A stretch of 64,000 nt of DNA from Paracoccaceae bacterium (GTDB lineage: Bacteria > Pseudomonadota > Alphaproteobacteria > Rhodobacterales > Rhodobacteraceae). The stretch covers positions 40,339-104,338 of the forward strand of contig JAIXZY010000077.1 in NCBI GenBank assembly GCA_027489355.1, in the 5' to 3' direction. The translations under genes were made by a program, and so were the position numbers. Below the pieces are notes generated by a model. That model saw only the letters and a list, made by a program, of their open reading frames with translations, did no database searches and was not told the DNA's origin. Below, piece after piece: positions 1 through 64,000 of the stretch (position 1 is its first letter; every line of letters starts with the position of its first letter).

Positions 1-552
1 GAGGCCGAGGAACGACCCGGTGCCGATGAAGATGAGGAGCGGATCGGAGAAGGTGACGATGGTGCCTTCGGTGATCAGCTGGGCGAGGCCCCGGCCCGCG
101 ACCATCAGGACGAGGGTTGCGATGATTGGCTGGATTTCCAGGACGGTGACGAGGATGCCGTTCCAGAGACCGCAGAGGAGGCCGGTGGCGAGGGCGGCAA
201 GGACGGCGGTGGGCGCGGGGATGCCGTTGGTGACAAGGGTGGCGGCGGTGGCCCCGGAGATCGCCATGACGGCACCGACGGACAGGTCCACGCCCTTGGT
301 GGCGATGACCATCGTCATGCCGATGGCGAGGATGGCGACGGGGGCGCCTCGGTTGAGGACGTCGATGAGGCTGCCGAAGAATCGGCCGTCCTGCCAGGTG
401 ATGGTGAAGAAGCCGGGGAAAAGCGCCCAGTTGACCAGAAGCACGGCGACCAGCGCGATGACCTGGGGTTTGGTCAGGAAGCTGGTGATCGGGCGCTGCC
501 TGGGGAGCGGCGGTTGCGTCGTGGGGCGCAGGTCGACGGTGGGGCGGGTCAC
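1..552 (-). CDS. ytfT: Sugar ABC transporter permease, YtfT-like (runs off the left edge)
   Basis: Not in the ORF track; manual translation from GTG at 552: ...LVNWALFPGFFTITWQDGRFFGSLIDVLNRGAPVAILAIGMTMVIATKGVDLSVG; start overlaps the ytfR stop (GTGA). Confidence 0.85.
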   Translation of the reverse strand, partial: MTRPTVDLRPTTQPPLPRQRPITSFLTKPQVIALVAVLLVNWALFPGFFTITWQDGRFFGSLIDVLNRGAPVAILAIGMTMVIATKGVDLSVGAVMAISGATAATLVTNGIPAPTAVLAALATGLLCGLWNGILVTVLEIQPIIATLVLMVAGRGLAQLITEGTIVTFSDPLLIFIGTGSFLGL

Positions 553-2066
553 GGGCGGGCCTCTTTTGCGGTCCCGGCGATGGCCTGGACGATGGCGTCG
601 GGGGCGATGGTGTCGCCGTCCAGTTCCGCCACCATCTCGCGGTCGCGCATGACGACGATGCGGTTGGAATAGGCGACGACCTCGTCAAGCTCGGAGGAGA
701 TGACGAAGAGGGCGAGGCCTTCTTCGCGCAACCGGTTGATGGTGCGGACGATTTCCGCGTGCGCGCCAACGTCGATGCCGCGGGTGGGCTCATCGAGGAT
801 GAGGAAGGTCGGGTCGATGGCCAGCCAGCGGGCGAGGATGACCTTCTGCTGGTTTCCGCCGGACAGGAGTTTGACCGGCATGTCATGGTCGGCGGCGCGG
901 ATGTCGAGGGCCTCGGCATAGCGGCCGGCGAGTTCCACCTGGTCCTCGCGGTTCAGGGCCTTGAACCAGCCGAGCTTGGCCTGGAGCGCGATGATGATGT
1001 TCTCGCGGACGGAGAGGTCGCCGAAGATGCCGTCGAGCTTGCGGTCCTCGGGGCAGAAGCCGAAGCCCGCGGCGACGGCCTGGGCGGGGTTGCGGATGGT
1101 GACGGGCTGGCCGTCGACGGTGATCTGGCCAGTGTCGGAGCCGTCGACGCCGAACATCAGGCGGGCGACTTCGGTGCGGCCGGAGCCGAGGAGACCCGCG
1201 ACGCCGACCACTTCGCCTTCGTGGACGGAGAGGTCGAAGGGGGTGAGGCCCTTGCGGCTGAGGTTCTGGAAGGCGACGCGGACCTGGCCCTTGGGACCGC
1301 CGGACAGGGCGGTGGGGTGGTGGTCGAAGGCGACGTCCTTGCCCAGCATCATGCGGACGACATCGGTGGTGTTGAGAGTGTTGAGGGGTTGGCTTGCGAC
1401 CTTGCGGCCGTTCCTGAGGATGGTCACGCGGTCGGCGAGATCGAAGACCTGGTCGAGGAAATGGGTGATGAAGATGATGGCAAGGCCCTTGGCCTTCAGG
1501 CCGCGGACGACGTCGAAGAGGCGCTGCACCTCGTTCCGGTCAAGGCTGGCGGTGGGTTCGTCCAGGACCAAGACCTTGCCGGAAAGCTCCACGGCGCGGG
1601 CGATGGCGACGATCTGCTGGACGGCGACGGAGTATTCGGACAGCTCGGCGCGGACGTCGATGTCGAGGCCGTAGCGGGAGAGGAGGTCCTTCGCGGCGGC
1701 GTCGATGCGTTTGCGGTCGACCATGCCGAAGCGGGTGGGCTGGCGGCCGAGGAAGAGGTTCTCGGCGACCGAGCGGTTGGGGAGGAGGTTGACCTCTTGG
1801 TACACCGTGCCGATCCCGTAGGTCTGGCCGTGCAGGGGGTCGCGGAGCGTGATGGGCTGGCCGTCAAGGAGAAGCTCGCCGCCGTCGGGCTGGTAGGCGC
1901 CGGTCAGGATCTTGATCAACGTGGATTTCCCCGCGCCGTTTTCGCCGAGGAGGGCGTGGACTTCCCCGGCGTTGGCGGTGAAATCCACCGTATCAAGCGC
2001 CCGGTGCTGGCCGAAGATCTTCACGATCCCGCGCGCCTCGAGGACTGGCTTTGGTTCTGTCATCAT
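549..2066 (-). CDS. ytfR: Sugar ABC transporter ATP-binding protein with two ABC domains, YtfR-like
   Basis: GENGAGKST Walker A, LSGGNQQK signature, [11 protein letters not shown]; start moved to MMTEPK after GGAGG. Confidence 0.88.
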   Translation of the reverse strand: MMTEPKPVLEARGIVKIFGQHRALDTVDFTANAGEVHALLGENGAGKSTLIKILTGAYQPDGGELLLDGQPITLRDPLHGQTYGIGTVYQEVNLLPNRSVAENLFLGRQPTRFGMVDRKRIDAAAKDLLSRYGLDIDVRAELSEYSVAVQQIVAIARAVELSGKVLVLDEPTASLDRNEVQRLFDVVRGLKAKGLAIIFITHFLDQVFDLADRVTILRNGRKVASQPLNTLNTTDVVRMMLGKDVAFDHHPTALSGGPKGQVRVAFQNLSRKGLTPFDLSVHEGEVVGVAGLLGSGRTEVARLMFGVDGSDTGQITVDGQPVTIRNPAQAVAAGFGFCPEDRKLDGIFGDLSVRENIIIALQAKLGWFKALNREDQVELAGRYAEALDIRAADHDMPVKLLSGGNQQKVILARWLAIDPTFLILDEPTRGIDVGAHAEIVRTINRLREEGLALFVISSELDEVVAYSNRIVVMRDREMVAELDGDTIAPDAIVQAIAGTAKEARP

Positions 2067-2113
2067 CGTCCCTCCCCCGCAAACTGTCCGCCGAACGGGC
2101 GGATAAAGCAATT

Positions 2114-2148
2114 CCGCCGGGCGAAGCCCCTCAGACTTCGCCCGGCGG
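2114..2148. terminator. Perfect 13-bp stem-loop between the substrate-binding gene and the ATPase gene
   Basis: CCGCCGGGCGAAG (2114-2126) / CTTCGCCCGGCGG (2136-2148), no U-tract. Confidence 0.6.
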
Positions 2149-2165
2149 CGCCTTGGCGAGGAAAC

Positions 2166-3137
2166 CTAGTAGCCAAGGCCTTTGCGGCGGTCGTATTCGC
2201 CCTGCGGGTCGTCAGCGGGCGTATACAGTTTCGACTCTGTGATGATGAACTTCTCGGGCGCGGTGCCTGCGTCCCAGTAGGCTTGCAGCGCGTCGAAGGC
2301 GGGGCCGGCCATGTTGGGGGTCAGTTCCACGGTGGCGTTGGCTTCACCCGCGACCATCGCGGCGAAGATGTCCGGAACCGCGTCGATGGAGACGACGAGG
2401 ATGTCCGACCCAGGCTTCAGGCCCGCGTCCTTGATCGCCTGGATCGCGCCGACGGCCATGTCGTCGTTGTGGGCATAGACCGCGCAGATGTTCTTGCCGC
2501 CGTCTTCGGCCTTGATGAAGCCTTCCATCACTTCCTTGCCCTTGGACCGGGTGAAGTCGCCGGTCTGGCTCCGGGTGATGGTCAGGTTCGCCTTGCCGGC
2601 GATGGCTTCCTCGAACCCCTGCTTGCGGTTGATCGCGGGCGAGGAGCCGACCGTGCCCTGAAGCTCGACGATGTTGCAGGGCTTGTCGCCGACTGTGGTG
2701 GCGAGGAATTCACCGGCGACGCGGCCTTCCTTGACCTGGTCGGAGGCGACGGAGGTGAGATACAGGTCCTCGGGGCCTTCGATGCCACGGTCCAGAAGGA
2801 CGACGGGGATGTTGGCTTCCTTGGCCTCGGTCAGGACTTCCTCCCAGCCCGTTGCCACCACAGGGGCCACAAGGATCGCGTCGACGCCCTGGGCAATGAA
2901 GCCGCGGATCGCCTTGATCTGGTTTTCCTGCTTCTGCTGCGCGTCGGCGAATTTGAGGTCGATGCCACGGGCTTCGGCCTCGGCCTTGGTGACACTGGTC
3001 TCGGCGGCGCGCCAGCCGGATTCGGACCCGATCTGCGAGAAGCCGATGACTTTTCCTTGCAGGCCCTCGGCGTAGGCGGCCGAAAGCAACAAGCCAGCCA
3101 GTCCCGCGCCAAGCGCGAGAGTCTTGATAACGCTCAT
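2166..3137 (-). CDS. ytfQ: Periplasmic sugar-binding protein, YtfQ (galactofuranose/arabinose-binding) family
   Basis: Signal peptide then IGFSQIGSESGWRAAET, DAQQKQENQIKAIRGFIAQGVD, HNDDMAVGAIQAI, SIDAVPD. Confidence 0.88.
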   Translation of the reverse strand: MSVIKTLALGAGLAGLLLSAAYAEGLQGKVIGFSQIGSESGWRAAETSVTKAEAEARGIDLKFADAQQKQENQIKAIRGFIAQGVDAILVAPVVATGWEEVLTEAKEANIPVVLLDRGIEGPEDLYLTSVASDQVKEGRVAGEFLATTVGDKPCNIVELQGTVGSSPAINRKQGFEEAIAGKANLTITRSQTGDFTRSKGKEVMEGFIKAEDGGKNICAVYAHNDDMAVGAIQAIKDAGLKPGSDILVVSIDAVPDIFAAMVAGEANATVELTPNMAGPAFDALQAYWDAGTAPEKFIITESKLYTPADDPQGEYDRRKGLGY

Positions 3138-3327
3138 GATTTCCCTCCCAGTGGAAACTTTGGCCACTCTCCTCGGGTGGCTGGGGGCACGTTAGCAAAA
3201 GTATTACTATATGCAAGAAGTCCGTTCACGGGGCCGTGTGGGGATGCTGCGGCTGCGTGGGTATCGACAGGAAATCGGGTCCTTTCAGGCGGTTCTGGTG
3301 ACGCGGTTCGTGCTGCGACGCAGCGGC

Positions 3328-4344
3328 TTAGGCGGGCGTGAAGTCGAAGCGCATGACGTGGCGGTAGGTTTCGCCGGGATTGAGGCGCGTGGACGGGAAC
3401 TGCGGGTTGTTCGGCGAATCAGGGAAGCGCTGAGTCTCGGCTGCGAAACCGGCGAAGCGGGGGTAGTGCGCGCCCTGTTTCCCCGGCCCGTCGAAATGCG
3501 CGCCGGTGTAAAGCTGCACCCCCGGCTGGTTGGTGGAGAGCCGCATCCGGCGGCCCGAGGCGGGGTCGGTGGCGGTAAGGCAGGGCCGGAGGCCGTCCGC
3601 GCCGAGCGGGGCGGAGAGGCAGAGGTTGTGGTCGAACGCCTTCGGGTCGGGGAGTTGCGCGCCGATGGTCCGCTCTTTCCGGAAGTCGAAGGCGGTGCCT
3701 GCGACGGCGCGGATTTCGCCGGTCGGGATCAGCTGGTCGTCGACGGGGGTGTAATGCGCGGCCTCGATCTGGAGGTGCTGGCCCATGATGTCGCCCGCGC
3801 CCTGTCCGGCGAGGTTGAAGTAGGCGTGGTTCACCAGGTTGACGCTGGTGGGGGCGTCGGTGGTGGCGGTCATTTCGATGGTCAGGGTCTGGCCGTCGAT
3901 CCGGTAGGTGGTTGTGGCGGTGAGCGTGCCAGGGAAGCCCATGTCGCCATCGGGCGAGGTGAGGGCGAAGGTGACGTGGGTGTCGGAGTGGTCGGCAATT
4001 TCCCAGGTCTTGCGGTCAAAGCCCTGCGTGCCGCCGTGGAGGGTCTTTGGCCCCTCGTTCTGGTCAAGCTGGACCGTCTTGCCGTCCAGGGTGAAGCTGC
4101 CCCCGGCGATGCGGTTGCCGTAGCGGCCGCAGGTGGCGCCGAGGTAGGTGCCGTGGGTTTCCCAGTCCTTCGGATTGTCGTGGCCGAGGACGATGTCGGC
4201 CTGGTTGCTCTTGCGGTCGGGAACCCAGAGTTCAGCGAGGCGCGCGCCCCAGGTGAGGAGGACGGCTTTGAGGCCGCCCGCTTCAAGGGTCGCTTGCCGG
4301 ACCTGTTGGCCGTCGATCTGGCCGATGTCGGTGATGCGGGCCAT
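3328..4344 (-). CDS. galM: Aldose 1-epimerase (mutarotase)
   Basis: GATCGRYGNRI, LHGG, VNLVNHAYFNL, FDHNL, FAAETQRFPDSPN; start at MARITDIG. Confidence 0.92.
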   Translation of the reverse strand: MARITDIGQIDGQQVRQATLEAGGLKAVLLTWGARLAELWVPDRKSNQADIVLGHDNPKDWETHGTYLGATCGRYGNRIAGGSFTLDGKTVQLDQNEGPKTLHGGTQGFDRKTWEIADHSDTHVTFALTSPDGDMGFPGTLTATTTYRIDGQTLTIEMTATTDAPTSVNLVNHAYFNLAGQGAGDIMGQHLQIEAAHYTPVDDQLIPTGEIRAVAGTAFDFRKERTIGAQLPDPKAFDHNLCLSAPLGADGLRPCLTATDPASGRRMRLSTNQPGVQLYTGAHFDGPGKQGAHYPRFAGFAAETQRFPDSPNNPQFPSTRLNPGETYRHVMRFDFTPA

Positions 4345-4345
4345 G

Positions 4346-5851
4346 TCAGGCCCAGTCCTGCGGGAGAAGCGCGTCGGGCATGTTCTGGTAGGCCACGGGG
4401 CGCAGCCAGCGGCGGATGGACATGGTGCCGACCGAGGTCGCGCCGAAGTTGGTCGAGGCCGGATAGGGGCCGCCGTGGACCTGGGCGTCGACGACTTCGA
4501 CTCCGGTCGGGAAGCCGTTGGCGAGGACGCGGCCGGCTTTCCGTTCCAGGACAGGCATGAGGGCCTTGGCAAGCTCCATGTCGGCGGCGTCGAGGTGGAG
4601 GGTGCAGGTGAGCTGGCCTTGCAGGCTGCGAGCGATCTCCTGCATTTCCGCCGCGTGGCGGACGCGGACAATCAGGCCGAGGGGGCCGAAGACTTCCTCG
4701 GCCAGCGCGTGGTTTGACAGCCAGTCCTGGCCCGAGACTTCGAAGAGGTAGGGGGTGGCATTCCTCAGGTCGCAGGTGGTGGTGAGGACGGAGCGGACTC
4801 CGGCGCCTTGCGCCACGCGGTCGCGGCCCTGGCGATAGGCCTCGGCGATGCCGTCGGTGAGCATGGTCTGCGGGCCGACGGCGGAGACGGCTGCTTTTGC
4901 GGCTGTGACGAAGGCGTCGGCTTCCGGGCCGTCGATCAGCACGGCGATGCCGGGGTTGGTGCAGAACTGGCCTGCGCCAAGGGTGAGGGATCCGGCCCAG
5001 CCTTTGGCGATGGCCTCACCGCGAGCGGCAAGGGCGGCGGGGAGGAGGAACATGGGGTTCACGGAGCCGAGTTCGCCGAAGAAGGGGATCGGCTCGGGGC
5101 GAGCGGCGCAGAGGTTGAAAAGCGCGCGGCCCCCGGCGAGCGATCCGGTGAAGCCGACGGCCTTGATGTGGGGGTTCTGGACGAGGGCTTCGCCGACGTC
5201 ACGCTTGCCGCCCTGGACGAGGGAGAAGGTGCCGGGGGGCATGTCGCAGGCCTGGATGGCGGCGTGGATGGCTTGCGCCACGATCTCGCCGGTGCCGGGG
5301 TGGGCGGAGTGGCCTTTGACCACGACCGGGCAACCGGCGGCGAGGGCGGAGGCGGTGTCGCCCCCGGCGGTGGAGAAGGCGAGGGGGAAGTTCGACGCGC
5401 CGAAGACGGCGACGGGGCCGATTGGGCGCTGGATGAGTTTCAGGTCGGGGCGCGGGGCGGGCTGGCGGTCGGGGAGCGCGGCGTCGTGGCGGCGGTCGAG
5501 CCAGTCGTCTTTCAGGATGTGGGTCGCGAAGAGCCTGAGTTGCATGGTGGTGCGGCCGCGCTCGCCTTCCAGCCGGGCGGCGGGGAGGCCGGTTTCCTGG
5601 GTACCGATCTCCGTGATCTCGGCCCCGCGGGCTTCGATCTCGTCGGCGATGCGGTTCAGGAAGGCGGCGCGGTCCTTGCGGGACTTGGCGGAATAGGCGG
5701 GGAAGGCGACCTCGGCGGCGTCACAGGCCCTTGCGACATGGGCGGGGGTGCCGACGGAGAAGGGGTGCGAGGGGCCGTGGGCGGGGGAGGAGGCGAAAGT
5801 CTGGTCGTTCCCGATCCAGTCGCCCGCGATCAGGTGTTTTCCGGTCAGCAT
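4346..5851 (-). CDS. NADP-dependent aldehyde dehydrogenase, alpha-ketoglutaric semialdehyde dehydrogenase type
   Basis: VFGASNFPLAFSTAGGDTASALAAGCPVVVKGH, GELGS, GQFCTNPG, EEVFGP, HGGPYPAS. Confidence 0.88.
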   Translation of the reverse strand: MLTGKHLIAGDWIGNDQTFASSPAHGPSHPFSVGTPAHVARACDAAEVAFPAYSAKSRKDRAAFLNRIADEIEARGAEITEIGTQETGLPAARLEGERGRTTMQLRLFATHILKDDWLDRRHDAALPDRQPAPRPDLKLIQRPIGPVAVFGASNFPLAFSTAGGDTASALAAGCPVVVKGHSAHPGTGEIVAQAIHAAIQACDMPPGTFSLVQGGKRDVGEALVQNPHIKAVGFTGSLAGGRALFNLCAARPEPIPFFGELGSVNPMFLLPAALAARGEAIAKGWAGSLTLGAGQFCTNPGIAVLIDGPEADAFVTAAKAAVSAVGPQTMLTDGIAEAYRQGRDRVAQGAGVRSVLTTTCDLRNATPYLFEVSGQDWLSNHALAEEVFGPLGLIVRVRHAAEMQEIARSLQGQLTCTLHLDAADMELAKALMPVLERKAGRVLANGFPTGVEVVDAQVHGGPYPASTNFGATSVGTMSIRRWLRPVAYQNMPDALLPQDWA

Positions 5852-5863
5852 CTGGTGTCTCCT

Positions 5864-6784
5864 TCAGAAGTCGAAAGCGTCGGTGGTGCGGCGTTCGCCC
5901 AAGGTGAGGGCGTCGGCGACGTGGACCATGGGGGCGAGGTCGACGTCGGATTGGCCTTGGCGAACGAGGTCGGCCATCCGCGCGTAGAGGGCGGGGTATT
6001 CGCCCATGATGGTGTTTTCGCCCGCCTTCGGGGTTCCGTCGATTTCCAGCACGTTGCCGCCCACGCGCAGCGCGAGGCTTCCCCGGTCGGTCTGGATGTC
6101 GATGTCCCAGGTCTGGGGGCCCTCCTGGCGCCAGTCGAAGTCGGCGGTGACGTTGCCGGAGAAGGCGAGTTGGGCCGCGATGGGGGTCTGGCGGTTGGCC
6201 GGGAATTCGAGGGTGGCTTTGGTCAGGTGGACGGGTTTGGGCAGGATTTCGGTGAGGATGGAGAGGGCATTGATGCCGGGATCGAAGACGCCCATTCCGC
6301 CGGGCTGGAAGACCCAGTCCTGGCCGGGGTGCCATTTGCGGACGTCCTCGCGCCAGGTGATGTGGGCTTTCTGGATCGTTTTGTCCTTGAGCCAGGCTTT
6401 CGCAGGGGCGACGGCGTGGGCCATGCGGCTGTGCCAGGTGGCGAAGAGGGTGAGGCCCTTGGACTTGGCAAGGGCTTCCAGCGCGTGGACCTCGGCGAGT
6501 GTCGCGCCCGGCGGTTTCTCCAGCATGACGTGGCGGCCGGCCAGGAGTGCGGCCTCGGCATAGGCGTAGCGGGGGACGGGGGGCATGCAAAGCGAGACGA
6601 CGGGGATGTCGGGGCGCTCGGCCAGGAAGATGGCGAAGTCGGTGTAGCCGGGGACGCCGTCGACCTTGCCGCTGCGGGAGATGGTGGCGGCGAGTTCGAA
6701 GTCGGGGGAGGCGTTGAGGGCCGGGACGTGCTGGTCGAGGGCGATCTTGCCGATGCCGACGAGGGCGACTTTGGTGCGGGTCAT
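5864..6784 (-). CDS. Gfo/Idh/MocA oxidoreductase, L-arabinose/D-galactose 1-dehydrogenase type
   Basis: ALVGIGKIALDQH, LEKPP, WREDVRKWHPGQDW, FDPGINALS; cluster context. Confidence 0.85.
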   Translation of the reverse strand: MTRTKVALVGIGKIALDQHVPALNASPDFELAATISRSGKVDGVPGYTDFAIFLAERPDIPVVSLCMPPVPRYAYAEAALLAGRHVMLEKPPGATLAEVHALEALAKSKGLTLFATWHSRMAHAVAPAKAWLKDKTIQKAHITWREDVRKWHPGQDWVFQPGGMGVFDPGINALSILTEILPKPVHLTKATLEFPANRQTPIAAQLAFSGNVTADFDWRQEGPQTWDIDIQTDRGSLALRVGGNVLEIDGTPKAGENTIMGEYPALYARMADLVRQGQSDVDLAPMVHVADALTLGERRTTDAFDF

Positions 6785-6827
6785 GGGGTCGCCTTTCCTC
6801 TGGCGGTGGGTCTGGATTTCGGGCGCT

Positions 6828-6865
6828 GCCCCCTCACCCTGGCCCTCTCCCCCGAGGGGAGAGGG
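6828..6865. repeat. REP-like palindrome, family A, copy 1
   Basis: GCCCCCTCACCCTGG-CCCTCTCCCC-CGA-GGGGAGAGGG; near-identical copy at 41508-41544. Confidence 0.85.
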
Positions 6866-6960
6866 AAGTGCCCGGTCGCAGCGTCAGTCAGCAAGGGAAG
6901 CGGGGCGCGGGGCATGGGGTGGACTCTTGTTCGGGCGTCGCGAGTGGAGATGGCGGGGTG

Positions 6961-7000
6961 CCCACCTCCCCATCCCTCCCCCACGGTGGCGGGAGGGAGG
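6961..7000. repeat. REP-like palindrome, family A variant
   Basis: CCCACCTCCCCA-TCCCTCCC-CCACGGTGGC-GGGAGGGA-GG; same leader-plus-hairpin layout as 6828-6865. Confidence 0.6.
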
Positions 7001-7047
7001 TTCTTGGGCGCAGCGTCGATCCCGGTTTGGGGGTGCTGCGCGTGTCG

Positions 7048-8793
7048 TCAGTGGCTTTCGCGGGCCACCGCATTGCCGCGGCAGCCGACGAGGAAGTCCA
7101 TGTCCGCGCCCTTGTCGGCGCCCTGGACATGGTCGTGGTAAAGCTTCGCATAGCCCGAGCCCGGCGGTTCGACGGCGGGTTTCCAGGCGGCGAGGCGGGC
7201 TTTCAACTCCTCGTCCGGGATGTCGAGGTGGATGCGGCGGTTGGCGACGTCCAGTTCGATGAAATCACCGGAGCGGACCACGGCCAGGGGGCCACCGCGC
7301 GCGGCCTCGGGGCTGGTGTGCAGTACCACCGTGCCATAGGCGGTGCCGGACATGCGGGCGTCCGAGATGCGGACCATGTCGGTGATGCCCTTGCGCAGGA
7401 CCTTGGGCGGGAGGCCCATGTTGCCGACCTCGGCCATCCCCGGGTAGCCACGCGGGCCGCAGTTCTTCAGGACCATGACGCAGGACTCATCAATATCCAG
7501 CGCCTCGTCGTTGATCCGGGCCTTGTAGTCATCGATGTCCTCGAACACCACCGCGCGGCCCCGGTGCTGCATCAGGTGGGGGCTGGCGGCCGAGGGTTTC
7601 AGGACCGCGCCGTCGGGGGCGAGGTTGCCCCTGACCACCACGATCCCGCCCGATTGGGTCAGGGCCTTCTCGGTGGGCAGGATCACGTCGTCGTTGTGCG
7701 ACTTGACGTCCTTGACCTCATCCCAGATCGCGCCGCCCGAGACGGTGAGGGCGTCCTTGTTCAGAAGCCCCGCCTCGCCCAGGCGCTTGATCACGGCGGG
7801 GATGCCGCCGGCGTAGAAGAACTCCTCCATCAGGTATTTGCCCGACGGCATCAGGTTGACGATCGTCGGCACGTCCTTGCCCCAGGCGTCCCAGTCGTTG
7901 AGCGTGAGGTCGATGCCACAGCGGCCCGCGATGGCGAGGAGGTGGATCACCGCGTTGGTCGACCCGCCGATGGCGGCGTTGGTGCGGATCGCGTTCTGGA
8001 AGGCCTCACGGGTGAGGATGTCGGAGGGTTTCAGGTCGTCCTTGACCATCTGCACGATGCGGCGCCCGGTCAGGTGCGCCATGACGCGGCGGCGGCTGTC
8101 GACGGCGGGGATCGCGGCGTTGCCGGAGAGGGTCATGCCCAGCGCCTCGGCCATCGAGGCCATCGTGGACGCCGTGCCCATCGTGTTGCAGGAACCGGGG
8201 GAGCGGGACATCGAGGCCTCGGCCTCGACGAATTCCTCGGCGGTCATTTCACCGGCCTTCACGGCTTCGGAGAACTTCCAGAGGTGGGTGCCCGAGCCGA
8301 CGCGTTCGCCCTTGTAGTAGCCGTTCAGCATCGGGCCGCCCGAGACCATGATCGTGGGCAGGTCGACCGAGGCTGCGCCCATCAGGAGCGAGGGCGTGGT
8401 CTTGTCGCAGCCGACGATGCAGACGACGCCGTCCATCTGCTGGCCGCGGATGGTTTCCTCGACCGCCATTGCGGCGAGGTTGCGGAACATCATCGCGGTG
8501 GGACGAAAGCCGGATTCGGAAACGGAGAAGACGGGGACGATGACGGGGAAGCCGCCCGCCTCATACACGCCGTGCTTGACGCGTTCGGCCAGGTCGCGGG
8601 AATGGGCGTTGCAGGGGTTGAGTTCGGAGAAGGTGTCGAGGATGCCGATCACCGGGCGTCCGTCGAAGAGGTCGGCGGGGAGGCCCTGGTTCTTCATCCA
8701 GGAGCGGTGGTAGATCGCGTCCTTCGAAGTACCGGCGAACCATTCCTGGCTGCGAAGCTTGCGGGGCCAGGGGGCGGGTTTGAACTTGGTCAT
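7048..8793 (-). CDS. IlvD/Edd-family sugar-acid dehydratase, L-arabinonate dehydratase type
   Basis: SELNPCNAH, GCDKTTP, GSCNTMGTASTM, GGSTNAVIHL, PGMAEVGNM, ISDARMSGT. Confidence 0.9.
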   Translation of the reverse strand: MTKFKPAPWPRKLRSQEWFAGTSKDAIYHRSWMKNQGLPADLFDGRPVIGILDTFSELNPCNAHSRDLAERVKHGVYEAGGFPVIVPVFSVSESGFRPTAMMFRNLAAMAVEETIRGQQMDGVVCIVGCDKTTPSLLMGAASVDLPTIMVSGGPMLNGYYKGERVGSGTHLWKFSEAVKAGEMTAEEFVEAEASMSRSPGSCNTMGTASTMASMAEALGMTLSGNAAIPAVDSRRRVMAHLTGRRIVQMVKDDLKPSDILTREAFQNAIRTNAAIGGSTNAVIHLLAIAGRCGIDLTLNDWDAWGKDVPTIVNLMPSGKYLMEEFFYAGGIPAVIKRLGEAGLLNKDALTVSGGAIWDEVKDVKSHNDDVILPTEKALTQSGGIVVVRGNLAPDGAVLKPSAASPHLMQHRGRAVVFEDIDDYKARINDEALDIDESCVMVLKNCGPRGYPGMAEVGNMGLPPKVLRKGITDMVRISDARMSGTAYGTVVLHTSPEAARGGPLAVVRSGDFIELDVANRRIHLDIPDEELKARLAAWKPAVEPPGSGYAKLYHDHVQGADKGADMDFLVGCRGNAVARESH

Positions 8794-8803
8794 GGCTGGC
8801 CTC

Positions 8804-9784
8804 TTACAGCTGGTGAACGCGGGTTGCGCCCTTTTCCTTCGGCGCGAAGGTCAGGGTGTTGCGGAGGGGTTGGCCGAAGTCGGCCACCTCGATCTCGAAT
8901 GTGTCGCCGGCTTGGGTCTTGATGCCGTCGGCGAAGGAGAGCGTGGCGGTGCCGAAGTAGTGGACATGCAGGTCGCCGGGCTGGCGGAAGATGGAATACT
9001 TGAAGTGGTGGTGTTCCAGGTTCGCCAGCGTGTGGGACATGTTGGCCTCGCCACTCAGGAACGGTTTCTCCCAAACGGTCTTGCCGTCGCGGAGGATGCG
9101 GCTGGTTCCGCGCACGTCGGACGGAAGGTCTCCGACAAGGATTTCCGGGCCGAAGGAGGCGACGCGGAGTTTGGAATGGGCGAGCCAGAGGTAGTTCACC
9201 CGTTCCGTCACATGGTCGGAGAATTCGTTGCCCAAGGCCCAGCCGATGCGGTGCGGGGCGCCGGTGGGGCCGATGAGGTAGATCCCTGCGATTTCGGGTT
9301 CCTCGCCGCCATCCTCAGCAAAGCCGGGGGCTTCGAGGGCGGCACCGGGCGCGACGGCGGCGTAGCCGTTGCCCTTGTAGAACCATTCGGGCTGGGCCCC
9401 GACCTCGCCTTGGGCGGGGCGGCCGCCTTCCAGGCCCATGCGGAACATCTTCATGCTGTCCGTCAGGTTCTCCGCGCCTTCCAGCTTGGCATGCATCGCA
9501 TCTCGTGCCGAGGCCGAGCCAAGGTGAGTGAGGCCAGTGCCGGTGAGGTGCAGGTGCGCGGGGTCGGGGTGGCTGACGGGCAGGTCGAAGGCCGCCCGGG
9601 TCAGGTCGACGGTCTCGCCCAAGCCGCGGCGGTCGATCTCGGCGGCGAGACCGTGCCCGGCCTTGATCGCCTGCGATGCCAGTTCGTAGACCGAGGGTGT
9701 GTTGCGGATCGCGCGGGCCTCGGTGCCTTGGCGGAGGACGGGGCCGATGCCCTTGACGGTGGACAGGTGCATGGCGAGTCTCAC
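8804..9784 (-). CDS. gguC: GguC/AraD1-family FAH-superfamily protein
   Basis: LTGTGLTHLGSA, QPEWFYKGNG, GEEPEIAG, GNEFSDHVTERVNYLWLAHSKLR; directly after mmsB. Confidence 0.82.
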   Translation of the reverse strand: MRLAMHLSTVKGIGPVLRQGTEARAIRNTPSVYELASQAIKAGHGLAAEIDRRGLGETVDLTRAAFDLPVSHPDPAHLHLTGTGLTHLGSASARDAMHAKLEGAENLTDSMKMFRMGLEGGRPAQGEVGAQPEWFYKGNGYAAVAPGAALEAPGFAEDGGEEPEIAGIYLIGPTGAPHRIGWALGNEFSDHVTERVNYLWLAHSKLRVASFGPEILVGDLPSDVRGTSRILRDGKTVWEKPFLSGEANMSHTLANLEHHHFKYSIFRQPGDLHVHYFGTATLSFADGIKTQAGDTFEIEVADFGQPLRNTLTFAPKEKGATRVHQL

Positions 9785-10950
9785 TTGTTCTTGTTGTAGA
9801 CGTCGAAGATGACGGCGGCCAGAAGGACCAGGCCCTTGATCATCTGCTGGTAGTCGATGCCGATCCCCAGGATCGACATGCCCATGTTCATCACGCCCAT
9901 GATCAGCGCGCCGATGACGACGCCGATGATCTTGCCCGAGCCTCCGGCCATCGAGGCCCCGCCGATGAACACGGCGGCGATGGCGTCGAGTTCAAAACCG
10001 GTGCCGGCCTTGGGGGTGGCGGAGTTGAGGCGGGCGGTGACCATCATGCCGGCCAGCGCGGCAAGGACACCCATGTTGACGAAGCAGAAGAACACCAGCC
10101 GGTCGGCGCGGATGCCCGACAGGAGCGAGGCCTTGTAGTTGCCGCCGACGGCATAGATCCGGCGGCCCTGGACGGTGTTTTCGGTAAAGAAGGCGTAGAG
10201 GATGATCAGAACGGCGAGGACGACCAGCACGTTGGGCAGGCCCCGGAAGCTGGCAAGCTGCCAGCCGACAAAGGCCATGGCGGCGGCGATGATGATGGTG
10301 CGGCCCCAGAAAAGGCCGGTGGGTTCGGGGGTGATCCCGAACTCGGCGTCGCGGGAGCGGGCGCGGAGGCCAATCCAGATCACGACGGCAATGGCGATGG
10401 CGGTGACGATCAGGGTCAAGCCGTGCGGTTTGCCGATGCCGGTGAGGTCGGGGATGAAGCCCGAGGACATGGCCTGGAAGGCCTTGGGGAAGGGGCCGAT
10501 GTTCTGGCCACCGAGCAGCCAGAGGGTCGCGCCGCGGAAGACGAGCATCCCGGCGAGGGTCACGATGAAGGAGGGGATGCGCCAGTAGGCGACCCAGTAG
10601 CCCTGGGCGGCTCCGATCAGGCCGCCGACGATCAGGGTCAGGGGGATGACGGCGTAGATGGGGAGGTCGAGGTCGACGGTCAGGTAGGCGGCGACGGCCC
10701 CGGTGAAGGCCGCGACGGAGCCCACCGACAGGTCGATGTGCCCGGCGACGATGATCAGAAGCATCCCGAGCGCGAGGATGATGACGTGGCCGTTCTGCAG
10801 GAAGATGTTGGTGATGTTCGGGGCCTGCAGGAACATCGGTTTGCCCTGCAGGAACACCAACAGGGAAAACAGCGCCACGATGGCGACCAGCGCCAGGAGC
10901 ATGCCGTTTTCGCGGAGGTGTCCGCCCAAGGAACTTTGCTTGTCAGCCAT
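9781..10950 (-). CDS. mmsB: Multiple monosaccharide ABC transporter permease
   Basis: GHIDLSVGSV, IPSFIVTLAGMLVFRG, ARLNSATPKAGTGFELDAIAAVFIGG. Confidence 0.9.
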   Translation of the reverse strand: MADKQSSLGGHLRENGMLLALVAIVALFSLLVFLQGKPMFLQAPNITNIFLQNGHVIILALGMLLIIVAGHIDLSVGSVAAFTGAVAAYLTVDLDLPIYAVIPLTLIVGGLIGAAQGYWVAYWRIPSFIVTLAGMLVFRGATLWLLGGQNIGPFPKAFQAMSSGFIPDLTGIGKPHGLTLIVTAIAIAVVIWIGLRARSRDAEFGITPEPTGLFWGRTIIIAAAMAFVGWQLASFRGLPNVLVVLAVLIILYAFFTENTVQGRRIYAVGGNYKASLLSGIRADRLVFFCFVNMGVLAALAGMMVTARLNSATPKAGTGFELDAIAAVFIGGASMAGGSGKIIGVVIGALIMGVMNMGMSILGIGIDYQQMIKGLVLLAAVIFDVYNKNK

Positions 10951-12492
10951 TCACGCCACCTTCCCTGTGGTCTTGCCGTTGTCTTTCACGATGAGCGCCA
11001 TGATCCGTTCCTGGCTGGCTTCCGCGCGCGAAAGCTCACCCACGATCCGGCCTTCGTTCATCACGTAGATGCGGTCGCACATGCCGAGGAGTTCCGGCAT
11101 TTCGGACGAGATCATCAGGACGCCCCGGCCCTGTTCGGCGAGGTCTTTCATGATCGTGTAGATCTCGAACTTCGCGCCCACGTCGATGCCGCGGGTGGGT
11201 TCGTCGAGGATGAGCAATTCGGGATCAGTGAAAAGCCATTTCGACAGGACGACCTTCTGCTGGTTTCCGCCCGAAAGGTTCACCACCTTCTGCTGCACGC
11301 CGGGGGTGCGGATCGCAAGTTGCTTGCGGTAGCCCTCGGCCACCTGCGCCTCGCGCCGTTTGTCGAGGATGGAGTTCTTCGCGATGCCGAAGAGGTTCGC
11401 GAGGGAGATGTTCTTCAGAATCGGCTCTTCCAGGATCAAGCCCAGCGCCTTGCGGTCCTCGGTCACGTAGGAGATGCCGGCCTGGATGGCCTTGGTCACG
11501 GTGGAAACGTCGACGGGTTTCCCGTGCATCCTCACCGTGCCCTGGTGGCCCTTGCCGTAGCTGCGGCCAAAGAGCGACATGGCGAGTTCCGTGCGGCCGG
11601 TTCCCATCAGACCCGCGATGCCGACTATCTCGCCTTTGCGGACGTTGAGGGAGACGCCCTTGATCATCTGCCGACCCGCCTGTTCGGGGTGCATGCAGGA
11701 CCAGTTTTCCACCTCGAACAGGACTTCGCCCGGGTTGGGCGTGCGTTCGGGGTAGCGGTGGGCGATGTCGCGGCCGACCATGTCGCGGATGATGCGATCC
11801 TCGCTGATCTCGGACTTCGAAAGGGTCGAGACCGAGGTGCCGTCGCGGATCACGGTGATCCGGTCAGCGACGCGGGAGATTTCGTTCAGCTTGTGGCTGA
11901 TGATGATCTGGGTGACGCCTTGCGACTTGAGTTCAAGCATCAGGTCCAGCAGGCGGTCGGCGTCGGCTTCCTGCAGGGCGGCGGTGGGTTCGTCGAGGAT
12001 CAGGAGGCGGACATTCTTCGACAGGGCCTTCGCGATCTCGATCAATTGCTGCTTGCCGACGCCCAGCTTGCCGACGACGGCGCTGGGGGGTTCGTTCAAC
12101 CCGACGCGGCGGAGAAGATCACCCGTCTTCTGCATGGCAAGGGGCCAGGAGATGACGCCATTGGTCGCGACCTCGTTGCCCATGAACAGATTCTCGGCGA
12201 TCGACAGCAGCGGGATCAGCGCGAGTTCCTGGTGGATGATGATGATGCCCTTGGCTTCGGAATCGCGGATCGAGCGGTTCTGCAGGGGCTGGCCGTCGTA
12301 GATGATTTCGCCGTCATAGGACCCATGCGGGTAGACGCCGGACAAGACCTTCATCAGCGTGGACTTGCCCGCGCCGTTTTCGCCGCAGATGGCGTGGATT
12401 TCCCCGGCCTCGACCGTCAGGCTGACCCGGTCCAATGCCTTGACGCCCGGGAAGACCTTGGTGATCCCGCGCATTTCCAGAAGTGTCGACAT
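10951..12492 (-). CDS. mmsA: Multiple monosaccharide ABC transporter ATP-binding protein
   Basis: [56 protein letters not shown]. Confidence 0.9.
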
Positions 12493-12510
12493 GTCCCCTC
12501 CCCAAAGAGA

Positions 12511-12541
12511 ACCTGCCCGCGCGGGAGCGGCGCGGGCAGGT
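12511..12541. terminator. 12-bp stem-loop between chvE and mmsA
   Basis: ACCTGCCCGCGC-GGGAGCG-GCGCGGGCAGGT. Confidence 0.6.
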
Positions 12542-12554
12542 CCTTCGGATCAGC

Positions 12555-13625
12555 TTACTTCAGCTGGTCCGCGGTGTAGTAGCCCGAACCGACGAGGATC
12601 TCTTCGTAGTTCGAGACGTTCACCGAGACGGGTTCCAGAAGGTAGGACGGAACCACCTTGACGCCGTTGTTGTAGGTTTCGGTGTCGTTGATTTCCGGCT
12701 CGCCGCCCGCAAGGACCGCGTCCACCATCTTGACGGTGACCTTGGCCAGTTCGCGGGTGTCCTTGAAGATGGTCGAGTACTGCTCGCCCGCGATCATCGA
12801 CTTGACCGAGGGGATCTCGGCGTCCTGGCCGGTGACGATCGGCATCTTCAGGTCGCCCGAGCCATAGCCCACGCCCTTCAGCGACGACAGGATGCCGATG
12901 GACAGCCCGTCATAGGGGGACAGCGCGCCGTGCAGCTGCTTGTCGCCGTAGTTCGAGGACAGGAGGTTGTCCATCCGGGCCTGCGCCACGGCGCCGTCCC
13001 AACGAAGGGTGCCGACCACGTCCATGCCCGTCTGGCCCGACGGGATGACGATGTCGCCCGCGTCGATCAGCGGCTGCAGCACCGACATCGCGCCGTCGTA
13101 GAAGAAGAAGGCGTTGTTGTCGTCGGGCGAGCCGCCGAAAAGCTCGACGTTCCACGGCTTCACGTCGGGGAAGCGTTCCTTCAGGCCCGCGACAAGGCTT
13201 TCGGCCTGCTGCACGCCGACCTTGAAGTTGTCGAAGGTGGCGTAATAGTCGACCGAGCCGCTTTCGCGGATCAGGCGGTCATAGGCGATGACCTTGATGC
13301 CCTGGGCAGCGGCGTTGTCCAGCGCGTTCGACAGGGTGGTGCCGTCGATGGCCGCGATCACCAGCGCCTTGACGCCCGAGGTGATCATGTTCTCGATCTG
13401 GCTGAGCTGGGTCGGGATGTCATCCTCGGCATATTGCAGGTCAGCGGCATAGCCGGCCTCCTGGAACGCCTTGACCATCGACTCGCCGTCCGAGATCCAG
13501 CGCGACGAGGATTTGGTCGGCATCGCGATGCCGATGGTGCCCTTGTCCTGGGCGAACAGCGGCATGGCAGAGAGCGCAGCGGTGGCGCCGGTCAGGGCCA
13601 TCAGGCCGCGGCGGGTCAAGATCAT
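12555..13625 (-). CDS. chvE: Multiple monosaccharide-binding periplasmic protein
   Basis: [58 protein letters not shown]. Confidence 0.92.
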
Positions 13626-13766
13626 CTTGTTTCCTCCCGATGATTCTTAGTGTGCATCCGCTTTGGGCGCGCGCTTGCGGGCCATGCCTACGGACGCGGC
13701 GGAGATTGCGCGGGGGAGACATGTCTGTCAAATAGGGTTTATGCGGTTGAATATGGCCGAAATGAT

Positions 13767-14693
13767 ATGAGTATGGTTGAAGCGGGGCTGGTGGCCCAGG
13801 TGCGGCGACTGAAGCCGGTGCAGTTGCGGCTGTTGGCGGAGCTGGATCACGCGGGCGCGCTGGGGGTGGCAGCGGCTCGGATCGGGGTGGCGCAGCCGGC
13901 GGCCTCGCGGTTGCTCGCCGAGATGGAGGCGCTGCTGGGACTGCCGCTGCACGAGCGGCACGGTCGGGGATTGCAGCTGACCGCCGTGGGCCGGGCCCTG
14001 GCGCGGCGGGCGGCGCGGATCGAGATCGAGCTGGCGGATGCGGCGCGGGAATTGGCCGAGGCGGCGACGGGTCGCGCGGGCGTGGTGCGCGTGGGGGCGG
14101 TCACGGGGCCGGCGCTAAGTCTTGTGTTGCCCTCGCTGACCGCCTTGCAGCGCGAGTTGCCGGAGTTCCGGGCGGAGGTGACGGTCGGGACCTCAGTCAC
14201 GCTGTGCGACCAGTTGCGTGAGGGGCGGCTGGACTTTGCTCTGGCGCGGTTAAGTCCGGGGGAGACCCAGCTGGAGGCGCGGATGATCGCGGGGGAGCCG
14301 TTGTCACTGGTGGTGCGACGCGGGCATCCGCTGCTGGTGCGGCCGATTGTGTCGGTGGATGACCTTCTGGCCTATGACTGGGTGATGGGCGACGACGAGA
14401 CCCTTTTGACGCAGACGGTGGTGGCTCGGCTGGCGGAACTGGGGATGGGGTTGCCGAGGCGGAGGATCTCGACGTCTTCGTTCCTGTTCACGCTGGCGCT
14501 GCTGAACCAGACCGACGCCATCGCCCCCCTGGCGACCCCAGTGGTGGACAGTTTTGCGGGCAATCCCTCGGTGCCCTTCGTATCGCTGCCGATCGACCTT
14601 GGTCTGGCGGTCGCGCCGTTCAGCCTGGTCACGCGGGCCGGGGCGCAGATGACGCCCTCGGCCCAGAGGTTGATCGACGCGATGCTGGCTTAG
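13767..14693 (+). CDS. LysR-family regulator divergent from chvE, GbpR-like
   Basis: LysR HTH (AAARIGVAQPAASRLL, LHERHGRGLQLT); divergent chvE arrangement as known for gbpR; start chosen at MSMVEAG. Confidence 0.82.
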   Translation: MSMVEAGLVAQVRRLKPVQLRLLAELDHAGALGVAAARIGVAQPAASRLLAEMEALLGLPLHERHGRGLQLTAVGRALARRAARIEIELADAARELAEAATGRAGVVRVGAVTGPALSLVLPSLTALQRELPEFRAEVTVGTSVTLCDQLREGRLDFALARLSPGETQLEARMIAGEPLSLVVRRGHPLLVRPIVSVDDLLAYDWVMGDDETLLTQTVVARLAELGMGLPRRRISTSSFLFTLALLNQTDAIAPLATPVVDSFAGNPSVPFVSLPIDLGLAVAPFSLVTRAGAQMTPSAQRLIDAMLA

Positions 14694-15487
14694 GCGTTGC
14701 GCTCCAGCCAGTCGGCGAATTGGCTGACCACGCCGGGGTCGCAATCGACCAGGTGCTGCGGGGCGGGGTAGTCGCCTTCGTGGACGTCCTTGGCAAAGCG
14801 CGACATCGCGTCGACGCGGAGCGCCTGAAGCCGGTCATACTCGATCGCGAAGTCGGCATAGACCTTGGCATGGCGGGGGACCTTGCCGCGGTTCTGGCCG
14901 AGAACGTCGTCGGAGAACAGGTACTGCGCGTGACCGCCTGCGCCGGCTCCCATCGAGATCAGGAAGAGGTTGGTCTTTTCGGCGATCAGGCGAGTGATCG
15001 AATGCGGGACGACTTCGATTTCGACCGCAAAGGCCCCGGCGTCCTCCAGCGCCTTGCACTGGTTCCAGACAAGCTGCGCGGTCTCCAGCGTCTTGCCCAC
15101 GGCCTTGAACCCGCCGGTCCAGGTGCGTTTCGAGGGGATCAGGCCGACATGGCCGCAGACGGGGAGGCCGTGGTCGGCCATTGCCTTCACGGTGGCGAGC
15201 GAGCCGGAGCAGTAGAAAGCATCCGCGCCGTGTTTGAACAGCGGGAAGGCCCAGCGCAGGAAATCCTCCGTGCCGCCAATTTCATAGAAGTTGTCGCCGG
15301 GGAAGACGAAGGCATCCGGTGCGATCTCGCGGAAGCGGCGGTCCATCACCATTGCGGGCGGGACCGAGAGAAGCTCGACCCCGGCTTGCGCGGCGGCCTC
15401 GGCTTCCTCCAGCGTTTCCACCCGCAGCATGGCGAACTGGTGCTTGCCGCGGGCGTCGAGCAGGTCCTTTACGGTGGGGGGTGCCAT
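14690..15487 (-). CDS. Divergent PanB (ketopantoate hydroxymethyltransferase)-like protein
   Basis: PVCGHVGLIP, GGFKAVGK, LEDAGAFAVEIEVVP, ISMGAGAG, DVLG, HAKVY resemble PanB; the N-terminal VGDS motif is absent; start overlaps the upstream stop. Confidence 0.78.
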   Translation of the reverse strand: MAPPTVKDLLDARGKHQFAMLRVETLEEAEAAAQAGVELLSVPPAMVMDRRFREIAPDAFVFPGDNFYEIGGTEDFLRWAFPLFKHGADAFYCSGSLATVKAMADHGLPVCGHVGLIPSKRTWTGGFKAVGKTLETAQLVWNQCKALEDAGAFAVEIEVVPHSITRLIAEKTNLFLISMGAGAGGHAQYLFSDDVLGQNRGKVPRHAKVYADFAIEYDRLQALRVDAMSRFAKDVHEGDYPAPQHLVDCDPGVVSQFADWLERNA

Positions 15488-15798
15488 CACGCGACCTCGA
15501 CGAAGACCCGGTCGCCTTCGACCTTCACGGGGAAGGTCTTCAGGTTCACGCAGACCGGGGCGCGCATCGCCTCGCCCGTCCTGTAATCGAACTGGCCGTT
15601 GTGCTTGGGACATTCGATCAGGTTGCCCATCACGAGACCGTCGCAGAGGTGGATGTTTTCATGCGTGCAAAGACCGGCGGTGGCGAAGAATTCACCGTCC
15701 GGCGAATGGTAGATGGCAAAGGTCTTGCCGGCGTGATCCCAGCGGATCAGGTCTTCTTCGTCGATGTCAGAGGTCGAGCAGGCGTCAATCCAGGGCAT
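15487..15798 (-). CDS. mocE: MocE-family Rieske 2Fe-2S ferredoxin
   Basis: CTHENIHL and CPKHNGQFD Rieske motifs; 103 aa. Confidence 0.85.
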   Translation of the reverse strand: MPWIDACSTSDIDEEDLIRWDHAGKTFAIYHSPDGEFFATAGLCTHENIHLCDGLVMGNLIECPKHNGQFDYRTGEAMRAPVCVNLKTFPVKVEGDRVFVEVA

Positions 15799-15807
15799 GG
15801 TCGGTCC

Positions 15808-16899
15808 TTATTCTGCGGCGGCTGGGGGCATCATGCCCGGCACGTAGTGGTGGAAGTCCTCGCGGTAGGGCTTTGCGGTGGGCGGCAGGTCGCGCTTGAT
15901 GAAGTAGTCCTCGTTCATCACCTGGCGCTTGATGGCAGGCCACATCTCGGCGAACGCCTGCGCGATGGAGGTGTTCGGCGGAGGGAGGTCGTCCTTGATG
16001 ACCTCATGCAGCCGGGGCAGGGCATGGTAGGGAACCATCGGGAACATGTGGTGTTCGACGTGGTAGTTCATATTCCAATAGATGAAGCGGCTGATCGGGT
16101 TCATATAGACCGTGCGGCTGTTCAGCCGGTGGTCGATGACGTTGTCCGCCAGGCCGCCGTGCTGAAGCAGGCCGGTCATCACATGGTGCCAGGCGCCGTA
16201 CATCCGGGGCAGGCCGACCACCATCAGCGGCAGGATCGACCCCATCCAGACCGCAAGGGCGATGGTCGCCAGGTAGATCGACAGGTGTACGATGGCCACC
16301 TTCTGAACCTTGCCCCATTCGCTTTCAGGGACGAAAGTCTTCTCGGCAGCCGTCGGGCCGAAGAGGGCGTTCTGGACCAGGTTCGGGAAGAACTTGATGA
16401 CGTCGAGGATGCCGAAGAAGTTCAGGATCAGCTTCGCCACTTCCGGCGGGCGCATCACCGCGATTTCCGGGTCGCGGCCGACGAAGTAGGTCTCGGAGTG
16501 GTGGCGCGCATGGCTCCAGCGCCAGGTGGCCGAATTACGCATGATCATGAAGCTGGCGATCTGGTAGACCCAGTTGTTCATCCACGGCGTCTTGAAGGCG
16601 GTGCCGTGGCTGCATTCATGCCAGCGCGAATCCGAGGCCGAGCCGTAAAGGACTCCGTATGCCAGCCAGAACGGAGCTGACCACCACGACGGCCAGAGCG
16701 CGATGCCGATACCCGCGAACAGGACCATGCTGCCGTACAGGATGATGGTGTCGCGGATCGCGGGCTGGTCGCTGCGCGCCATCAGGTCCTTCATCACCTT
16801 GCGGGGGACCTCGGTATGGTACCACTCCGCCGCAGTCAGTCCGCTTTCGACGGCACGCTTGGCGTCTGGGCCGAAAAGACTGTAGTCCCGCTTGCTCAT
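15808..16899 (-). CDS. mocD: MocD-like membrane di-iron (fatty-acid-desaturase-fold) oxygenase
   Basis: Three His boxes WHECSHG, WSHARHH, YHVEHH; N-terminal RDYSL...AEWYH; GAGGAG RBS before MSKRDY. Confidence 0.82.
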   Translation of the reverse strand: MSKRDYSLFGPDAKRAVESGLTAAEWYHTEVPRKVMKDLMARSDQPAIRDTIILYGSMVLFAGIGIALWPSWWSAPFWLAYGVLYGSASDSRWHECSHGTAFKTPWMNNWVYQIASFMIMRNSATWRWSHARHHSETYFVGRDPEIAVMRPPEVAKLILNFFGILDVIKFFPNLVQNALFGPTAAEKTFVPESEWGKVQKVAIVHLSIYLATIALAVWMGSILPLMVVGLPRMYGAWHHVMTGLLQHGGLADNVIDHRLNSRTVYMNPISRFIYWNMNYHVEHHMFPMVPYHALPRLHEVIKDDLPPPNTSIAQAFAEMWPAIKRQVMNEDYFIKRDLPPTAKPYREDFHHYVPGMMPPAAAE

Positions 16900-16996
16900 C
16901 CCGTGACCTCCTCTGTGGCGTTCCCCGGCCGGGATCGCGTCCTTGGGTCGTGGATAAGTCGGGGTCAGGCCGATCGCCAATAGCCGGGCTTGCAGG

Positions 16997-17047
16997 TTTC
17001 GTCATGGTCCATCATCATCCGGCAATTCCATGATGGGATTTCGTCAG
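16997..17047. promoter_or_regulatory. Candidate operator repeats in the mocD/lacI divergent promoter
   Basis: TTTCGTCA at 16997 and 17039; inverted CCATCAT (17009) / ATGATGG (17030). Confidence 0.45.
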
Positions 17048-17051
17048 ACCG

Positions 17052-18083
17052 ATGGCAAATCGCCCCACGATCCACGACGTCGCCCGCGAAGCCGGGGTGT
17101 CCAGCGCCACGGTGGACCGGGTTCTGAACGGGCGCGAGAAGGTGCGCGAGGAAACGGCGCGCAAGGTTTATGAGGCCGCGCGGCTGATCGGCTACCATGC
17201 GGCACCGCTGATCGGGCAGCGGGTCCACGCCGATCTGCCCCGCCTCCGGCTGGGGCTGGTTCTGCACAAGGAACGCCAGTCCTTCTACCAACAGTTCAAA
17301 GCCGAGGCGGAACGGGCGGTCACACAGGCGGTCGGGGTGCGGGCCTCGTTGCAGGTGGCTTTCGCGTCGTCGCAATCTCCGAAGGATTTCACCGAGCTCA
17401 TGGAAGGCATGGCAGGCCGGGTCGATGCGATCGCTGCCACCGCCGTCACCCATCCCGAGGTGACGGAGGCGGTGATCCGGCTAAACAGCAAGGGCATTCC
17501 CTGCTTTTCCCTGCTCAATGACTTCGGGCAGGGGGTGCGGCAGAATTACCTGGGTCTCAATAACTTGAAGGTCGGGCGGATCGCGGCGCACATGATCGCG
17601 ACGGCCTCGCATCATGCGGGGAAGATCGCGGTCTTTGTCGGCGGCTACCGCTGGCACGGGCACGAACTGCGCGAGACGGGGGTGCGCAGCTACTTCCGCG
17701 AACACGCGCCGCAGTTCCAGGTGCTTGACACGCTGATCAACCTGGAGACCCGGCAGCTGACCTATGAGGCGACGCTGGACCTTCTGTCCCGTCACCCGGA
17801 CCTGCGCGGGATTTATTGCGCGGGCGGTGGGATGGAGGGGGCCATCGCGGCGGTGCGCGAGGCGCGGGCTCCGGGCGAAGTTGCGCTGGTAGTGAACGAG
17901 CTGACGCCAGAAAGCCGGGCGGCGCTGATCGGGCGGCACGTGACGATGGTGATCGGGACGCCGCTTCAGCGGCTTTGCGACGATCTGGTCAGGCTGGCGA
18001 CCGAGGCGGTGACCGATGGCATGGCCCCGGTCCAGGGCCAGCACTTCCTGGCGCCGGACCTCTACCTGCCCGAGAGCGTCTGA
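17052..18083 (+). CDS. LacI-family transcriptional regulator (atypical hinge)
   Basis: PTIHDVAREAGVSSATVDRVLN HTH followed by a periplasmic-binding-like domain. Confidence 0.9.
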   Translation: MANRPTIHDVAREAGVSSATVDRVLNGREKVREETARKVYEAARLIGYHAAPLIGQRVHADLPRLRLGLVLHKERQSFYQQFKAEAERAVTQAVGVRASLQVAFASSQSPKDFTELMEGMAGRVDAIAATAVTHPEVTEAVIRLNSKGIPCFSLLNDFGQGVRQNYLGLNNLKVGRIAAHMIATASHHAGKIAVFVGGYRWHGHELRETGVRSYFREHAPQFQVLDTLINLETRQLTYEATLDLLSRHPDLRGIYCAGGGMEGAIAAVREARAPGEVALVVNELTPESRAALIGRHVTMVIGTPLQRLCDDLVRLATEAVTDGMAPVQGQHFLAPDLYLPESV

Positions 18084-18132
18084 CGAAAAACAATCACCAT
18101 TCTGACCGTCAATTCGTCAGGAATGATGGGAT
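18081..18132. promoter_or_regulatory. Candidate operator repeats upstream of the TIM-barrel gene
   Basis: TGACGAA (18081) / TTCGTCA (18113) inverted pair; TGATGGGAT at 18124, also found at 17031. Confidence 0.45.
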
Positions 18133-18212
18133 CGCCCCGCGGCGGATTGACGCGACGGGAGAGTCTCGGGGATGGTCCGGCCAACCAAATTGCCGCGGTT
18201 GGGAGGCCGGGA

Positions 18213-19019
18213 ATGATCCACTTCGCATTGAACCACATGACGGTGGCCCGGCTTTCGTTCCGCGATCTGGTCGCCCTGGCGAAGCAGCTGGGCTGCGTGG
18301 GGATCGAGGTCCGCAACGACCTGCCGCAACCCTTGTTCGACGGGATGGACCCGGCCGAGGGCGGGGCTTTTGTCCGGGACAACGGGCTGCGCCTTCTTGC
18401 GGTGGCCGAGGTCAAGCGGTTCAACGACTGGTCCTCGGACAAGGAGGCGGAGGCGCTGGCGCTGATGAAGATCGCCCACGCCGCCGGGGCCGAGGCCGTC
18501 AGCCTGATCCCGCGCAACGACAACCTTGGCATGGGCAACGGCGAGCGGCAGGCGAACCTGCGCGTCGCGCTGAAGGCGCTGAAGCCGATGCTGGAAGATC
18601 ACGGGCTGGTCGGCATGGTGGAGCCGCTGGGCTTCGAGATCTGCGCGCTGCGCTACAAGTCCGAGGCCGTGGAAGGCATCGAAGCCGTAGGCGGCACGGG
18701 CCGGTTCAAGCTGGTCCATGACACCTTCCACCACACGCTGGCCCACGGCGGGCCGCTGTTTCCGGAGCATACCGGAATCGTTCATATCTCGGGCGTTGTG
18801 GACCAGGAGGTCGGGATCAACGACATGCGCGATCCGCACCGGGTTCTGGTGACCCGGGGCGACCGGCTGGGCAATGTCGAGCAGATCGCCGCGTTGCAGG
18901 CGGCGGGCTGGAACGGGCCGGTCAGCTTCGAGGCCTTCTCGCCCGAAGTTCACCTGCTGACCGATCCCGCCTCGGCGCTGCGGGCCAGCATGGACTACAT
19001 GGCGCGGGTTCCGGCGTGA
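18213..19019 (+). CDS. Xylose-isomerase-like TIM barrel protein (IolI/inosose-isomerase-like)
   Basis: FALNHM, GIEVRNDL, MVEPLGF, HDTFHH, VHISGV, DPHRVLV, SFEAFS metal-binding pattern. Confidence 0.7.
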   Translation: MIHFALNHMTVARLSFRDLVALAKQLGCVGIEVRNDLPQPLFDGMDPAEGGAFVRDNGLRLLAVAEVKRFNDWSSDKEAEALALMKIAHAAGAEAVSLIPRNDNLGMGNGERQANLRVALKALKPMLEDHGLVGMVEPLGFEICALRYKSEAVEGIEAVGGTGRFKLVHDTFHHTLAHGGPLFPEHTGIVHISGVVDQEVGINDMRDPHRVLVTRGDRLGNVEQIAALQAAGWNGPVSFEAFSPEVHLLTDPASALRASMDYMARVPA

Positions 19020-19025
19020 GCGGCT

Positions 19026-19041
19026 TTGCAACCGGTTGCAA
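19026..19041. promoter_or_regulatory. Perfect 16-bp LacI-type operator
   Basis: TTGCAACCGGTTGCAA, just upstream of TTGACG-N17-CAGTCT (19049-19077). Confidence 0.72.
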
Positions 19042-19176
19042 GAATCGGTTGACGCAAGGTGGCCGACTGCTCAGTCTGGCGCGCACGACCCTCGCGGCCC
19101 GCAGGGGAGGCGGTGCCGCGTCCACAGAATTGAACCGCTGTAACGGACAGCGGACAATAACCGGGAGGAGTAACCC

Positions 19177-20118
19177 ATGAAGAAGATCCTTATCGTTGCA
19201 GGCTTCGCCTCGCTGATGAGCACGACCGCGATGGCGGAAGGCATCGGCGTGTCGATGGCGCTGTTCGACGACAACTTCCTGACGGTGCTGCGCAATGGCA
19301 TTCAGAAACAGGCCGACGAGCAGGGCCTGAAGGTGCAGATCGAGGACGCGCAAAACGACGTGGCCAAGCAGCTGGACCAGATCAACAACTTCATCGCCTC
19401 GGGCGTGGATGCGATCATCGTGAACCCGGTCGATACCTCGGCCACCCAGGCGATGTCGGATGCGGCCGCCGCCGCGAACATCCCGCTGGTCTATGTGAAC
19501 CGTCAGCCGATCAACGTCGACACCCTGCCCGACAACCAGGCTTTCGTCGCGTCGAACGAAGCGGAATCCGGCACGCTGGAAACCATCCAGCTCTGCGACA
19601 ACTGGGCGGCCGAGGGCAAGACCGAGGTCAACGTCTACGTGATGCAGGGCGAATTGTCGAACCAGGCCGCCGTCCAGCGCACCCAGGACATCTATGACGT
19701 GATCGAGGCCGGCAAGTGCAAGGTCAAGATCAACGTGATCGACCAGCAGACCGCAAACTGGTCGCGCGATCAGGCCCAGACCCTGATGACCAACTGGCTA
19801 TCGACCGGCACCGCCTTCGACGGCGTGATCGCCAACAACGACGAGATGGCGATCGGCGCATTCCAGGCGATGAAGGCCGCGAACATCGACATGAAGACCG
19901 TGCAGGTCGGCGGCGTCGACGCGACCCAGGACGCCTTGGCCGCGATGCAGGCGGGCGACCTGGACGTGACCGTGTTCCAGAACGCCGCGGCCCAGGGCGG
20001 CGGCGCGCTGGAAGCGGCCGTGAAGCTGTCGAAGGGCGAAGCGGTGGACCAGAAGGTCTATGTCCCGTTCGAGCTGGTGACGCCCGAAAACATCGCGAAC
20101 TACCTCGCGAAGAACTAA
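19177..20118 (+). CDS. Sugar ABC substrate-binding protein, RbsB/inositol-binding type
   Basis: GVSMALFDDNFLTVLRNG, EDAQNDVAKQLDQINNF, VYVNRQP, ANNDEMAIGA, GGVDAT. Confidence 0.88.
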   Translation: MKKILIVAGFASLMSTTAMAEGIGVSMALFDDNFLTVLRNGIQKQADEQGLKVQIEDAQNDVAKQLDQINNFIASGVDAIIVNPVDTSATQAMSDAAAAANIPLVYVNRQPINVDTLPDNQAFVASNEAESGTLETIQLCDNWAAEGKTEVNVYVMQGELSNQAAVQRTQDIYDVIEAGKCKVKINVIDQQTANWSRDQAQTLMTNWLSTGTAFDGVIANNDEMAIGAFQAMKAANIDMKTVQVGGVDATQDALAAMQAGDLDVTVFQNAAAQGGGALEAAVKLSKGEAVDQKVYVPFELVTPENIANYLAKN

Positions 20119-20135
20119 GCCCCTTCCGGGCACCT

Positions 20136-20166
20136 CGGGGCGGCTGGCAACGGTCGCCCCGTTTTT
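20136..20166 (+). terminator. Stem-loop with T-tract after the binding-protein gene
   Basis: CGGGGCGGC-TGGCAACG-GTCGCCCCG-TTTTT. Confidence 0.65.
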
Positions 20167-20228
20167 ACTGGCGTGAATGGGTCAACATCCGCCAGATTTC
20201 CTGATCGCATCTGGGGGAGGAGGGCGAC

Positions 20229-21341
20229 GTGGCAGAAGCAACGCATGGCCTTGGCGGCTTGAAGTACGACCCGGCCAAGCGCACCCGCGCGCCGGAGTGG
20301 AACGTGTTCGCCGCGCTGGTGCTGATCGTCCTGATCTTCGAGATCCTGAACCGCATGCAGGGGGGCTCGTTCCTATTCAACATGCGCGACAACGTGGACG
20401 GGCTGTTCAACCAGCAGCGGCTGGACATCATGATCCTGCAGGTCGCCATCGTGGGGATCATCGCCCTGGGGGTCACGCAGGTGATCATCATCGGCGGGAT
20501 CGACCTGTCGTCGGGATCGGTGGTGGGGGCCACCGCGATGGTGGTGATGAGCTTTGCCCAGACCGCCACGGTCAATGGCAATCCGAACCCCAAGGCGATC
20601 TTCGGCGACTGGGCGATGGACCTACCGGTGATCGTTCCAATTGCGATAGGATTGGCCTGCGGGCTTTTCGCGGGCCTCGTCAACGGGTTGCTGGTCGCCT
20701 ACACCAAGATCCCGCCCTTCATCGCCACGCTGGGCATGATGGTTTCCGCCCGTGGCGCCGCGCGCTGGTGGTCGAACGGCCAGCCGGTCAGCTTTCCGAC
20801 GGAGACTTTCGGCACCCTGTCGAACGGCGACCTCCTCGGGACGCTGACCTTCGGCCTGTTGCACTGGCCGGGGCAGAACCCCGCCGTGGTCTTCGTGGTG
20901 TTGGCGATCCTGTTCCACGTGATCATGAGCTATACGCTGTACGGCAAGCGGTCCTATGCCATCGGCTCAAACGAGGCGGCGGCGCGGATGTCGGGGATCA
21001 ACGTCGACCGCCATAAGGTGCTGGTCTACGCCATCGCCGGGGTGCTGGCGGCCGTGGCGGCGGTGCTTCTGACCTCGAAGAACCTTACCGCGCAGGCCGG
21101 CATGGGGGTGATGTACGAGTTGGACGCCATCGCCATGGCGGTGATCGGCGGGATAAGCCTGGCGGGGGGTCGCGGGTCGATCCTGGGGACGGTGCTGGGC
21201 GCGATGATCTTTTCGGTGATCATCTCGGGCTTCACCTCGATCAAGCTGGACGCCTACTACCAGGAGATGGTGAAGGGCGCGATCATCGTGGGCGCCGTGG
21301 TGCTGGACCAGTGGCGGCAACGCAAGCGGGCGCGGGGGTAA
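20229..21341 (+). CDS. Sugar ABC transporter permease
   Basis: GGIDLSSGSVV, IPPFIATLGMM, IGSNEAAARMSGINV, YELDAIAMAVIGG. Confidence 0.9.
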   Translation: MAEATHGLGGLKYDPAKRTRAPEWNVFAALVLIVLIFEILNRMQGGSFLFNMRDNVDGLFNQQRLDIMILQVAIVGIIALGVTQVIIIGGIDLSSGSVVGATAMVVMSFAQTATVNGNPNPKAIFGDWAMDLPVIVPIAIGLACGLFAGLVNGLLVAYTKIPPFIATLGMMVSARGAARWWSNGQPVSFPTETFGTLSNGDLLGTLTFGLLHWPGQNPAVVFVVLAILFHVIMSYTLYGKRSYAIGSNEAAARMSGINVDRHKVLVYAIAGVLAAVAAVLLTSKNLTAQAGMGVMYELDAIAMAVIGGISLAGGRGSILGTVLGAMIFSVIISGFTSIKLDAYYQEMVKGAIIVGAVVLDQWRQRKRARG

Positions 21342-21346
21342 GGGCC

Positions 21347-22114
21347 ATGTCGAAGATCATCCTGGAAACCCGCGGCCTGACCAAGCATTACGGCGGCGTG
21401 CATGCGCTGGAAGACGCGAACTTCATCCTGCACGAGGGCGAGCATGTCGCCGTCGTGGGGGACAACGGGGCGGGGAAGTCCACCTTCGTGCGCCAGGTGA
21501 CGGCGGTGGAACAGAGGACGGGCGGCGAGGTCATCTTCGACGGTCAGCCGGTGAGCTTCTCCGGCCCGTTGGAGGCGCGGCAGGCCGGGATCGAGACCGT
21601 GTTCCAGACGCTGGCGCTGGCCGACGACCTGGACGTGCCGTCGAACCTGTTCCTGGGGCGTGAGCTCTTCAAGTTCAAGCTGGGCCCGTTCTCCTGGCTG
21701 GACCGCAAGACGATGCGGGACCGGACGATGGAGGCCTTGAAGACGACGGCGGTGAAGATCCCCAATGTCGACAACCCGATCCGCAACATGTCGGGCGGGC
21801 AGCGGCAATGCGTCTCGATCGCGCGGACGGCGGCCTTTGCCTCGAAGCTGGTCATCATGGACGAACCCACGGCGGCGCTGGGGGTGCAGGAGACGGCTCA
21901 GGTGGAAAACATCATCCGGGGACTGAAGGACCGGGGCATCCCGATGATCCTGATCAGCCACAACTTGCGGCAGGTCTTCGATCTGGTGGACCGGATCGTC
22001 GTGTTCCGTAGGGGCCGCATCGTCGCCTCCTTGCGGAAGGACGAGACGGACGGCAATGACATCGTGAGCTACATCACCGGCGTGAAGGGCGGCAGCGACG
22101 CCGCCTACGCCTAG
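21347..22114 (+). CDS. Sugar ABC transporter ATP-binding protein (single domain)
   Basis: GDNGAGKST, MSGGQRQ, DEPTAALG, LISHN. Confidence 0.9.
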   Translation: MSKIILETRGLTKHYGGVHALEDANFILHEGEHVAVVGDNGAGKSTFVRQVTAVEQRTGGEVIFDGQPVSFSGPLEARQAGIETVFQTLALADDLDVPSNLFLGRELFKFKLGPFSWLDRKTMRDRTMEALKTTAVKIPNVDNPIRNMSGGQRQCVSIARTAAFASKLVIMDEPTAALGVQETAQVENIIRGLKDRGIPMILISHNLRQVFDLVDRIVVFRRGRIVASLRKDETDGNDIVSYITGVKGGSDAAYA

Positions 22115-22153
22115 GGTTTGAAAGCCGGGCCACGCCCGGGACAAGGAGAGACC

Positions 22154-23155
22154 ATGACGATCAGGTTCGGACTTCTGGGTGCGGGGCGCATCGGGAAGGT
22201 TCATGCGAAGGCGGTGACGGGCAACCCCGCCGCGAAACTGGTGGCGGTAAGCGATGCGATGCCGGCGGCGGCGCAGGCGATTGCCGACCAGTATGGCTGC
22301 GACGTCCGTTCGATTGATGCCATCGCGGCGGCGAAGGACATCGACGCTGTGGTGATCTGCACGCCGACGGACACCCATGCCGACCTGATCGAGCAGTTCG
22401 TGAAGGCCGGGAAGGCCGTGTTCTGCGAAAAGCCCATCGACCTGTCGCTGGCCCGCGTAAAGCAGTGCCTGGAGGTCGTCCGCGCCCACAACGGCACGCT
22501 GATGGTCGGCTTCAACCGCCGCTTCGACCCGCATTTCCAGGCGGTGCGGGGCGAGATCGACAAGGGGACCATCGGGGACGTGGAGATGGTGACGATCACG
22601 AGCCGCGACCCTGGCGCGCCTCCGCTGGATTACATCGCGCGGTCTGGCGGGATCTTCCGGGACATGACGATCCATGATTTCGACATGGCGCGGTTCCTGT
22701 TGGGCGAGGAAGTGTCCGAGGTTTCGGCGATGGCGGCTGTTCTGGTGGACCCGGCGATCGGGAAGGCCGGGGACAGCGACTCGGTCCAGGTCATGCTGAA
22801 GACGGCGTCGGGGAAGATGGCGGTGATCTCGAACTCGCGCCGGGCGACCTATGGCTATGATCAGCGGATCGAGGTGCACGGATCGAAGGGCGTGGCTTCG
22901 GCCGAGAACCAGCGGCCGGTCAGCATCGAGGTGGCGACGGGGGCGGGCTACACCCGGCCGCCGCTGCATGACTTTTTCATGACCCGCTATACCGAGGCCT
23001 ATGCGGCCGAGATCGCGGCCTTCATTGATGCGATGGCCGGCAAGGCGAAAGCTTCGCCCTCGGGGGAGGATGGGCTGCTGGCCCTGGCCCTGGCCGAGGC
23101 GGCGCTGAAGTCGGTCGCGGAAGGTCGGGTCGTGAAGATGAGTGAGGTTCTCTGA
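22154..23155 (+). CDS. iolG: Inositol 2-dehydrogenase
   Basis: GAGRIG, CEKPIDL, GFNRRFDP, ITSRDP, DMTIHDFDMAR, NSRRATYGYDQRIEV; AAGGAG RBS. Confidence 0.9.
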   Translation: MTIRFGLLGAGRIGKVHAKAVTGNPAAKLVAVSDAMPAAAQAIADQYGCDVRSIDAIAAAKDIDAVVICTPTDTHADLIEQFVKAGKAVFCEKPIDLSLARVKQCLEVVRAHNGTLMVGFNRRFDPHFQAVRGEIDKGTIGDVEMVTITSRDPGAPPLDYIARSGGIFRDMTIHDFDMARFLLGEEVSEVSAMAAVLVDPAIGKAGDSDSVQVMLKTASGKMAVISNSRRATYGYDQRIEVHGSKGVASAENQRPVSIEVATGAGYTRPPLHDFFMTRYTEAYAAEIAAFIDAMAGKAKASPSGEDGLLALALAEAALKSVAEGRVVKMSEVL

Positions 23156-23168
23156 TTTCAACGCAGGG

Positions 23169-23183
23169 TGTCCACGGTGGACA
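23169..23183. repeat. Palindrome family C, copy 1 (TGTCCACGGTGGACA)
   Basis: Identical 15-mer at 41422-41436. Confidence 0.8.
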
Positions 23184-23348
23184 AACTGCGGAATATAAAG
23201 GAAATCAGGAGCTTGGCTTTTTCCCTTCACTGAATCTTAAGAAATGGCCGACCGCGCAGGTCGGCCATTTTCGCATCCGGCAACCGCGCCATTGAGAGCG
23301 GGTCCCCGACCTGATAGAAGGCCTCAAATCCGTTTGGGAGACCCGGAA

Positions 23349-23870
23349 ATGGCAGAAGAAACCCCGGCAGGGAATGGCGCGACCGCGGCGGCCCCGCCGC
23401 AGATCAAGATGCAGGTGCTTGCCCAGTACGTGCGCGACCTGTCCTTCGAGAACGTGGTCGTCCAGAAGGGCCTGAGCGCGGGCGAGGTCCAGCCGGACAT
23501 CCAGGTCGCCGTCAGCCTAGACGCGCGCAAGCGGCCGGTGGCGAACCAGTACGAGGTGATCACCAAGTTCAAGGTCACGTCGAAGAACAAGGTCAACGGC
23601 GATGTGCTGTTCCTGCTGGAGCTGGAATACGGCGGGACCTTCCATATCGAGGGCGTGACGGACGAGCAGATTCACCCCTTCCTGCTGATCGAATGCCCGC
23701 GGCTGCTGTTCCCCTTCGTGCGGCGGATCATCTCGGACGTGACGCGCGACGGTGGCTTCCCGCCGCTGAACGTGGACACGGTGGACTTCATGGCGCTGTA
23801 CCGGCAGGAGCTGGCGCGTCGGGCGCAGGCCCAAGCGGCTTCGGCAGCCGGGACCGAGAAGGTCAACTGA
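23349..23870 (+). CDS. secB: Protein-export chaperone SecB
   Basis: QYVRDLSFEN, LIECPRLLFPFVRRII, GGFPPLNVDTVDFMALY. Confidence 0.95.
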   Translation: MAEETPAGNGATAAAPPQIKMQVLAQYVRDLSFENVVVQKGLSAGEVQPDIQVAVSLDARKRPVANQYEVITKFKVTSKNKVNGDVLFLLELEYGGTFHIEGVTDEQIHPFLLIECPRLLFPFVRRIISDVTRDGGFPPLNVDTVDFMALYRQELARRAQAQAASAAGTEKVN

Positions 23871-23879
23871 TCAAGCGCC

Positions 23880-23915
23880 GTGCGGGGTGGGGACAATTGC
23901 CGCCCCAGCCCGCAC
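23880..23915. terminator. Hairpin between convergent secB and dnaQ
   Basis: GTGCGGG-GTGGGG...CCCCA-G-CCCGCAC imperfect stem. Confidence 0.5.
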
Positions 23916-23964
23916 TCTCCGCCAAGCGGAGCGGGTGGAACGCGCAGTTCCCGGCTGACCTCCG

Positions 23965-24702
23965 TCAGAGGTCCTTCTTCCAGATTGCGGCATCGCCCAG
24001 CTTGGCCAGCATGGCAGCGTGGGCGGCGAGTTCCTCTTCGGTGATCCGGGGCGGAAGCGGTTCAGGGCGCGGGCGGGGACGCCAGGTGATGGCTTCGCCA
24101 CTGGCGCTGCGGGCCGGGGCCGGGGCGGCGGCTGCAAGGACGAGGTCGGGCTGCCGACCGCCGATCAGTTCAAGATAGACCTCGGCAAGGATTTCGCTGT
24201 CCAGAAGTGCGCCGTGCTTTTCGCGCATCGAGTTGTCGATCCCGAAACGGCGGCAGAGCGCGTCCAGCGAGGCAGGAGAGCCGGGAAACTTGGTCCGCGC
24301 GATCATCAGCGTGTCGGTCGCGCGGGTGTTGGGCAGGCCGGGCAGACCGCAGCGTTGCAGTTCGAAGTTCAGGAATTTCATGTCGAAGGCGGCGTTGTGG
24401 ATCACAAGCTGCGCGTCGCCGACAAAGTCGAGAAACGCCTGTCCGATCCGGGCGAACACCGGCTTGTCGCGCAGCGTCACGCCGCCGGGGACGGGTGGAC
24501 CGGGGATTTCCAGGATGTCGTGGCCGATGCCGTGGACCTCGAACGCCTCTTTCGGCATGCCGCGTTCGGGGTTGATGTACTGGTGGTAGGTGCGTCCGGT
24601 GGGCAGGTGGTTGTACAGCTCGACCGCGCCGATTTCGACGATGCGGTGGCCCTCGGACGGCTCGAAGCCGGTGGTTTCGGTGTCGAGGACGATTTCACGC
24701 AT
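23965..24702 (-). CDS. dnaQ: DNA polymerase III epsilon subunit
   Basis: [33 protein letters not shown]. Confidence 0.95.
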
Positions 24703-25291
24703 GTCGGGTCCGGCGAATGGAGGCGAGCGCATCTTTCACGGCCTGCCGGGCAGCTTCAAGGCTGGTCGTGGGGATGATGAAGTCGGCGCGGGCGCGTTTT
24801 TCGGCGTCGGGCATCTGGCGGGAAAGGATCGTCTGGAACTCGGCCTCGGTCATTGCGCCACGGTCAAGGACGCGTTGGCGCTGGACGTCTGCTGGGGCAG
24901 AGACGACGGCGACGGCGTCGCAGGCGGCGTCGAGGCCGATCTCATAGAGGAGGGGGACGTCGAGAAGGAGGATGTCAGCGGTCTTGTGGCTTTCGATAAA
25001 GTCGGCGCGATCTGCGGCCACAAGCGGGTGCACGGCGGCGTTCAGGCGGTCGAGGACGGTCTTGTCGTCCTGAATCAGCGCGCGCAGGGTGGCGCGGTTG
25101 ACGCTGCCGTCCGGGTTTATGGCATCAGTGAAAAGGCTTTTCACCGCAAGTGCGGCAGGCTGGCCGGGCTGGTACAAGCGGTGGACGGCGGCATCGGCAT
25201 CCCAGACGGGGAGGCCTTCCTCGGCGAACATCCGGGCCGTGGTGGATTTGCCCATTCCGATAGAGCCGGTGAGGCCAAGGATGAATGTCAT
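24695..25291 (-). CDS. coaE: Dephospho-CoA kinase
   Basis: [36 protein letters not shown]. Confidence 0.95.
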
Positions 25292-26127
25292 GCGAAGAGG
25301 ACAGCCTTGCGGGTGGCCTCGTCGACCTCGGGGCGAAGGCCGAACCAGCGTTCAAAGCCGGGAGCTGCCTGGTGGAGGAGCATGCCGAGGCCATCGACCA
25401 CGGTGCAGCCGCGGGCCTCGGCCTCGATCAGGAACTGGGTCTTGAGCGGGGTGTAGACGAGGTCGTTGCAGACGGCATGGGGGTTGATCCGGTCGAGCGG
25501 AATGCGGAAATCCGCCTTGCCGGTCATGCCGAGCGAGGTGGTGTTGATGACGGTGGCGGCGTCGTCCATGAGGTTGCCAGCCTGGACCCATTCGTGGACG
25601 TGGACCTTGGCGCCGAAGTCCGAGCGCAGGGCGTCGGCGCGGGGGCGGGTGCGGTTGGCAAGGCGGATTTCGGGAACGCCGACCTCGATCAGCGCGGCGA
25701 CGACGGCGCGGGCGGCACCGCCTGCCCCCAGCACCACGGCGGGACCGGAAGCGGGTTTCCAGTCGGGTGCGTTCTGGCGAAGATTGGCGATGAACCCGGA
25801 GCCGTCGGTGTTGTCGGCGTGGATCTTGCCGTCCTTGCGGAAGATCAGGGTGTTGGCTGCCCCGATCAGCGCGGCGCGGTCGGTCACGATGTCGGCGATC
25901 TGAAGGATCGCCTCCTTGTGCGGGATGGTGACGTTGCAGCCGACGAAGCCAAGCGCGGGAAGGGTGCGGATCAGGCGGGGCAGGTCGACGGGGGCAATGT
26001 CGATCGGGATGTAATGGCCGGGGATGCCGTAACGCTTGAGCCAGTAGCCGTGCAGCGCGGGGCTGCGGCTGTGGGCGATCGGGTGGCCGAGAACGGCGGC
26101 AAGCGGGATACGGGGATGGTCGGTCAT
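25288..26127 (-). CDS. aroE: Shikimate dehydrogenase
   Basis: [41 protein letters not shown]. Confidence 0.95.
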
Positions 26128-26717
26128 GTGGGGATCATGCCCCGGTTGCGCGCCCAAGCCAACAGGGGCAAGAGCGGTAGGCCGAGAATGGTAAAGTGGT
26201 CGCCGGTGATGTTTGTGAACAGTCGTACGCCTTCCTCTTCCACCTTGTAGCCGCCGACCGAATGGCGGATCGACTCCCAGTTTCGCTGGACGTAATCGTC
26301 CAGGTAGCTGTCAGACACGTCGTACATCGTCAGCCGCGCTTCGCTGACGTGGCGCCAGACGGGCTGGGCGTTGTCATAGACCACGGCGGCTGAGAGGAGT
26401 TTGTGGGTTTTGCCTCTGAGCTGGCGCAGCTGGGCGCGGGCGTCGTCGGGGGTTTCGGGTTTCGCGAAGGTCTGGCGGTCAAGCGCAAGGACCTGGTCGC
26501 AGCCGAGGACGAGGGAGGCGGGGTGTCTCTCGGCCACCTTGCGGGCCTTCATCTCGGCCAGGGCGTCGGCAATGTCGCGGGGGCTTGCGCCCTCGGCCAC
26601 CAGGGCGTCGCGGATCGTCGCTTCGTCGACGCGGGGGGCGACGGGGGTGGGGTCCAGGCCCGCGGCGCGGAGCATCGAAAGCCGGGTGGGCGAGGTGGAG
26701 GCGAGGATCAGGTCCAT
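26124..26717 (-). CDS. maf: Maf-family nucleoside triphosphate pyrophosphatase
   Basis: [35 protein letters not shown]. Confidence 0.92.
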
Positions 26718-27131
26718 GAGGCTTGTGGATATCCGCGGTTTGTTCCTGGGGCCGCGCTGGGGGACAGAGCGGCTGTCTGGCGTGGTCTGTGGGTCAGTCG
26801 GGCCGTCCCGGCGCGCCCGGACAGAGATATCCCGCTGTGCAAGGACTTGTCACGCGGGACGGGAGAATTGCTTGTCCCGGGGCTGTGATTGCCATGCGCC
26901 TGTGGATTGCTTGGGCCGTTAATCTTTGTCAATACGCTGATTTTGCTTCGCTTTTAGAAATTCTTGGCAGGGCGCAGTCAGTTTTCCCAAGTTTATCCCC
27001 AACGCCCTCCTTGTGGACGGTTCTGGGGGCGGAGCGGGAAATCCCGTCGTCCACAGGGCCTACATCATCCACATTCCTTCTTTTCTTTATTCTTTATAGA
27101 AGAAGGGGCGCAGCCGGCCGAAGGTGGGACC
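26718..27131. other. oriC-like intergenic region (DnaA-box cluster plus AT-rich tract)
   Basis: Box-like 9-mers: TGTGGATAT 26724, TGTGGATTG 26901, TTATCCCCA 26993, TGTGGACGG 27012, TCGTCCACA 27047, TCATCCACA 27065; T-rich tract about 27074-27097; flanked by maf and hemJ-rho-mnmEG-parAB. Caveat: no skew switch in spot counts. Confidence 0.58.
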
Positions 27132-27593
27132 ATGCTTGAGACGATCACGGATTTCCTGGCCGACTGGTACCTGGTGACGAAGGCGCTGCACATCGTCTCG
27201 GTGATCTCGTGGATGGCCGGGATCTTCTACCTGCCGCGGCTTTTCGTCTACCATGTGGAGCAGGTCGAGGCCGGGTCGCCCACCGACGCGATGTTCCAGG
27301 TGATGGAGCGGCGGCTGCTGCGCGGAATCATGAACCCGGCGATGACGGCGACCTGGGTGTTCGGGCTTGCGCTGGTATTTACGCCGGGGGTGGTGGACTG
27401 GTCCTTTGCCTGGCCCTGGATCAAGGCGGCCTGCGTGCTGGTGATGACCTGGTTCCACCATTGGCTCGGCTACCGGCGGAAAGAGTTCCTGGCCGGGACC
27501 AACACGCGTTCGGGCCGGACCTACCGGATGATGAACGAGGTTCCGACGCTGCTGATGCTGGTCATCGTCTTCTCGGTCATCCTGCGCTACTGA
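27132..27593 (+). CDS. hemJ: Protoporphyrinogen oxidase HemJ (CopD-like)
   Basis: KALHIVSVISWMAGIFYLPRLFVYH, MERRLLRGIMNPAM, RMMNEVPT. Confidence 0.92.
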   Translation: MLETITDFLADWYLVTKALHIVSVISWMAGIFYLPRLFVYHVEQVEAGSPTDAMFQVMERRLLRGIMNPAMTATWVFGLALVFTPGVVDWSFAWPWIKAACVLVMTWFHHWLGYRRKEFLAGTNTRSGRTYRMMNEVPTLLMLVIVFSVILRY

Positions 27594-27714
27594 TTGACTT
27601 TAGGGCCATCCCGCATTAGGTGCGGCCTTGCAGGGCCGTCCGGTCCATCGCATCTCCCGTTGCACATCCGTCGAGACCCCCCGTGACCGGGCGTGGTCCG
27701 CCCAAAGGTATTCC

Positions 27715-28986
27715 ATGACCGTCGAACGTTTGAACCTTGCCGAACTGAAGGCCAAAACCCCCGCCGACCTGCTGGCGATGGCCGAGGAGTGGGAGATCGA
27801 GAACGCGCCCAGCATGCGCAAGGGCGAGATGATGTTCTCGCTTCTGAAGGAGCATGCCGAGGAAGGCTGGGAGATCGGCGGCGACGGCGTGCTGGAAGTG
27901 CTGCAGGACGGGTTCGGGTTCCTGCGGTCGCCGGAAGCCAACTACCTGCCGGGTCCGGATGACATCTACGTCTCGCCCGAGATGATCCGCCAGTTCTCCT
28001 TGCGTACAGGGGACACGATCGAAGGCGTCATCAAGGCGCCGCAGGACAATGAACGCTATTTCAGCCTGACCAAGGCCACGAAGATCAACTTCGACGACCC
28101 GGAGAAGGCCAAGCACAAGGTCCACTTCGACAACCTGACGCCCCTCTACCCCGATGAGCGGCTGAAGATGGAAGTCGAGGACCCGACGATCAAGGACCGT
28201 TCGGCCCGGATCATCGACCTGGTCTCGCCCATCGGGAAGGGCCAGCGCGGGCTGATCGTGGCGCCGCCGCGGACCGGCAAGACCGTGCTCCTCCAGAACA
28301 TCGCGCATTCCATCGCGACCAACCACCCGGAATGCTATTTGATCGTCCTACTGATCGATGAACGGCCTGAGGAAGTCACCGACATGCAGCGCACGGTGAA
28401 GGGGGAGGTCGTCGCCTCGACCTTCGACGAACCGGCAACACGGCACGTGGCGGTGGCGGAAATGGTGATCGAAAAGGCCAAGCGCCTGGTTGAACACAAG
28501 CGGGACGTGGTGATCCTCTTGGACTCGATCACGCGTCTAGGTCGCGCGTTCAACACCGTGGTCCCGTCCTCGGGCAAGGTGCTGACCGGCGGTGTGGACG
28601 CGAACGCGCTGCAGCGCCCCAAACGGTTCTTCGGTGCGGCGCGGAACATCGAGGAAGGCGGGTCGCTGACCATCATCGCCACCGCGCTGATCGACACCGG
28701 CAGCCGGATGGACGAAGTGATCTTCGAGGAATTCAAGGGCACCGGTAACTCGGAAATCGTGCTCGACCGCAAGGTCGCCGACAAGCGCGTCTTCCCGGCG
28801 ATGGACATCCTGAAGTCCGGCACCCGGAAAGAGGACCTGCTGGTCGACAAGACCGACCTGCAGAAGACCTACGTGCTGCGCCGCATCCTGAACCCGATGG
28901 GCACGACGGATGCGATCGAGTTCCTGATCTCGAAGCTGAAGCAGACGAAGACGAACTCGGAATTCTTCGAGTCGATGAACACCTGA
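27715..28986 (+). CDS. rho: Transcription termination factor Rho
   Basis: [42 protein letters not shown]; upstream TTGACT at 27594. Confidence 0.98.
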
Positions 28987-28998
28987 TAGGCGCTGGCG

Positions 28999-30282
28999 AT
29001 GGACACGATCTATGCCCTCGCCACGGCGCGGGGTCGGTCGGGCCTCGCCGTGGTACGGATCTCGGGACCGGACGCGTTTGCGGCCGGTCTTGCGCTTTGT
29101 GGGTCCTTGCCTGCGGCACGGGTGGCGGGGTTGCGGCGGCTGACCTGGGGCGGGGAGCTTCTGGACGAGGCTTTGGTGATTTCGTTCGCGGAAGGTGCGA
29201 GCTTTACCGGTGAGGCGGTCGTGGAGCTGCATTGCCACGGCGGCCCGGCGGTGGTTGGGGCTGTACTGCGGGCGCTGTCCGAGCAACCGGGCTTGCGGCT
29301 GGCCGAACCGGGGGAGTTCACCCGTCGGGCGCTGGAGAACGGCGTCCTGGACTTGGCCCAGGTCGAGGGGCTGGCGGACCTGATCGACGCGGAGACGGAG
29401 GCGCAGCGCAGGCAGGCGGTGCGGGTGCTGTCGGGGTCGGTGGGCCAGAAGGTGGAAGGCTGGCGGCGTGATCTGATCCGGGCTGGCGCGCTTCTGGAGG
29501 CCACGATTGATTTCGCCGACGAGGACGTGCCGGTGGACGTCTCGCCCGAAGTGCTGGCGCTGATCGACGGGCTGATGGCCGACCTCGGGCGTGAGGCGGC
29601 GGGGGTGACGGCGGCAGAGCGCATTCGGGACGGGTTCGAGGTGGCGATCGTCGGCGCGCCGAATGCGGGGAAGTCGACGCTGCTCAATCAGCTCGCGGGG
29701 CGCGAGGCGGCGATTACCTCCGAGATCGCAGGGACGACGCGCGATGTGATCGAGGTGCGTATGGAGATCGCCGGGCTGCCGGTGACATTCCTGGACACGG
29801 CGGGCCTGCGCGACACCGAAGATCGGCTGGAACGCGCCGGGATCCAGCGCGCCTTGGCTAGGGCCGACGCCGCCGATCTGCGGCTTTTCCTGACGGATGG
29901 ATCGCCGCTGCCGCTAGAGCCGGTGGGCGATGATCTGGTGGTTCTGGGCAAGGCGGATACCAAATCTGGGTGGCTTGGGCTGGCCGTGTCTGGAAAAACC
30001 GGCCAAGGCGTGCCGGAACTGATGGCGCGGATCGGGGAAATCCTGAGCGAACGGGTCGGGTCGGCGGGTGCTTTGGTGCGGGAACGCCATCGCGTGGCTG
30101 TTACAACGGCGATTGCCGCTCTGGCCGAGTCACGGGCGGAAGTGGTAAGACCTGACTCGCGCGTCGAGTTGGCGGCGGAGCATCTGCGGCAGGCGGTCCG
30201 GGCGTTGGACGCGCTGGTCGGCCGGGTGGATGTCGACGACCTTCTGGGCGAAATCTTCGCCAGCTTCTGCATCGGCAAGTAA
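28999..30282 (+). CDS. mnmE: tRNA modification GTPase MnmE
   Basis: [43 protein letters not shown]-terminus. Confidence 0.97.
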
Positions 30283-30285
30283 GGA

Positions 30286-32160
30286 GTGTTCCACGTGAAA
30301 CACTACGACGTCATCGTGATCGGCGGCGGCCATGCGGGGGCCGAAGCGGCTGCTGTTGCGGCACGGATGGGTGTGCGGACCGCGCTAGTGACGCTGCGGG
30401 TGGAGACGCTGGGCGCGATGTCCTGCAACCCGGCGATTGGCGGGCTGGGGAAGGGCCACCTTGTCCGCGAGATCGACGCGCTGGATGGGGTGATGGGCCG
30501 GATGGCGGACCGGGCGGGGATCCAGTTCCGCCTGCTGAACCGCCGGAAGGGGCCTGCCGTGCAGGGCCCGCGCGCGCAGATCGACCGGCGACTCTACCGC
30601 GAGGCGATGCGGGCGGAGCTGCTGGCGACGCCTGGGCTGGAGGTGATCGAAGGAGAAGTGGCCGGGCTGAAGCTGCGAAGCGGGGCAGTGGCCGGCGTCG
30701 TGCTGGCCTCGGGCGCCGAGCTTTCCTCGAACCGGGTCGTGCTGACAGCGGGAACCTTCCTGAACGGGGTGATCCACATCGGCGACCGTCGGATGTCGGG
30801 TGGCCGGATGGGGGATTCGCCGTCGAAGCTTCTGGCGGCTCAGCTTGGGGAGCTTGCGCTTCCCGTGGGGCGGCTCAAGACGGGTACTCCACCGCGGCTG
30901 GATGGCCGGACGATCGACTGGGCCCGGCTGGAGAGCCAGCCTGGGGACGACCGGCCGGCGATGTTCTCTTTCCTGAACCGGACTCCGGAAGCGCGACAAA
31001 TCTCTTGCGGGATCACGCATACCTCGGAGGCGACACACCAGATCGTGCGGGATAACCTGGCACGATCCGCTATGTATGGTGGACATATCGAGGGCGTCGG
31101 CCCCCGCTACTGTCCGTCGATCGAGGACAAGGTGGTGCGCTTCGCGGACAAGACCTCCCATCAGGTCTTCCTGGAGCCGGAAGGGCTGGACGACCACACC
31201 GTCTATCCGAACGGCCTGAGCACCTCGCTGCCCGAAGAGGTTCAGCACGCCTACATCCATACGATCCCGGGACTGGAGCAGACAGTGATCCTGCAACCCG
31301 GCTATGCGATCGAATACGATTACTACGACCCGCGCGGTCTGCATCGGACGCTGGAAACCAAGGCGGTGGCCGGACTTTACTTCGCCGGCCAGATCAACGG
31401 GACCACTGGATATGAGGAAGCGGCGGCACAAGGTCTTGTAGCAGGGCTAAATGCCGCCGCATCAGCTTGCGGGCGGGAGAAGGTCGAGTGCAGTCGCGCA
31501 GACAGCTACATCGGCGTGATGATTGATGACCTTACGTCCCGTGGCGTGACCGAGCCCTACCGGATGTTTACCTCGCGCGCGGAGTTCAGGCTTACAGTGC
31601 GCGCGGATAATGCCGACCGCCGACTCACTCCGCTCGGGCTGGAAGCTGGATGTGTTGGGGCCGCGCGTCAGATCGCTTTTGAGGCAAAGCTCGCCTCGCT
31701 GGAAGCGGGCCGGGCTGCACTGACCGAAGTGATGATCGGCCCAAAGGCGTTGAACGAAGCGGGGATCATGGTCAGCCGAGACGGCGGCAAGCGGTCCGCG
31801 TACGATGTGCTGTCGCTCCCCGGGGTCGACCTGGATGTCGTTGTCGACGCACTACCCGCCTACCAGATCTTGAATCGCGACGTGCTTGAGCAGTTGCAGA
31901 TCGATTCGACCTATGACAGGTATTCAGACCGTCAGGCGAAGGAAGTTGCGGACCTTCGCCGTCAGGAAACCCAGCGCATACCAGAGGATTTCGACTACTC
32001 GGCTCTCTCCGGTCTCTCGAATGAGTTGAAGCAGAAACTCCTGAGCGCTAAGCCTGATTCCATTCTGCAGGCATCGCGGATCGAGGGCGTCACTCCTGCC
32101 GCGCTGCTTCTCATCCTTGCGCATTTGCGGAAGCCTGCGGCAGAGCGGTTGGTTGGATGA
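30286..32160 (+). CDS. mnmG: tRNA uridine 5-carboxymethylaminomethyl modification enzyme MnmG (GidA)
   Basis: [59 protein letters not shown]. Confidence 0.98.
30287..30302. promoter_or_regulatory. parS site overlapping the mnmG start
   Basis: TGTTCCACGTGAAACA, one mismatch from the perfect parS palindrome. Confidence 0.88.
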
Positions 32161-32789
32161 CAAGCACTGTCGAACCGACGATTCCCGGTCTTGATGTTTC
32201 ACGTGAAACAATCCAGGCTTTGGAACGCTATGAAGCGCTTGTCCGGCGCTGGACTCCGGCAATCAATCTCGTCGCCAAGAGCACAGTTCCTGCAATCTGG
32301 CCACGTCACATCCTAGATTCCGCCCAGCTGTTCGCACTTGCTCCTGCGACTTGCCTCAGGTGGGCCGACTTGGGCTCAGGCGGGGGCTTTCCGGGCGTTG
32401 TCGTTGCTGTGTTGGCGAAGGAACTTCGACCCGCGATGCATGTAACACTTGTGGAATCGGATCTGCGCAAAGCAACTTTCCTGCGCGAAGCTGTCCGGGA
32501 GCTTGAGTTGCCCGCTTCGGTAATCAGCGAGCGGATCGAATCGCTAACACCGCTTCATGCGGACGTGCTTTCTGCGCGCGCTTTGGCATCCCTGTCGGAT
32601 CTTCTGGGTTTTGCCGAACGGCACCTCACACAAGACGGAGTGTGCCTGTTTCCGAAGGGCGAACGGTTCGCCGACGAAATTAACGATGCACGGATTGCCT
32701 GGGATTTCGACATTGACGTGCAGCCAAGTCTGTCGGATGGCAAAGCCGCAATACTTGTGATCAGGAACATTCATCGTGTCCAGAACTGA
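32157..32789 (+). CDS. rsmG: 16S rRNA m7G527 methyltransferase RsmG (GidB)
   Basis: [36 protein letters not shown]. Confidence 0.95.
32195..32210. promoter_or_regulatory. Perfect parS site inside rsmG
   Basis: TGTTTCACGTGAAACA, read as DVSRET in the protein. Confidence 0.92.
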
Positions 32790-33585
32790 CCGTCCCCATA
32801 TCCTTGCACTCGCAAACCAGAAGGGCGGGGTTGGAAAGACGACCACGGCGATTAACCTTGCTGCGGGGCTGGCGGAACTTGGCAACAAAGTGCTGCTCGT
32901 CGACATCGATCCGCAAGGAAACTCGTCCACCGGGCTGGGGGTGCGGCCGGACGCGCGGAAGAAGACCAGCTATGACTTGATTGTAGATGGCGCGGCCCTA
33001 CAGGATGTTGTGATGGAGACGGGCATTCCGGACATCATGATCATTCCGGCAAATGCGGATCTTTCCTCGGCGGACTTGGACATCGTGTCAAACGAAAAGC
33101 GCAGCTATCTGCTGCACGACGCTTTGCGGCGGCCCGAGATCGATCCCTATGACTTCGATTATGTGCTGATCGACTGCCCACCTGCGCTAAGCCTGCTGAC
33201 TGTGAATGCGCTGGTAGCCGCACATTCTGTCCTTGTTCCGTTGCAGTGCGAGTTCTTCGCGCTGGAGGGCCTTTCGCAGCTGATGCTGACGATTCGCGAC
33301 GTGCGTCGGTCTGCAAATCCCGATCTGCGGATCGAAGGTGTTGTGTTGACCATGCATGACCGCCGCAACAGGTTGACGGCACAGGTCGAGGCGGATGCGC
33401 GGGCAAACATGGGCGATCTGGTGATGAAGACGACGATTCCCCGTAACGTGCGGATAAGTGAAGCGCCGTCCTATGCCCTGCCGGTGCTGACCTACGATCC
33501 AGCATCCAAGGGCGCAGAGGCTTACCGCGCGCTGGCCAGGGAAATCGCCGACCGCCATAAAACACCGGAAATGTCAGAGGCTTGA
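32776..33585 (+). CDS. parA: Chromosome partitioning ATPase ParA
   Basis: NQKGGVGKTTT, DIDPQGN, DCPP, PLQCEFFALEGLSQL, IPRNVRISEAPS. Confidence 0.97.
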   Translation: MSRTDRPHILALANQKGGVGKTTTAINLAAGLAELGNKVLLVDIDPQGNSSTGLGVRPDARKKTSYDLIVDGAALQDVVMETGIPDIMIIPANADLSSADLDIVSNEKRSYLLHDALRRPEIDPYDFDYVLIDCPPALSLLTVNALVAAHSVLVPLQCEFFALEGLSQLMLTIRDVRRSANPDLRIEGVVLTMHDRRNRLTAQVEADARANMGDLVMKTTIPRNVRISEAPSYALPVLTYDPASKGAEAYRALAREIADRHKTPEMSEA

Positions 33586-33587
33586 GC

Positions 33588-34484
33588 ATGTCAAAGAACG
33601 AAAGACGGGGCCTGGGCCGCGGGTTGTCCGCCCTGATGGCGGATGTGCATCTGGCAGGGCCGGAGCAGATGGCCGCGCCGCGCAAGGCGGAATTGCATGT
33701 TCCGGTCGAGAAGCTGGAACCCAACCCGCAGCAGCCGCGGCTGGATTTCAAGCAGGATGAGCTTGAGTCGCTGGCTGATTCGATTCGCCAGAAGGGGGTC
33801 ATCCAGCCGCTGATCGTGCGGCGGAAATCCGGGCGCGACGCTTATGAGATCGTGGCGGGCGAGCGTCGCTGGCGCGCGGCGCAGCTTGCGCAGCTGCACG
33901 AAGTTCCCGTTGTTGTACGGGAGCTTAGCGACACCGAAGTTCTTGAAGTCGCGATCATCGAGAACATCCAGCGGGCCGATCTGAACGCCATCGAAGAGGC
34001 CTTGGGCTTCCGGCAGTTGATGACCCGATTCGGCCATACGCAGGAGAAACTGGCCGAGGCGCTTTCGAAGAGCCGCAGCCACGTCGCGAATCTGTTGCGG
34101 CTGTTGACGCTGCCCGATGACGTGCAGGAACTGGTGCGGGGCGGCAAGCTTTCGGCGGGCCATGCGCGCGCGCTGATCGGCAGCCCGAAGGCCAGCGAAC
34201 TGGCCGCGCAGATCGTGGCCAAGGGGCTTTCCGTGCGCGAAGTCGAGCGGCTAATGAAGGCGCAGGACTCTGCCAAACCGGCGGCGAAGCGCCAAGGCAG
34301 GTCGGCAGAGAAGGATGCCGATACGCGGGCGCTGGAGGGCGATCTCTCGGCCAACCTGAAGATGCCGGTTCGCATCGAACATTCCTCGGGCGGGGAGAGC
34401 GGCGAACTGGTGATCCGCTATGGATCCCTCGACGACCTCGACAGGTTGTGCCGAATTCTGTCGCAACTACCAGATGAAGATTGA
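33588..34484 (+). CDS. parB: Chromosome partitioning protein ParB
   Basis: GLGRGLSAL, QPR, GVIQP, IVAGERRWRAA, IIENIQRADLNAIEEA, KSRSHVANLLRLL. Confidence 0.97.
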   Translation: MSKNERRGLGRGLSALMADVHLAGPEQMAAPRKAELHVPVEKLEPNPQQPRLDFKQDELESLADSIRQKGVIQPLIVRRKSGRDAYEIVAGERRWRAAQLAQLHEVPVVVRELSDTEVLEVAIIENIQRADLNAIEEALGFRQLMTRFGHTQEKLAEALSKSRSHVANLLRLLTLPDDVQELVRGGKLSAGHARALIGSPKASELAAQIVAKGLSVREVERLMKAQDSAKPAAKRQGRSAEKDADTRALEGDLSANLKMPVRIEHSSGGESGELVIRYGSLDDLDRLCRILSQLPDED

Positions 34485-35657
34485 TCAGCCCGCGCTTTGC
34501 CGGTCAGCCAGTAAGGCGCGGAGGATGCCGTTCAGCATCATGACGCCCTGATCCGTCGTGCGGATCTGGTCGCCGTCGCGGGACAAGAGGCCAAGTTCCT
34601 GGACTTCGGCGATCGCTTGTTCGGACAAGCGTTGCCCGGCGAGGCTTGCGAAACGTTCCAGGGACGCGCCCTCGCGCAGGCGGAGGGCGAACATCAGATA
34701 TTCGCTGGCGCGATCTTCGGGGGAGAGGCGCTCGGTGGTTTCGGCGGCGCCGGGATTGGCCAGGGTTCGCGTCAGCCAGGGAATGGGTTGGCGTTCGGCT
34801 TCGGTGGCGAATCGGGCTGATTCGAGAGTGAGTCGGCCGTGGGCGCCGGGGCCGATGCCGGCGTAGTCCCCCATCCGCCAGTAGATCAGGTTGTGCCGTG
34901 ATTCGTCTCCGGGGCGGGCATGATTCGAGACTTCGTAGGCGGGGAGGCCGGCGGAACGCGTGATTTCCTGCGTCAGTTCGAACATGTCGGCGGAGAGGTC
35001 CTCCTCGAGCAGGCCCTTGAGGAGGTTCTTGGCGTGCATCTGGCCGAAGACGGTGCCGTCCTCGATGGTCAGTTGGTAGAGCGAGAGGTGGCTGGTGCCG
35101 AAGTCGAGTGCGCGGTGGAGTTCGTCGCGCCAGGCGGGCAGAGTCTGGTTCTGGCGGGCGTAGATCAGGTCGATGGAGACGCGGTCGAAGGTGTTTTGCG
35201 CGATGGCGATGGCCTTTGCGGCCTCATCCACCGTGTGCATGCGGCCGAGGCGGCGGAGGTCTTCCGGATCAAGCGATTGGATTCCAAGGGAAACGCGGTC
35301 GACGCCAGCCTTGGCGTAGCCGTCGAAGCGGGCGGCCTCGACGGAGCCGGGGTTGGCTTCGAGGGTGATTTCGACGTCGTTCGCAAGGGTCCAGGTGGCG
35401 CGGATGCGGTCGAGGATGCCTTGGACGGTTGACGCCTCCATGAGGGAGGGCGTGCCGCCGCCGAAGAAGACGGTGTTGAGGATGCGGCCCTGGGTCAGGG
35501 CGCCGATGCGGTCAATTTCGAGTTCAAACGCGCGGAGCCATTGGGTCTGGTCGATGCGGGCGGAGACGTGGCTGTTGAAGTCGCAGTAGGGGCATTTCGA
35601 CTGGCAGAAGGGCCAGTGGAGGTAGAGGCCGAAGCCGGCGTGGCGCCAGTCTTCCAT
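34485..35657 (-). CDS. hemW: Radical SAM heme chaperone HemW
   Basis: LYLHWPFCQSKCPYCDFNSH, FGGGTPS, LEANP, YEVSNHA, HNLIYW, GIGPGAHGR. Confidence 0.93.
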   Translation of the reverse strand: MEDWRHAGFGLYLHWPFCQSKCPYCDFNSHVSARIDQTQWLRAFELEIDRIGALTQGRILNTVFFGGGTPSLMEASTVQGILDRIRATWTLANDVEITLEANPGSVEAARFDGYAKAGVDRVSLGIQSLDPEDLRRLGRMHTVDEAAKAIAIAQNTFDRVSIDLIYARQNQTLPAWRDELHRALDFGTSHLSLYQLTIEDGTVFGQMHAKNLLKGLLEEDLSADMFELTQEITRSAGLPAYEVSNHARPGDESRHNLIYWRMGDYAGIGPGAHGRLTLESARFATEAERQPIPWLTRTLANPGAAETTERLSPEDRASEYLMFALRLREGASLERFASLAGQRLSEQAIAEVQELGLLSRDGDQIRTTDQGVMMLNGILRALLADRQSAG

Positions 35658-36262
35658 CAGGGAAACAGCGCGGCGACGAGTTTCTGGAAGGCGTCGGCGC
35701 GGTGGGAGAGGCGGTTCTTTTCCCAGCGGTCCATCTCGCCGAAGGTCTGGGCGTAGCCGTCGGGCATGAAGATGGGGTCGAAGCCGTGGCCCTGTTCGCC
35801 GCGGCCGGGCCACACCAGGCGGCCGGGGGATTTGCCTTCAAAGACAAGGTCTTGGCCGTTGGGGTGGGCGAGGACGAGGGTGCAGCAGAACTGGGCGGTG
35901 CGGGGTTCGGGGGCTTTGATGGCCTCCAGCTCGCACCAGACACGCTCCATGCCCACGGTGAAGTCGCGGCCTTTGGCGGTGGTGGCCCAGTCCGCTGTGA
36001 AGACGCCGGGGGCTCCGCCAAGGGCGTCGACGGCGAGACCGGAGTCGTCGGCCAGGGCGACGAGGCCCGAGGCCTTGGCGGCGGCGTGGGCCTTGAGGCG
36101 GGCGTTGCCGACGAAGGTGGTCTCGGTCTCTTCAGGTTCGGGCAGGCCAAGGTCGCCGGCGCCCACGACGGTCACGTCGAAGGGCGCGAGGAGATCGGCG
36201 ATCTCTTCCAGCTTGCCACGGTTGTGCGTGGCGACCAGCAGGCGATCCCCGCGCTTCAGCAT
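35657..36262 (-). CDS. rdgB: Non-canonical purine NTP pyrophosphatase
   Basis: ATHNRGKLEE, ADDSGL, GAPGV, GHGFDPIF, KNRLSHR. Confidence 0.95.
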   Translation of the reverse strand: MLKRGDRLLVATHNRGKLEEIADLLAPFDVTVVGAGDLGLPEPEETETTFVGNARLKAHAAAKASGLVALADDSGLAVDALGGAPGVFTADWATTAKGRDFTVGMERVWCELEAIKAPEPRTAQFCCTLVLAHPNGQDLVFEGKSPGRLVWPGRGEQGHGFDPIFMPDGYAQTFGEMDRWEKNRLSHRADAFQKLVAALFP

Positions 36263-36979
36263 CTACAGCCCCAAAGCCGCGCGTTGGGCGGCGACGAGTG
36301 CGGCGTTGCCCTGGCGCGCGAGGTCCAACAGATGCAGAAGTTCGTCCTGGCTGAAAGCAGAGCCCTCGGCGGACATCTGGACCTCGATGAGCTTGCCGGC
36401 CCCGGTCATCACGAAGTTGCCGTCGGTCCCGGCGGCCGAATCCTCGGGGTAGTCGAGGTCAAGGACCGGTTGGCCAGCGTAGATCCCGCAGGAGACCGCG
36501 GAAACGTGATCGACAATCGGGTCGGAGGTGATGACGCCGGAGGTCAGAAGCTTGTTCACCGCAAGGCGTAGCGCGACCCAGCCGCCGGTGATCGAGGCGC
36601 AGCGGGTGCCGCCGTCGGCCTGGATCACGTCGCAGTCGACGACGATCTGGCGCTCGCCCAGGGCCTGCCGATCAACGCCCGCGCGGAGGGACCGACCGAT
36701 AAGCCGTTGAATTTCCTGAGTGCGGCCGGACTGCTTGCCCGCCGCGGCCTCACGTCGGGTGCGCGAGTTCGTGGCGCGGGGAAGCATCCCGTATTCCGCC
36801 GTCACCCAGCCTTGCCCGGTGTTCTTCAGGAAGGGGGGTGCCTTGTCCTCGATCGTGGCCGAACACAGCACATGGGTTTCGCCCATCTTGATCAGGCAAG
36901 AGCCTTCGGCGTGCCGCATCACGTTGGTTTCGATTGAAACCGCCCGAAGATCGCTTAATTTTCTGCCTGACGGACGCAT
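36263..36979 (-). CDS. rph: Ribonuclease PH
   Basis: [48 protein letters not shown]. Confidence 0.97.
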
Positions 36980-37046
36980 CGCCGAACCTTTCCTAGGGAT
37001 GCGGCCACATATGCAACCAGACCCCAAGGATGCAACCCCGATTACC

Positions 37047-38114
37047 ATGACCAGCCAGCCGATCCTGTCCGACATGAACGACCGCACGCGCGAGGTCTTC
37101 CGGCGCGTCGTGGAAGGCTACCTGTCGTCCGGAGAACCTGTGGGATCGCGCACCCTGACGCGCACGATGTCCGAGAAGGTCTCGGCCGCGACAGTGCGGA
37201 ATGTCATGCAGGATCTGGAATATCTGGGGCTTCTGGACAGCCCGCATGTCTCGGCAGGGCGGGTGCCGACCCAGATGGGGCTGCGGATGTTCGTCGACAG
37301 CCTGCTGGAGGTCGGCCAGGTCGCGCCGGAGGACCAGGAGAAGATCGACGCCACCCTGGGGGTGAACGACCACGACGTGACGACCCTGCTGGATGAAGTC
37401 GGGGCGGCCCTGTCGGTCATTACGCGCGGCGCGAGCGTGGTGCTGGCACCGAAGCGCGAGGCGGCGATCCGACATATCGAGTTCGTCAGTCTGGGGCCGG
37501 ACCGGGCGCTGGTGGTGCTGGTCTTCGCGGACGGGCAGGTGGAAAACCGCGTTTTCGTGCCACCGCCGGGGCAGACGCCGTCATCGATGCGGGAGGCTGC
37601 CAATTTCCTGAACGCACTGGCCGAAGGGCGGACGCTGTCGGAACTGCGGGCCAACATGGTCAAGGAGATCGCCAAGCGGCGGCAAGAGATCGATTCGCTG
37701 GCGCGTCAGCTGGTGGAAAGCGGCCTTGCGCTGTGGGAAAACGCCGGGGAGCCTTCGGAGCGGCTGATCGTGCGCGGAAGGTCGAACCTGATCGACACCG
37801 TGGCCGATCAGGCCGAGATCGACCGCATCCGGGTGCTGTTCGACGACCTGGAGCGCAAGCGGGATATTGCCGAATTCCTGAACCTGACCGAGGCGGGCGA
37901 GGGTGTGCGCATTTTTATCGGTTCAGAGAACAAGCTTTTCTCACTTTCCGGTTCAAGTCTGGTGGTTTCTCCCTATATGAACGCTGATCGGAAGATCATC
38001 GGCGCGGTGGGCGTCATCGGTCCGACTCGGCTGAACTATGGCCGTATCGTCCCGATCGTCGATTACACCGCCCAGCTGGTGGGCCGCCTGGTCAGTGACC
38101 GCGGCAAGGGCTGA
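37047..38114 (+). CDS. hrcA: Heat-inducible transcription repressor HrcA
   Basis: [47 protein letters not shown]. Confidence 0.96.
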
Positions 38115-38128
38115 AAAGGACGTTGCGA

Positions 38129-38656
38129 ATGTCGCAGGAAGAAACCACCTCGCCGCAGGTGGACGTGGAAGAGTTTGAAACCGCGCAAGTCGATGAGCTG
38201 GAGGCCCTCCGGGCCGAGCGCGACGAGCTGCGCGACAAGTTCATGCGGGTGCTGGCCGACGCCGAGAACAGCCGCAAGCGGGCCGAACGCGACCGGAAAG
38301 AGGCCGAAATGTACGGCGGCACGCGGCTTGCGCGCGATCTGTTGCCGGTTTTCGACAACCTGAACCGGGCGATCCAGGCGATCCCCGAGGAAAGCCGCAC
38401 CGCCTCGGCCGCGCTGATCGAGGGGGTCGAGCTGACCCTGCGCGAGCTGACGAACGTGATGACCAAGCATGGCGTCACGCCGATTTCGCCCGCGGTCGGC
38501 GAGCAGTTCGACCCGCAGCTGCACGAGGCGATGTTCGAGGCCCCCCTGCCGGGAACCAAGGCCGGGCAGATCATCCAGGTGATGACTCAGGGCTTTCTGC
38601 TCCACGACCGCCTGCTGCGCCCGGCGCAGGTGGGCGTCTCGTCCAACCCGGGCTGA
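38129..38656 (+). CDS. grpE: Nucleotide exchange factor GrpE
   Basis: ADAENSRKR, DLLPVFDNL, FDPQLHEAM, GFLLHDRLLRPAQV. Confidence 0.96.
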   Translation: MSQEETTSPQVDVEEFETAQVDELEALRAERDELRDKFMRVLADAENSRKRAERDRKEAEMYGGTRLARDLLPVFDNLNRAIQAIPEESRTASAALIEGVELTLRELTNVMTKHGVTPISPAVGEQFDPQLHEAMFEAPLPGTKAGQIIQVMTQGFLLHDRLLRPAQVGVSSNPG

Positions 38657-38667
38657 TCCCGGACGCA

Positions 38668-38729
38668 CCCCCGGAGAGGGCTGTCTGCCCTCCCCGGACC
38701 CCTCCCGAGGATATTTCGGGAAGAGAAAG
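38668..38729 (+). repeat. REP-like family B, copy 1
   Basis: Hairpin GAGGGC-TGTCT-GCCCTC, then CCGGACCCC and tail GGATATTTCGGGAAGAGAAAG. Confidence 0.7.
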
Positions 38730-38740
38730 CCAAATTTTAG

Positions 38741-41362
38741 TTAAATTGTCGTGGCTTGCTTCAGCTCGTAGACGAGGCGAAGCGCGTCCATCGGCGTCAG
38801 TTCGTCGGGGTGGATGTCCTTGAGGAGTTCCTCGACCGCTGAGGGTTTGGGCTTTTGCGGTGGCGGCGGTGGTGGCGCGGCCCGGAAAAGGGGCAGGTCG
38901 TCGATCAAGGTGGCCTGCTTGCCACCTTCGCGGTCGCCTTTCTCCAGAGCGTCGAGGACGACTTTCGCGCGTTCGATGACGGACGGCGGGAGACCTGCAA
39001 GGCGCGCGACCTGGACGCCGTAACTGCGATCGGCGGCGCCCTCGCGGACCTCGTGCAGGAAGATGACCTCGCCTTCCCATTCCTTGACGGTGACGGTGGC
39101 GTTCCTGACGCCCGGGAGCTTGCCCGCCAGCGCCGTCATCTCGTGGTAATGCGTGGCAAAGAGGGCGCGGGAGCGGTTGACTTCGTGCAGGTGTTCGAGG
39201 GTGGCCCAGGCGATGCTGAGGCCGTCATAAGTGGCGGTGCCGCGACCGATTTCGTCCAGGATCACCAGCGCGCGGTCGTCGGCCTGGTTCAGGATGGCGG
39301 CGGTTTCGACCATTTCCACCATGAAGGTGGAGCGGCCCCGTGCGAGGTCGTCAGAGGCTCCGACCCGGCTGAAGAGCTGGGAGACGAGGCCGATGCGGGC
39401 TGATGTGGCCGGGACGTGGGAGCCCGCCTGGGCGAGAAGCGTGATCAGGGCGTTCTGGCGCAGGAAGGTGGATTTGCCGGCCATGTTCGGGCCGGTGAGG
39501 AGCCAGATGGCGGGGGTATCCTTGTCGGTCAGCTGGCAGTCGTTGGCGACGAAGGGTTGGCCGTCGCGGCGGAGAGCGCGTTCGACGACGGGGTGGCGGC
39601 CGCCGGTTATCTGGAAGGCGCGGCTGTCGTCGACCTCGGGGCAGCACCAGCCTTCCTCGGCGGAGAGGTCGGCGAAGGCGGCGGCGAGGTCGATCTCGGC
39701 GAGTGCCCGGGCGGCCAGCGCGATGGGAGCGGAGTGGTCGAGGATCTCGGCTTTCAGGGCGGCGTAGTGGCGTTTCTCGATTTCGAGCGCGTGGTTGGCG
39801 GAGTTGAGGATGCGCGTTTCGAGGTCGGACAGGGCGAGGGTGGTGAAGCGGACCTGACCGGCGGTGGTCTGGCGGTGGATGAAGAGCTCTGGCATGGCGC
39901 GCATGCGGTCTTCGTGGGTCGTGGTGGTCTCGATGAAGTAGCCGAGCACGTTGTTGTGCTTGATCTTCAGCGAGGCGATGCCGGTCTGGTCGATGTAGTC
40001 GGCCTGCATCCGGGCGATGACGCTGCGGCCTTCGTCGCGGAGTGCGCGGGTGTCGTCGAGTTCGGGGTCGAAGCCGGGCGCGATGTAGCCGCCGTCGCGG
40101 GTGAGGAGCGGGGGTTCGGCGACGAGGGCTTTGGTCAGGTGGTCCACTAGCGCGTCGTGGCCGAGGAGGGATTGGGCGGCCTCATGCAGGAGGGGCGGGG
40201 GGTCGGTGAGGAGGTCGGCGATGCGGCCGGCCTGTTCGAGGCCCGCGCGGATGGCGGCCATGTCGCGGGGGCCGTCGCGGTCAAGCGCGAGGCGGGAGAG
40301 CGCGCGGTCGATGTCGGGGACGCGGCGGAGGGCCTCGCGGAGTTGGTCGCGGAGGCTTGGGGTTTCGAGGAGGTGGTCGAGGGCGGCTTGTCTTGCGTGG
40401 ATGGTTTGGAGGTCGAGGGAGGGCGAGGAGAGGCGGCGTTCGAGGAGGCGGGCGCCGCCTGCGGTGCCGGTGCGGTCGATGGCGGCGAGGAGCGAGCCTT
40501 CGCGGCCGCCGGAGAGGGCCTGGGTCAGTTCGAGGTTGCGGCGGGTGGCGGCGTCGATCTGCATCGTGCCGCCGAGGGGTTCCTTCACCGGGGGCCGGAG
40601 GAGTGGCATCCGGCCGCGCTGGGTGAGGTGGAGATAGTCGACCAGCGCGCCCATCGCAGAGATCTCGGCGCGGTCGAAGGTGCCGAAGGCGTCGAGGGAG
40701 GCGACGTGGAAGAGGTCGCAGAGGCGGCGCTCGGCGTTGGTGGAGTCGAAGCTGCCGCGGGAGAGGGGGGTGACGGCGGTGCTGTCGAGGAGAGGAGTGA
40801 TGTCGCGTTCGCGGGCCTCGGAGAGGAGAAGCTCGCGGGGGGCGATGCGGGCCACGTCGGGGGAAAGGCGGGTGAGGGAGGAGGGCATCACCCGGAATTC
40901 GCCGGTCGAGATGTCGGCCCAGGCGAGGGCGGCCTGGTCGCGGACCTCGGCGAAGGCGGCGAGGAAGTTGTGGCGGCGGGCTTCGAGGAGCGAGTCCTCG
41001 GTCAGCGTGCCGGGGGTGACGAGGCGGACGACGTCGCGTTTGACGACGGATTTGGAGCCGCGCTTCTTGGCTTCGGCGGGGTCTTCCAGCTGTTCGGCGA
41101 TGGCGACGCGGAAGCCCTTGCGGATCAGGGTGAGGAGGTAGCCCTCGGCCGAGTGGACCGGGACGCCGCACATGGCGATGGGTTCGCCGAGGTGGAAGCC
41201 GCGCTTGGTGAGGGCGATGTCGAGGGCGGCGGCGGCGGCGACGGCGTCGTCGAAGAACATCTCGTAGAAGTCGCCCATCCGGTAGAAGAGGAGCGCGCCG
41301 GGGTTCTGGGCCTTGATCTCGAGATACTGCGCCATCATCGGCGTGACGGTGTCGTCGGTCAC
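38741..41362 (-). CDS. mutS: DNA mismatch repair protein MutS
   Basis: [57 protein letters not shown]; GTG start after AAGGGG. Confidence 0.97.
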
Positions 41363-41421
41363 TGCGGTCCCCCTTGAGTGGGGGGAGAGTATCGGGTTGC
41401 GGAGGGCCGGAAAAGGGGGTG

Positions 41422-41436
41422 TGTCCACGGTGGACA
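41422..41436. repeat. Palindrome family C, copy 2
   Basis: TGTCCACGGTGGACA, identical to 23169-23183. Confidence 0.8.
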
Positions 41437-41507
41437 TTTCCGGATTTGTCTTTGGTTTCCGTGGGATGATCGTGGACGGCAGGGGTTTGTTAACGCTGTC
41501 GGGGCAG

Positions 41508-41544
41508 GCCCCTCACCCCGGCCCTCTCCCCGGTGGGGAGAGGG
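41508..41544. repeat. REP-like palindrome, family A, copy 2
   Basis: GCCCCTCACCCCGG-CCCTCTCCCC-GGT-GGGGAGAGGG. Confidence 0.85.
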
Positions 41545-41602
41545 GGCGCGGGTTTCGCTGTGGTGCTTGGTTATTTGGCGATGGGAAGGCCGCACGGGCG
41601 GA

Positions 41603-41696
41603 GCCTCCGGCGGGGATATTTGGGCCAGTATGAAAACTCGTGGTGCTGGGGTCCGCCGGTGCTGCCTCCGGCGGGGATATTTGGGCAAAGATGAAA
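41603..41696 (+). repeat. REP-like family B, tandem copies 2 and 3
   Basis: GCCTCCGGCGGGGATATTTGGGC identical at 41603 and 41664, with tails CAGTATGAAA and AAAGATGAAA. Confidence 0.85.
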
Positions 41697-41728
41697 GGGG
41701 CTGTTTGGGGAGCAGGCGGGCTCCAGAA

Positions 41729-43027
41729 TTACAGCACGTAGCGCGAGATGTCGGCAGAGCGGGCCAGGGCGCCGAGGTTGGTTTCAACGAAGGCTCCGTC
41801 GACTGTGACGCTTTGGCCGCTGCGGTCGGGGGCGTGGAAGCTGAGTTCCTCGAAGACGCGCTCCATCACCGTGTAGAGCCGGCGGGCGCCGATGTTTTCG
41901 ACGCTGCGGTTCACTTCCGCCGCGATGCGGGCGAGCGCCGCGATGCCGTCGGGGGTGAAGGTGACCTGCACATCCTCGGTTGCCATCAGGGCCTTGTACT
42001 GGCGGGTGAGGGCATTGTCGGTTTCGGTCAGGATGGAGACGAAGTCCTCTTCGGTCAGGGGGGCGAGTTCGACGCGGATGGGGAGGCGGCCCTGGAGCTC
42101 GGGCAGGAGGTCCGAGGGTTTGGCGATGTGGAAGGCACCGGAGGCGATGAAGAGGATGTGGTCGGTTTTCACCGGGCCGTGCTTGGTGCTGACCGTGGTG
42201 CCTTCGATCAGGGGGAGAAGGTCGCGCTGGACGCCTTCGCGGCTGACGTCGGCCCCACGCGCGTCGGCGCGGGCGCAGATCTTGTCGATCTCGTCCAGGA
42301 AGACGATGCCATTTTCCTGCACGGCCTCCAGCGCGGCGGTGCGGACGGCCTCGTCATCCAGAAGCTTGTCCGCTTCCTGGCTGATGAGCACGTCGTAGCT
42401 TTGCGCGACGGTCATCCGCTTGCGGGTGGAGCGGCCGCCGAAGGCCTTGAAGAGGTCTTGGAGGCCCTGCATCTGGGTTTCCATGCCCGGCATGCCGAAG
42501 CCCAAGGGCATGGCGGGGGCGGCGTCGGCCACGTCGATCTCGATCATCGTGGAATCGAGTTCGCCGCGCTTCAGCTTGGCGCGGAACATCTCGCGCGTCT
42601 GTTCGCGGGCGTCCTTGCCGGCGAGGGCTTCAAGGACACGGTCCTCGGCGGCCTTGTGGGCGCGGGCCTTCACCTCTTCGCGCATTGCGGCGCGGGTGTC
42701 ATTGATGGCAACGTCGACAAGATCGCGCACGATGGAATCCACGTCGCGGCCGACGTAGCCGACTTCGGTGAACTTGGTGGCCTCGACCTTGAGGAACGGG
42801 GCCTTTGCCAGCTTGGCGAGGCGGCGGCTGATCTCGGTCTTGCCGACGCCGGTGGGGCCGATCATCAGGATGTTCTTCGGGTAAACCTCGTCGCGGAGGT
42901 CGTCGCCCAGGCGCTTGCGGCGCCAGCGGTTGCGAAGCGCCACGGCGACGGCGCGCTTGGCTTCCTTCTGACCGATGATGAAGCGGTCAAGCTCGGAGAC
43001 GATTTCGCGGGGGGTGAGGTCGGTCAT
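41729..43027 (-). CDS. hslU: ATP-dependent protease ATPase subunit HslU
   Basis: [59 protein letters not shown]. Confidence 0.97.
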
Positions 43028-44082
43028 TCGGTCGATCCATAGGGCGGCAGGCGGGACTTGCCGGGGAAGTTCGGAAGAAGGTCCATCACGCGGGCGCGGA
43101 GCTGGACCCACCAGGTGCCGATGGCGGTGATGAAGGCACCAAGGATCAGCAGGACGAAGATCCAGCTGGCGCCACCGCTTTCACCGGTGAACCAGCCGAT
43201 CACGATGGCGATATAGGTGATTGCGGCGGTGAGGAAGCTGCGGCGGTCGATCACCAGCGCGAGAAGCGTGATCAGGACAAGCGCAAGGGCAAGGAACCCG
43301 ACGCCGCCGCCGTTCAGCAGGGTGACGGCGACGGTGTTGACCAGCGCCGGGGCGGCGAGGAGGTGGCACCAGAAGGCGGTGGCGGCGTGGCGTCCGAGGC
43401 GATGCGGGTCGCGGGTGTCGAACCACATGCCGGTCAGGAAGGCCCCGATCCCGAAAAGAAGGGTGGCGGTCGCGAAGGCGGGGCTTTCGGACAGGTCGAA
43501 GAAGCCGCGATAGCCGTCGGCGCCGAGCAGTCCAGCCAGGGTGGAGACGGAGGCGGTCAGCGAATAGACGAGGCCGAGGATCGCGCCGCCCGCGAGGAAG
43601 GCCGAGAAGGGCAGGCGGAAGCGGCGATACCACAGGACCATCGCCGCGGCGGAAAGCGCGAAACCGAGGGCAGCGACGCTGCGTTCGTCGAGGCCTCCGC
43701 GCGCTAGCAGGCTGAAGGCGAAGACCGCGACCCCGGTGCCGTAGGCCGTCGCCAGCACCATCGACGGCAGTGTCATCCTGCGCTTGAGCGTGAAATACCC
43801 GGCCCACCACCAGGCGATGCCCGCGGTGGCCAGCGGAACCAGCATCAGCAGGGCAAAGCCGCCGAACACGGTCAGCAGGAGGGTCGCGCCGGTGAGCAGG
43901 ATGACAAGGCCGATGGAAATGAAGATCTCGGAGAAGCCGCGGAAGAACTCGAAGGGCTCATCCTCGGCCGGCAAGGCGGCGCGCTTGCCGGCGCGGTCGT
44001 TGGCCAGGGTCTGGAGCGAGGCCGCCTGCGCCTCGGTCAGGATGCCTGCGGCGACGGCAGAGCGGAGGTCTTCTGGGGTCAT
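43024..44082 (-). CDS. Conserved multi-pass membrane protein of unknown function
   Basis: About 10 hydrophobic segments; [38 protein letters not shown]; stop overlaps the hslU start. Confidence 0.75.
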
Positions 44083-44172
44083 CCGGGCAAACCTTCGGCA
44101 GGAAACTGTGAGTGCACAGATAAGGGGTTTGTCCCGGCAAACCAAGTGAGGTAAATTGGACCCCACAGGCAG

Positions 44173-44213
44173 TATATACAGTTCGATGTCGCATATATAC
44201 AAAATGTATATAT
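44173..44213. promoter_or_regulatory. AT-rich inverted repeat upstream of brnA (candidate autoregulatory operator)
   Basis: ATATATACA-AAA-TGTATATAT (44193-44213) plus an extra TATATACA half-site at 44173. Confidence 0.6.
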
Positions 44214-44290
44214 AGTATCGGACCACAAGTGACTGAAAAAACAAACAAAACACCACGGCGCCAACGCTGGACACTTGAGAGGGACGAGTA

Positions 44291-44572
44291 ATGGTGGATG
44301 AAGCTCCTAAGCGGTTGAGCATTGCCGAGAAGCGCGCCTTGAGCAGTCCGCTTGTGTTGAATCCCACTGATCGGGTCGAGGAGCTGCCGGTCGAGGCGCT
44401 GGCCGACTGGACCGACGCGGTGATGCCCGAGCAGAGCCGGAAGAAGCTGATCTCGCTGCGGGTCGATCCCGAGGTGCTGGACTTCTTCAAGGCGCAGGGG
44501 CCGGGGTATCAGACGCGGATGAACGCGGTGCTGACGGCCTACATGCAGGTCAAGAAAGAGATGGAAGGCTAG
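44291..44572 (+). CDS. BrnA-family antitoxin (orphan)
   Basis: C-terminal [35 protein letters not shown] matches the BrnA ribbon-helix-helix pattern. Confidence 0.85.
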
Positions 44573-45126
44573 GCGCGGATCCGTTCCACGGTCAGGTTGC
44601 CGTTGGTGTAGACGCAGATGTCGGCGGCGATGGCCATCGCCTTGCGGGCAATGGTCTCGGCGTCGAGGTCGGTCTGCATCAGCCCGCGTGCGGCCGCGAG
44701 GGCGAAGTTCCCGCCCGAGCCGATGGCGGCGACGTCATGTTCGGGCTCCAGCACGTCCCCCGCGCCGGTGATGACGTAAAGCGCGGTGCCGTCGGTGACG
44801 ATCAGCATGGCTTCGAGGTTGCGCAAGTACTTGTCCATGCGCCAGTCCTTGGCGAGGTCGACGCAGGCGCGGGCAAGCTGGCCGGGGGCGGCCTCCAGCT
44901 TCTTTTCCAGCCGTTCCAGCAGGGTGAAGGCGTCGGCGGTCGAACCGGCGAAGCCGCAGACGACGTCGTGGCCGCCGGGCGAGAGGCGACGGACCTTGCG
45001 GGCGGTGCCCTTGATCACGGTCTGGCCAAGGGAAACCTGTCCGTCGCCGGCGACCACGACCTCACCGCCGCGGCGAACGGCGAGGATGGTGGTGCCGTGC
45101 CAGCCGGGGAACTTGTCGTCGGCCAT
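44569..45126 (-). CDS. hslV: ATP-dependent protease subunit HslV
   Basis: [40 protein letters not shown]. Confidence 0.97.
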
Positions 45127-45147
45127 GATGCCCTCCAGTTTGCGCCC

Positions 45148-45175
45148 ATATAGGCGAGCGGCCGGCGCAATGCAA
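45148..45175 (-). promoter_or_regulatory. Candidate heat-shock (RpoH-type) promoter of hslV
   Basis: Minus strand TTG-N18-CCTATAT; overlaps the rpsO terminator. Confidence 0.55.
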
Positions 45176-45204
45176 AACGCCCGCCACCTTTCGGCGCGGG
45201 CGTT
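45174..45204 (-). terminator. Intrinsic terminator of rpsO
   Basis: AACGCCCG / CGGGCGTT stem followed by TTTT on the minus strand. Confidence 0.65.
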
Positions 45205-45224
45205 CGCGAAACCTGTGGCCGGTC

Positions 45225-45494
45225 TTAGCGACGCAGGCCGAGGCGGGTGATGAGGGTGGAATAGCGGCCCTCGTCGGTTTTCTTCAGGTAGTCCAGCAGC
45301 TTGCGGCGCTGGGCGACGAGCATCAGGAGGCCACGACGCGAGTGGTTGTCGTTCTTGTGGCCCTTGAAATGCTCGGTCAGGGTGGCGATGCGCGAGGACA
45401 GGATCGCAACCTGAACTTCCGGCGAGCCGGTGTCGCCTTCCTTGGTCGCGTATTCCTTGATCAGGCGTGCTTTTTCTTCAACGGTGATCGACAT
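45225..45494 (-). CDS. rpsO: 30S ribosomal protein S15
   Basis: [36 protein letters not shown]. Confidence 0.98.
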
Positions 45495-45585
45495 CGTGGT
45501 CTCCTGTGTCAAAGGGTCATGGCGCAAGCCGGGATGTCGTCCAGCAGGGCCCTTGGAGGGTCCGCCCGGAAGGCGGATGCGGGCA
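45495..45585 (-). ncRNA. Candidate alphaproteobacterial S15 autoregulatory leader
   Basis: The 5' UTR contains CTGCTGGACGACATCCCGGC, recalled as conserved upstream of alphaproteobacterial rpsO; promoter-like CTTCCC-N17-CTATAT just upstream. Confidence 0.5.
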
Positions 45586-45747
45586 TATAGGCGGAAACCG
45601 CTGCAAAGGGAAGCGGATTCGCGCGCAGGGTTTCCTTAACCCTGAGTCGAGAATCCCGCTTGGTGATGCAACCCCCGGCTATGTCGTGGACGAAATCCGT
45701 GATAGGGATAGGGCAGGTTCCGAAGTGTTCCCAAATGGTTAACGCCG

Positions 45748-46779
45748 TTGGGCCTTTCTGTGGGAGTTGTCGGCGTGTTCGCGTTGCTTGGTGTTTTCGG
45801 TGTTCTGCTGGCTGGCCTTGCCGCCGATGCGGTCCTGTCCGGCCGTGAGGATTCCGAAGGCGACGAAGAAACGGACGAGTCCGCCGCTGACGGCACGGAT
45901 GGGGGCGGCGGCGGTGGCAGCCTTCTTGACGACCCGGACGATACCACGATTCCGACCTCGGACGACGGCGAGGACGATCCAGACGTCTCGGTCACGCTGG
46001 CCGGCGGCGATGGAAACGACATCCTGACGGGCGAGGACGCGGATGATCTGCTGACGGGTGGCGGTGGAGGCGACGTGATCGACGGTCGCGGCGGTGACGA
46101 TTGGGTTGCGGCCGGCAGCGGGAATGACGGTGTCTGGGCCGGTGATGGCGACGACACGGTGCTGGGGGACGACGGGAATGACAGCCTTGTCGGTCAGGGC
46201 GGTGCCGATGTGCTGGACGGCGGGGCGGGGAGTGACTCGCTCGCCGGCTGCGAGGACGACGACTCCCTTGCCGGAGGTTCCGGCAACGATACGCTGATCG
46301 GGGGCGAGGGCGACGACTGGCTGGGCGGCGACGATGACGAGGATTGGCTGGTCGGCGGCCAGGGCAATGACACGCTGGACGGCGGCACCGGATCGGATAC
46401 GCAGGACGGCGGCGCGGGCGATGACGTGATCTCTGGCATCGAGGACGGCCCGCAGGAGAGCGATTTCCTGAACGGAGGCGCGGGAAATGACAGCCTGATC
46501 GTCGGTGCCGGCGACACGGCGACAGGCGGCGAGGGCGAGGACGATTTCGTGCTCAAGGAATGGATGTCGGAGCACTCGGTCGCGAACATCATGGATTACG
46601 ATCCGGCCCAGGATCAGCTGGTTGTGGTCTACGATCCTTTGGTCCATGCCGATCCGGTGCTGAGCATCGCGCCAAACGAAACCGGCGGCGGACAGACGAT
46701 CTTCCTGGATGGCGCAAAGGTCGCGGTCGTAAGTGGCGCGCCGATCGACCTTTCCAACATAAAGCTCGTCGCGGCCTAG
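45748..46779 (+). CDS. RTX/hemolysin-type calcium-binding repeat protein with N-terminal hydrophobic anchor
   Basis: About 16 tandem GGxGxDxLx-type nonapeptides; very acidic; start codon uncertain. Confidence 0.85.
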
Positions 46780-46781
46780 GC

Positions 46782-47282
46782 TTACCAGGGCTGCGGTTGC
46801 TGGTCGTACCCGACATACAACGGATGGCGCGGCTGGCCTTGTCCCGTCAGCCCCAGGTGAAAAAGCGGCGCCCTGGTCGCGCGCAACAGGCTGGCCACTT
46901 GGTTTCCGCGATCCAGGTGCAGACCGTGGTTCCCCCAGGCACAGACGATGGTGTCGGCCCAGCCCGCGCTGTCCAGGATCGCGGCGTCGTTCTCGGGCCC
47001 GACTGGGTCCGCGACGGCGCGCATGACCTTGGGATCGGTGGCGCGAAAGGCGAAGATGTTCGTCACCCGGAATGCCCCATAGCCCAGAGCCCGGGCGCGT
47101 CTTTCGCAGCGTTCGACGGTGGGATCGTTCTGAACCTCGGTCGCGGTAGAGGGATTGAGCATCACAAACAAGGCCTTGCGTCCCGGAGCCCAGACCCTGG
47201 TCAGAAGGTAGCGGTAGTGCTCGCAGTCGGAATAGACCGCCTCCGAGACCGCATCCCCCTTGGTGAAGCTGCGCGAAATCAT
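46782..47282 (-). CDS. DUF1643-family protein
   Basis: YRYLLTRVW, FVMLNPSTA, NDPTVERC, NIFAFRATDP, CAWGNHG, PRHPLY. Confidence 0.85.
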   Translation of the reverse strand: MISRSFTKGDAVSEAVYSDCEHYRYLLTRVWAPGRKALFVMLNPSTATEVQNDPTVERCERRARALGYGAFRVTNIFAFRATDPKVMRAVADPVGPENDAAILDSAGWADTIVCAWGNHGLHLDRGNQVASLLRATRAPLFHLGLTGQGQPRHPLYVGYDQQPQPW

Positions 47283-47540
47283 CGCGTCGGGTCCCTTTCC
47301 CCTGGATGCACTTCCCCGTCTTGCGCCCAGGCGGCACGACGGGTCCGGGATTCTCTGGTAAGCCAGCCCGAGCCGGGCCGCAACCGGCATCGCCGATTTC
47401 ATCGTTCTGGAAAATATCGCGCGCGCCTTTCAGGCCGACGGGTGGCCCTACTGGTCCCGGCCAGGCCGCGCGATTCTGCTTGTTGCCGAATTGCAGTCGC
47501 GCCTAGATAGGGCGCAGTCCAAGCCTTGCTGGAGCCGACC

Positions 47541-48065
47541 GTGTCCGATCTGTTCATCGCCGCCTACAGCGTCCAGTCCCGCGCTTTTGCGGCCGGAGCC
47601 AGCCTTGCGGCCCTGCAGAGGGACGCGGGTGTCGAACCGGAGGACATCGTGGTCGTGACACGAGGCCCTGCCGGGCGAATATCGCTGCATCGATCCGTCG
47701 ACTCAATCACCGGCCAGCCGGTCGGCGACGGTCGCTGGGGGGTGCTGATCGGGATGCTCTTCCTGGACGGGCGGACGCCCGATGCGCAGGGCCAGGGCCT
47801 TTCGGACAGACTCCGGGCGGCGGGACTTGATGCCCGCTTTGTGCAGGATGCGGCCAGCTGTCTTCTTCCGGGCGGTGCGGCGGTCGGGATCCATGTGCGC
47901 ATGCTGGGCGCGGATCGTGTCCGTTCCCATCTCGCCCAGGCGGGAGGAGAGCCAAGGATCCTGCACCAGCGCCTGAGCGCCGAAACCGAGGACGCCCTGC
48001 AGGACCTTCAGGACCAGCTTCCGCCCGTGGCGCTGGGGCAGACGCAGCCGCACGGGCTCGTCTGA
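47541..48065 (+). CDS. DUF1269-like membrane-associated protein
   Basis: MSDLFIAAY...EDIVVVTR...ISLHRS...WGVLIGMLFL pattern; GTG start after GGAG. Confidence 0.62.
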   Translation: MSDLFIAAYSVQSRAFAAGASLAALQRDAGVEPEDIVVVTRGPAGRISLHRSVDSITGQPVGDGRWGVLIGMLFLDGRTPDAQGQGLSDRLRAAGLDARFVQDAASCLLPGGAAVGIHVRMLGADRVRSHLAQAGGEPRILHQRLSAETEDALQDLQDQLPPVALGQTQPHGLV

Positions 48066-48087
48066 TGGCTGGACCCGTCAGGCGCCG

Positions 48088-48861
48088 ATGACCGACAAGA
48101 CCGGCGATCCCCCGGCCGAAAAGCCAGCGCCGCGCAAGCGGAAGGCAAAAGCGGCCCCTCCACCCCGGCCCCCGCTTTGGCGCGTCGGCCTGAAATGGCT
48201 GGGCCGCGGACTGGGCGCCATTGCTGCGCTGTACGGGGTTCTGGTGCTGTTGTTCAGCTTCGTGCCTCCGCCGATCAACTTCTATCAGCTGGGCGAGATC
48301 TGGCGGCTGGGCGGCATCGACAAGGACTGGGTCAGCTGGGAGGAGATCGCGCCGGTGATGGGCCGGTCGGCGGTGGCGGCAGAGGACGCGAACTTCTGCA
48401 ACCACTGGGGCTTCGACATGGCCGCGATCCGCCAGGCGATCGAAGAGGGCAGCAACCGGGGCGCGTCGACCATCACGCAGCAGGTCGTGAAGAACGTCTT
48501 CCTCTGGCACGGGCGCAGCTGGGTGCGCAAGGCGATGGAGGCGGTGCTGACCCCGGTGGTGGAGCTGGTCTGGTCGAAGGAGCGGATCCTTGAGGTCTAC
48601 CTGAACGTGGCAGAGTTCGACGACGGGGTGTTCGGGGTCCAGGCCGCGGCTCAGCACCATTTCGGCGTCGATGCCAGGGATCTGACCGCGCTGCAGGCCG
48701 CGCGGCTGGCGGCGGTCCTGCCAGACCCCAAGGGCCGCAGCGCGTCCGAGCCGACGAGCTTTGTGCGCAGCCGCACGCGGGCCATCATCTCGGGGGCCGA
48801 GACCATCGCGGCGGACGGTCGATCCGCCTGTTTCGAGGACGGAGCCGGACCCGGGGATTGA
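48088..48861 (+). CDS. mtgA: Monofunctional peptidoglycan transglycosylase
   Basis: AAEDANFCNHWGFD, RGASTITQQVVKN, RKAME, YLNVAEF, LAAVLP. Confidence 0.94.
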   Translation: MTDKTGDPPAEKPAPRKRKAKAAPPPRPPLWRVGLKWLGRGLGAIAALYGVLVLLFSFVPPPINFYQLGEIWRLGGIDKDWVSWEEIAPVMGRSAVAAEDANFCNHWGFDMAAIRQAIEEGSNRGASTITQQVVKNVFLWHGRSWVRKAMEAVLTPVVELVWSKERILEVYLNVAEFDDGVFGVQAAAQHHFGVDARDLTALQAARLAAVLPDPKGRSASEPTSFVRSRTRAIISGAETIAADGRSACFEDGAGPGD

Positions 48862-48912
48862 AATCCGCCCCCCGGCGCGGCAAGAGGAAGGTAGACCGGA
48901 GGCCGCCGCCCG

Positions 48913-49578
48913 ATGAACCGCCTTTATCACGTCCCCCTCTCCCCCTTCTGCCGCAAGGTCCGGCTGACGCTGGCCGAGAAGAAGATCGAGGTGGAGCTGG
49001 TGGAAGAGCGGTACTGGGAACCCTCGCCCGACTTCCTGCGCCGGAACCCGGCGGGGAAGGTGCCGATCCTGAAGATGGGCAACCGGGTGATGAGCGAAAG
49101 CCAGGCGATCTGCGAATTCATCGAGGAAACGGCTCCAGAACCGCCGCTGATGCCGCGGGGGGCGGAGGGGCGCTATGAGGTGCGGCGGCTTTGCGCCTGG
49201 TTCGACGACAAGTTCCACAACGAGGTGACGTCGAAGCTTCTGTACGAGCGGGTGAACAAGAAGGTCACCGGGCAGGGCTATCCGGATTCGAAGAACGTCA
49301 AGTTGGGGTCGACGCGGATCAAGTATCACCTGGACTACATGGCCTGGCTTCTGGACCAGCGGCGCTGGCTTGCCGGGGACGTAATGACGCTGGCGGATTT
49401 CACCGCCGCGGCGCATCTGAGCTGTCTGGACTATATCAGCGACGTGGACTGGAACCGGCATGCGGTGCTGAAGGACTGGTATGCGAAGATCAAGTCCCGC
49501 CCGTCGTTCCGGCCGCTTCTTGCGGACCAGATCTCGGGATTTCCGCCGGCACCGCACTATGCCGACCTGGATTTCTGA
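48913..49578 (+). CDS. fzlA: GST-family protein, FtsZ-binding FzlA type
   Basis: LYHVPLSPFCRKVRL, NPAGKVP, WYAKIKSRPSFRPLL, YADLDF; lies between mtgA and queG. Confidence 0.82.
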   Translation: MNRLYHVPLSPFCRKVRLTLAEKKIEVELVEERYWEPSPDFLRRNPAGKVPILKMGNRVMSESQAICEFIEETAPEPPLMPRGAEGRYEVRRLCAWFDDKFHNEVTSKLLYERVNKKVTGQGYPDSKNVKLGSTRIKYHLDYMAWLLDQRRWLAGDVMTLADFTAAAHLSCLDYISDVDWNRHAVLKDWYAKIKSRPSFRPLLADQISGFPPAPHYADLDF

Positions 49579-49583
49579 CACCA

Positions 49584-49638
49584 CCCCCGGGGGTTTCACA
49601 CCCCCGGACCCCCGTGGAGTATTTCTGAAAAGAGCAAG
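49584..49638 (+). repeat. REP-like family B, copy 4
   Basis: CCGGGGG-TTTCACA-CCCCCGG hairpin, ACCCCC, tail GGAGTATTTCTGAAAAGAGCAAG. Confidence 0.7.
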
Positions 49639-49641
49639 TCC

Positions 49642-50670
49642 ATGAGCGGTCTCAGGGATCGCCTGCTGGCACGGGCGCGGGAGGAGGGGTTCTCGAAAGC
49701 GGGTATCTGCCGACCGGAGTCCGCGCCCGAGACGGCGGAACGGTTGAGGGCGTTCCTTGCCGCCGGGCGCCATGGCCAGATGGGCTGGATGGCCGAGCGG
49801 GAGGAGTGGCGCGGCTCGGCGGCGGCGCTGTGGCCCGAGGCGCGGTCGGTGATCATGCTGGCCGAGGCTTATACGCCGGAGGTGGACCCGATGGCCGGGC
49901 TGGCGCGGCCGGACCGGGGGGTGATCTCGGTCTATGCGCAGGGGAAGGATTACCACGACCTGGTGAAGCGGCGGCTGAAGCGGCTGGGGCGGTGGCTGAT
50001 CGACCAGGCGGGGGGAGAGATCAAGGTTTTCGTCGATACGGCGCCGGTGATGGAGAAGCCGCTGGCCCAGGCGGCGGGGCTGGGCTGGCAGGGAAAGCAC
50101 ACCAACCTTCTGGCGCGCGACCTGGGGAACTGGGTGTTCCTGGGGGCGATCTTCACCACGCTGGAGCTGGAGCCGGACGCACCGGAGGTGTCGCATTGCG
50201 GCAGCTGCACCGCCTGCCTGGACATCTGCCCGACCCGCGCGTTCCCCGCGCCTTATCAACTGGATGCGCGGCGGTGCATTTCCTACCTGACGATCGAGCA
50301 CAAGGGTCCGGTGGACCCGGAGCTGCGCGCGCTGATGGGCAACCGTATCTACGGCTGCGATGACTGTCTTGCGGTCTGCCCCTGGAACAAGTTCGCGGTG
50401 GCCGCGACGGAGATCGGCTATCAGCCGAAGCTGGGCCTTGCCGAGCTGGAGGATCTGGCTGCGCTGGATGATGCAGGATTCCGCAGCCGCTTTGCCGGGT
50501 CCCCGATCAAGCGGATTGGACGCGACAGGTTCGTGCGCAATGTGCTTTATGCGATTGGGAACTCGGGCCTCGCGCGGCTGGAAAGCGTGGCGGCGGGGCT
50601 GGTGAACGACGGGGACCCGGCGGTCGCGGATGCGGCGCGCTGGGCGGTGGCCAGACTGAAGGGGGCGTGA
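49642..50670 (+). CDS. queG: Epoxyqueuosine reductase
   Basis: [51 protein letters not shown]. Confidence 0.96.
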
Positions 50671-50672
50671 GC

Positions 50673-52201
<1,529 letters not shown>

Positions 52202-53476
52202 TCAGCCCCGGAAGCGATAGGTTTCAAGGCTTTCGGCCTTCATCTGGATGGAAAAGCCGGGCGCGGTGGGGGGCATGTAGGCGGCGTTCCGGATCACGCA
52301 GGGGTCCAGGAAGTGTTCGTGCAGGTGGTCGACGTATTCGATCACCCGGCCCTCGCGGGTGCCGGCGATGCAGAGGTAGTCGATCATCGACATGTGCTGG
52401 ACGTATTCGCAAAGGCCGACGCCCCCGGCATGGGGGCAGACCTTGAGGCCGTATTTCGCGGCCATCAGCATGACGGCGAGCACCTCGTTCAACCCGCCCA
52501 GGCGGCAGGCGTCGATCTGGACGATGTCGATGGCACCTTCCATGATGAACTGCTTGAACAGGATGCGGTTCTGGCACATCTCGCCCGTGGCGACCTGGAC
52601 CGGGGCGACGGATTGCCGGATCTTGCGGTGACCGGCGACGTCGTCCGGCGAGGTCGGTTCCTCGATGAACCAGGGGTTCGCGAAGGACAGATGCTTGACC
52701 CAGTCGATGGCCTGGTCGACTTCCCACACCTGGTTCGCGTCGATCATCAGGTTCACGTCGGATCCGACTTCATCGCGGGCGATGGTCAGGCGGCGCACAT
52801 CATCCTGTAGATCGCGGCCGACCTTCATCTTGATGTGGCGGAAACCGGCATCCACCGCCTCACGGCAGAGGCGGCGGAGCTTGGCGTCGTCGTAGCCAAG
52901 CCATCCGGCCGAGGTGGTGTAGCAGGGGTAGCCTTCGGCCTGGAGGATGGCCAGACGCTCGGGCTTGGTGGCGGCTTTCTCGGTGAGGAACTGCAAGGCC
53001 CAATCGGGAGTGATGCAGTCGGTCAGGTAGCGAAAGTCGATGCAGCGGACGAGGTCTTCGGGCGACATGTCGGCAACGAGTTGCCAGACCGGCTTGCCTT
53101 CCAGCTTGGCCCATAGGTCCCAGACCGCGTTGACGACGGCCCCCGTCGCCAGATGGATGGCGCCCTTGTCGGGGCCGATCCAGCGAAGCTGGCTGTCGCT
53201 GGTCACATGTCGCCAGAAGCGGCCCATGTCCTGTGTCACCCAGGACATGTCCAGACCGACGACAAGGTGGCGCATGGCCTGGATGGCGGCAACGGCGATC
53301 TCGTTGCCGCGGCCGATGGTGAAGGTCAGGCCGTGGCCCTGATGCGGGCCATCGGTTTCCAGGATCACATAGGCCGCGGAATAGTCGGGGTCCGGGTTCA
53401 TCGCGTCGGACCCGTCAAGGTGCTCCGAGGTCGGGAAGCGGACGTCGACGGTGCGCAGGCCGGTGATCTTGGTCAT
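52202..53476 (-). CDS. fucD: L-fuconate dehydratase (enolase superfamily)
   Basis: DVRFPTS, GSDAMNPDPDYSAAYV, TSDSQLRWIGP, KMKVG, DANQ, IEEPTSPDD, TGE, CPHAGGVGLCE. Confidence 0.92.
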   Translation of the reverse strand: MTKITGLRTVDVRFPTSEHLDGSDAMNPDPDYSAAYVILETDGPHQGHGLTFTIGRGNEIAVAAIQAMRHLVVGLDMSWVTQDMGRFWRHVTSDSQLRWIGPDKGAIHLATGAVVNAVWDLWAKLEGKPVWQLVADMSPEDLVRCIDFRYLTDCITPDWALQFLTEKAATKPERLAILQAEGYPCYTTSAGWLGYDDAKLRRLCREAVDAGFRHIKMKVGRDLQDDVRRLTIARDEVGSDVNLMIDANQVWEVDQAIDWVKHLSFANPWFIEEPTSPDDVAGHRKIRQSVAPVQVATGEMCQNRILFKQFIMEGAIDIVQIDACRLGGLNEVLAVMLMAAKYGLKVCPHAGGVGLCEYVQHMSMIDYLCIAGTREGRVIEYVDHLHEHFLDPCVIRNAAYMPPTAPGFSIQMKAESLETYRFRG

Positions 53477-54327
53477 GTGCGGACGACCTTCTGGGTCTGG
53501 GTGCCAAGGCCGTCGATCCCCAGCCGCATGACCTCGCCACCCTTGAGGTAGACCGGCGGCTTCTGGCCAAGGCCGACGCCGGGCGGGGTGCCGGTGGAGA
53601 TGACGTCGCCGGGCTCCAGCGACATGAAACGCGAGAGGTAGGAGACGATGTGCGCGACGCCGAAGATCATCGTGGCGGTGGAGCCATTCTGGTAGCGGTG
53701 GCCGTCGACGTCGAGCCACATCTTCAGGTTGGCGATGTCGCCGGCCTCGTCCTTCGTCACCAGCCAGGGGCCGGTGGGGCCGAAGGTGTCGCAGCCCTTG
53801 CCCTTGTCCCAGGTGCCACCGCGTTCGGTCTGGTATTCGCGCTCGGACACGTCGTTGATGACGCAGTAGCCGGCGACGTGGTCCAGCGCGTTGGCCTCGT
53901 CGATGTACTTGCCGCCGGTGCCGATGACGACGCCCAGCTCCACCTCCCAGTCGGTCTTGACCGAGCCGCGGGGGATTTCGACGTCGTCGTCGGGGCCGCA
54001 CATGGCGGTGATCCACTTGTTGAAGACGACAGGCTCGGACGGGATCGCGGCGCCGGTTTCGGCGGCGTGGTCGGCGTAGTTCAGGCCGATGCAGATGAAT
54101 TTGCGGGTGCCACCGACGCAGGGGCCGAGGCGCAGGTCCTGTTGCGGCGTGCCGGGGACAAGCGGGAGCGTCGCGGGGTCCAGCGCGGCAAGGCGTTTCA
54201 GACCCTCGGGCGAAAGCGCGTCGCCGCCGATGTCGGTGACATGGGCAGACAGGTCGCGGACCTGGCCGTTGGCATCCAGCAGACCCGGCTTTTCGGCCCC
54301 TTTGGCCCCGTAGCGCAGCAGTTTCAT
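53473..54327 (-). CDS. FAH-family hydrolase (2,4-diketo-3-deoxy-L-fuconate hydrolase type)
   Basis: CIGLNYADH, DWEVELG, NDVSER, KGKGCDTFGP, TGTPPGVG. Confidence 0.85.
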   Translation of the reverse strand: MKLLRYGAKGAEKPGLLDANGQVRDLSAHVTDIGGDALSPEGLKRLAALDPATLPLVPGTPQQDLRLGPCVGGTRKFICIGLNYADHAAETGAAIPSEPVVFNKWITAMCGPDDDVEIPRGSVKTDWEVELGVVIGTGGKYIDEANALDHVAGYCVINDVSEREYQTERGGTWDKGKGCDTFGPTGPWLVTKDEAGDIANLKMWLDVDGHRYQNGSTATMIFGVAHIVSYLSRFMSLEPGDVISTGTPPGVGLGQKPPVYLKGGEVMRLGIDGLGTQTQKVVRT

Positions 54328-55175
54328 GGCGTATCCTCTTCCAATTCGTAGAATTTCACGGCGTTTCCACCCAGGATCGCCTGCCGTTCTTCGGGCGTCA
54401 GCCCTTCCAGCAGGCGGTCGGTCAGGTGCTCCCACAGGTCGTGAGATCCGGCGAGGGTCAGGACAGGCCAGTCCGACCCCCAGAGCAGGCGGTTGGGGCC
54501 GAACAGGCGCAGCACCTCGTCCACGACGGGGCGCAGGACGGCGAGCGCGGAGTCGGGCGTGCGGAGCGGTTCGGCGAGTTCGGTCAGAAGGCCGGAGAGC
54601 TTGCAGTGGACCTGCGGGAAGGCGGCCATCGCAGCCATTCCCTCGCGCCAGGCAGGGTCGAGCGGGGCCATCCGCGGCTTGGCGCAATGGTCGATGACCA
54701 TCGGCAGGTCGGGCCAAGCCGCGGCGAAGCGGGCGAGGTGGGTCAGGTGGCGGGCAAAGACCAGGGCGTCGAAGCGCAGGCCAAGGTTTTGCACGGTTCG
54801 CAGGACAGTGGCGTCGGGGCGGGTGGTGATCCAGTCATCCTCGGCCAGGTCCTGCAGCATTGGTCGGATGCCCTTGAGCCGGGGGTTGCGGGCGAGATCG
54901 GCAAGGGTTTCGACGGTTTCAATATGGGTCAGGTCCACCCAGCCGACCACGCCAGCGATCAGCGGATGCCGGGCCGCGAGGTCGAGAAGATAGCGCGTCT
55001 CGGCCACGCTGTCGGCGGCCTGCACGGCGATGACGCGGCGGCTCTGGTTCAAGGCGGCAAGGTCGTCGGGGGTAAAGACGCGGCGCAGCGGGTCCAGCGT
55101 CGGCGGACCGGCGTCGAGCCAGCCGTAATCGCCCCGCGACGGGTCCCAGAAATGGCAATGCGCGTCGATCCGCAT
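54324..55175 (-). CDS. Amidohydrolase-family L-fuconolactonase
   Basis: IDAHCHFW, AVQA, GIRP, IDHCAKP, KLSG, WGSDWPV. Confidence 0.85.
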   Translation of the reverse strand: MRIDAHCHFWDPSRGDYGWLDAGPPTLDPLRRVFTPDDLAALNQSRRVIAVQAADSVAETRYLLDLAARHPLIAGVVGWVDLTHIETVETLADLARNPRLKGIRPMLQDLAEDDWITTRPDATVLRTVQNLGLRFDALVFARHLTHLARFAAAWPDLPMVIDHCAKPRMAPLDPAWREGMAAMAAFPQVHCKLSGLLTELAEPLRTPDSALAVLRPVVDEVLRLFGPNRLLWGSDWPVLTLAGSHDLWEHLTDRLLEGLTPEERQAILGGNAVKFYELEEDTP

Positions 55176-55909
55176 CAGATGGTGACGCCGCCGTCGACCA
55201 GGCAGGCCTGGCCCGAGACGAAGCGGCTTTCGTCGGAGAGGAGGAAGACGACCATCGGGGTGATATCGTCGGTCGTGGCAAGCCGGCCCATCGGCTGGCG
55301 GGCGATGAAGTCCTTTTCTGCCTGGATCGGGTCGGCGGCGGCGGCGATGCGGCCCCGCAGGCTGGGGGTGTCGACCGTGCCGGGGCAAAGCGCGTTGCAC
55401 CGCAGGCCCGTCTTGACGAAATCGGCGGCGATGGCCTTGGTCAGGCCGATCACGGCGGCCTTGGTCGCGCCATAAGCGGTGCGGTTGGGGAAGCCTTTGA
55501 TCGACGAAGCCATCGAGGCCATGTTCAGGATCGAGGTGCCGCCGGTTTCCTTCGCGCGGTCGAGCATTCCGGGCAGGAAGGCGCGGCAGGTGTGGAACAT
55601 CGACTTCACGTTCAGGTCGAAGGAGAAGTCCCAGTCGGCCTCGGTCACGTCTAGGATGGTGCCGTTCGCCACGTAGCCCGCGCAGTTGAACAGGCCGTCA
55701 AGCTTCGGCAGCCGGTCCCGCAGTGCGGTGATCGCGGCGGGGTCGGTGACGTCCAGCGGATGGGTCTCCATTTCGAGGCCCGACAGTAGGGCGGGGTCGC
55801 GGTCCGTGGCGATCACGCGGGCGCCCTGCGCGGCGCAGGCGATGGCGCTGGCGCGGCCGATGCCCTGGCCGGCGGCCGTGATCAGGATAGTCTTGTCCTT
55901 CAGCCGCAT
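55175..55909 (-). CDS. 2-keto-3-deoxy-L-fuconate dehydrogenase (SDR)
   Basis: ITAAGQGIG, FNCAG, NMAS, YGATKAAVIGLTK, CPGTVDTPSL, ARQPMGRL. Confidence 0.85.
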   Translation of the reverse strand: MRLKDKTILITAAGQGIGRASAIACAAQGARVIATDRDPALLSGLEMETHPLDVTDPAAITALRDRLPKLDGLFNCAGYVANGTILDVTEADWDFSFDLNVKSMFHTCRAFLPGMLDRAKETGGTSILNMASMASSIKGFPNRTAYGATKAAVIGLTKAIAADFVKTGLRCNALCPGTVDTPSLRGRIAAAADPIQAEKDFIARQPMGRLATTDDITPMVVFLLSDESRFVSGQACLVDGGVTI

Positions 55910-56066
55910 GATCCCCCCCGCCGCTTCCGGGGGTGAGACTAGTCGCGGGGAAAGCCGGAGGGCAAGCGGTTCTCGGCCGGGTCGAGCGCAAGGGTAGCAA
56001 GAGGGTTGGCGCGGCAGCGATTCGGGTGCAGGATGAGGGTTCTGCAGCAGCCTGGGGAGGAGAAGC

Positions 56067-56234
56067 ATGAGCCGTCATCTTGCCGATCATCGCAGCCGGA
56101 CAACCGGCGGCCGGGTGAAGCACTTCCTGCGGCTGTCCCGCACCCCGCGCGAGACTTGGCAGCGGCCGAGGGGAACCTCGGGTGCGGCGCGATTGATCCA
56201 GTTCCTGCGGATCGAGAAGGGGCGCACCGTCTGA
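56067..56234 (+). CDS. Small basic protein, 55 aa (below the ORF-track cutoff)
   Basis: GGAGGAG then ATG; MSRHLADHRSRTTGGRVKHFLRLSRTPRETWQRPRGTSGAARLIQFLRIEKGRTV; fills an otherwise empty gap. Confidence 0.6.
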   Translation: MSRHLADHRSRTTGGRVKHFLRLSRTPRETWQRPRGTSGAARLIQFLRIEKGRTV

Positions 56235-56302
56235 TCCCTCACACGGAACGGGACTGCCAGGCGGCGCTTTTCAAAGGCTTGCCGGTGGACGTTAGGGGTG
56301 TG

Positions 56303-56734
56303 TCAGGCTTTTGCCGGTTTCAGCTTGTCGCGCAGCGCAGCCAGGATATCGCGAAGGTCGGCGAGGTCTGACAGCGGCAGTCCGGTCTTCTCGGCGAAGG
56401 CGCGGGGTACACCCTGCGCCCGTTCGGCGAGCGCGCGGCCGTCCTCGGTCAGGGACAGGCGCACCTGGCGTTCGTCCTGCGCCCCGCGGCTGCGCTTGAG
56501 CCACCCCGCGCTTTCCATGCGCTTGAGCAGGGGGGTGAGCGTGTTCGATTCCAGCCGAAGCTCGCCCCCAAGCTGGCCGACCGTCTGATCGTCCCGGACG
56601 TTCAGCGAGGAGAGGACGAGATACTGCGGATAGGTCAGCCCCAGCGGTTGCAGCAAGGGCGCATAGGCTGCGTGCACCGCATGGGCGGTCGAGTGCAGCG
56701 CGAAGCAAAGCATGTCGGCGGGGGCGAGGGTCAT
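56303..56734 (-). CDS. ohrR: Organic hydroperoxide resistance repressor (MarR family)
   Basis: LCFALHS, LGLTYPQYLVL, TLTPLLKRME, DERQV; divergent from ohr. Confidence 0.9.
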   Translation of the reverse strand: MTLAPADMLCFALHSTAHAVHAAYAPLLQPLGLTYPQYLVLSSLNVRDDQTVGQLGGELRLESNTLTPLLKRMESAGWLKRSRGAQDERQVRLSLTEDGRALAERAQGVPRAFAEKTGLPLSDLADLRDILAALRDKLKPAKA

Positions 56735-56747
56735 ATCGGAAGCTTAG

Positions 56748-56808
56748 ATCGCGTGCGATTGAAATGCAATTGACTTCTGATAGCGCGTCAATATATATCG
56801 TGCACGAT
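56748..56808. promoter_or_regulatory. Two candidate OhrR operators
   Basis: ATCGCGTGCGAT (56748-56759) and perfect ATCGTGCACGAT (56797-56808) in AT-rich flanks. Confidence 0.7.
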
Positions 56809-56829
56809 CTAAATTTCAGGAGAATGGCG

Positions 56830-57258
56830 ATGTCGGTTGATGCAAAGTATTGGGCGGAAGCGAAGGCCACCGGTGGCGGGCGCAACGGGATGTCCGGGTT
56901 GGTGAACGGCCAACTGACCGTGACGATGACCAGCCCGAAGGAGTTGGGCGGGTCTGGGCTGGGCCATAACCCGGAAGAACTGTTCGCGGTCGGCTACGCC
57001 GCGTGCTACCTAGGCGCGATGCGGTTCGTCGCGAAGAACGAAAAGCTAGGCACCGTCCCGGACGATGCGTCGGTCAATGCGCATGTGGGCATCGGCCCGC
57101 GGCCCGAGGGCGGTTTTGCGCTGAGCGTGCGGCTGGTGGTGAAGATGCCGGGCGTTGACAAGGCGGTGGCCGAAAAGATCGCCGAGCTTGGCCATTTCAT
57201 CTGCCCCTATTCGCATGCGACGAAGGGCAATATCGACGTCGTGACGGAAGTCGTCTGA
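56830..57258 (+). CDS. ohr: Organic hydroperoxide resistance protein
   Basis: GGRNG, NPEELFAVGYAACY, HFICPYS. Confidence 0.94.
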   Translation: MSVDAKYWAEAKATGGGRNGMSGLVNGQLTVTMTSPKELGGSGLGHNPEELFAVGYAACYLGAMRFVAKNEKLGTVPDDASVNAHVGIGPRPEGGFALSVRLVVKMPGVDKAVAEKIAELGHFICPYSHATKGNIDVVTEVV

Positions 57259-57268
57259 CACCAAGACC

Positions 57269-57295
57269 GGCCTGACCGGGGTATCCGGTCGGGCC
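57269..57295. terminator. Hairpin between convergent ohr and the membrane-protein gene
   Basis: GGCCTGACCGG-GGTAT-CCGGTCGGGCC. Confidence 0.55.
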
Positions 57296-57300
57296 GACCC

Positions 57301-58095
57301 TCAGGCGCCCAGCGGCTGCGGGGTCGCGCGCGAACCGTCCGGCACAAGGGTGATGGCGGTCGCAAAACTTGCGACCAGCATCTCGCCCCCATCCTCGATC
57401 ATGCCGAAAAGTTGCGCCAGGACCGAGGCGATCGAGGTCCCATAGGTCAAGTGGGCAATGACGGAGTGGATCGCGTCGACGCCCACGCCGAAGAATCCCA
57501 GGACCAGAACGATCAGCAGATAGCGGCGGCTCAGAAGCCGCGAGGCGTGGTCCCGCTGGCGCAGAAGGATGGCGACGATGGACAGGGACAACAGGCCCAT
57601 CGCGCCGAAGACGGCCAGCTCACCCACGTCCTTGCCGTCGAACAGGGCGGAATCGTGCAGGTCCAGCCATTCGGACAGGCTGCTGCCGACATGTTCGTGC
57701 ACCTGGAAGGAATCGTCGATCAGGATGATCAGGAATACGACGGCCCACAGCACCGGGGCAAGCCAGCGGTCACGCAGGCTGGTCCAGGCCAGGGCGATGC
57801 AGATCACCAGCCATTTCAGATAATTGAAATCCTCAGGCAGGGCGCGGTCTTCGGTGATCTTCAGCAGTGTCGGGACGTTCGAGATCAGGTGCGCGTCCTT
57901 GGCGACGGCCGCGACAACGTTGACCAGGATGAACGCGAAGTCGATCGAAAGAAGGATCAGAAGCAGGGTGCGAAAGCGCAGGGTCACGAAGGAAAACGGG
58001 CGGGTCAAGGCAGCCTCTTCACTGTGCCGGAGCGGCAAGTGCAACTTGGAACCAATGTTTGCCGGAACCTCGGCGGAAAACACTTTGGGCATCAC
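57301..58095 (-). CDS. Hypothetical multi-pass membrane protein (start uncertain)
   Basis: About 6 hydrophobic segments; LIDDSFQVHE, GELAV, FFGVGVDAIH, EDGGEM. Confidence 0.6.
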   Translation of the reverse strand: MMPKVFSAEVPANIGSKLHLPLRHSEEAALTRPFSFVTLRFRTLLLILLSIDFAFILVNVVAAVAKDAHLISNVPTLLKITEDRALPEDFNYLKWLVICIALAWTSLRDRWLAPVLWAVVFLIILIDDSFQVHEHVGSSLSEWLDLHDSALFDGKDVGELAVFGAMGLLSLSIVAILLRQRDHASRLLSRRYLLIVLVLGFFGVGVDAIHSVIAHLTYGTSIASVLAQLFGMIEDGGEMLVASFATAITLVPDGSRATPQPLGA

Positions 58096-58236
58096 GACGG
58101 ACTTCGTCCTGCAGGCTTACCATTGGCGCCGGGCTTGCATCAAGAAAAGGGCGGCAAGATGACGAAAGCTTGAGAACCACTCCGAAAGCGAAGTTTCCCG
58201 CCCGGCGCTTGCGCCCCTGCCTGAAAAAGCGCCAGT

Positions 58237-58259
58237 CCCCGGCCGTGCGACGGCCGGGG
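58237..58259 (-). terminator. Terminator-like hairpin after ilvE
   Basis: CCCCGGCCGT-GCG-ACGGCCGGGG; A5 tract at 58224-58228. Confidence 0.6.
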
Positions 58260-58274
58260 TCCAGCCGCCCGTCG

Positions 58275-59141
58275 TCAGGAGCGGACAAGTTTTTCGTATT
58301 CGGTCGCGACTCGGCGGGTCAGGTCGCCCACCTCGAAGGTGTAGTCGCCGATCTGGCCCACGGGCGTGACTTCGGCCGCGGTGCCGGTCAGCCAGCACTG
58401 TTCGAAAGTCGCCAGTTCCTCGGGCTTGATGTAGCGTTCGTGGACCTTGATCTGCATGTCCTTCAGCATCCCGATCACGGTCTGCCGGGTGATGCCGTTC
58501 AGGATGCAGTCCGGGTTCGGCGTGTGCACTTCGCCGTCCTTGACGAAGAAGATATTGGCGCCCGTCGCCTCGGCCACATAGCCGCGGTAGTCGTAGAACA
58601 GCGCGTCCGAGCAGCCCTTGGCCATCGCGGCATGCTTGGACATGGTGCAGATCATGTAGAGCCCGGCAGCCTTGGCGGCAGTGGGGATGGTTTCAGGCGA
58701 AGGCCGCTTCCACTTGGCGATGTCGAGCTTTGCCCCCTTCATCTTGGCGTCGCCGTAATAGGCGCCCCAGGACCAGCAGGCGATCGCAAGGCGGACGGGG
58801 TTCCCCAGCGAGGCGACCCCCATCTCGTCGCCCGCGCCCCGGAAGGCGATGGCGCGGACATAGGCATCGGTCAGGCCGTTGGCCTTCAGGACCTCTTCCT
58901 TCGCCGCGTCGATCTGTTCGGCCGTGTAGGGGATCGGCATGTCGAGCAGCCGGCCGGATTCCAGAAGGCGCAGCGAATGTTCGTGGCTTTTGAAGATCTT
59001 GCCGTTGTAGCAGCGTTCGCCTTCGAAGACCGAGGACGCGTAGTGAAGCGCGTGGGTCAGGATGTGGACGTTCGCGGAACGCCATTCCACCAGCTTGCCA
59101 TCCATCCAGATGAACCCGTCGCGATCGTCGTATCCTGCCAT
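58275..59141 (-). CDS. ilvE: Branched-chain amino acid aminotransferase
   Basis: HALHYASSVFEGER, AKAAGLY, EATGANIFFV, LNGITR, GTAAEVTPV. Confidence 0.95.
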   Translation of the reverse strand: MAGYDDRDGFIWMDGKLVEWRSANVHILTHALHYASSVFEGERCYNGKIFKSHEHSLRLLESGRLLDMPIPYTAEQIDAAKEEVLKANGLTDAYVRAIAFRGAGDEMGVASLGNPVRLAIACWSWGAYYGDAKMKGAKLDIAKWKRPSPETIPTAAKAAGLYMICTMSKHAAMAKGCSDALFYDYRGYVAEATGANIFFVKDGEVHTPNPDCILNGITRQTVIGMLKDMQIKVHERYIKPEELATFEQCWLTGTAAEVTPVGQIGDYTFEVGDLTRRVATEYEKLVRS

Positions 59142-59239
59142 CCTGGCCTCCCACCTTTGCGAATGTTGCGCCTGAAACGTCCGCTTCGGACAGATTCTTG
59201 CGCGAAATCGGGGCAGGGTTACGGGTTCGTGCTTGGAAA

Positions 59240-59254
59240 GTCAACAAGGCTGAC
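59240..59254. promoter_or_regulatory. GTCA-N7-TGAC inverted repeat upstream of petP
   Basis: GTCAACAAGGCTGAC in the ilvE/petP divergent region. Confidence 0.45.
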
Positions 59255-59282
59255 GTAAATTCACCGGGAAGGAGTGTGGCGG

Positions 59283-59777
59283 ATGGCAGAGACACCCGGC
59301 GGCGAGAGCCTGCTGTTCCTGACGGATGAACAGCTGCGGAAGGGGATCGAGGCGATGTTCTTCGCCTATCGCGGATTCACCGCAGACCCGGACCGGATTC
59401 TGGAAGGCAAGGACTATGGCCGGGCGCATCACCGGGCGATCCATTTCATTCACCGCAGCCCCGGGACGACAGTGTCGAACCTGATGTCCATCCTGGGGGT
59501 GACGAAGCAGTCGCTCAATCGGGTGTTGCGGACCTTGATCGATGATGGTCTCGTTCGCAGCGAGAAGGGAAAGCTGGATGCGCGGGAACGGCATCTGCAT
59601 CTGACGGAAAAGGGATTGATGCTGGAGCGCGAGTTGTCGGATGCGCAGCGGGCACGGATGCGCGCGGCCTACCGGGCGGCAGGGCCTCAGGCCGTGGCGG
59701 GCTTCCGGCAGGTGCTGGAGGCGATGATGGACCCGGAAATGCGCCGCCAGTACAACCGCCTGAAGGAGGGCGGCTGA
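59283..59777 (+). CDS. petP: MarR-family regulator PetP
   Basis: LFLTDEQLRKGIEAMFFAYRGFTADPD, VTKQSLNRVLR; TGATG coupling to an OmpR-type gene. Confidence 0.8.
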   Translation: MAETPGGESLLFLTDEQLRKGIEAMFFAYRGFTADPDRILEGKDYGRAHHRAIHFIHRSPGTTVSNLMSILGVTKQSLNRVLRTLIDDGLVRSEKGKLDARERHLHLTEKGLMLERELSDAQRARMRAAYRAAGPQAVAGFRQVLEAMMDPEMRRQYNRLKEGG

Positions 59778-60472
59778 TGGTTCCGGACGCGCATCTGCTG
59801 ATCGTCGATGACGACGAACGGATTCGGGGGCTGTTGCAGAAGTTCCTGATGCGGAACGGGTTCCTGGTGTCCGTCGCCCGGGACGCGGCGCAGGCGCGGA
59901 AGATCCTGGGCGGGCTGGAGTTCGACCTGATCGTCATGGACGTGATGATGCCGGGCGAGGACGGGGTGACGCTGACCCGCGATCTGCGGAAGAAGATGGC
60001 GACTCCGATCCTGCTTTTGACCGCGCGGGGCGAGACGGCGAACCGGATCGAGGGGCTGGAAGCGGGGGCGGACGATTACCTGGTCAAGCCGTTCGAACCG
60101 AAAGAACTGCTGCTGCGGATCAACGCGATCCTGCGGCGGGTGCCGGTGGTGAAGCCGACGGAGCCCGTGCGGCAGGTGCTGCACCTGGGGGCGGTGCGCT
60201 ATGACGCGGACCGGGGCGAGATGTGGCGCGGCGAAGTGCCGGTGCGGCTGACGGCAACCGAGGCGCAGTTGATGCGGATCTTCGCGGCTCAGCCCGGGGT
60301 GGCGCTGAGCCGGGAGAAGCTGGTCACCGAGACGGGCGGCGAAGATGCAGCGCAGGAGCGGGCGGTGGACGTGCAGATCACCCGGCTGCGGCGGAAGATC
60401 GAGGAGGACCCGAAGGCGCCGCGCTACCTGCAGACGGTGCGGGGCGAGGGCTATATGCTGCAGCCGGATTGA
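59777..60472 (+). CDS. petR: OmpR-family response regulator PetR
   Basis: IVDDD, MDVMMPGEDG, ADDYLVKPF, RAVDVQITRLRRKIE, QTVRGEGY. Confidence 0.82.
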   Translation: MVPDAHLLIVDDDERIRGLLQKFLMRNGFLVSVARDAAQARKILGGLEFDLIVMDVMMPGEDGVTLTRDLRKKMATPILLLTARGETANRIEGLEAGADDYLVKPFEPKELLLRINAILRRVPVVKPTEPVRQVLHLGAVRYDADRGEMWRGEVPVRLTATEAQLMRIFAAQPGVALSREKLVTETGGEDAAQERAVDVQITRLRRKIEEDPKAPRYLQTVRGEGYMLQPD

Positions 60473-60482
60473 GCTGTGTCAG

Positions 60483-60532
60483 CCCCCCGGGGCGCTGCCC
60501 CGGACCCCGGGATACTTGTTCCAGTATGAAAG
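60483..60532 (+). repeat. REP-like family B, copy 5
   Basis: CCGGGGC-GCT-GCCCCGG hairpin, ACCCC, tail GGATACTTGTTCCAGTATGAAAG. Confidence 0.72.
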
Positions 60533-60541
60533 GGCTTTGTC

Positions 60542-61450
60542 GTGCTTGTCTTCACGCATGAAGCGTTTCGCGGCCATGTAACTCCGCCGGGGCATCCCGA
60601 GCGGGTTGAGCGGCTGGCTGCTGTTGAGCGGGGGCTGGCCGGGATTGCCGTGGAACGGCGGGAGTGTCCGGCTGGGGACGACGGTGAGGTGCTGCGGTGT
60701 CATCCGGCGGGGTATCTGGCGCGGGTGAAGGCGGCGGTGCCTTGGGAAGACTGGGTGCAGCTGGATGGGGATACGTTCCTGTCGCCGGGGTCGTTCGAGG
60801 CGGCGATGCGGGCGGTCGGGGGCATTTGCGCGGCGGTGGATGCGGTGGTGAGCGGGGAGGCGAAGACGGCGTTCGTGGCCGGGCGGCCTCCGGGGCATCA
60901 TGCGGAGCGCGAGACGGCGATGGGGTTCTGTCTGTTCGGGACGGTGGCCATCGGCGCGAAGCGGGCGCTGGACCATCATGGGTTGAAGCGCGTGGCCGTG
61001 GTGGATTTCGACGTGCATCACGGGAACGGGACTCAAGATTTGTTGTGGGACGAGGGGCGGTGTCTGTTCGTCTCTTCCCACCAGATGCCCTTGTATCCCG
61101 GCACCGGGCGGCCGGAGGAACGGGGGGCGCATGGGCAGGTGCTGAACCTGCCTTTGCGGTCAGGCTCGGGCGGGCGGGCGATGCGGGAGGTGTACGAGGG
61201 CGTGGTGTTTCCGGCGCTGGCCGCGTGGGAACCTGAGTTGCTGCTCATCTCGGCCGGGTTCGACGCCCATGCCGACGATCCCTTGGCCGGGCTGGAATGG
61301 CAAGCGGAGGATTATCGGTGGCTGACCGACAAGCTCTGCGATTTCGCCGGGGGGCGGGTGGTATCGTCCCTGGAGGGTGGCTATGATCTGGACGCGCTGG
61401 CGTCTTCCGTGGCGGCGCATCTTGCAGTGCTGGAGGAGCGGGGCCGATGA
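60542..61450 (+). CDS. Histone-deacetylase-family (AcuC/AphA-like) protein
   Basis: GHPER, RPPGHHA, GFCLF, DFDVHHGNGT, SAGFDAH, LEGGY. Confidence 0.92.
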   Translation: MLVFTHEAFRGHVTPPGHPERVERLAAVERGLAGIAVERRECPAGDDGEVLRCHPAGYLARVKAAVPWEDWVQLDGDTFLSPGSFEAAMRAVGGICAAVDAVVSGEAKTAFVAGRPPGHHAERETAMGFCLFGTVAIGAKRALDHHGLKRVAVVDFDVHHGNGTQDLLWDEGRCLFVSSHQMPLYPGTGRPEERGAHGQVLNLPLRSGSGGRAMREVYEGVVFPALAAWEPELLLISAGFDAHADDPLAGLEWQAEDYRWLTDKLCDFAGGRVVSSLEGGYDLDALASSVAAHLAVLEERGR

Positions 61451-61686
61451 GCGACAAGCCGGTGGAGACGATGAGCTTCGAAGAGTCGATGGCCGCCCTG
61501 GAGCAGGTCGTGGGGGCTTTGGAGCGGGGCGAGGTGCCGCTGGAGCAGTCGATTGCGCTGTATGAGCGGGGAGCCGCGCTGAAGGCGCATTGCGCGAAGA
61601 AGCTGGCCGAGGCCGAGGAGAAGGTGGAACTGATCCGGGCGCAGGAAGGTCGGGCGGTGGGGACGACTCCGGCGGAGGGGATGTGA
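61447..61686 (+). CDS. xseB: Exodeoxyribonuclease VII small subunit
   Basis: SFEESMAALEQVVGALERGEVPLEQSIALYERG. Confidence 0.93.
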   Translation: MSDKPVETMSFEESMAALEQVVGALERGEVPLEQSIALYERGAALKAHCAKKLAEAEEKVELIRAQEGRAVGTTPAEGM

Positions 61687-62552
61687 GCTTTTCGCAGCGG
61701 CTGGCGGCGGATGCGGCGCTGTGCGAGGCGCGGCTTCTGCGTGCGCTTGAGGGGCGCGCGGACCAGCCGGTGACCGAGGCGATGCGCTATGCGGTGCGGG
61801 GCGGCAAGCGGTTGCGCGGGTTCCTGGTGCTGGAAGGCGCGCGGATGCTTGGGGTTGCGGAGGAGCGGGCGTTAAGCGCGGCGGGGGCGATCGAGGCGCT
61901 GCATGCCTATTCGCTGGTCCACGATGACCTGCCCTGCATGGACGACGACGATCTGCGGCGGGGGCAGCCGACGGTGCACAAGAAGTGGGACGAGGCGACG
62001 GCGGTGTTGGCGGGGGATGCCTTGCAAACGCTGGCCTTCGAACTGCTGTGCGATCCGGCGTTGGGGACTGCCGAGGTGCGGATGGAGCTGGTTTCGGGGC
62101 TGGCAAAGGCCTCGGGGATCGACGGGATGGTGCTGGGCCAGGCGCTGGACATTGCCGCGGAAACGGCGGGGCGGTCCCTGACGCTGGAGGAGATCACCGC
62201 GCTGCAGGCAGGGAAGACCGGGGCGCTGATCGGGTTCGCGGCGGAGGCTGGGGCGGTGATTGCGGGGGCGGATCGCGCTCCGTTGCGGCGGTATGCCGCT
62301 GCGCTGGGGCTGGCTTTCCAGATCGCGGACGACATCCTTGATGTGACCGGCGACGAGGCCAAGACGGGCAAGCGCGTGGGCAAGGATGCGGACGCGGGGA
62401 AGGCGACCTTCGTCTCGCTTCTGGGACTGGAAGGAGCCAGGGCGCGGGCGGCGGAGTTGGTTCGCGAAGCCGAGGTGGCGCTGGCCGGGTATGGAAATGG
62501 CGCGGCCAACTTGATCGCCGCGGCGCGCTTCGTTATCGCGCGGGACAATTGA
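61683..62552 (+). CDS. ispA: Farnesyl diphosphate synthase
   Basis: [44 protein letters not shown]. Confidence 0.94.
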
Positions 62553-62568
62553 CCCCGCAAAGGCAGGC

Positions 62569-64000
62569 ATGATGACCGACCGACCCCAGACGCCCCTGCT
62601 TGACCGGGTAACGCTGCCTTCGGACCTGAAGGGCCTGTCCGACCGCGAGCTGCACCAGCTGGCCGATGAGCTGCGGGCCGAGACGATCTCGGCGGTGTCC
62701 GAGACGGGCGGGCATCTGGGCGCGGGGCTGGGGGTCGTCGAGCTGACGGTGGCGATCCATGCGGTGTTTGACACGCCCCGCGACAAGCTGATCTGGGACG
62801 TGGGCCACCAATGCTATCCGCACAAGATCCTGACCGGGCGGCGCGATCGCATCCGGACGCTGCGGATGGAGGGGGGCCTGTCGGGGTTCACCAAGCGGTC
62901 GGAAAGCCCCTATGACCCGTTCGGCGCGGCGCATTCCTCGACGTCGATTTCGGCGGCGCTGGGCTTTGCGATGGCGTCCGAGCTGGGCGGGGACCCCGGG
63001 GACGCGATTGCCGTCATTGGCGACGGGTCGATGTCGGCGGGCATGGCCTTCGAGGCGATGAACAATGCCGGCCATCTGAAGAAGCGGCTTTTCGTCATCC
63101 TGAACGACAACGAGATGTCGATTGCCCCTCCGGTCGGGGCGCTGTCGTCCTATCTGAGCGGGCTTTATGCCACCGCGCCGATGCAGGATCTGAAACAGGT
63201 GGCGAAGGGCATCGTGGGGCTGCTGCCCTCACCTTTCCAGGAGGGGGCGAAGCGGGCCAAGGACATGCTGAAGGGCATGGCCGTGGGCGGGACTTTGTTT
63301 GAATCGCTGGGGTTCGAGTATGTGGGACCCATCGACGGGCATGACCTGGACCAGCTGCTGCCGGTGTTGCGGACGGTGAAGGCGCGGGCGACGGGGCCGG
63401 TCTTGATCCATGTGCTGACCAGGAAGGGCAAGGGCTATGCTCCGGCCGAGGCGGCGCGGGACAAGGGGCACGCGACGGGCAAGTTCGACGTGCTGACCGG
63501 TGTGCAGGTGAAGGCGGCGTCGAATGCTCCGTCCTACACGAAGGTCTTCGCGCAGTCGCTGGTGGCCGAGGCGGAGCGGGATGAGAAGATCGTCGCGGTG
63601 ACGGCGGCGATGCCGGACGGGACGGGGCTGGACCTGTTCGCGGGGCGGTTCCCGAAGCGGTGTTTCGACGTGGGGATTGCGGAACAGCATGCGGTGACGT
63701 TCTCGGCTGGCCTTGCGGCGGGGGGGATGAAGCCGTTCTGCGCGATCTATTCGACCTTCCTGCAGCGCGGGTACGATCAGGTCGTGCACGATGTGGCGAT
63801 CCAGCGGTTGCCGGTGCGGTTCGCCATCGACAGGGCGGGGCTGGTGGGGGCGGACGGTGCGACGCATGCAGGGGCGTTCGACGTGGCGTTCCTCGCGAAC
63901 CTGCCGGGGTTCGTGGTGATGGCGGCGGCGGACGAGGCGGAACTGGTACATATGGTCGCCACTGCGGCGGCGCATGACGCAGGCCCGATAGCCTTCCGGT
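62569..64000 (+). CDS. dxs: 1-deoxy-D-xylulose-5-phosphate synthase (runs off the right edge)
   Basis: Not in the ORF track; manual translation [59 protein letters not shown]. Confidence 0.96.

Follow-up and report, generated by a model that had tools for sequence, protein, structure and literature searches.

A PanB-fold protein with a replaced magnesium site, encoded in MocDE oxygenase operons of Alphaproteobacteria

The window, a stretch of 64,000 nucleotides from a Paracoccaceae bacterium, encodes a PanB-like protein that, on well-supported grounds, is not a ketopantoate hydroxymethyltransferase. The loss of the residues that serve magnesium and the keto acid in PanB, taken together with the conserved last place of the gene in an oxygenase operon, indicates that the protein has an uncharacterised function, probably connected with oxidative demethylation and not with vitamin synthesis. 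The preliminary description of this DNA did not make the connection to MocD/MocE-type oxygenases, and it is to these that the gene context narrows the role of the protein. The genes concerned are as follows.

14690..15487, (-) strand: PanB-like protein, 265 aa, a (beta/alpha)8 barrel of the PanB/ICL-PEPM fold
15487..15798, (-) strand: MocE-family Rieske [2Fe-2S] ferredoxin, 103 aa (TIGR02377, 168 bits against a cut-off of 136; Pfam Rieske)
15808..16980, (-) strand: MocD-type membrane di-iron oxygenase, FA_desaturase family (PF00487, 131 bits; synteny in 72/80 loci)
17052..18083, (+) strand: LacI-family regulator, divergent from the oxygenase operon (Pfam LacI and Peripla_BP_4; position conserved in related loci)
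18123..19019, (+) strand: xylose-isomerase-like TIM-barrel protein (PF01261; best PDB matches 4hgx and 2q02)
19177..20118, (+) strand: CUT2 periplasmic sugar/cyclitol-binding protein (about 65% identity to the syntenic Ensifer binding protein)
20229..21341, (+) strand: ABC transporter permease (open reading frame and synteny)
21311..22114, (+) strand: ABC transporter ATPase (open reading frame with Walker motifs; synteny)
22118..23155, (+) strand: inositol 2-dehydrogenase, Gfo/Idh/MocA family (PDB 4hkt, 'Inositol 2-dehydrogenase', 538 bits, E 5.5e-161)

The PanB-like gene lies directly downstream of the oxygenase and ferredoxin genes on the same strand, and the three form a predicted translationally coupled operon, divergent from the LacI-regulated inositol operon. 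Its start codon shares one base with the ferredoxin stop (TGATG) and the gap between mocD and mocE is 9 nt; the oxygenase frame as listed encodes 390 aa, the true start probably being the internal MSKRDY near 16899. In the divergent operon, the xylose-isomerase-like gene occupies the position of SMb20711, annotated as a putative inosose isomerase in S. meliloti (PMC3454389), and the syntenic Ensifer binding protein sits where S. meliloti has SMb20712, which binds myo-inositol (PMC3454389). A search around the oxygenase operon for a shared LacI operator and for promoter or terminator signals found nothing informative, and neither of the folate one-carbon genes folD and purU is adjacent to the PanB-like gene.

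A PanB barrel with half of its active site replaced

The protein belongs to the PF02548/ICL-PEPM structural family, both by its domain score and by a fold closest to PanB. The Pfam match to PF02548 (120 bits against a gathering score of 28.7) covers residues 74-242 only, corresponding to profile positions 93-258 of 259. Against the two NCBIfam PanB models used as an equivalog/subfamily test (TIGR00222 and NF001452), the protein falls below the cut-offs (86.8 against 207.55 bits and 108 against 272 bits), with the alignment confined to the C-terminal 150 or so residues. Structure prediction, proposed earlier as a check, returned a PanB fold: the AF2 model has a pLDDT of 88.4 and its top Foldseek matches are PanB structures (TM 0.66-0.73), with the remaining ICL/PEPM enzymes (methylisocitrate lyase, dimethylmalate lyase and petal death protein) ranked after them.

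For comparison with E. coli PanB, Asp45 and Asp84 are taken to be the Mg2+ ligands, Glu114 the water-binding and Lys112 the carboxylate-binding residue, and Glu181 and His136 the presumed general acid/base pair. The HMMER alignment to E. coli PanB (1m3u) places FYCSGS on VKIEGG, so that Lys112 becomes Tyr92 and Glu114 becomes Ser94, and equates Glu181 with Glu158. An hhalign comparison of a 27-sequence PanB-like family alignment with nine canonical PanBs (probability 99.9%, E 2.7e-36) gives the same two replacements and adds Asp45 to Pro44 and Asp84 to Gly64, with a deletion of 17+2 (about 19) residues straight after Pro44, past strand 2. The preliminary description, made by eye, had therefore been right that Asp45 is replaced next to a deletion of about 20 residues, that VKIEG has become FYCSG and that a Glu181-like residue is kept. 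It had also offered the aspartate of PGDNF as a possible Asp84 equivalent, which does not hold: this residue, Asp65, adjoins the aligned and invariant Gly64 and falls in a variable column (D/L/M/E/V/K), so that the family conserves nothing equivalent to Asp84.

The same pattern extends across 104 subfamily sequences. The Asp84 column contains no Asp (98 Gly), the Lys112 column no Lys (98 Tyr) and the Glu114 column no Glu (47 Ser, 49 Ala), while the Asp45 column holds 82 Pro and two Asp; the equivalents of Glu181 and His136 (Glu158 and His113) are invariant in all 104. Replacement of the Mg/keto-acid residues is thus a family-wide trait under selection and not the product of chance or sequencing error. 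Read from these alignments, the Mg2+/2-oxo-acid half of the barrel (strands 1-4) is rebuilt and the half formed by strands 5-8 is kept, the latter with Glu181, His136, the GG(F/Y)K lid loop, GxG and Q...D. Among clades more than one substitution per site apart, the mobile lid loop PS..TWTGGFKAVGKT, GxG and Q...D do not vary, and the family has acquired new invariant polar residues (Tyr92/Arg22/Arg53/Arg205/His206). That Glu158, His113 and the lid loop are so strictly conserved favours a ligand-binding or catalytic site and argues against a decayed protein; a relocated metal site may be present at Glu156/Glu158/His113/Asp194. In relation to PanB itself (EC 2.1.2.11; PDB 1m3u, 1oy0 and 3vav), the common (beta/alpha)8 fold and clear homology, which extends to a P..K.Y motif, are accompanied by an added C-terminal helix and by the absence of linkage to panC, the gene coming instead after mocE.

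It could nevertheless be proposed that the protein is a working or back-up ketopantoate hydroxymethyltransferase, given that the PF02548 match exceeds the gathering score and that the annotations seen in Rhizobium, Sinorhizobium, Mesorhizobium, Rhodobacter and Tabrizicola all read 3-methyl-2-oxobutanoate hydroxymethyltransferase. This is improbable in the extreme, and largely refuted, for several reasons. All four residues of the Mg/keto-acid site are replaced and both NCBIfam scores lie under their cut-offs. A canonical panB, for which the preliminary description had suggested a search, is present elsewhere on the same contig (C7:163543-164418) and with its overlapping panC spans C7:163543-165448. 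Finally, RHE_PE00443 of R. etli ('second panB', plasmid p42e) failed to complement a panB mutant even when over-expressed, and the mutant is auxotrophic although RHE_PE00443 is present (PMC3082293). Its authors could detect no metal-binding domain, found 5 of 12 active-site residues kept, and neither mentioned the oxygenase operon nor proposed a function (PMC3082293). RHE_PE00443, equated here with RHE_RS26335 from plasmid, length and annotation, is the orthologue of the PanB-like protein of the window (54% identity over the full length), and the R. etli CFN42 operon is the same, with a TIM barrel and LacI gene pair facing FA_desaturase, MocE, FAD reductase and PanB-like genes. The earlier suspicion that a pantothenate enzyme was unlikely is borne out, and the current annotation of these genes is almost certainly wrong. 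Searches of the literature on mocD/mocE, pinitol demethylation, PanB paralogues and the S. meliloti locus tags identified no functional study besides PMC3082293.

Association of the subfamily with MocDE(F) oxygenases

The PanB-like subfamily is monophyletic and split from the rest of the PanB family long ago: it forms a single clade (SH-aLRT 100) on a stem of 2.66 substitutions per site. In the sampled genomes its members come from Alphaproteobacteria only, the phylum sample giving zero subfamily matches outside this class, and small low-GC genomes carry up to four copies. A contig search with the PanB-like protein of the window returned a single 1.7-kb contig and nothing more. Fusion partners were considered as a clue to function and rejected: a 624-aa frame in one genome (G039) consists of separate, overlapping mocF and PanB-like genes, and other long library representatives, carrying ALAD, YkuD or DUF4349, look like run-ons or chimeras with no consistent partner. 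One further long representative has two PanB-type domains.

Of 80 related loci, 72 have MocD and MocE genes immediately preceding the PanB-like gene on its own strand, and 38 of the 72 also have MocF; this reductase belongs to the Rhizobiales versions, the Rhodobacterales operons having no reductase in cis. Among 301 sampled genomes of Alphaproteobacteria, the subfamily occurs in 18 overall and in eight of the nine whose MocE scores above the cut-off (Fisher p = 2.5e-10). The genome of the window has four PanB-like paralogues, each within 3.3 kb of one of its four MocE-family genes and each adjoining an FA_desaturase- or FA_hydroxylase-type oxygenase. From the arrangement of the genes, the PanB-like protein probably works with the MocD-type oxygenase and the MocE ferredoxin, and in Rhizobiales also with MocF.

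This stoichiometric genetic coupling with MocE, the loss of the canonical catalytic metal site and the missing cis-encoded reductase in Rhodobacterales raise the possibility that the protein assists the oxygenase system as an accessory subunit with no catalytic activity of its own, either docking to or stabilising MocD/MocE or acting as a ligand-binding regulator. This scenario is decidedly unlikely for three reasons: first, the invariant Glu158, His113, lid loop, GxG and Q...D are typical of a working active site; second, redox-cofactor motifs are absent from the protein; third, some members have no oxygenase nearby, as in about half of 20 loci from diverse genomes, where none was found within 8 kb by BLAST.

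The association with sugar genes is looser. Several paralogues adjoin Gfo/Idh/MocA dehydrogenases and TIM-barrel isomerase-like genes, which, given that PanB is established to catalyse enolisation next to a carbonyl and that its metal site has here been replaced by new invariant polar residues, would suit a folate-independent isomerase, epimerase or enolising enzyme acting on a cyclitol or sugar product such as inosose or demethylated inositol. Such an enzyme would use Glu158/His113 with Tyr92/Arg22/Arg53/Arg205/His206 instead of Mg2+. Both this function and this choice of residues are unlikely. The gene tracks the oxygenase and ferredoxin and not the sugar genes, being coupled to mocE and matched one to one with MocE in the genome; an isomerase-like TIM barrel is already present at the window locus; and at a further locus (L098) MocD-MocE-MocF-PanB-like genes stand with a glycine-betaine-type (OpuAC) binding protein, sugar genes being absent. 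At other loci the PanB-like gene lies beside PhyH dioxygenases or GH4 glycosidases. These betaine-type, PhyH and GH4 contexts indicate that the partner is the oxygenase and not the sugar pathway.

A possible role in one-carbon capture

Rhizopine catabolism includes a ferredoxin-oxygenase system, MocDEF (Bahar et al. 1998, as cited in PMC10107442 and PMC5789663), which has been proposed to remove the O-methyl group of the rhizopine 3-O-methyl-scyllo-inosamine. The published moc descriptions consulted name no fourth, PanB-like gene, and for Pseudomonas syringae mocDEF only a downstream xylA2 is mentioned (PMC5132102). In a relative, homologues of mocDEF were induced by root exudate in which pinitol was the main component (PMC5789663). 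The oxygenase locus of the window resembles the MocDEF system in its MocD-type oxygenase, its MocE ferredoxin over the curated cut-off and its inositol transporter and dehydrogenase context, and differs in that its regulator is of the LacI type and not MocR and in that MocF is absent in cis, as elsewhere in Rhodobacterales. Given the divergent operon of inositol transporter, isomerase-like and dehydrogenase genes, the substrate of MocDE at this locus is likely to be an O-methyl-inositol such as pinitol.

The gene context suggests, at somewhat less than an even chance, that the protein has kept the one-carbon half of PanB and hands formaldehyde-level carbon from demethylation to tetrahydrofolate. 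MocDE would hydroxylate the methyl group of the substrate, and the PanB-like protein would take the resulting hemiacetal, or formaldehyde set free from it; the retained folate chemistry of PanB, run backwards and with Glu158 serving as acid/base, would then yield 5,10-methylene-tetrahydrofolate, such that free formaldehyde would be avoided and the carbon saved. Loss of the Mg2+/enolate site fits this capture model since no 2-oxo-acid carbanion is needed. In its fuller form, which we hold more guardedly still, the proposal is of a metal-independent, tetrahydrofolate-dependent partner of membrane di-iron (perhaps also PhyH-type) demethylases that captures formaldehyde or hemiacetals, so that O-methyl-inositols, methylated sugars or methylated amines would yield their oxidised methyl groups directly as 5,10-methylene-THF. 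Folate binding, one-carbon capture and the identity of the substrate are each what we infer for this protein, and no folate-bound PanB structure was found among its solved relatives. Neither the breakdown of hemiacetals nor the condensation of formaldehyde with tetrahydrofolate strictly needs an enzyme, both being spontaneous, and oxidative O-demethylation by VanAB and P450 systems proceeds with no PanB-like partner. Also weighing against the capture model are the lack of folD or purU next to the gene, the sampled loci at which BLAST located no neighbouring oxygenase, the P. syringae description with its downstream xylA2 alone, and the absence of matches beyond Alphaproteobacteria in the phylum sample.

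The literal reverse of PanB chemistry would be cleavage of a C-C bond: hydroxylation of a C-methyl group, formation of a neighbouring ketone by a dehydrogenase, and retro-aldol removal of the hydroxymethyl group onto tetrahydrofolate, resulting in C-demethylation of, for example, C-methyl-inositols. Dehydrogenases are often adjacent to the PanB-like genes, and the FA_hydroxylase-family neighbours are related to sterol C-4 methyl oxidases. This route is improbable, however, given that retro-aldol cleavage in the superfamily needs a metal-stabilised enolate and that this site is lost, that the best-known substrate of MocDEF is an O-methyl ether, and that the betaine-type context suggests N- or O-methyl and not C-methyl groups.

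For the capture model, precedents are found in function and not in fold. Among oxidative demethylases, dimethylglycine oxidase and sarcosine oxidase capture the one-carbon unit on folate through GcvT-like folate domains, and Fae, the formaldehyde-activating enzyme, uses H4MPT. The proposed logic, in which formaldehyde-level carbon is trapped on a pterin carrier, would be the same, the likeness being hypothetical and one of function, as the folds of these proteins are unrelated to that of PanB. We know of no PanB-fold protein that captures formaldehyde-level carbon; such an activity, if true, would make the PanB-like protein the folate equivalent of the formaldehyde-activating enzyme on a PanB scaffold, and channelling of the carbon to folate would mean that an old scaffold had gained a new enzyme activity.

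The subfamily is a clean example of an active site of which one half is rebuilt and the other kept, and its misannotated genes can distort pantothenate-pathway predictions and metabolic models. The MocDE(F) system is used in the engineering of rhizopine signalling and its chemistry has, to our knowledge, not been reconstituted so far; if a fourth component is missing, it could be relevant when the rhizopine pathway is to run in other hosts. In Alphaproteobacteria, the MocDE(F) oxygenase almost always comes with the PanB-like protein, which, if the capture model is true, would explain how rhizosphere and aquatic bacteria use the abundant methyl ethers of plants and algae, pinitol among them, and escape formaldehyde stress.

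A PanB-type barrel with a rebuilt metal site

The PanB-like gene (window 14690-15487, minus strand) is an intact open reading frame of 265 amino acids whose product matches PF02548, the Pfam PanB model, at residues 74-242 only (profile positions 93-258 of 259, 120 bits) and scores far too low against the NCBI PanB models (108 bits, cut-off 272; 86.8 bits, cut-off 207.55). HMMER alignment with E. coli PanB (1m3u) places FYCSGS on VKIEGG, replacing Lys112 by Tyr92 and Glu114 by Ser94, and Glu158 on Glu181; the key mappings rest on this 1m3u alignment and on the genome's own canonical PanB. Profile-profile comparison of 27 members of the subfamily, the PanB-like relatives without the canonical metal and keto-acid residues, with nine canonical alphaproteobacterial PanBs (probability 99.9%, E 2.7e-36) aligns Asp45 with Pro44, Asp84 with Gly64, Lys112 with Tyr92 and Glu114 with Ser94, and places a 17+2-residue deletion after Pro44. 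The canonical residue is found in none of 104 relatives at the Asp84, Lys112 and Glu114 columns. These results uphold the replacements, and the deletion of about 20 residues, proposed in the preliminary description; its candidate for Asp84, Asp65 of PGDNF, is not upheld, given that Asp65 varies across the family and that the adjoining, invariant Gly64 is aligned there. Strands 1-4, the Mg/keto-acid half, are rebuilt (TAY to R-V-x, GDS to VPP, D to G, VKxEG to xYCxx), and the strand 5-8 half is retained (GHVGL, the GG(F/Y)K lid, E..E.VP, GxG, Q...D and P..K.Y), with Glu181 and His136 kept in all 104 relatives; that a protein with this pattern is a non-catalytic accessory subunit is improbable.

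AlphaFold2, supplied with the 27-member alignment, predicts a confident (beta/alpha)8 barrel (pLDDT 88.4, pTM 0.80), in which the only low-confidence stretch, residues 118-130, is the sequence-invariant loop PS..TWTGGFKA that corresponds to the lid loop of PanB. The top Foldseek PDB matches are the PanB structures 1oy0, 3vav and 1m3u (TM 0.66-0.73, 24-27% identity), and the structure-database search found no solved structure closer than the PanBs, so the modelling and comparison that had been recommended show a predicted PanB fold. The next matches are methylisocitrate lyase, dimethylmalate lyase and other ICL/PEPM members.

The protein is not the pantothenate enzyme, as had been suspected. 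The genome, from a Tabrizicola/Rhodobacter-like member of the Rhodobacteraceae, carries five PF02548 genes, one of which is canonical (362 bits, GDSLGM and VKLEGG intact) and overlaps panC by 4 nt (C7:163543-165448), confirming the presence elsewhere of the panB for which a search had been advised; the remaining four, the window's included, share 39-46% identity with one another, and none has the metal residues. R. etli CFN42 has a 'second panB', RHE_PE00443, whose metal-binding domain Villaseñor et al. 2011 (PMC3082293) could not detect; they found that a panB mutant is a pantothenate auxotroph though RHE_PE00443 is present and is not rescued by constitutive expression of this gene. In the part of p42e examined one gene fits, RHE_RS26335 (271 aa), matched to RHE_PE00443 by plasmid, length and annotation; it is 54% identical to the window protein over its full length and lies in the same operon. 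The 2011 study had thus already shown metal-site loss and failure as PanB in the R. etli orthologue, and neither is new here; the panB complementation on which the preliminary description made its doubt depend has effectively been run, with a negative outcome, on this 54%-identical orthologue (PMC3082293). Replaced residues, a canonical panBC and the failed rescue together make a true PanB extremely improbable.

A maximum-likelihood tree unites all subfamily sequences in a single clade (SH-aLRT 100) whose stem is very long (2.66 substitutions/site); the canonical PanBs lie outside this clade, as does a third group that is intermediate. The genome's four copies fall in different sub-clades and are therefore old paralogues or transfers, not recent duplicates. 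Among 1.84 billion 50%-identity representatives, 243 match the family profile at E <= 1e-30, many of them fragments, and the subfamily is real but modest in size. The third group (L121-L125, from alphaproteobacterial genomes G281, G127, G104, G167 and G039) is sister to the subfamily, scores 130-142 bits against its profile, retains GDSLAM (Asp45) and Lys112, replaces Asp84 by Cys and Glu114 by Gln, and carries an extra C-terminal helix. One library representative, P0123 (542 aa), has two PanB-type domains.

Genetic coupling to MocD and MocE

The PanB-like gene is the last of three:

15808-16980, minus strand: MocD-type FA_desaturase-family membrane oxygenase, first
15487-15798, minus strand: MocE-family Rieske ferredoxin (TIGR02377, 168 bits, cut-off 136), second
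14690-15487, minus strand: PanB-like gene, last

The mocD/mocE spacer is 9 nt, and the mocE stop overlaps the PanB-like start as TGATG. Transcribed away from these are genes for a regulator of the LacI family, a TIM barrel resembling xylose isomerase, a CUT2 binding protein, a permease, an ATPase and an inositol 2-dehydrogenase (538 bits to 4hkt). Their S. meliloti counterparts SMb20711-20714 encode a putative inosose isomerase and a myo-inositol ABC transporter, whose binding protein has a Kd of 0.47 uM for myo-inositol (PMC3454389); the Ensifer binding protein in the corresponding position is about 65% identical to the window's. The listed MocD start is probably too far upstream, since homologues start near MSKRDYSLFG (~16899); the divergent promoter region between mocD and lacI would then be about 150 bp long, and a palindromic operator was looked for there without success. 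A block at 8804-14693 (chvE-like binding protein, gguA/gguB-like ABC genes, GguC/AraD1 [NF040903, 512 bits] and a convergent LysR) abuts the PanB-like gene, and because loci of Shinella, Pararhizobium and Rhizobium (L068, L070, L078, L081, L082, L084) show this adjacency too, it suggests a larger co-inherited sugar island. Within 30282-34485, GC falls to 0.59 at 32-34 kb and no open reading frame has the genome's high third-position GC; Rfam gave no match anywhere in the window.

The coupling to MocD/MocE extends well beyond the window. In 72 of the best 80 related loci from species-representative genomes (Rhodobacterales and Rhizobiales), MocD and MocE stand immediately upstream of the gene in the same orientation; 38 of the 72 (mostly Rhizobiales) have a MocF-like FAD reductase between MocE and the PanB-like gene, and 34 (mostly Rhodobacterales) do not. 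Of the other eight, two have MocE only, one is truncated at the end of its contig and five are without the pair. In the window's genome each of the four paralogues belongs to a LacI/ABC-transporter sugar locus and has a membrane di-iron oxygenase next to it (two FA_desaturase-type, two FA_hydroxylase or 'sterol desaturase'-type); MocE-family genes above the TIGR02377 cut-off number exactly four in this genome (contigs C7, C33, C36 and C38, 15487-15798 being one), and every one of them has a paralogue no more than 3.3 kb away. Full-length members, scoring >=177 bits against the family profile, on which canonical PanBs reach <=118 bits, occur in 18 of 301 evenly sampled Alphaproteobacteria, in up to five copies, and these 18 include eight of the nine genomes with an above-cut-off MocE (Fisher p = 2.5e-10). 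A phylum-wide sample of 401 genomes likewise gave 18 positives, all Alphaproteobacteria. In about half of 20 loci from diverse genomes, BLAST found no oxygenase at a distance of up to 8 kb; the association is strong in the clade of the window gene and looser across the subfamily as a whole.

What the PanB-like gene accompanies is the oxygenase rather than inositol catabolism itself. In L098 (6822-11423, G039) a LysR regulator is followed by a MocD-like, MocE, MocF and PanB-like operon and then OpuAC, a glycine-betaine-type binding protein, possibly an N-demethylase version of the Moc system. In L102, from a genome class of 1.4-1.6 Mb and 30-32% GC, the gene lies amid two FA_desaturase-type and one FA_hydroxylase-type oxygenases with sugar-acid genes. 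In L104 it adjoins GH4 glycosidases and a PhyH dioxygenase, and L103 (1.6 Mb genome, 31% GC) has a tandem pair (8843-9685 and 7995-8840) beside two PhyH-family dioxygenases, hinting that the subfamily also partners soluble Fe/2-oxoglutarate oxygenases.

Proposed function and significance

PanB chemistry handles a carbon of exactly the formaldehyde oxidation level on tetrahydrofolate, and the metal site of PanB serves the 2-oxo-acid enolate only. MocDEF is proposed, as cited in PMC10107442 and PMC5789663, to demethylate 3-O-methyl-scyllo-inosamine, and a root exudate with pinitol as its main component induced mocDEF homologues (PMC5789663). Oxidative demethylation yields a hemiacetal and then formaldehyde, and the PanB-like protein would pass the oxidised methyl carbon to tetrahydrofolate. 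Given the one-carbon chemistry of PanB, the demethylation proposed for MocDEF and the induction by pinitol-rich exudate, this transfer is tentatively favoured, as a possibility somewhat short of even. That the retained half is a 'folate half' is an assumption, since no folate-bound PanB structure was found among solved relatives. Of the alternatives to transfer to tetrahydrofolate, an enzyme that works on the cyclitol product without folate is rather unlikely, and a retro-aldol C-demethylase is unlikely. R. etli CFN42 p42e also carries folate-linked C1/methylamine-type genes (folD, purU, soxBDAG and one for a type III glutamine synthetase; L126, 460000-473203). Their distance from the plasmid's Moc/PanB-like operon, 16-29 kb, is too great for linkage.

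The literature searched held no recognition of a monophyletic subfamily, restricted to Alphaproteobacteria in the samples used, nor of its near-obligate pairing with MocD/MocE-type oxygenases, nor a functional proposal for it. The subfamily represents a widespread misannotation. The PanB-like protein is probably a part missing so far from the Moc oxygenase system, and a new folate-linked activity is a candidate function for it.
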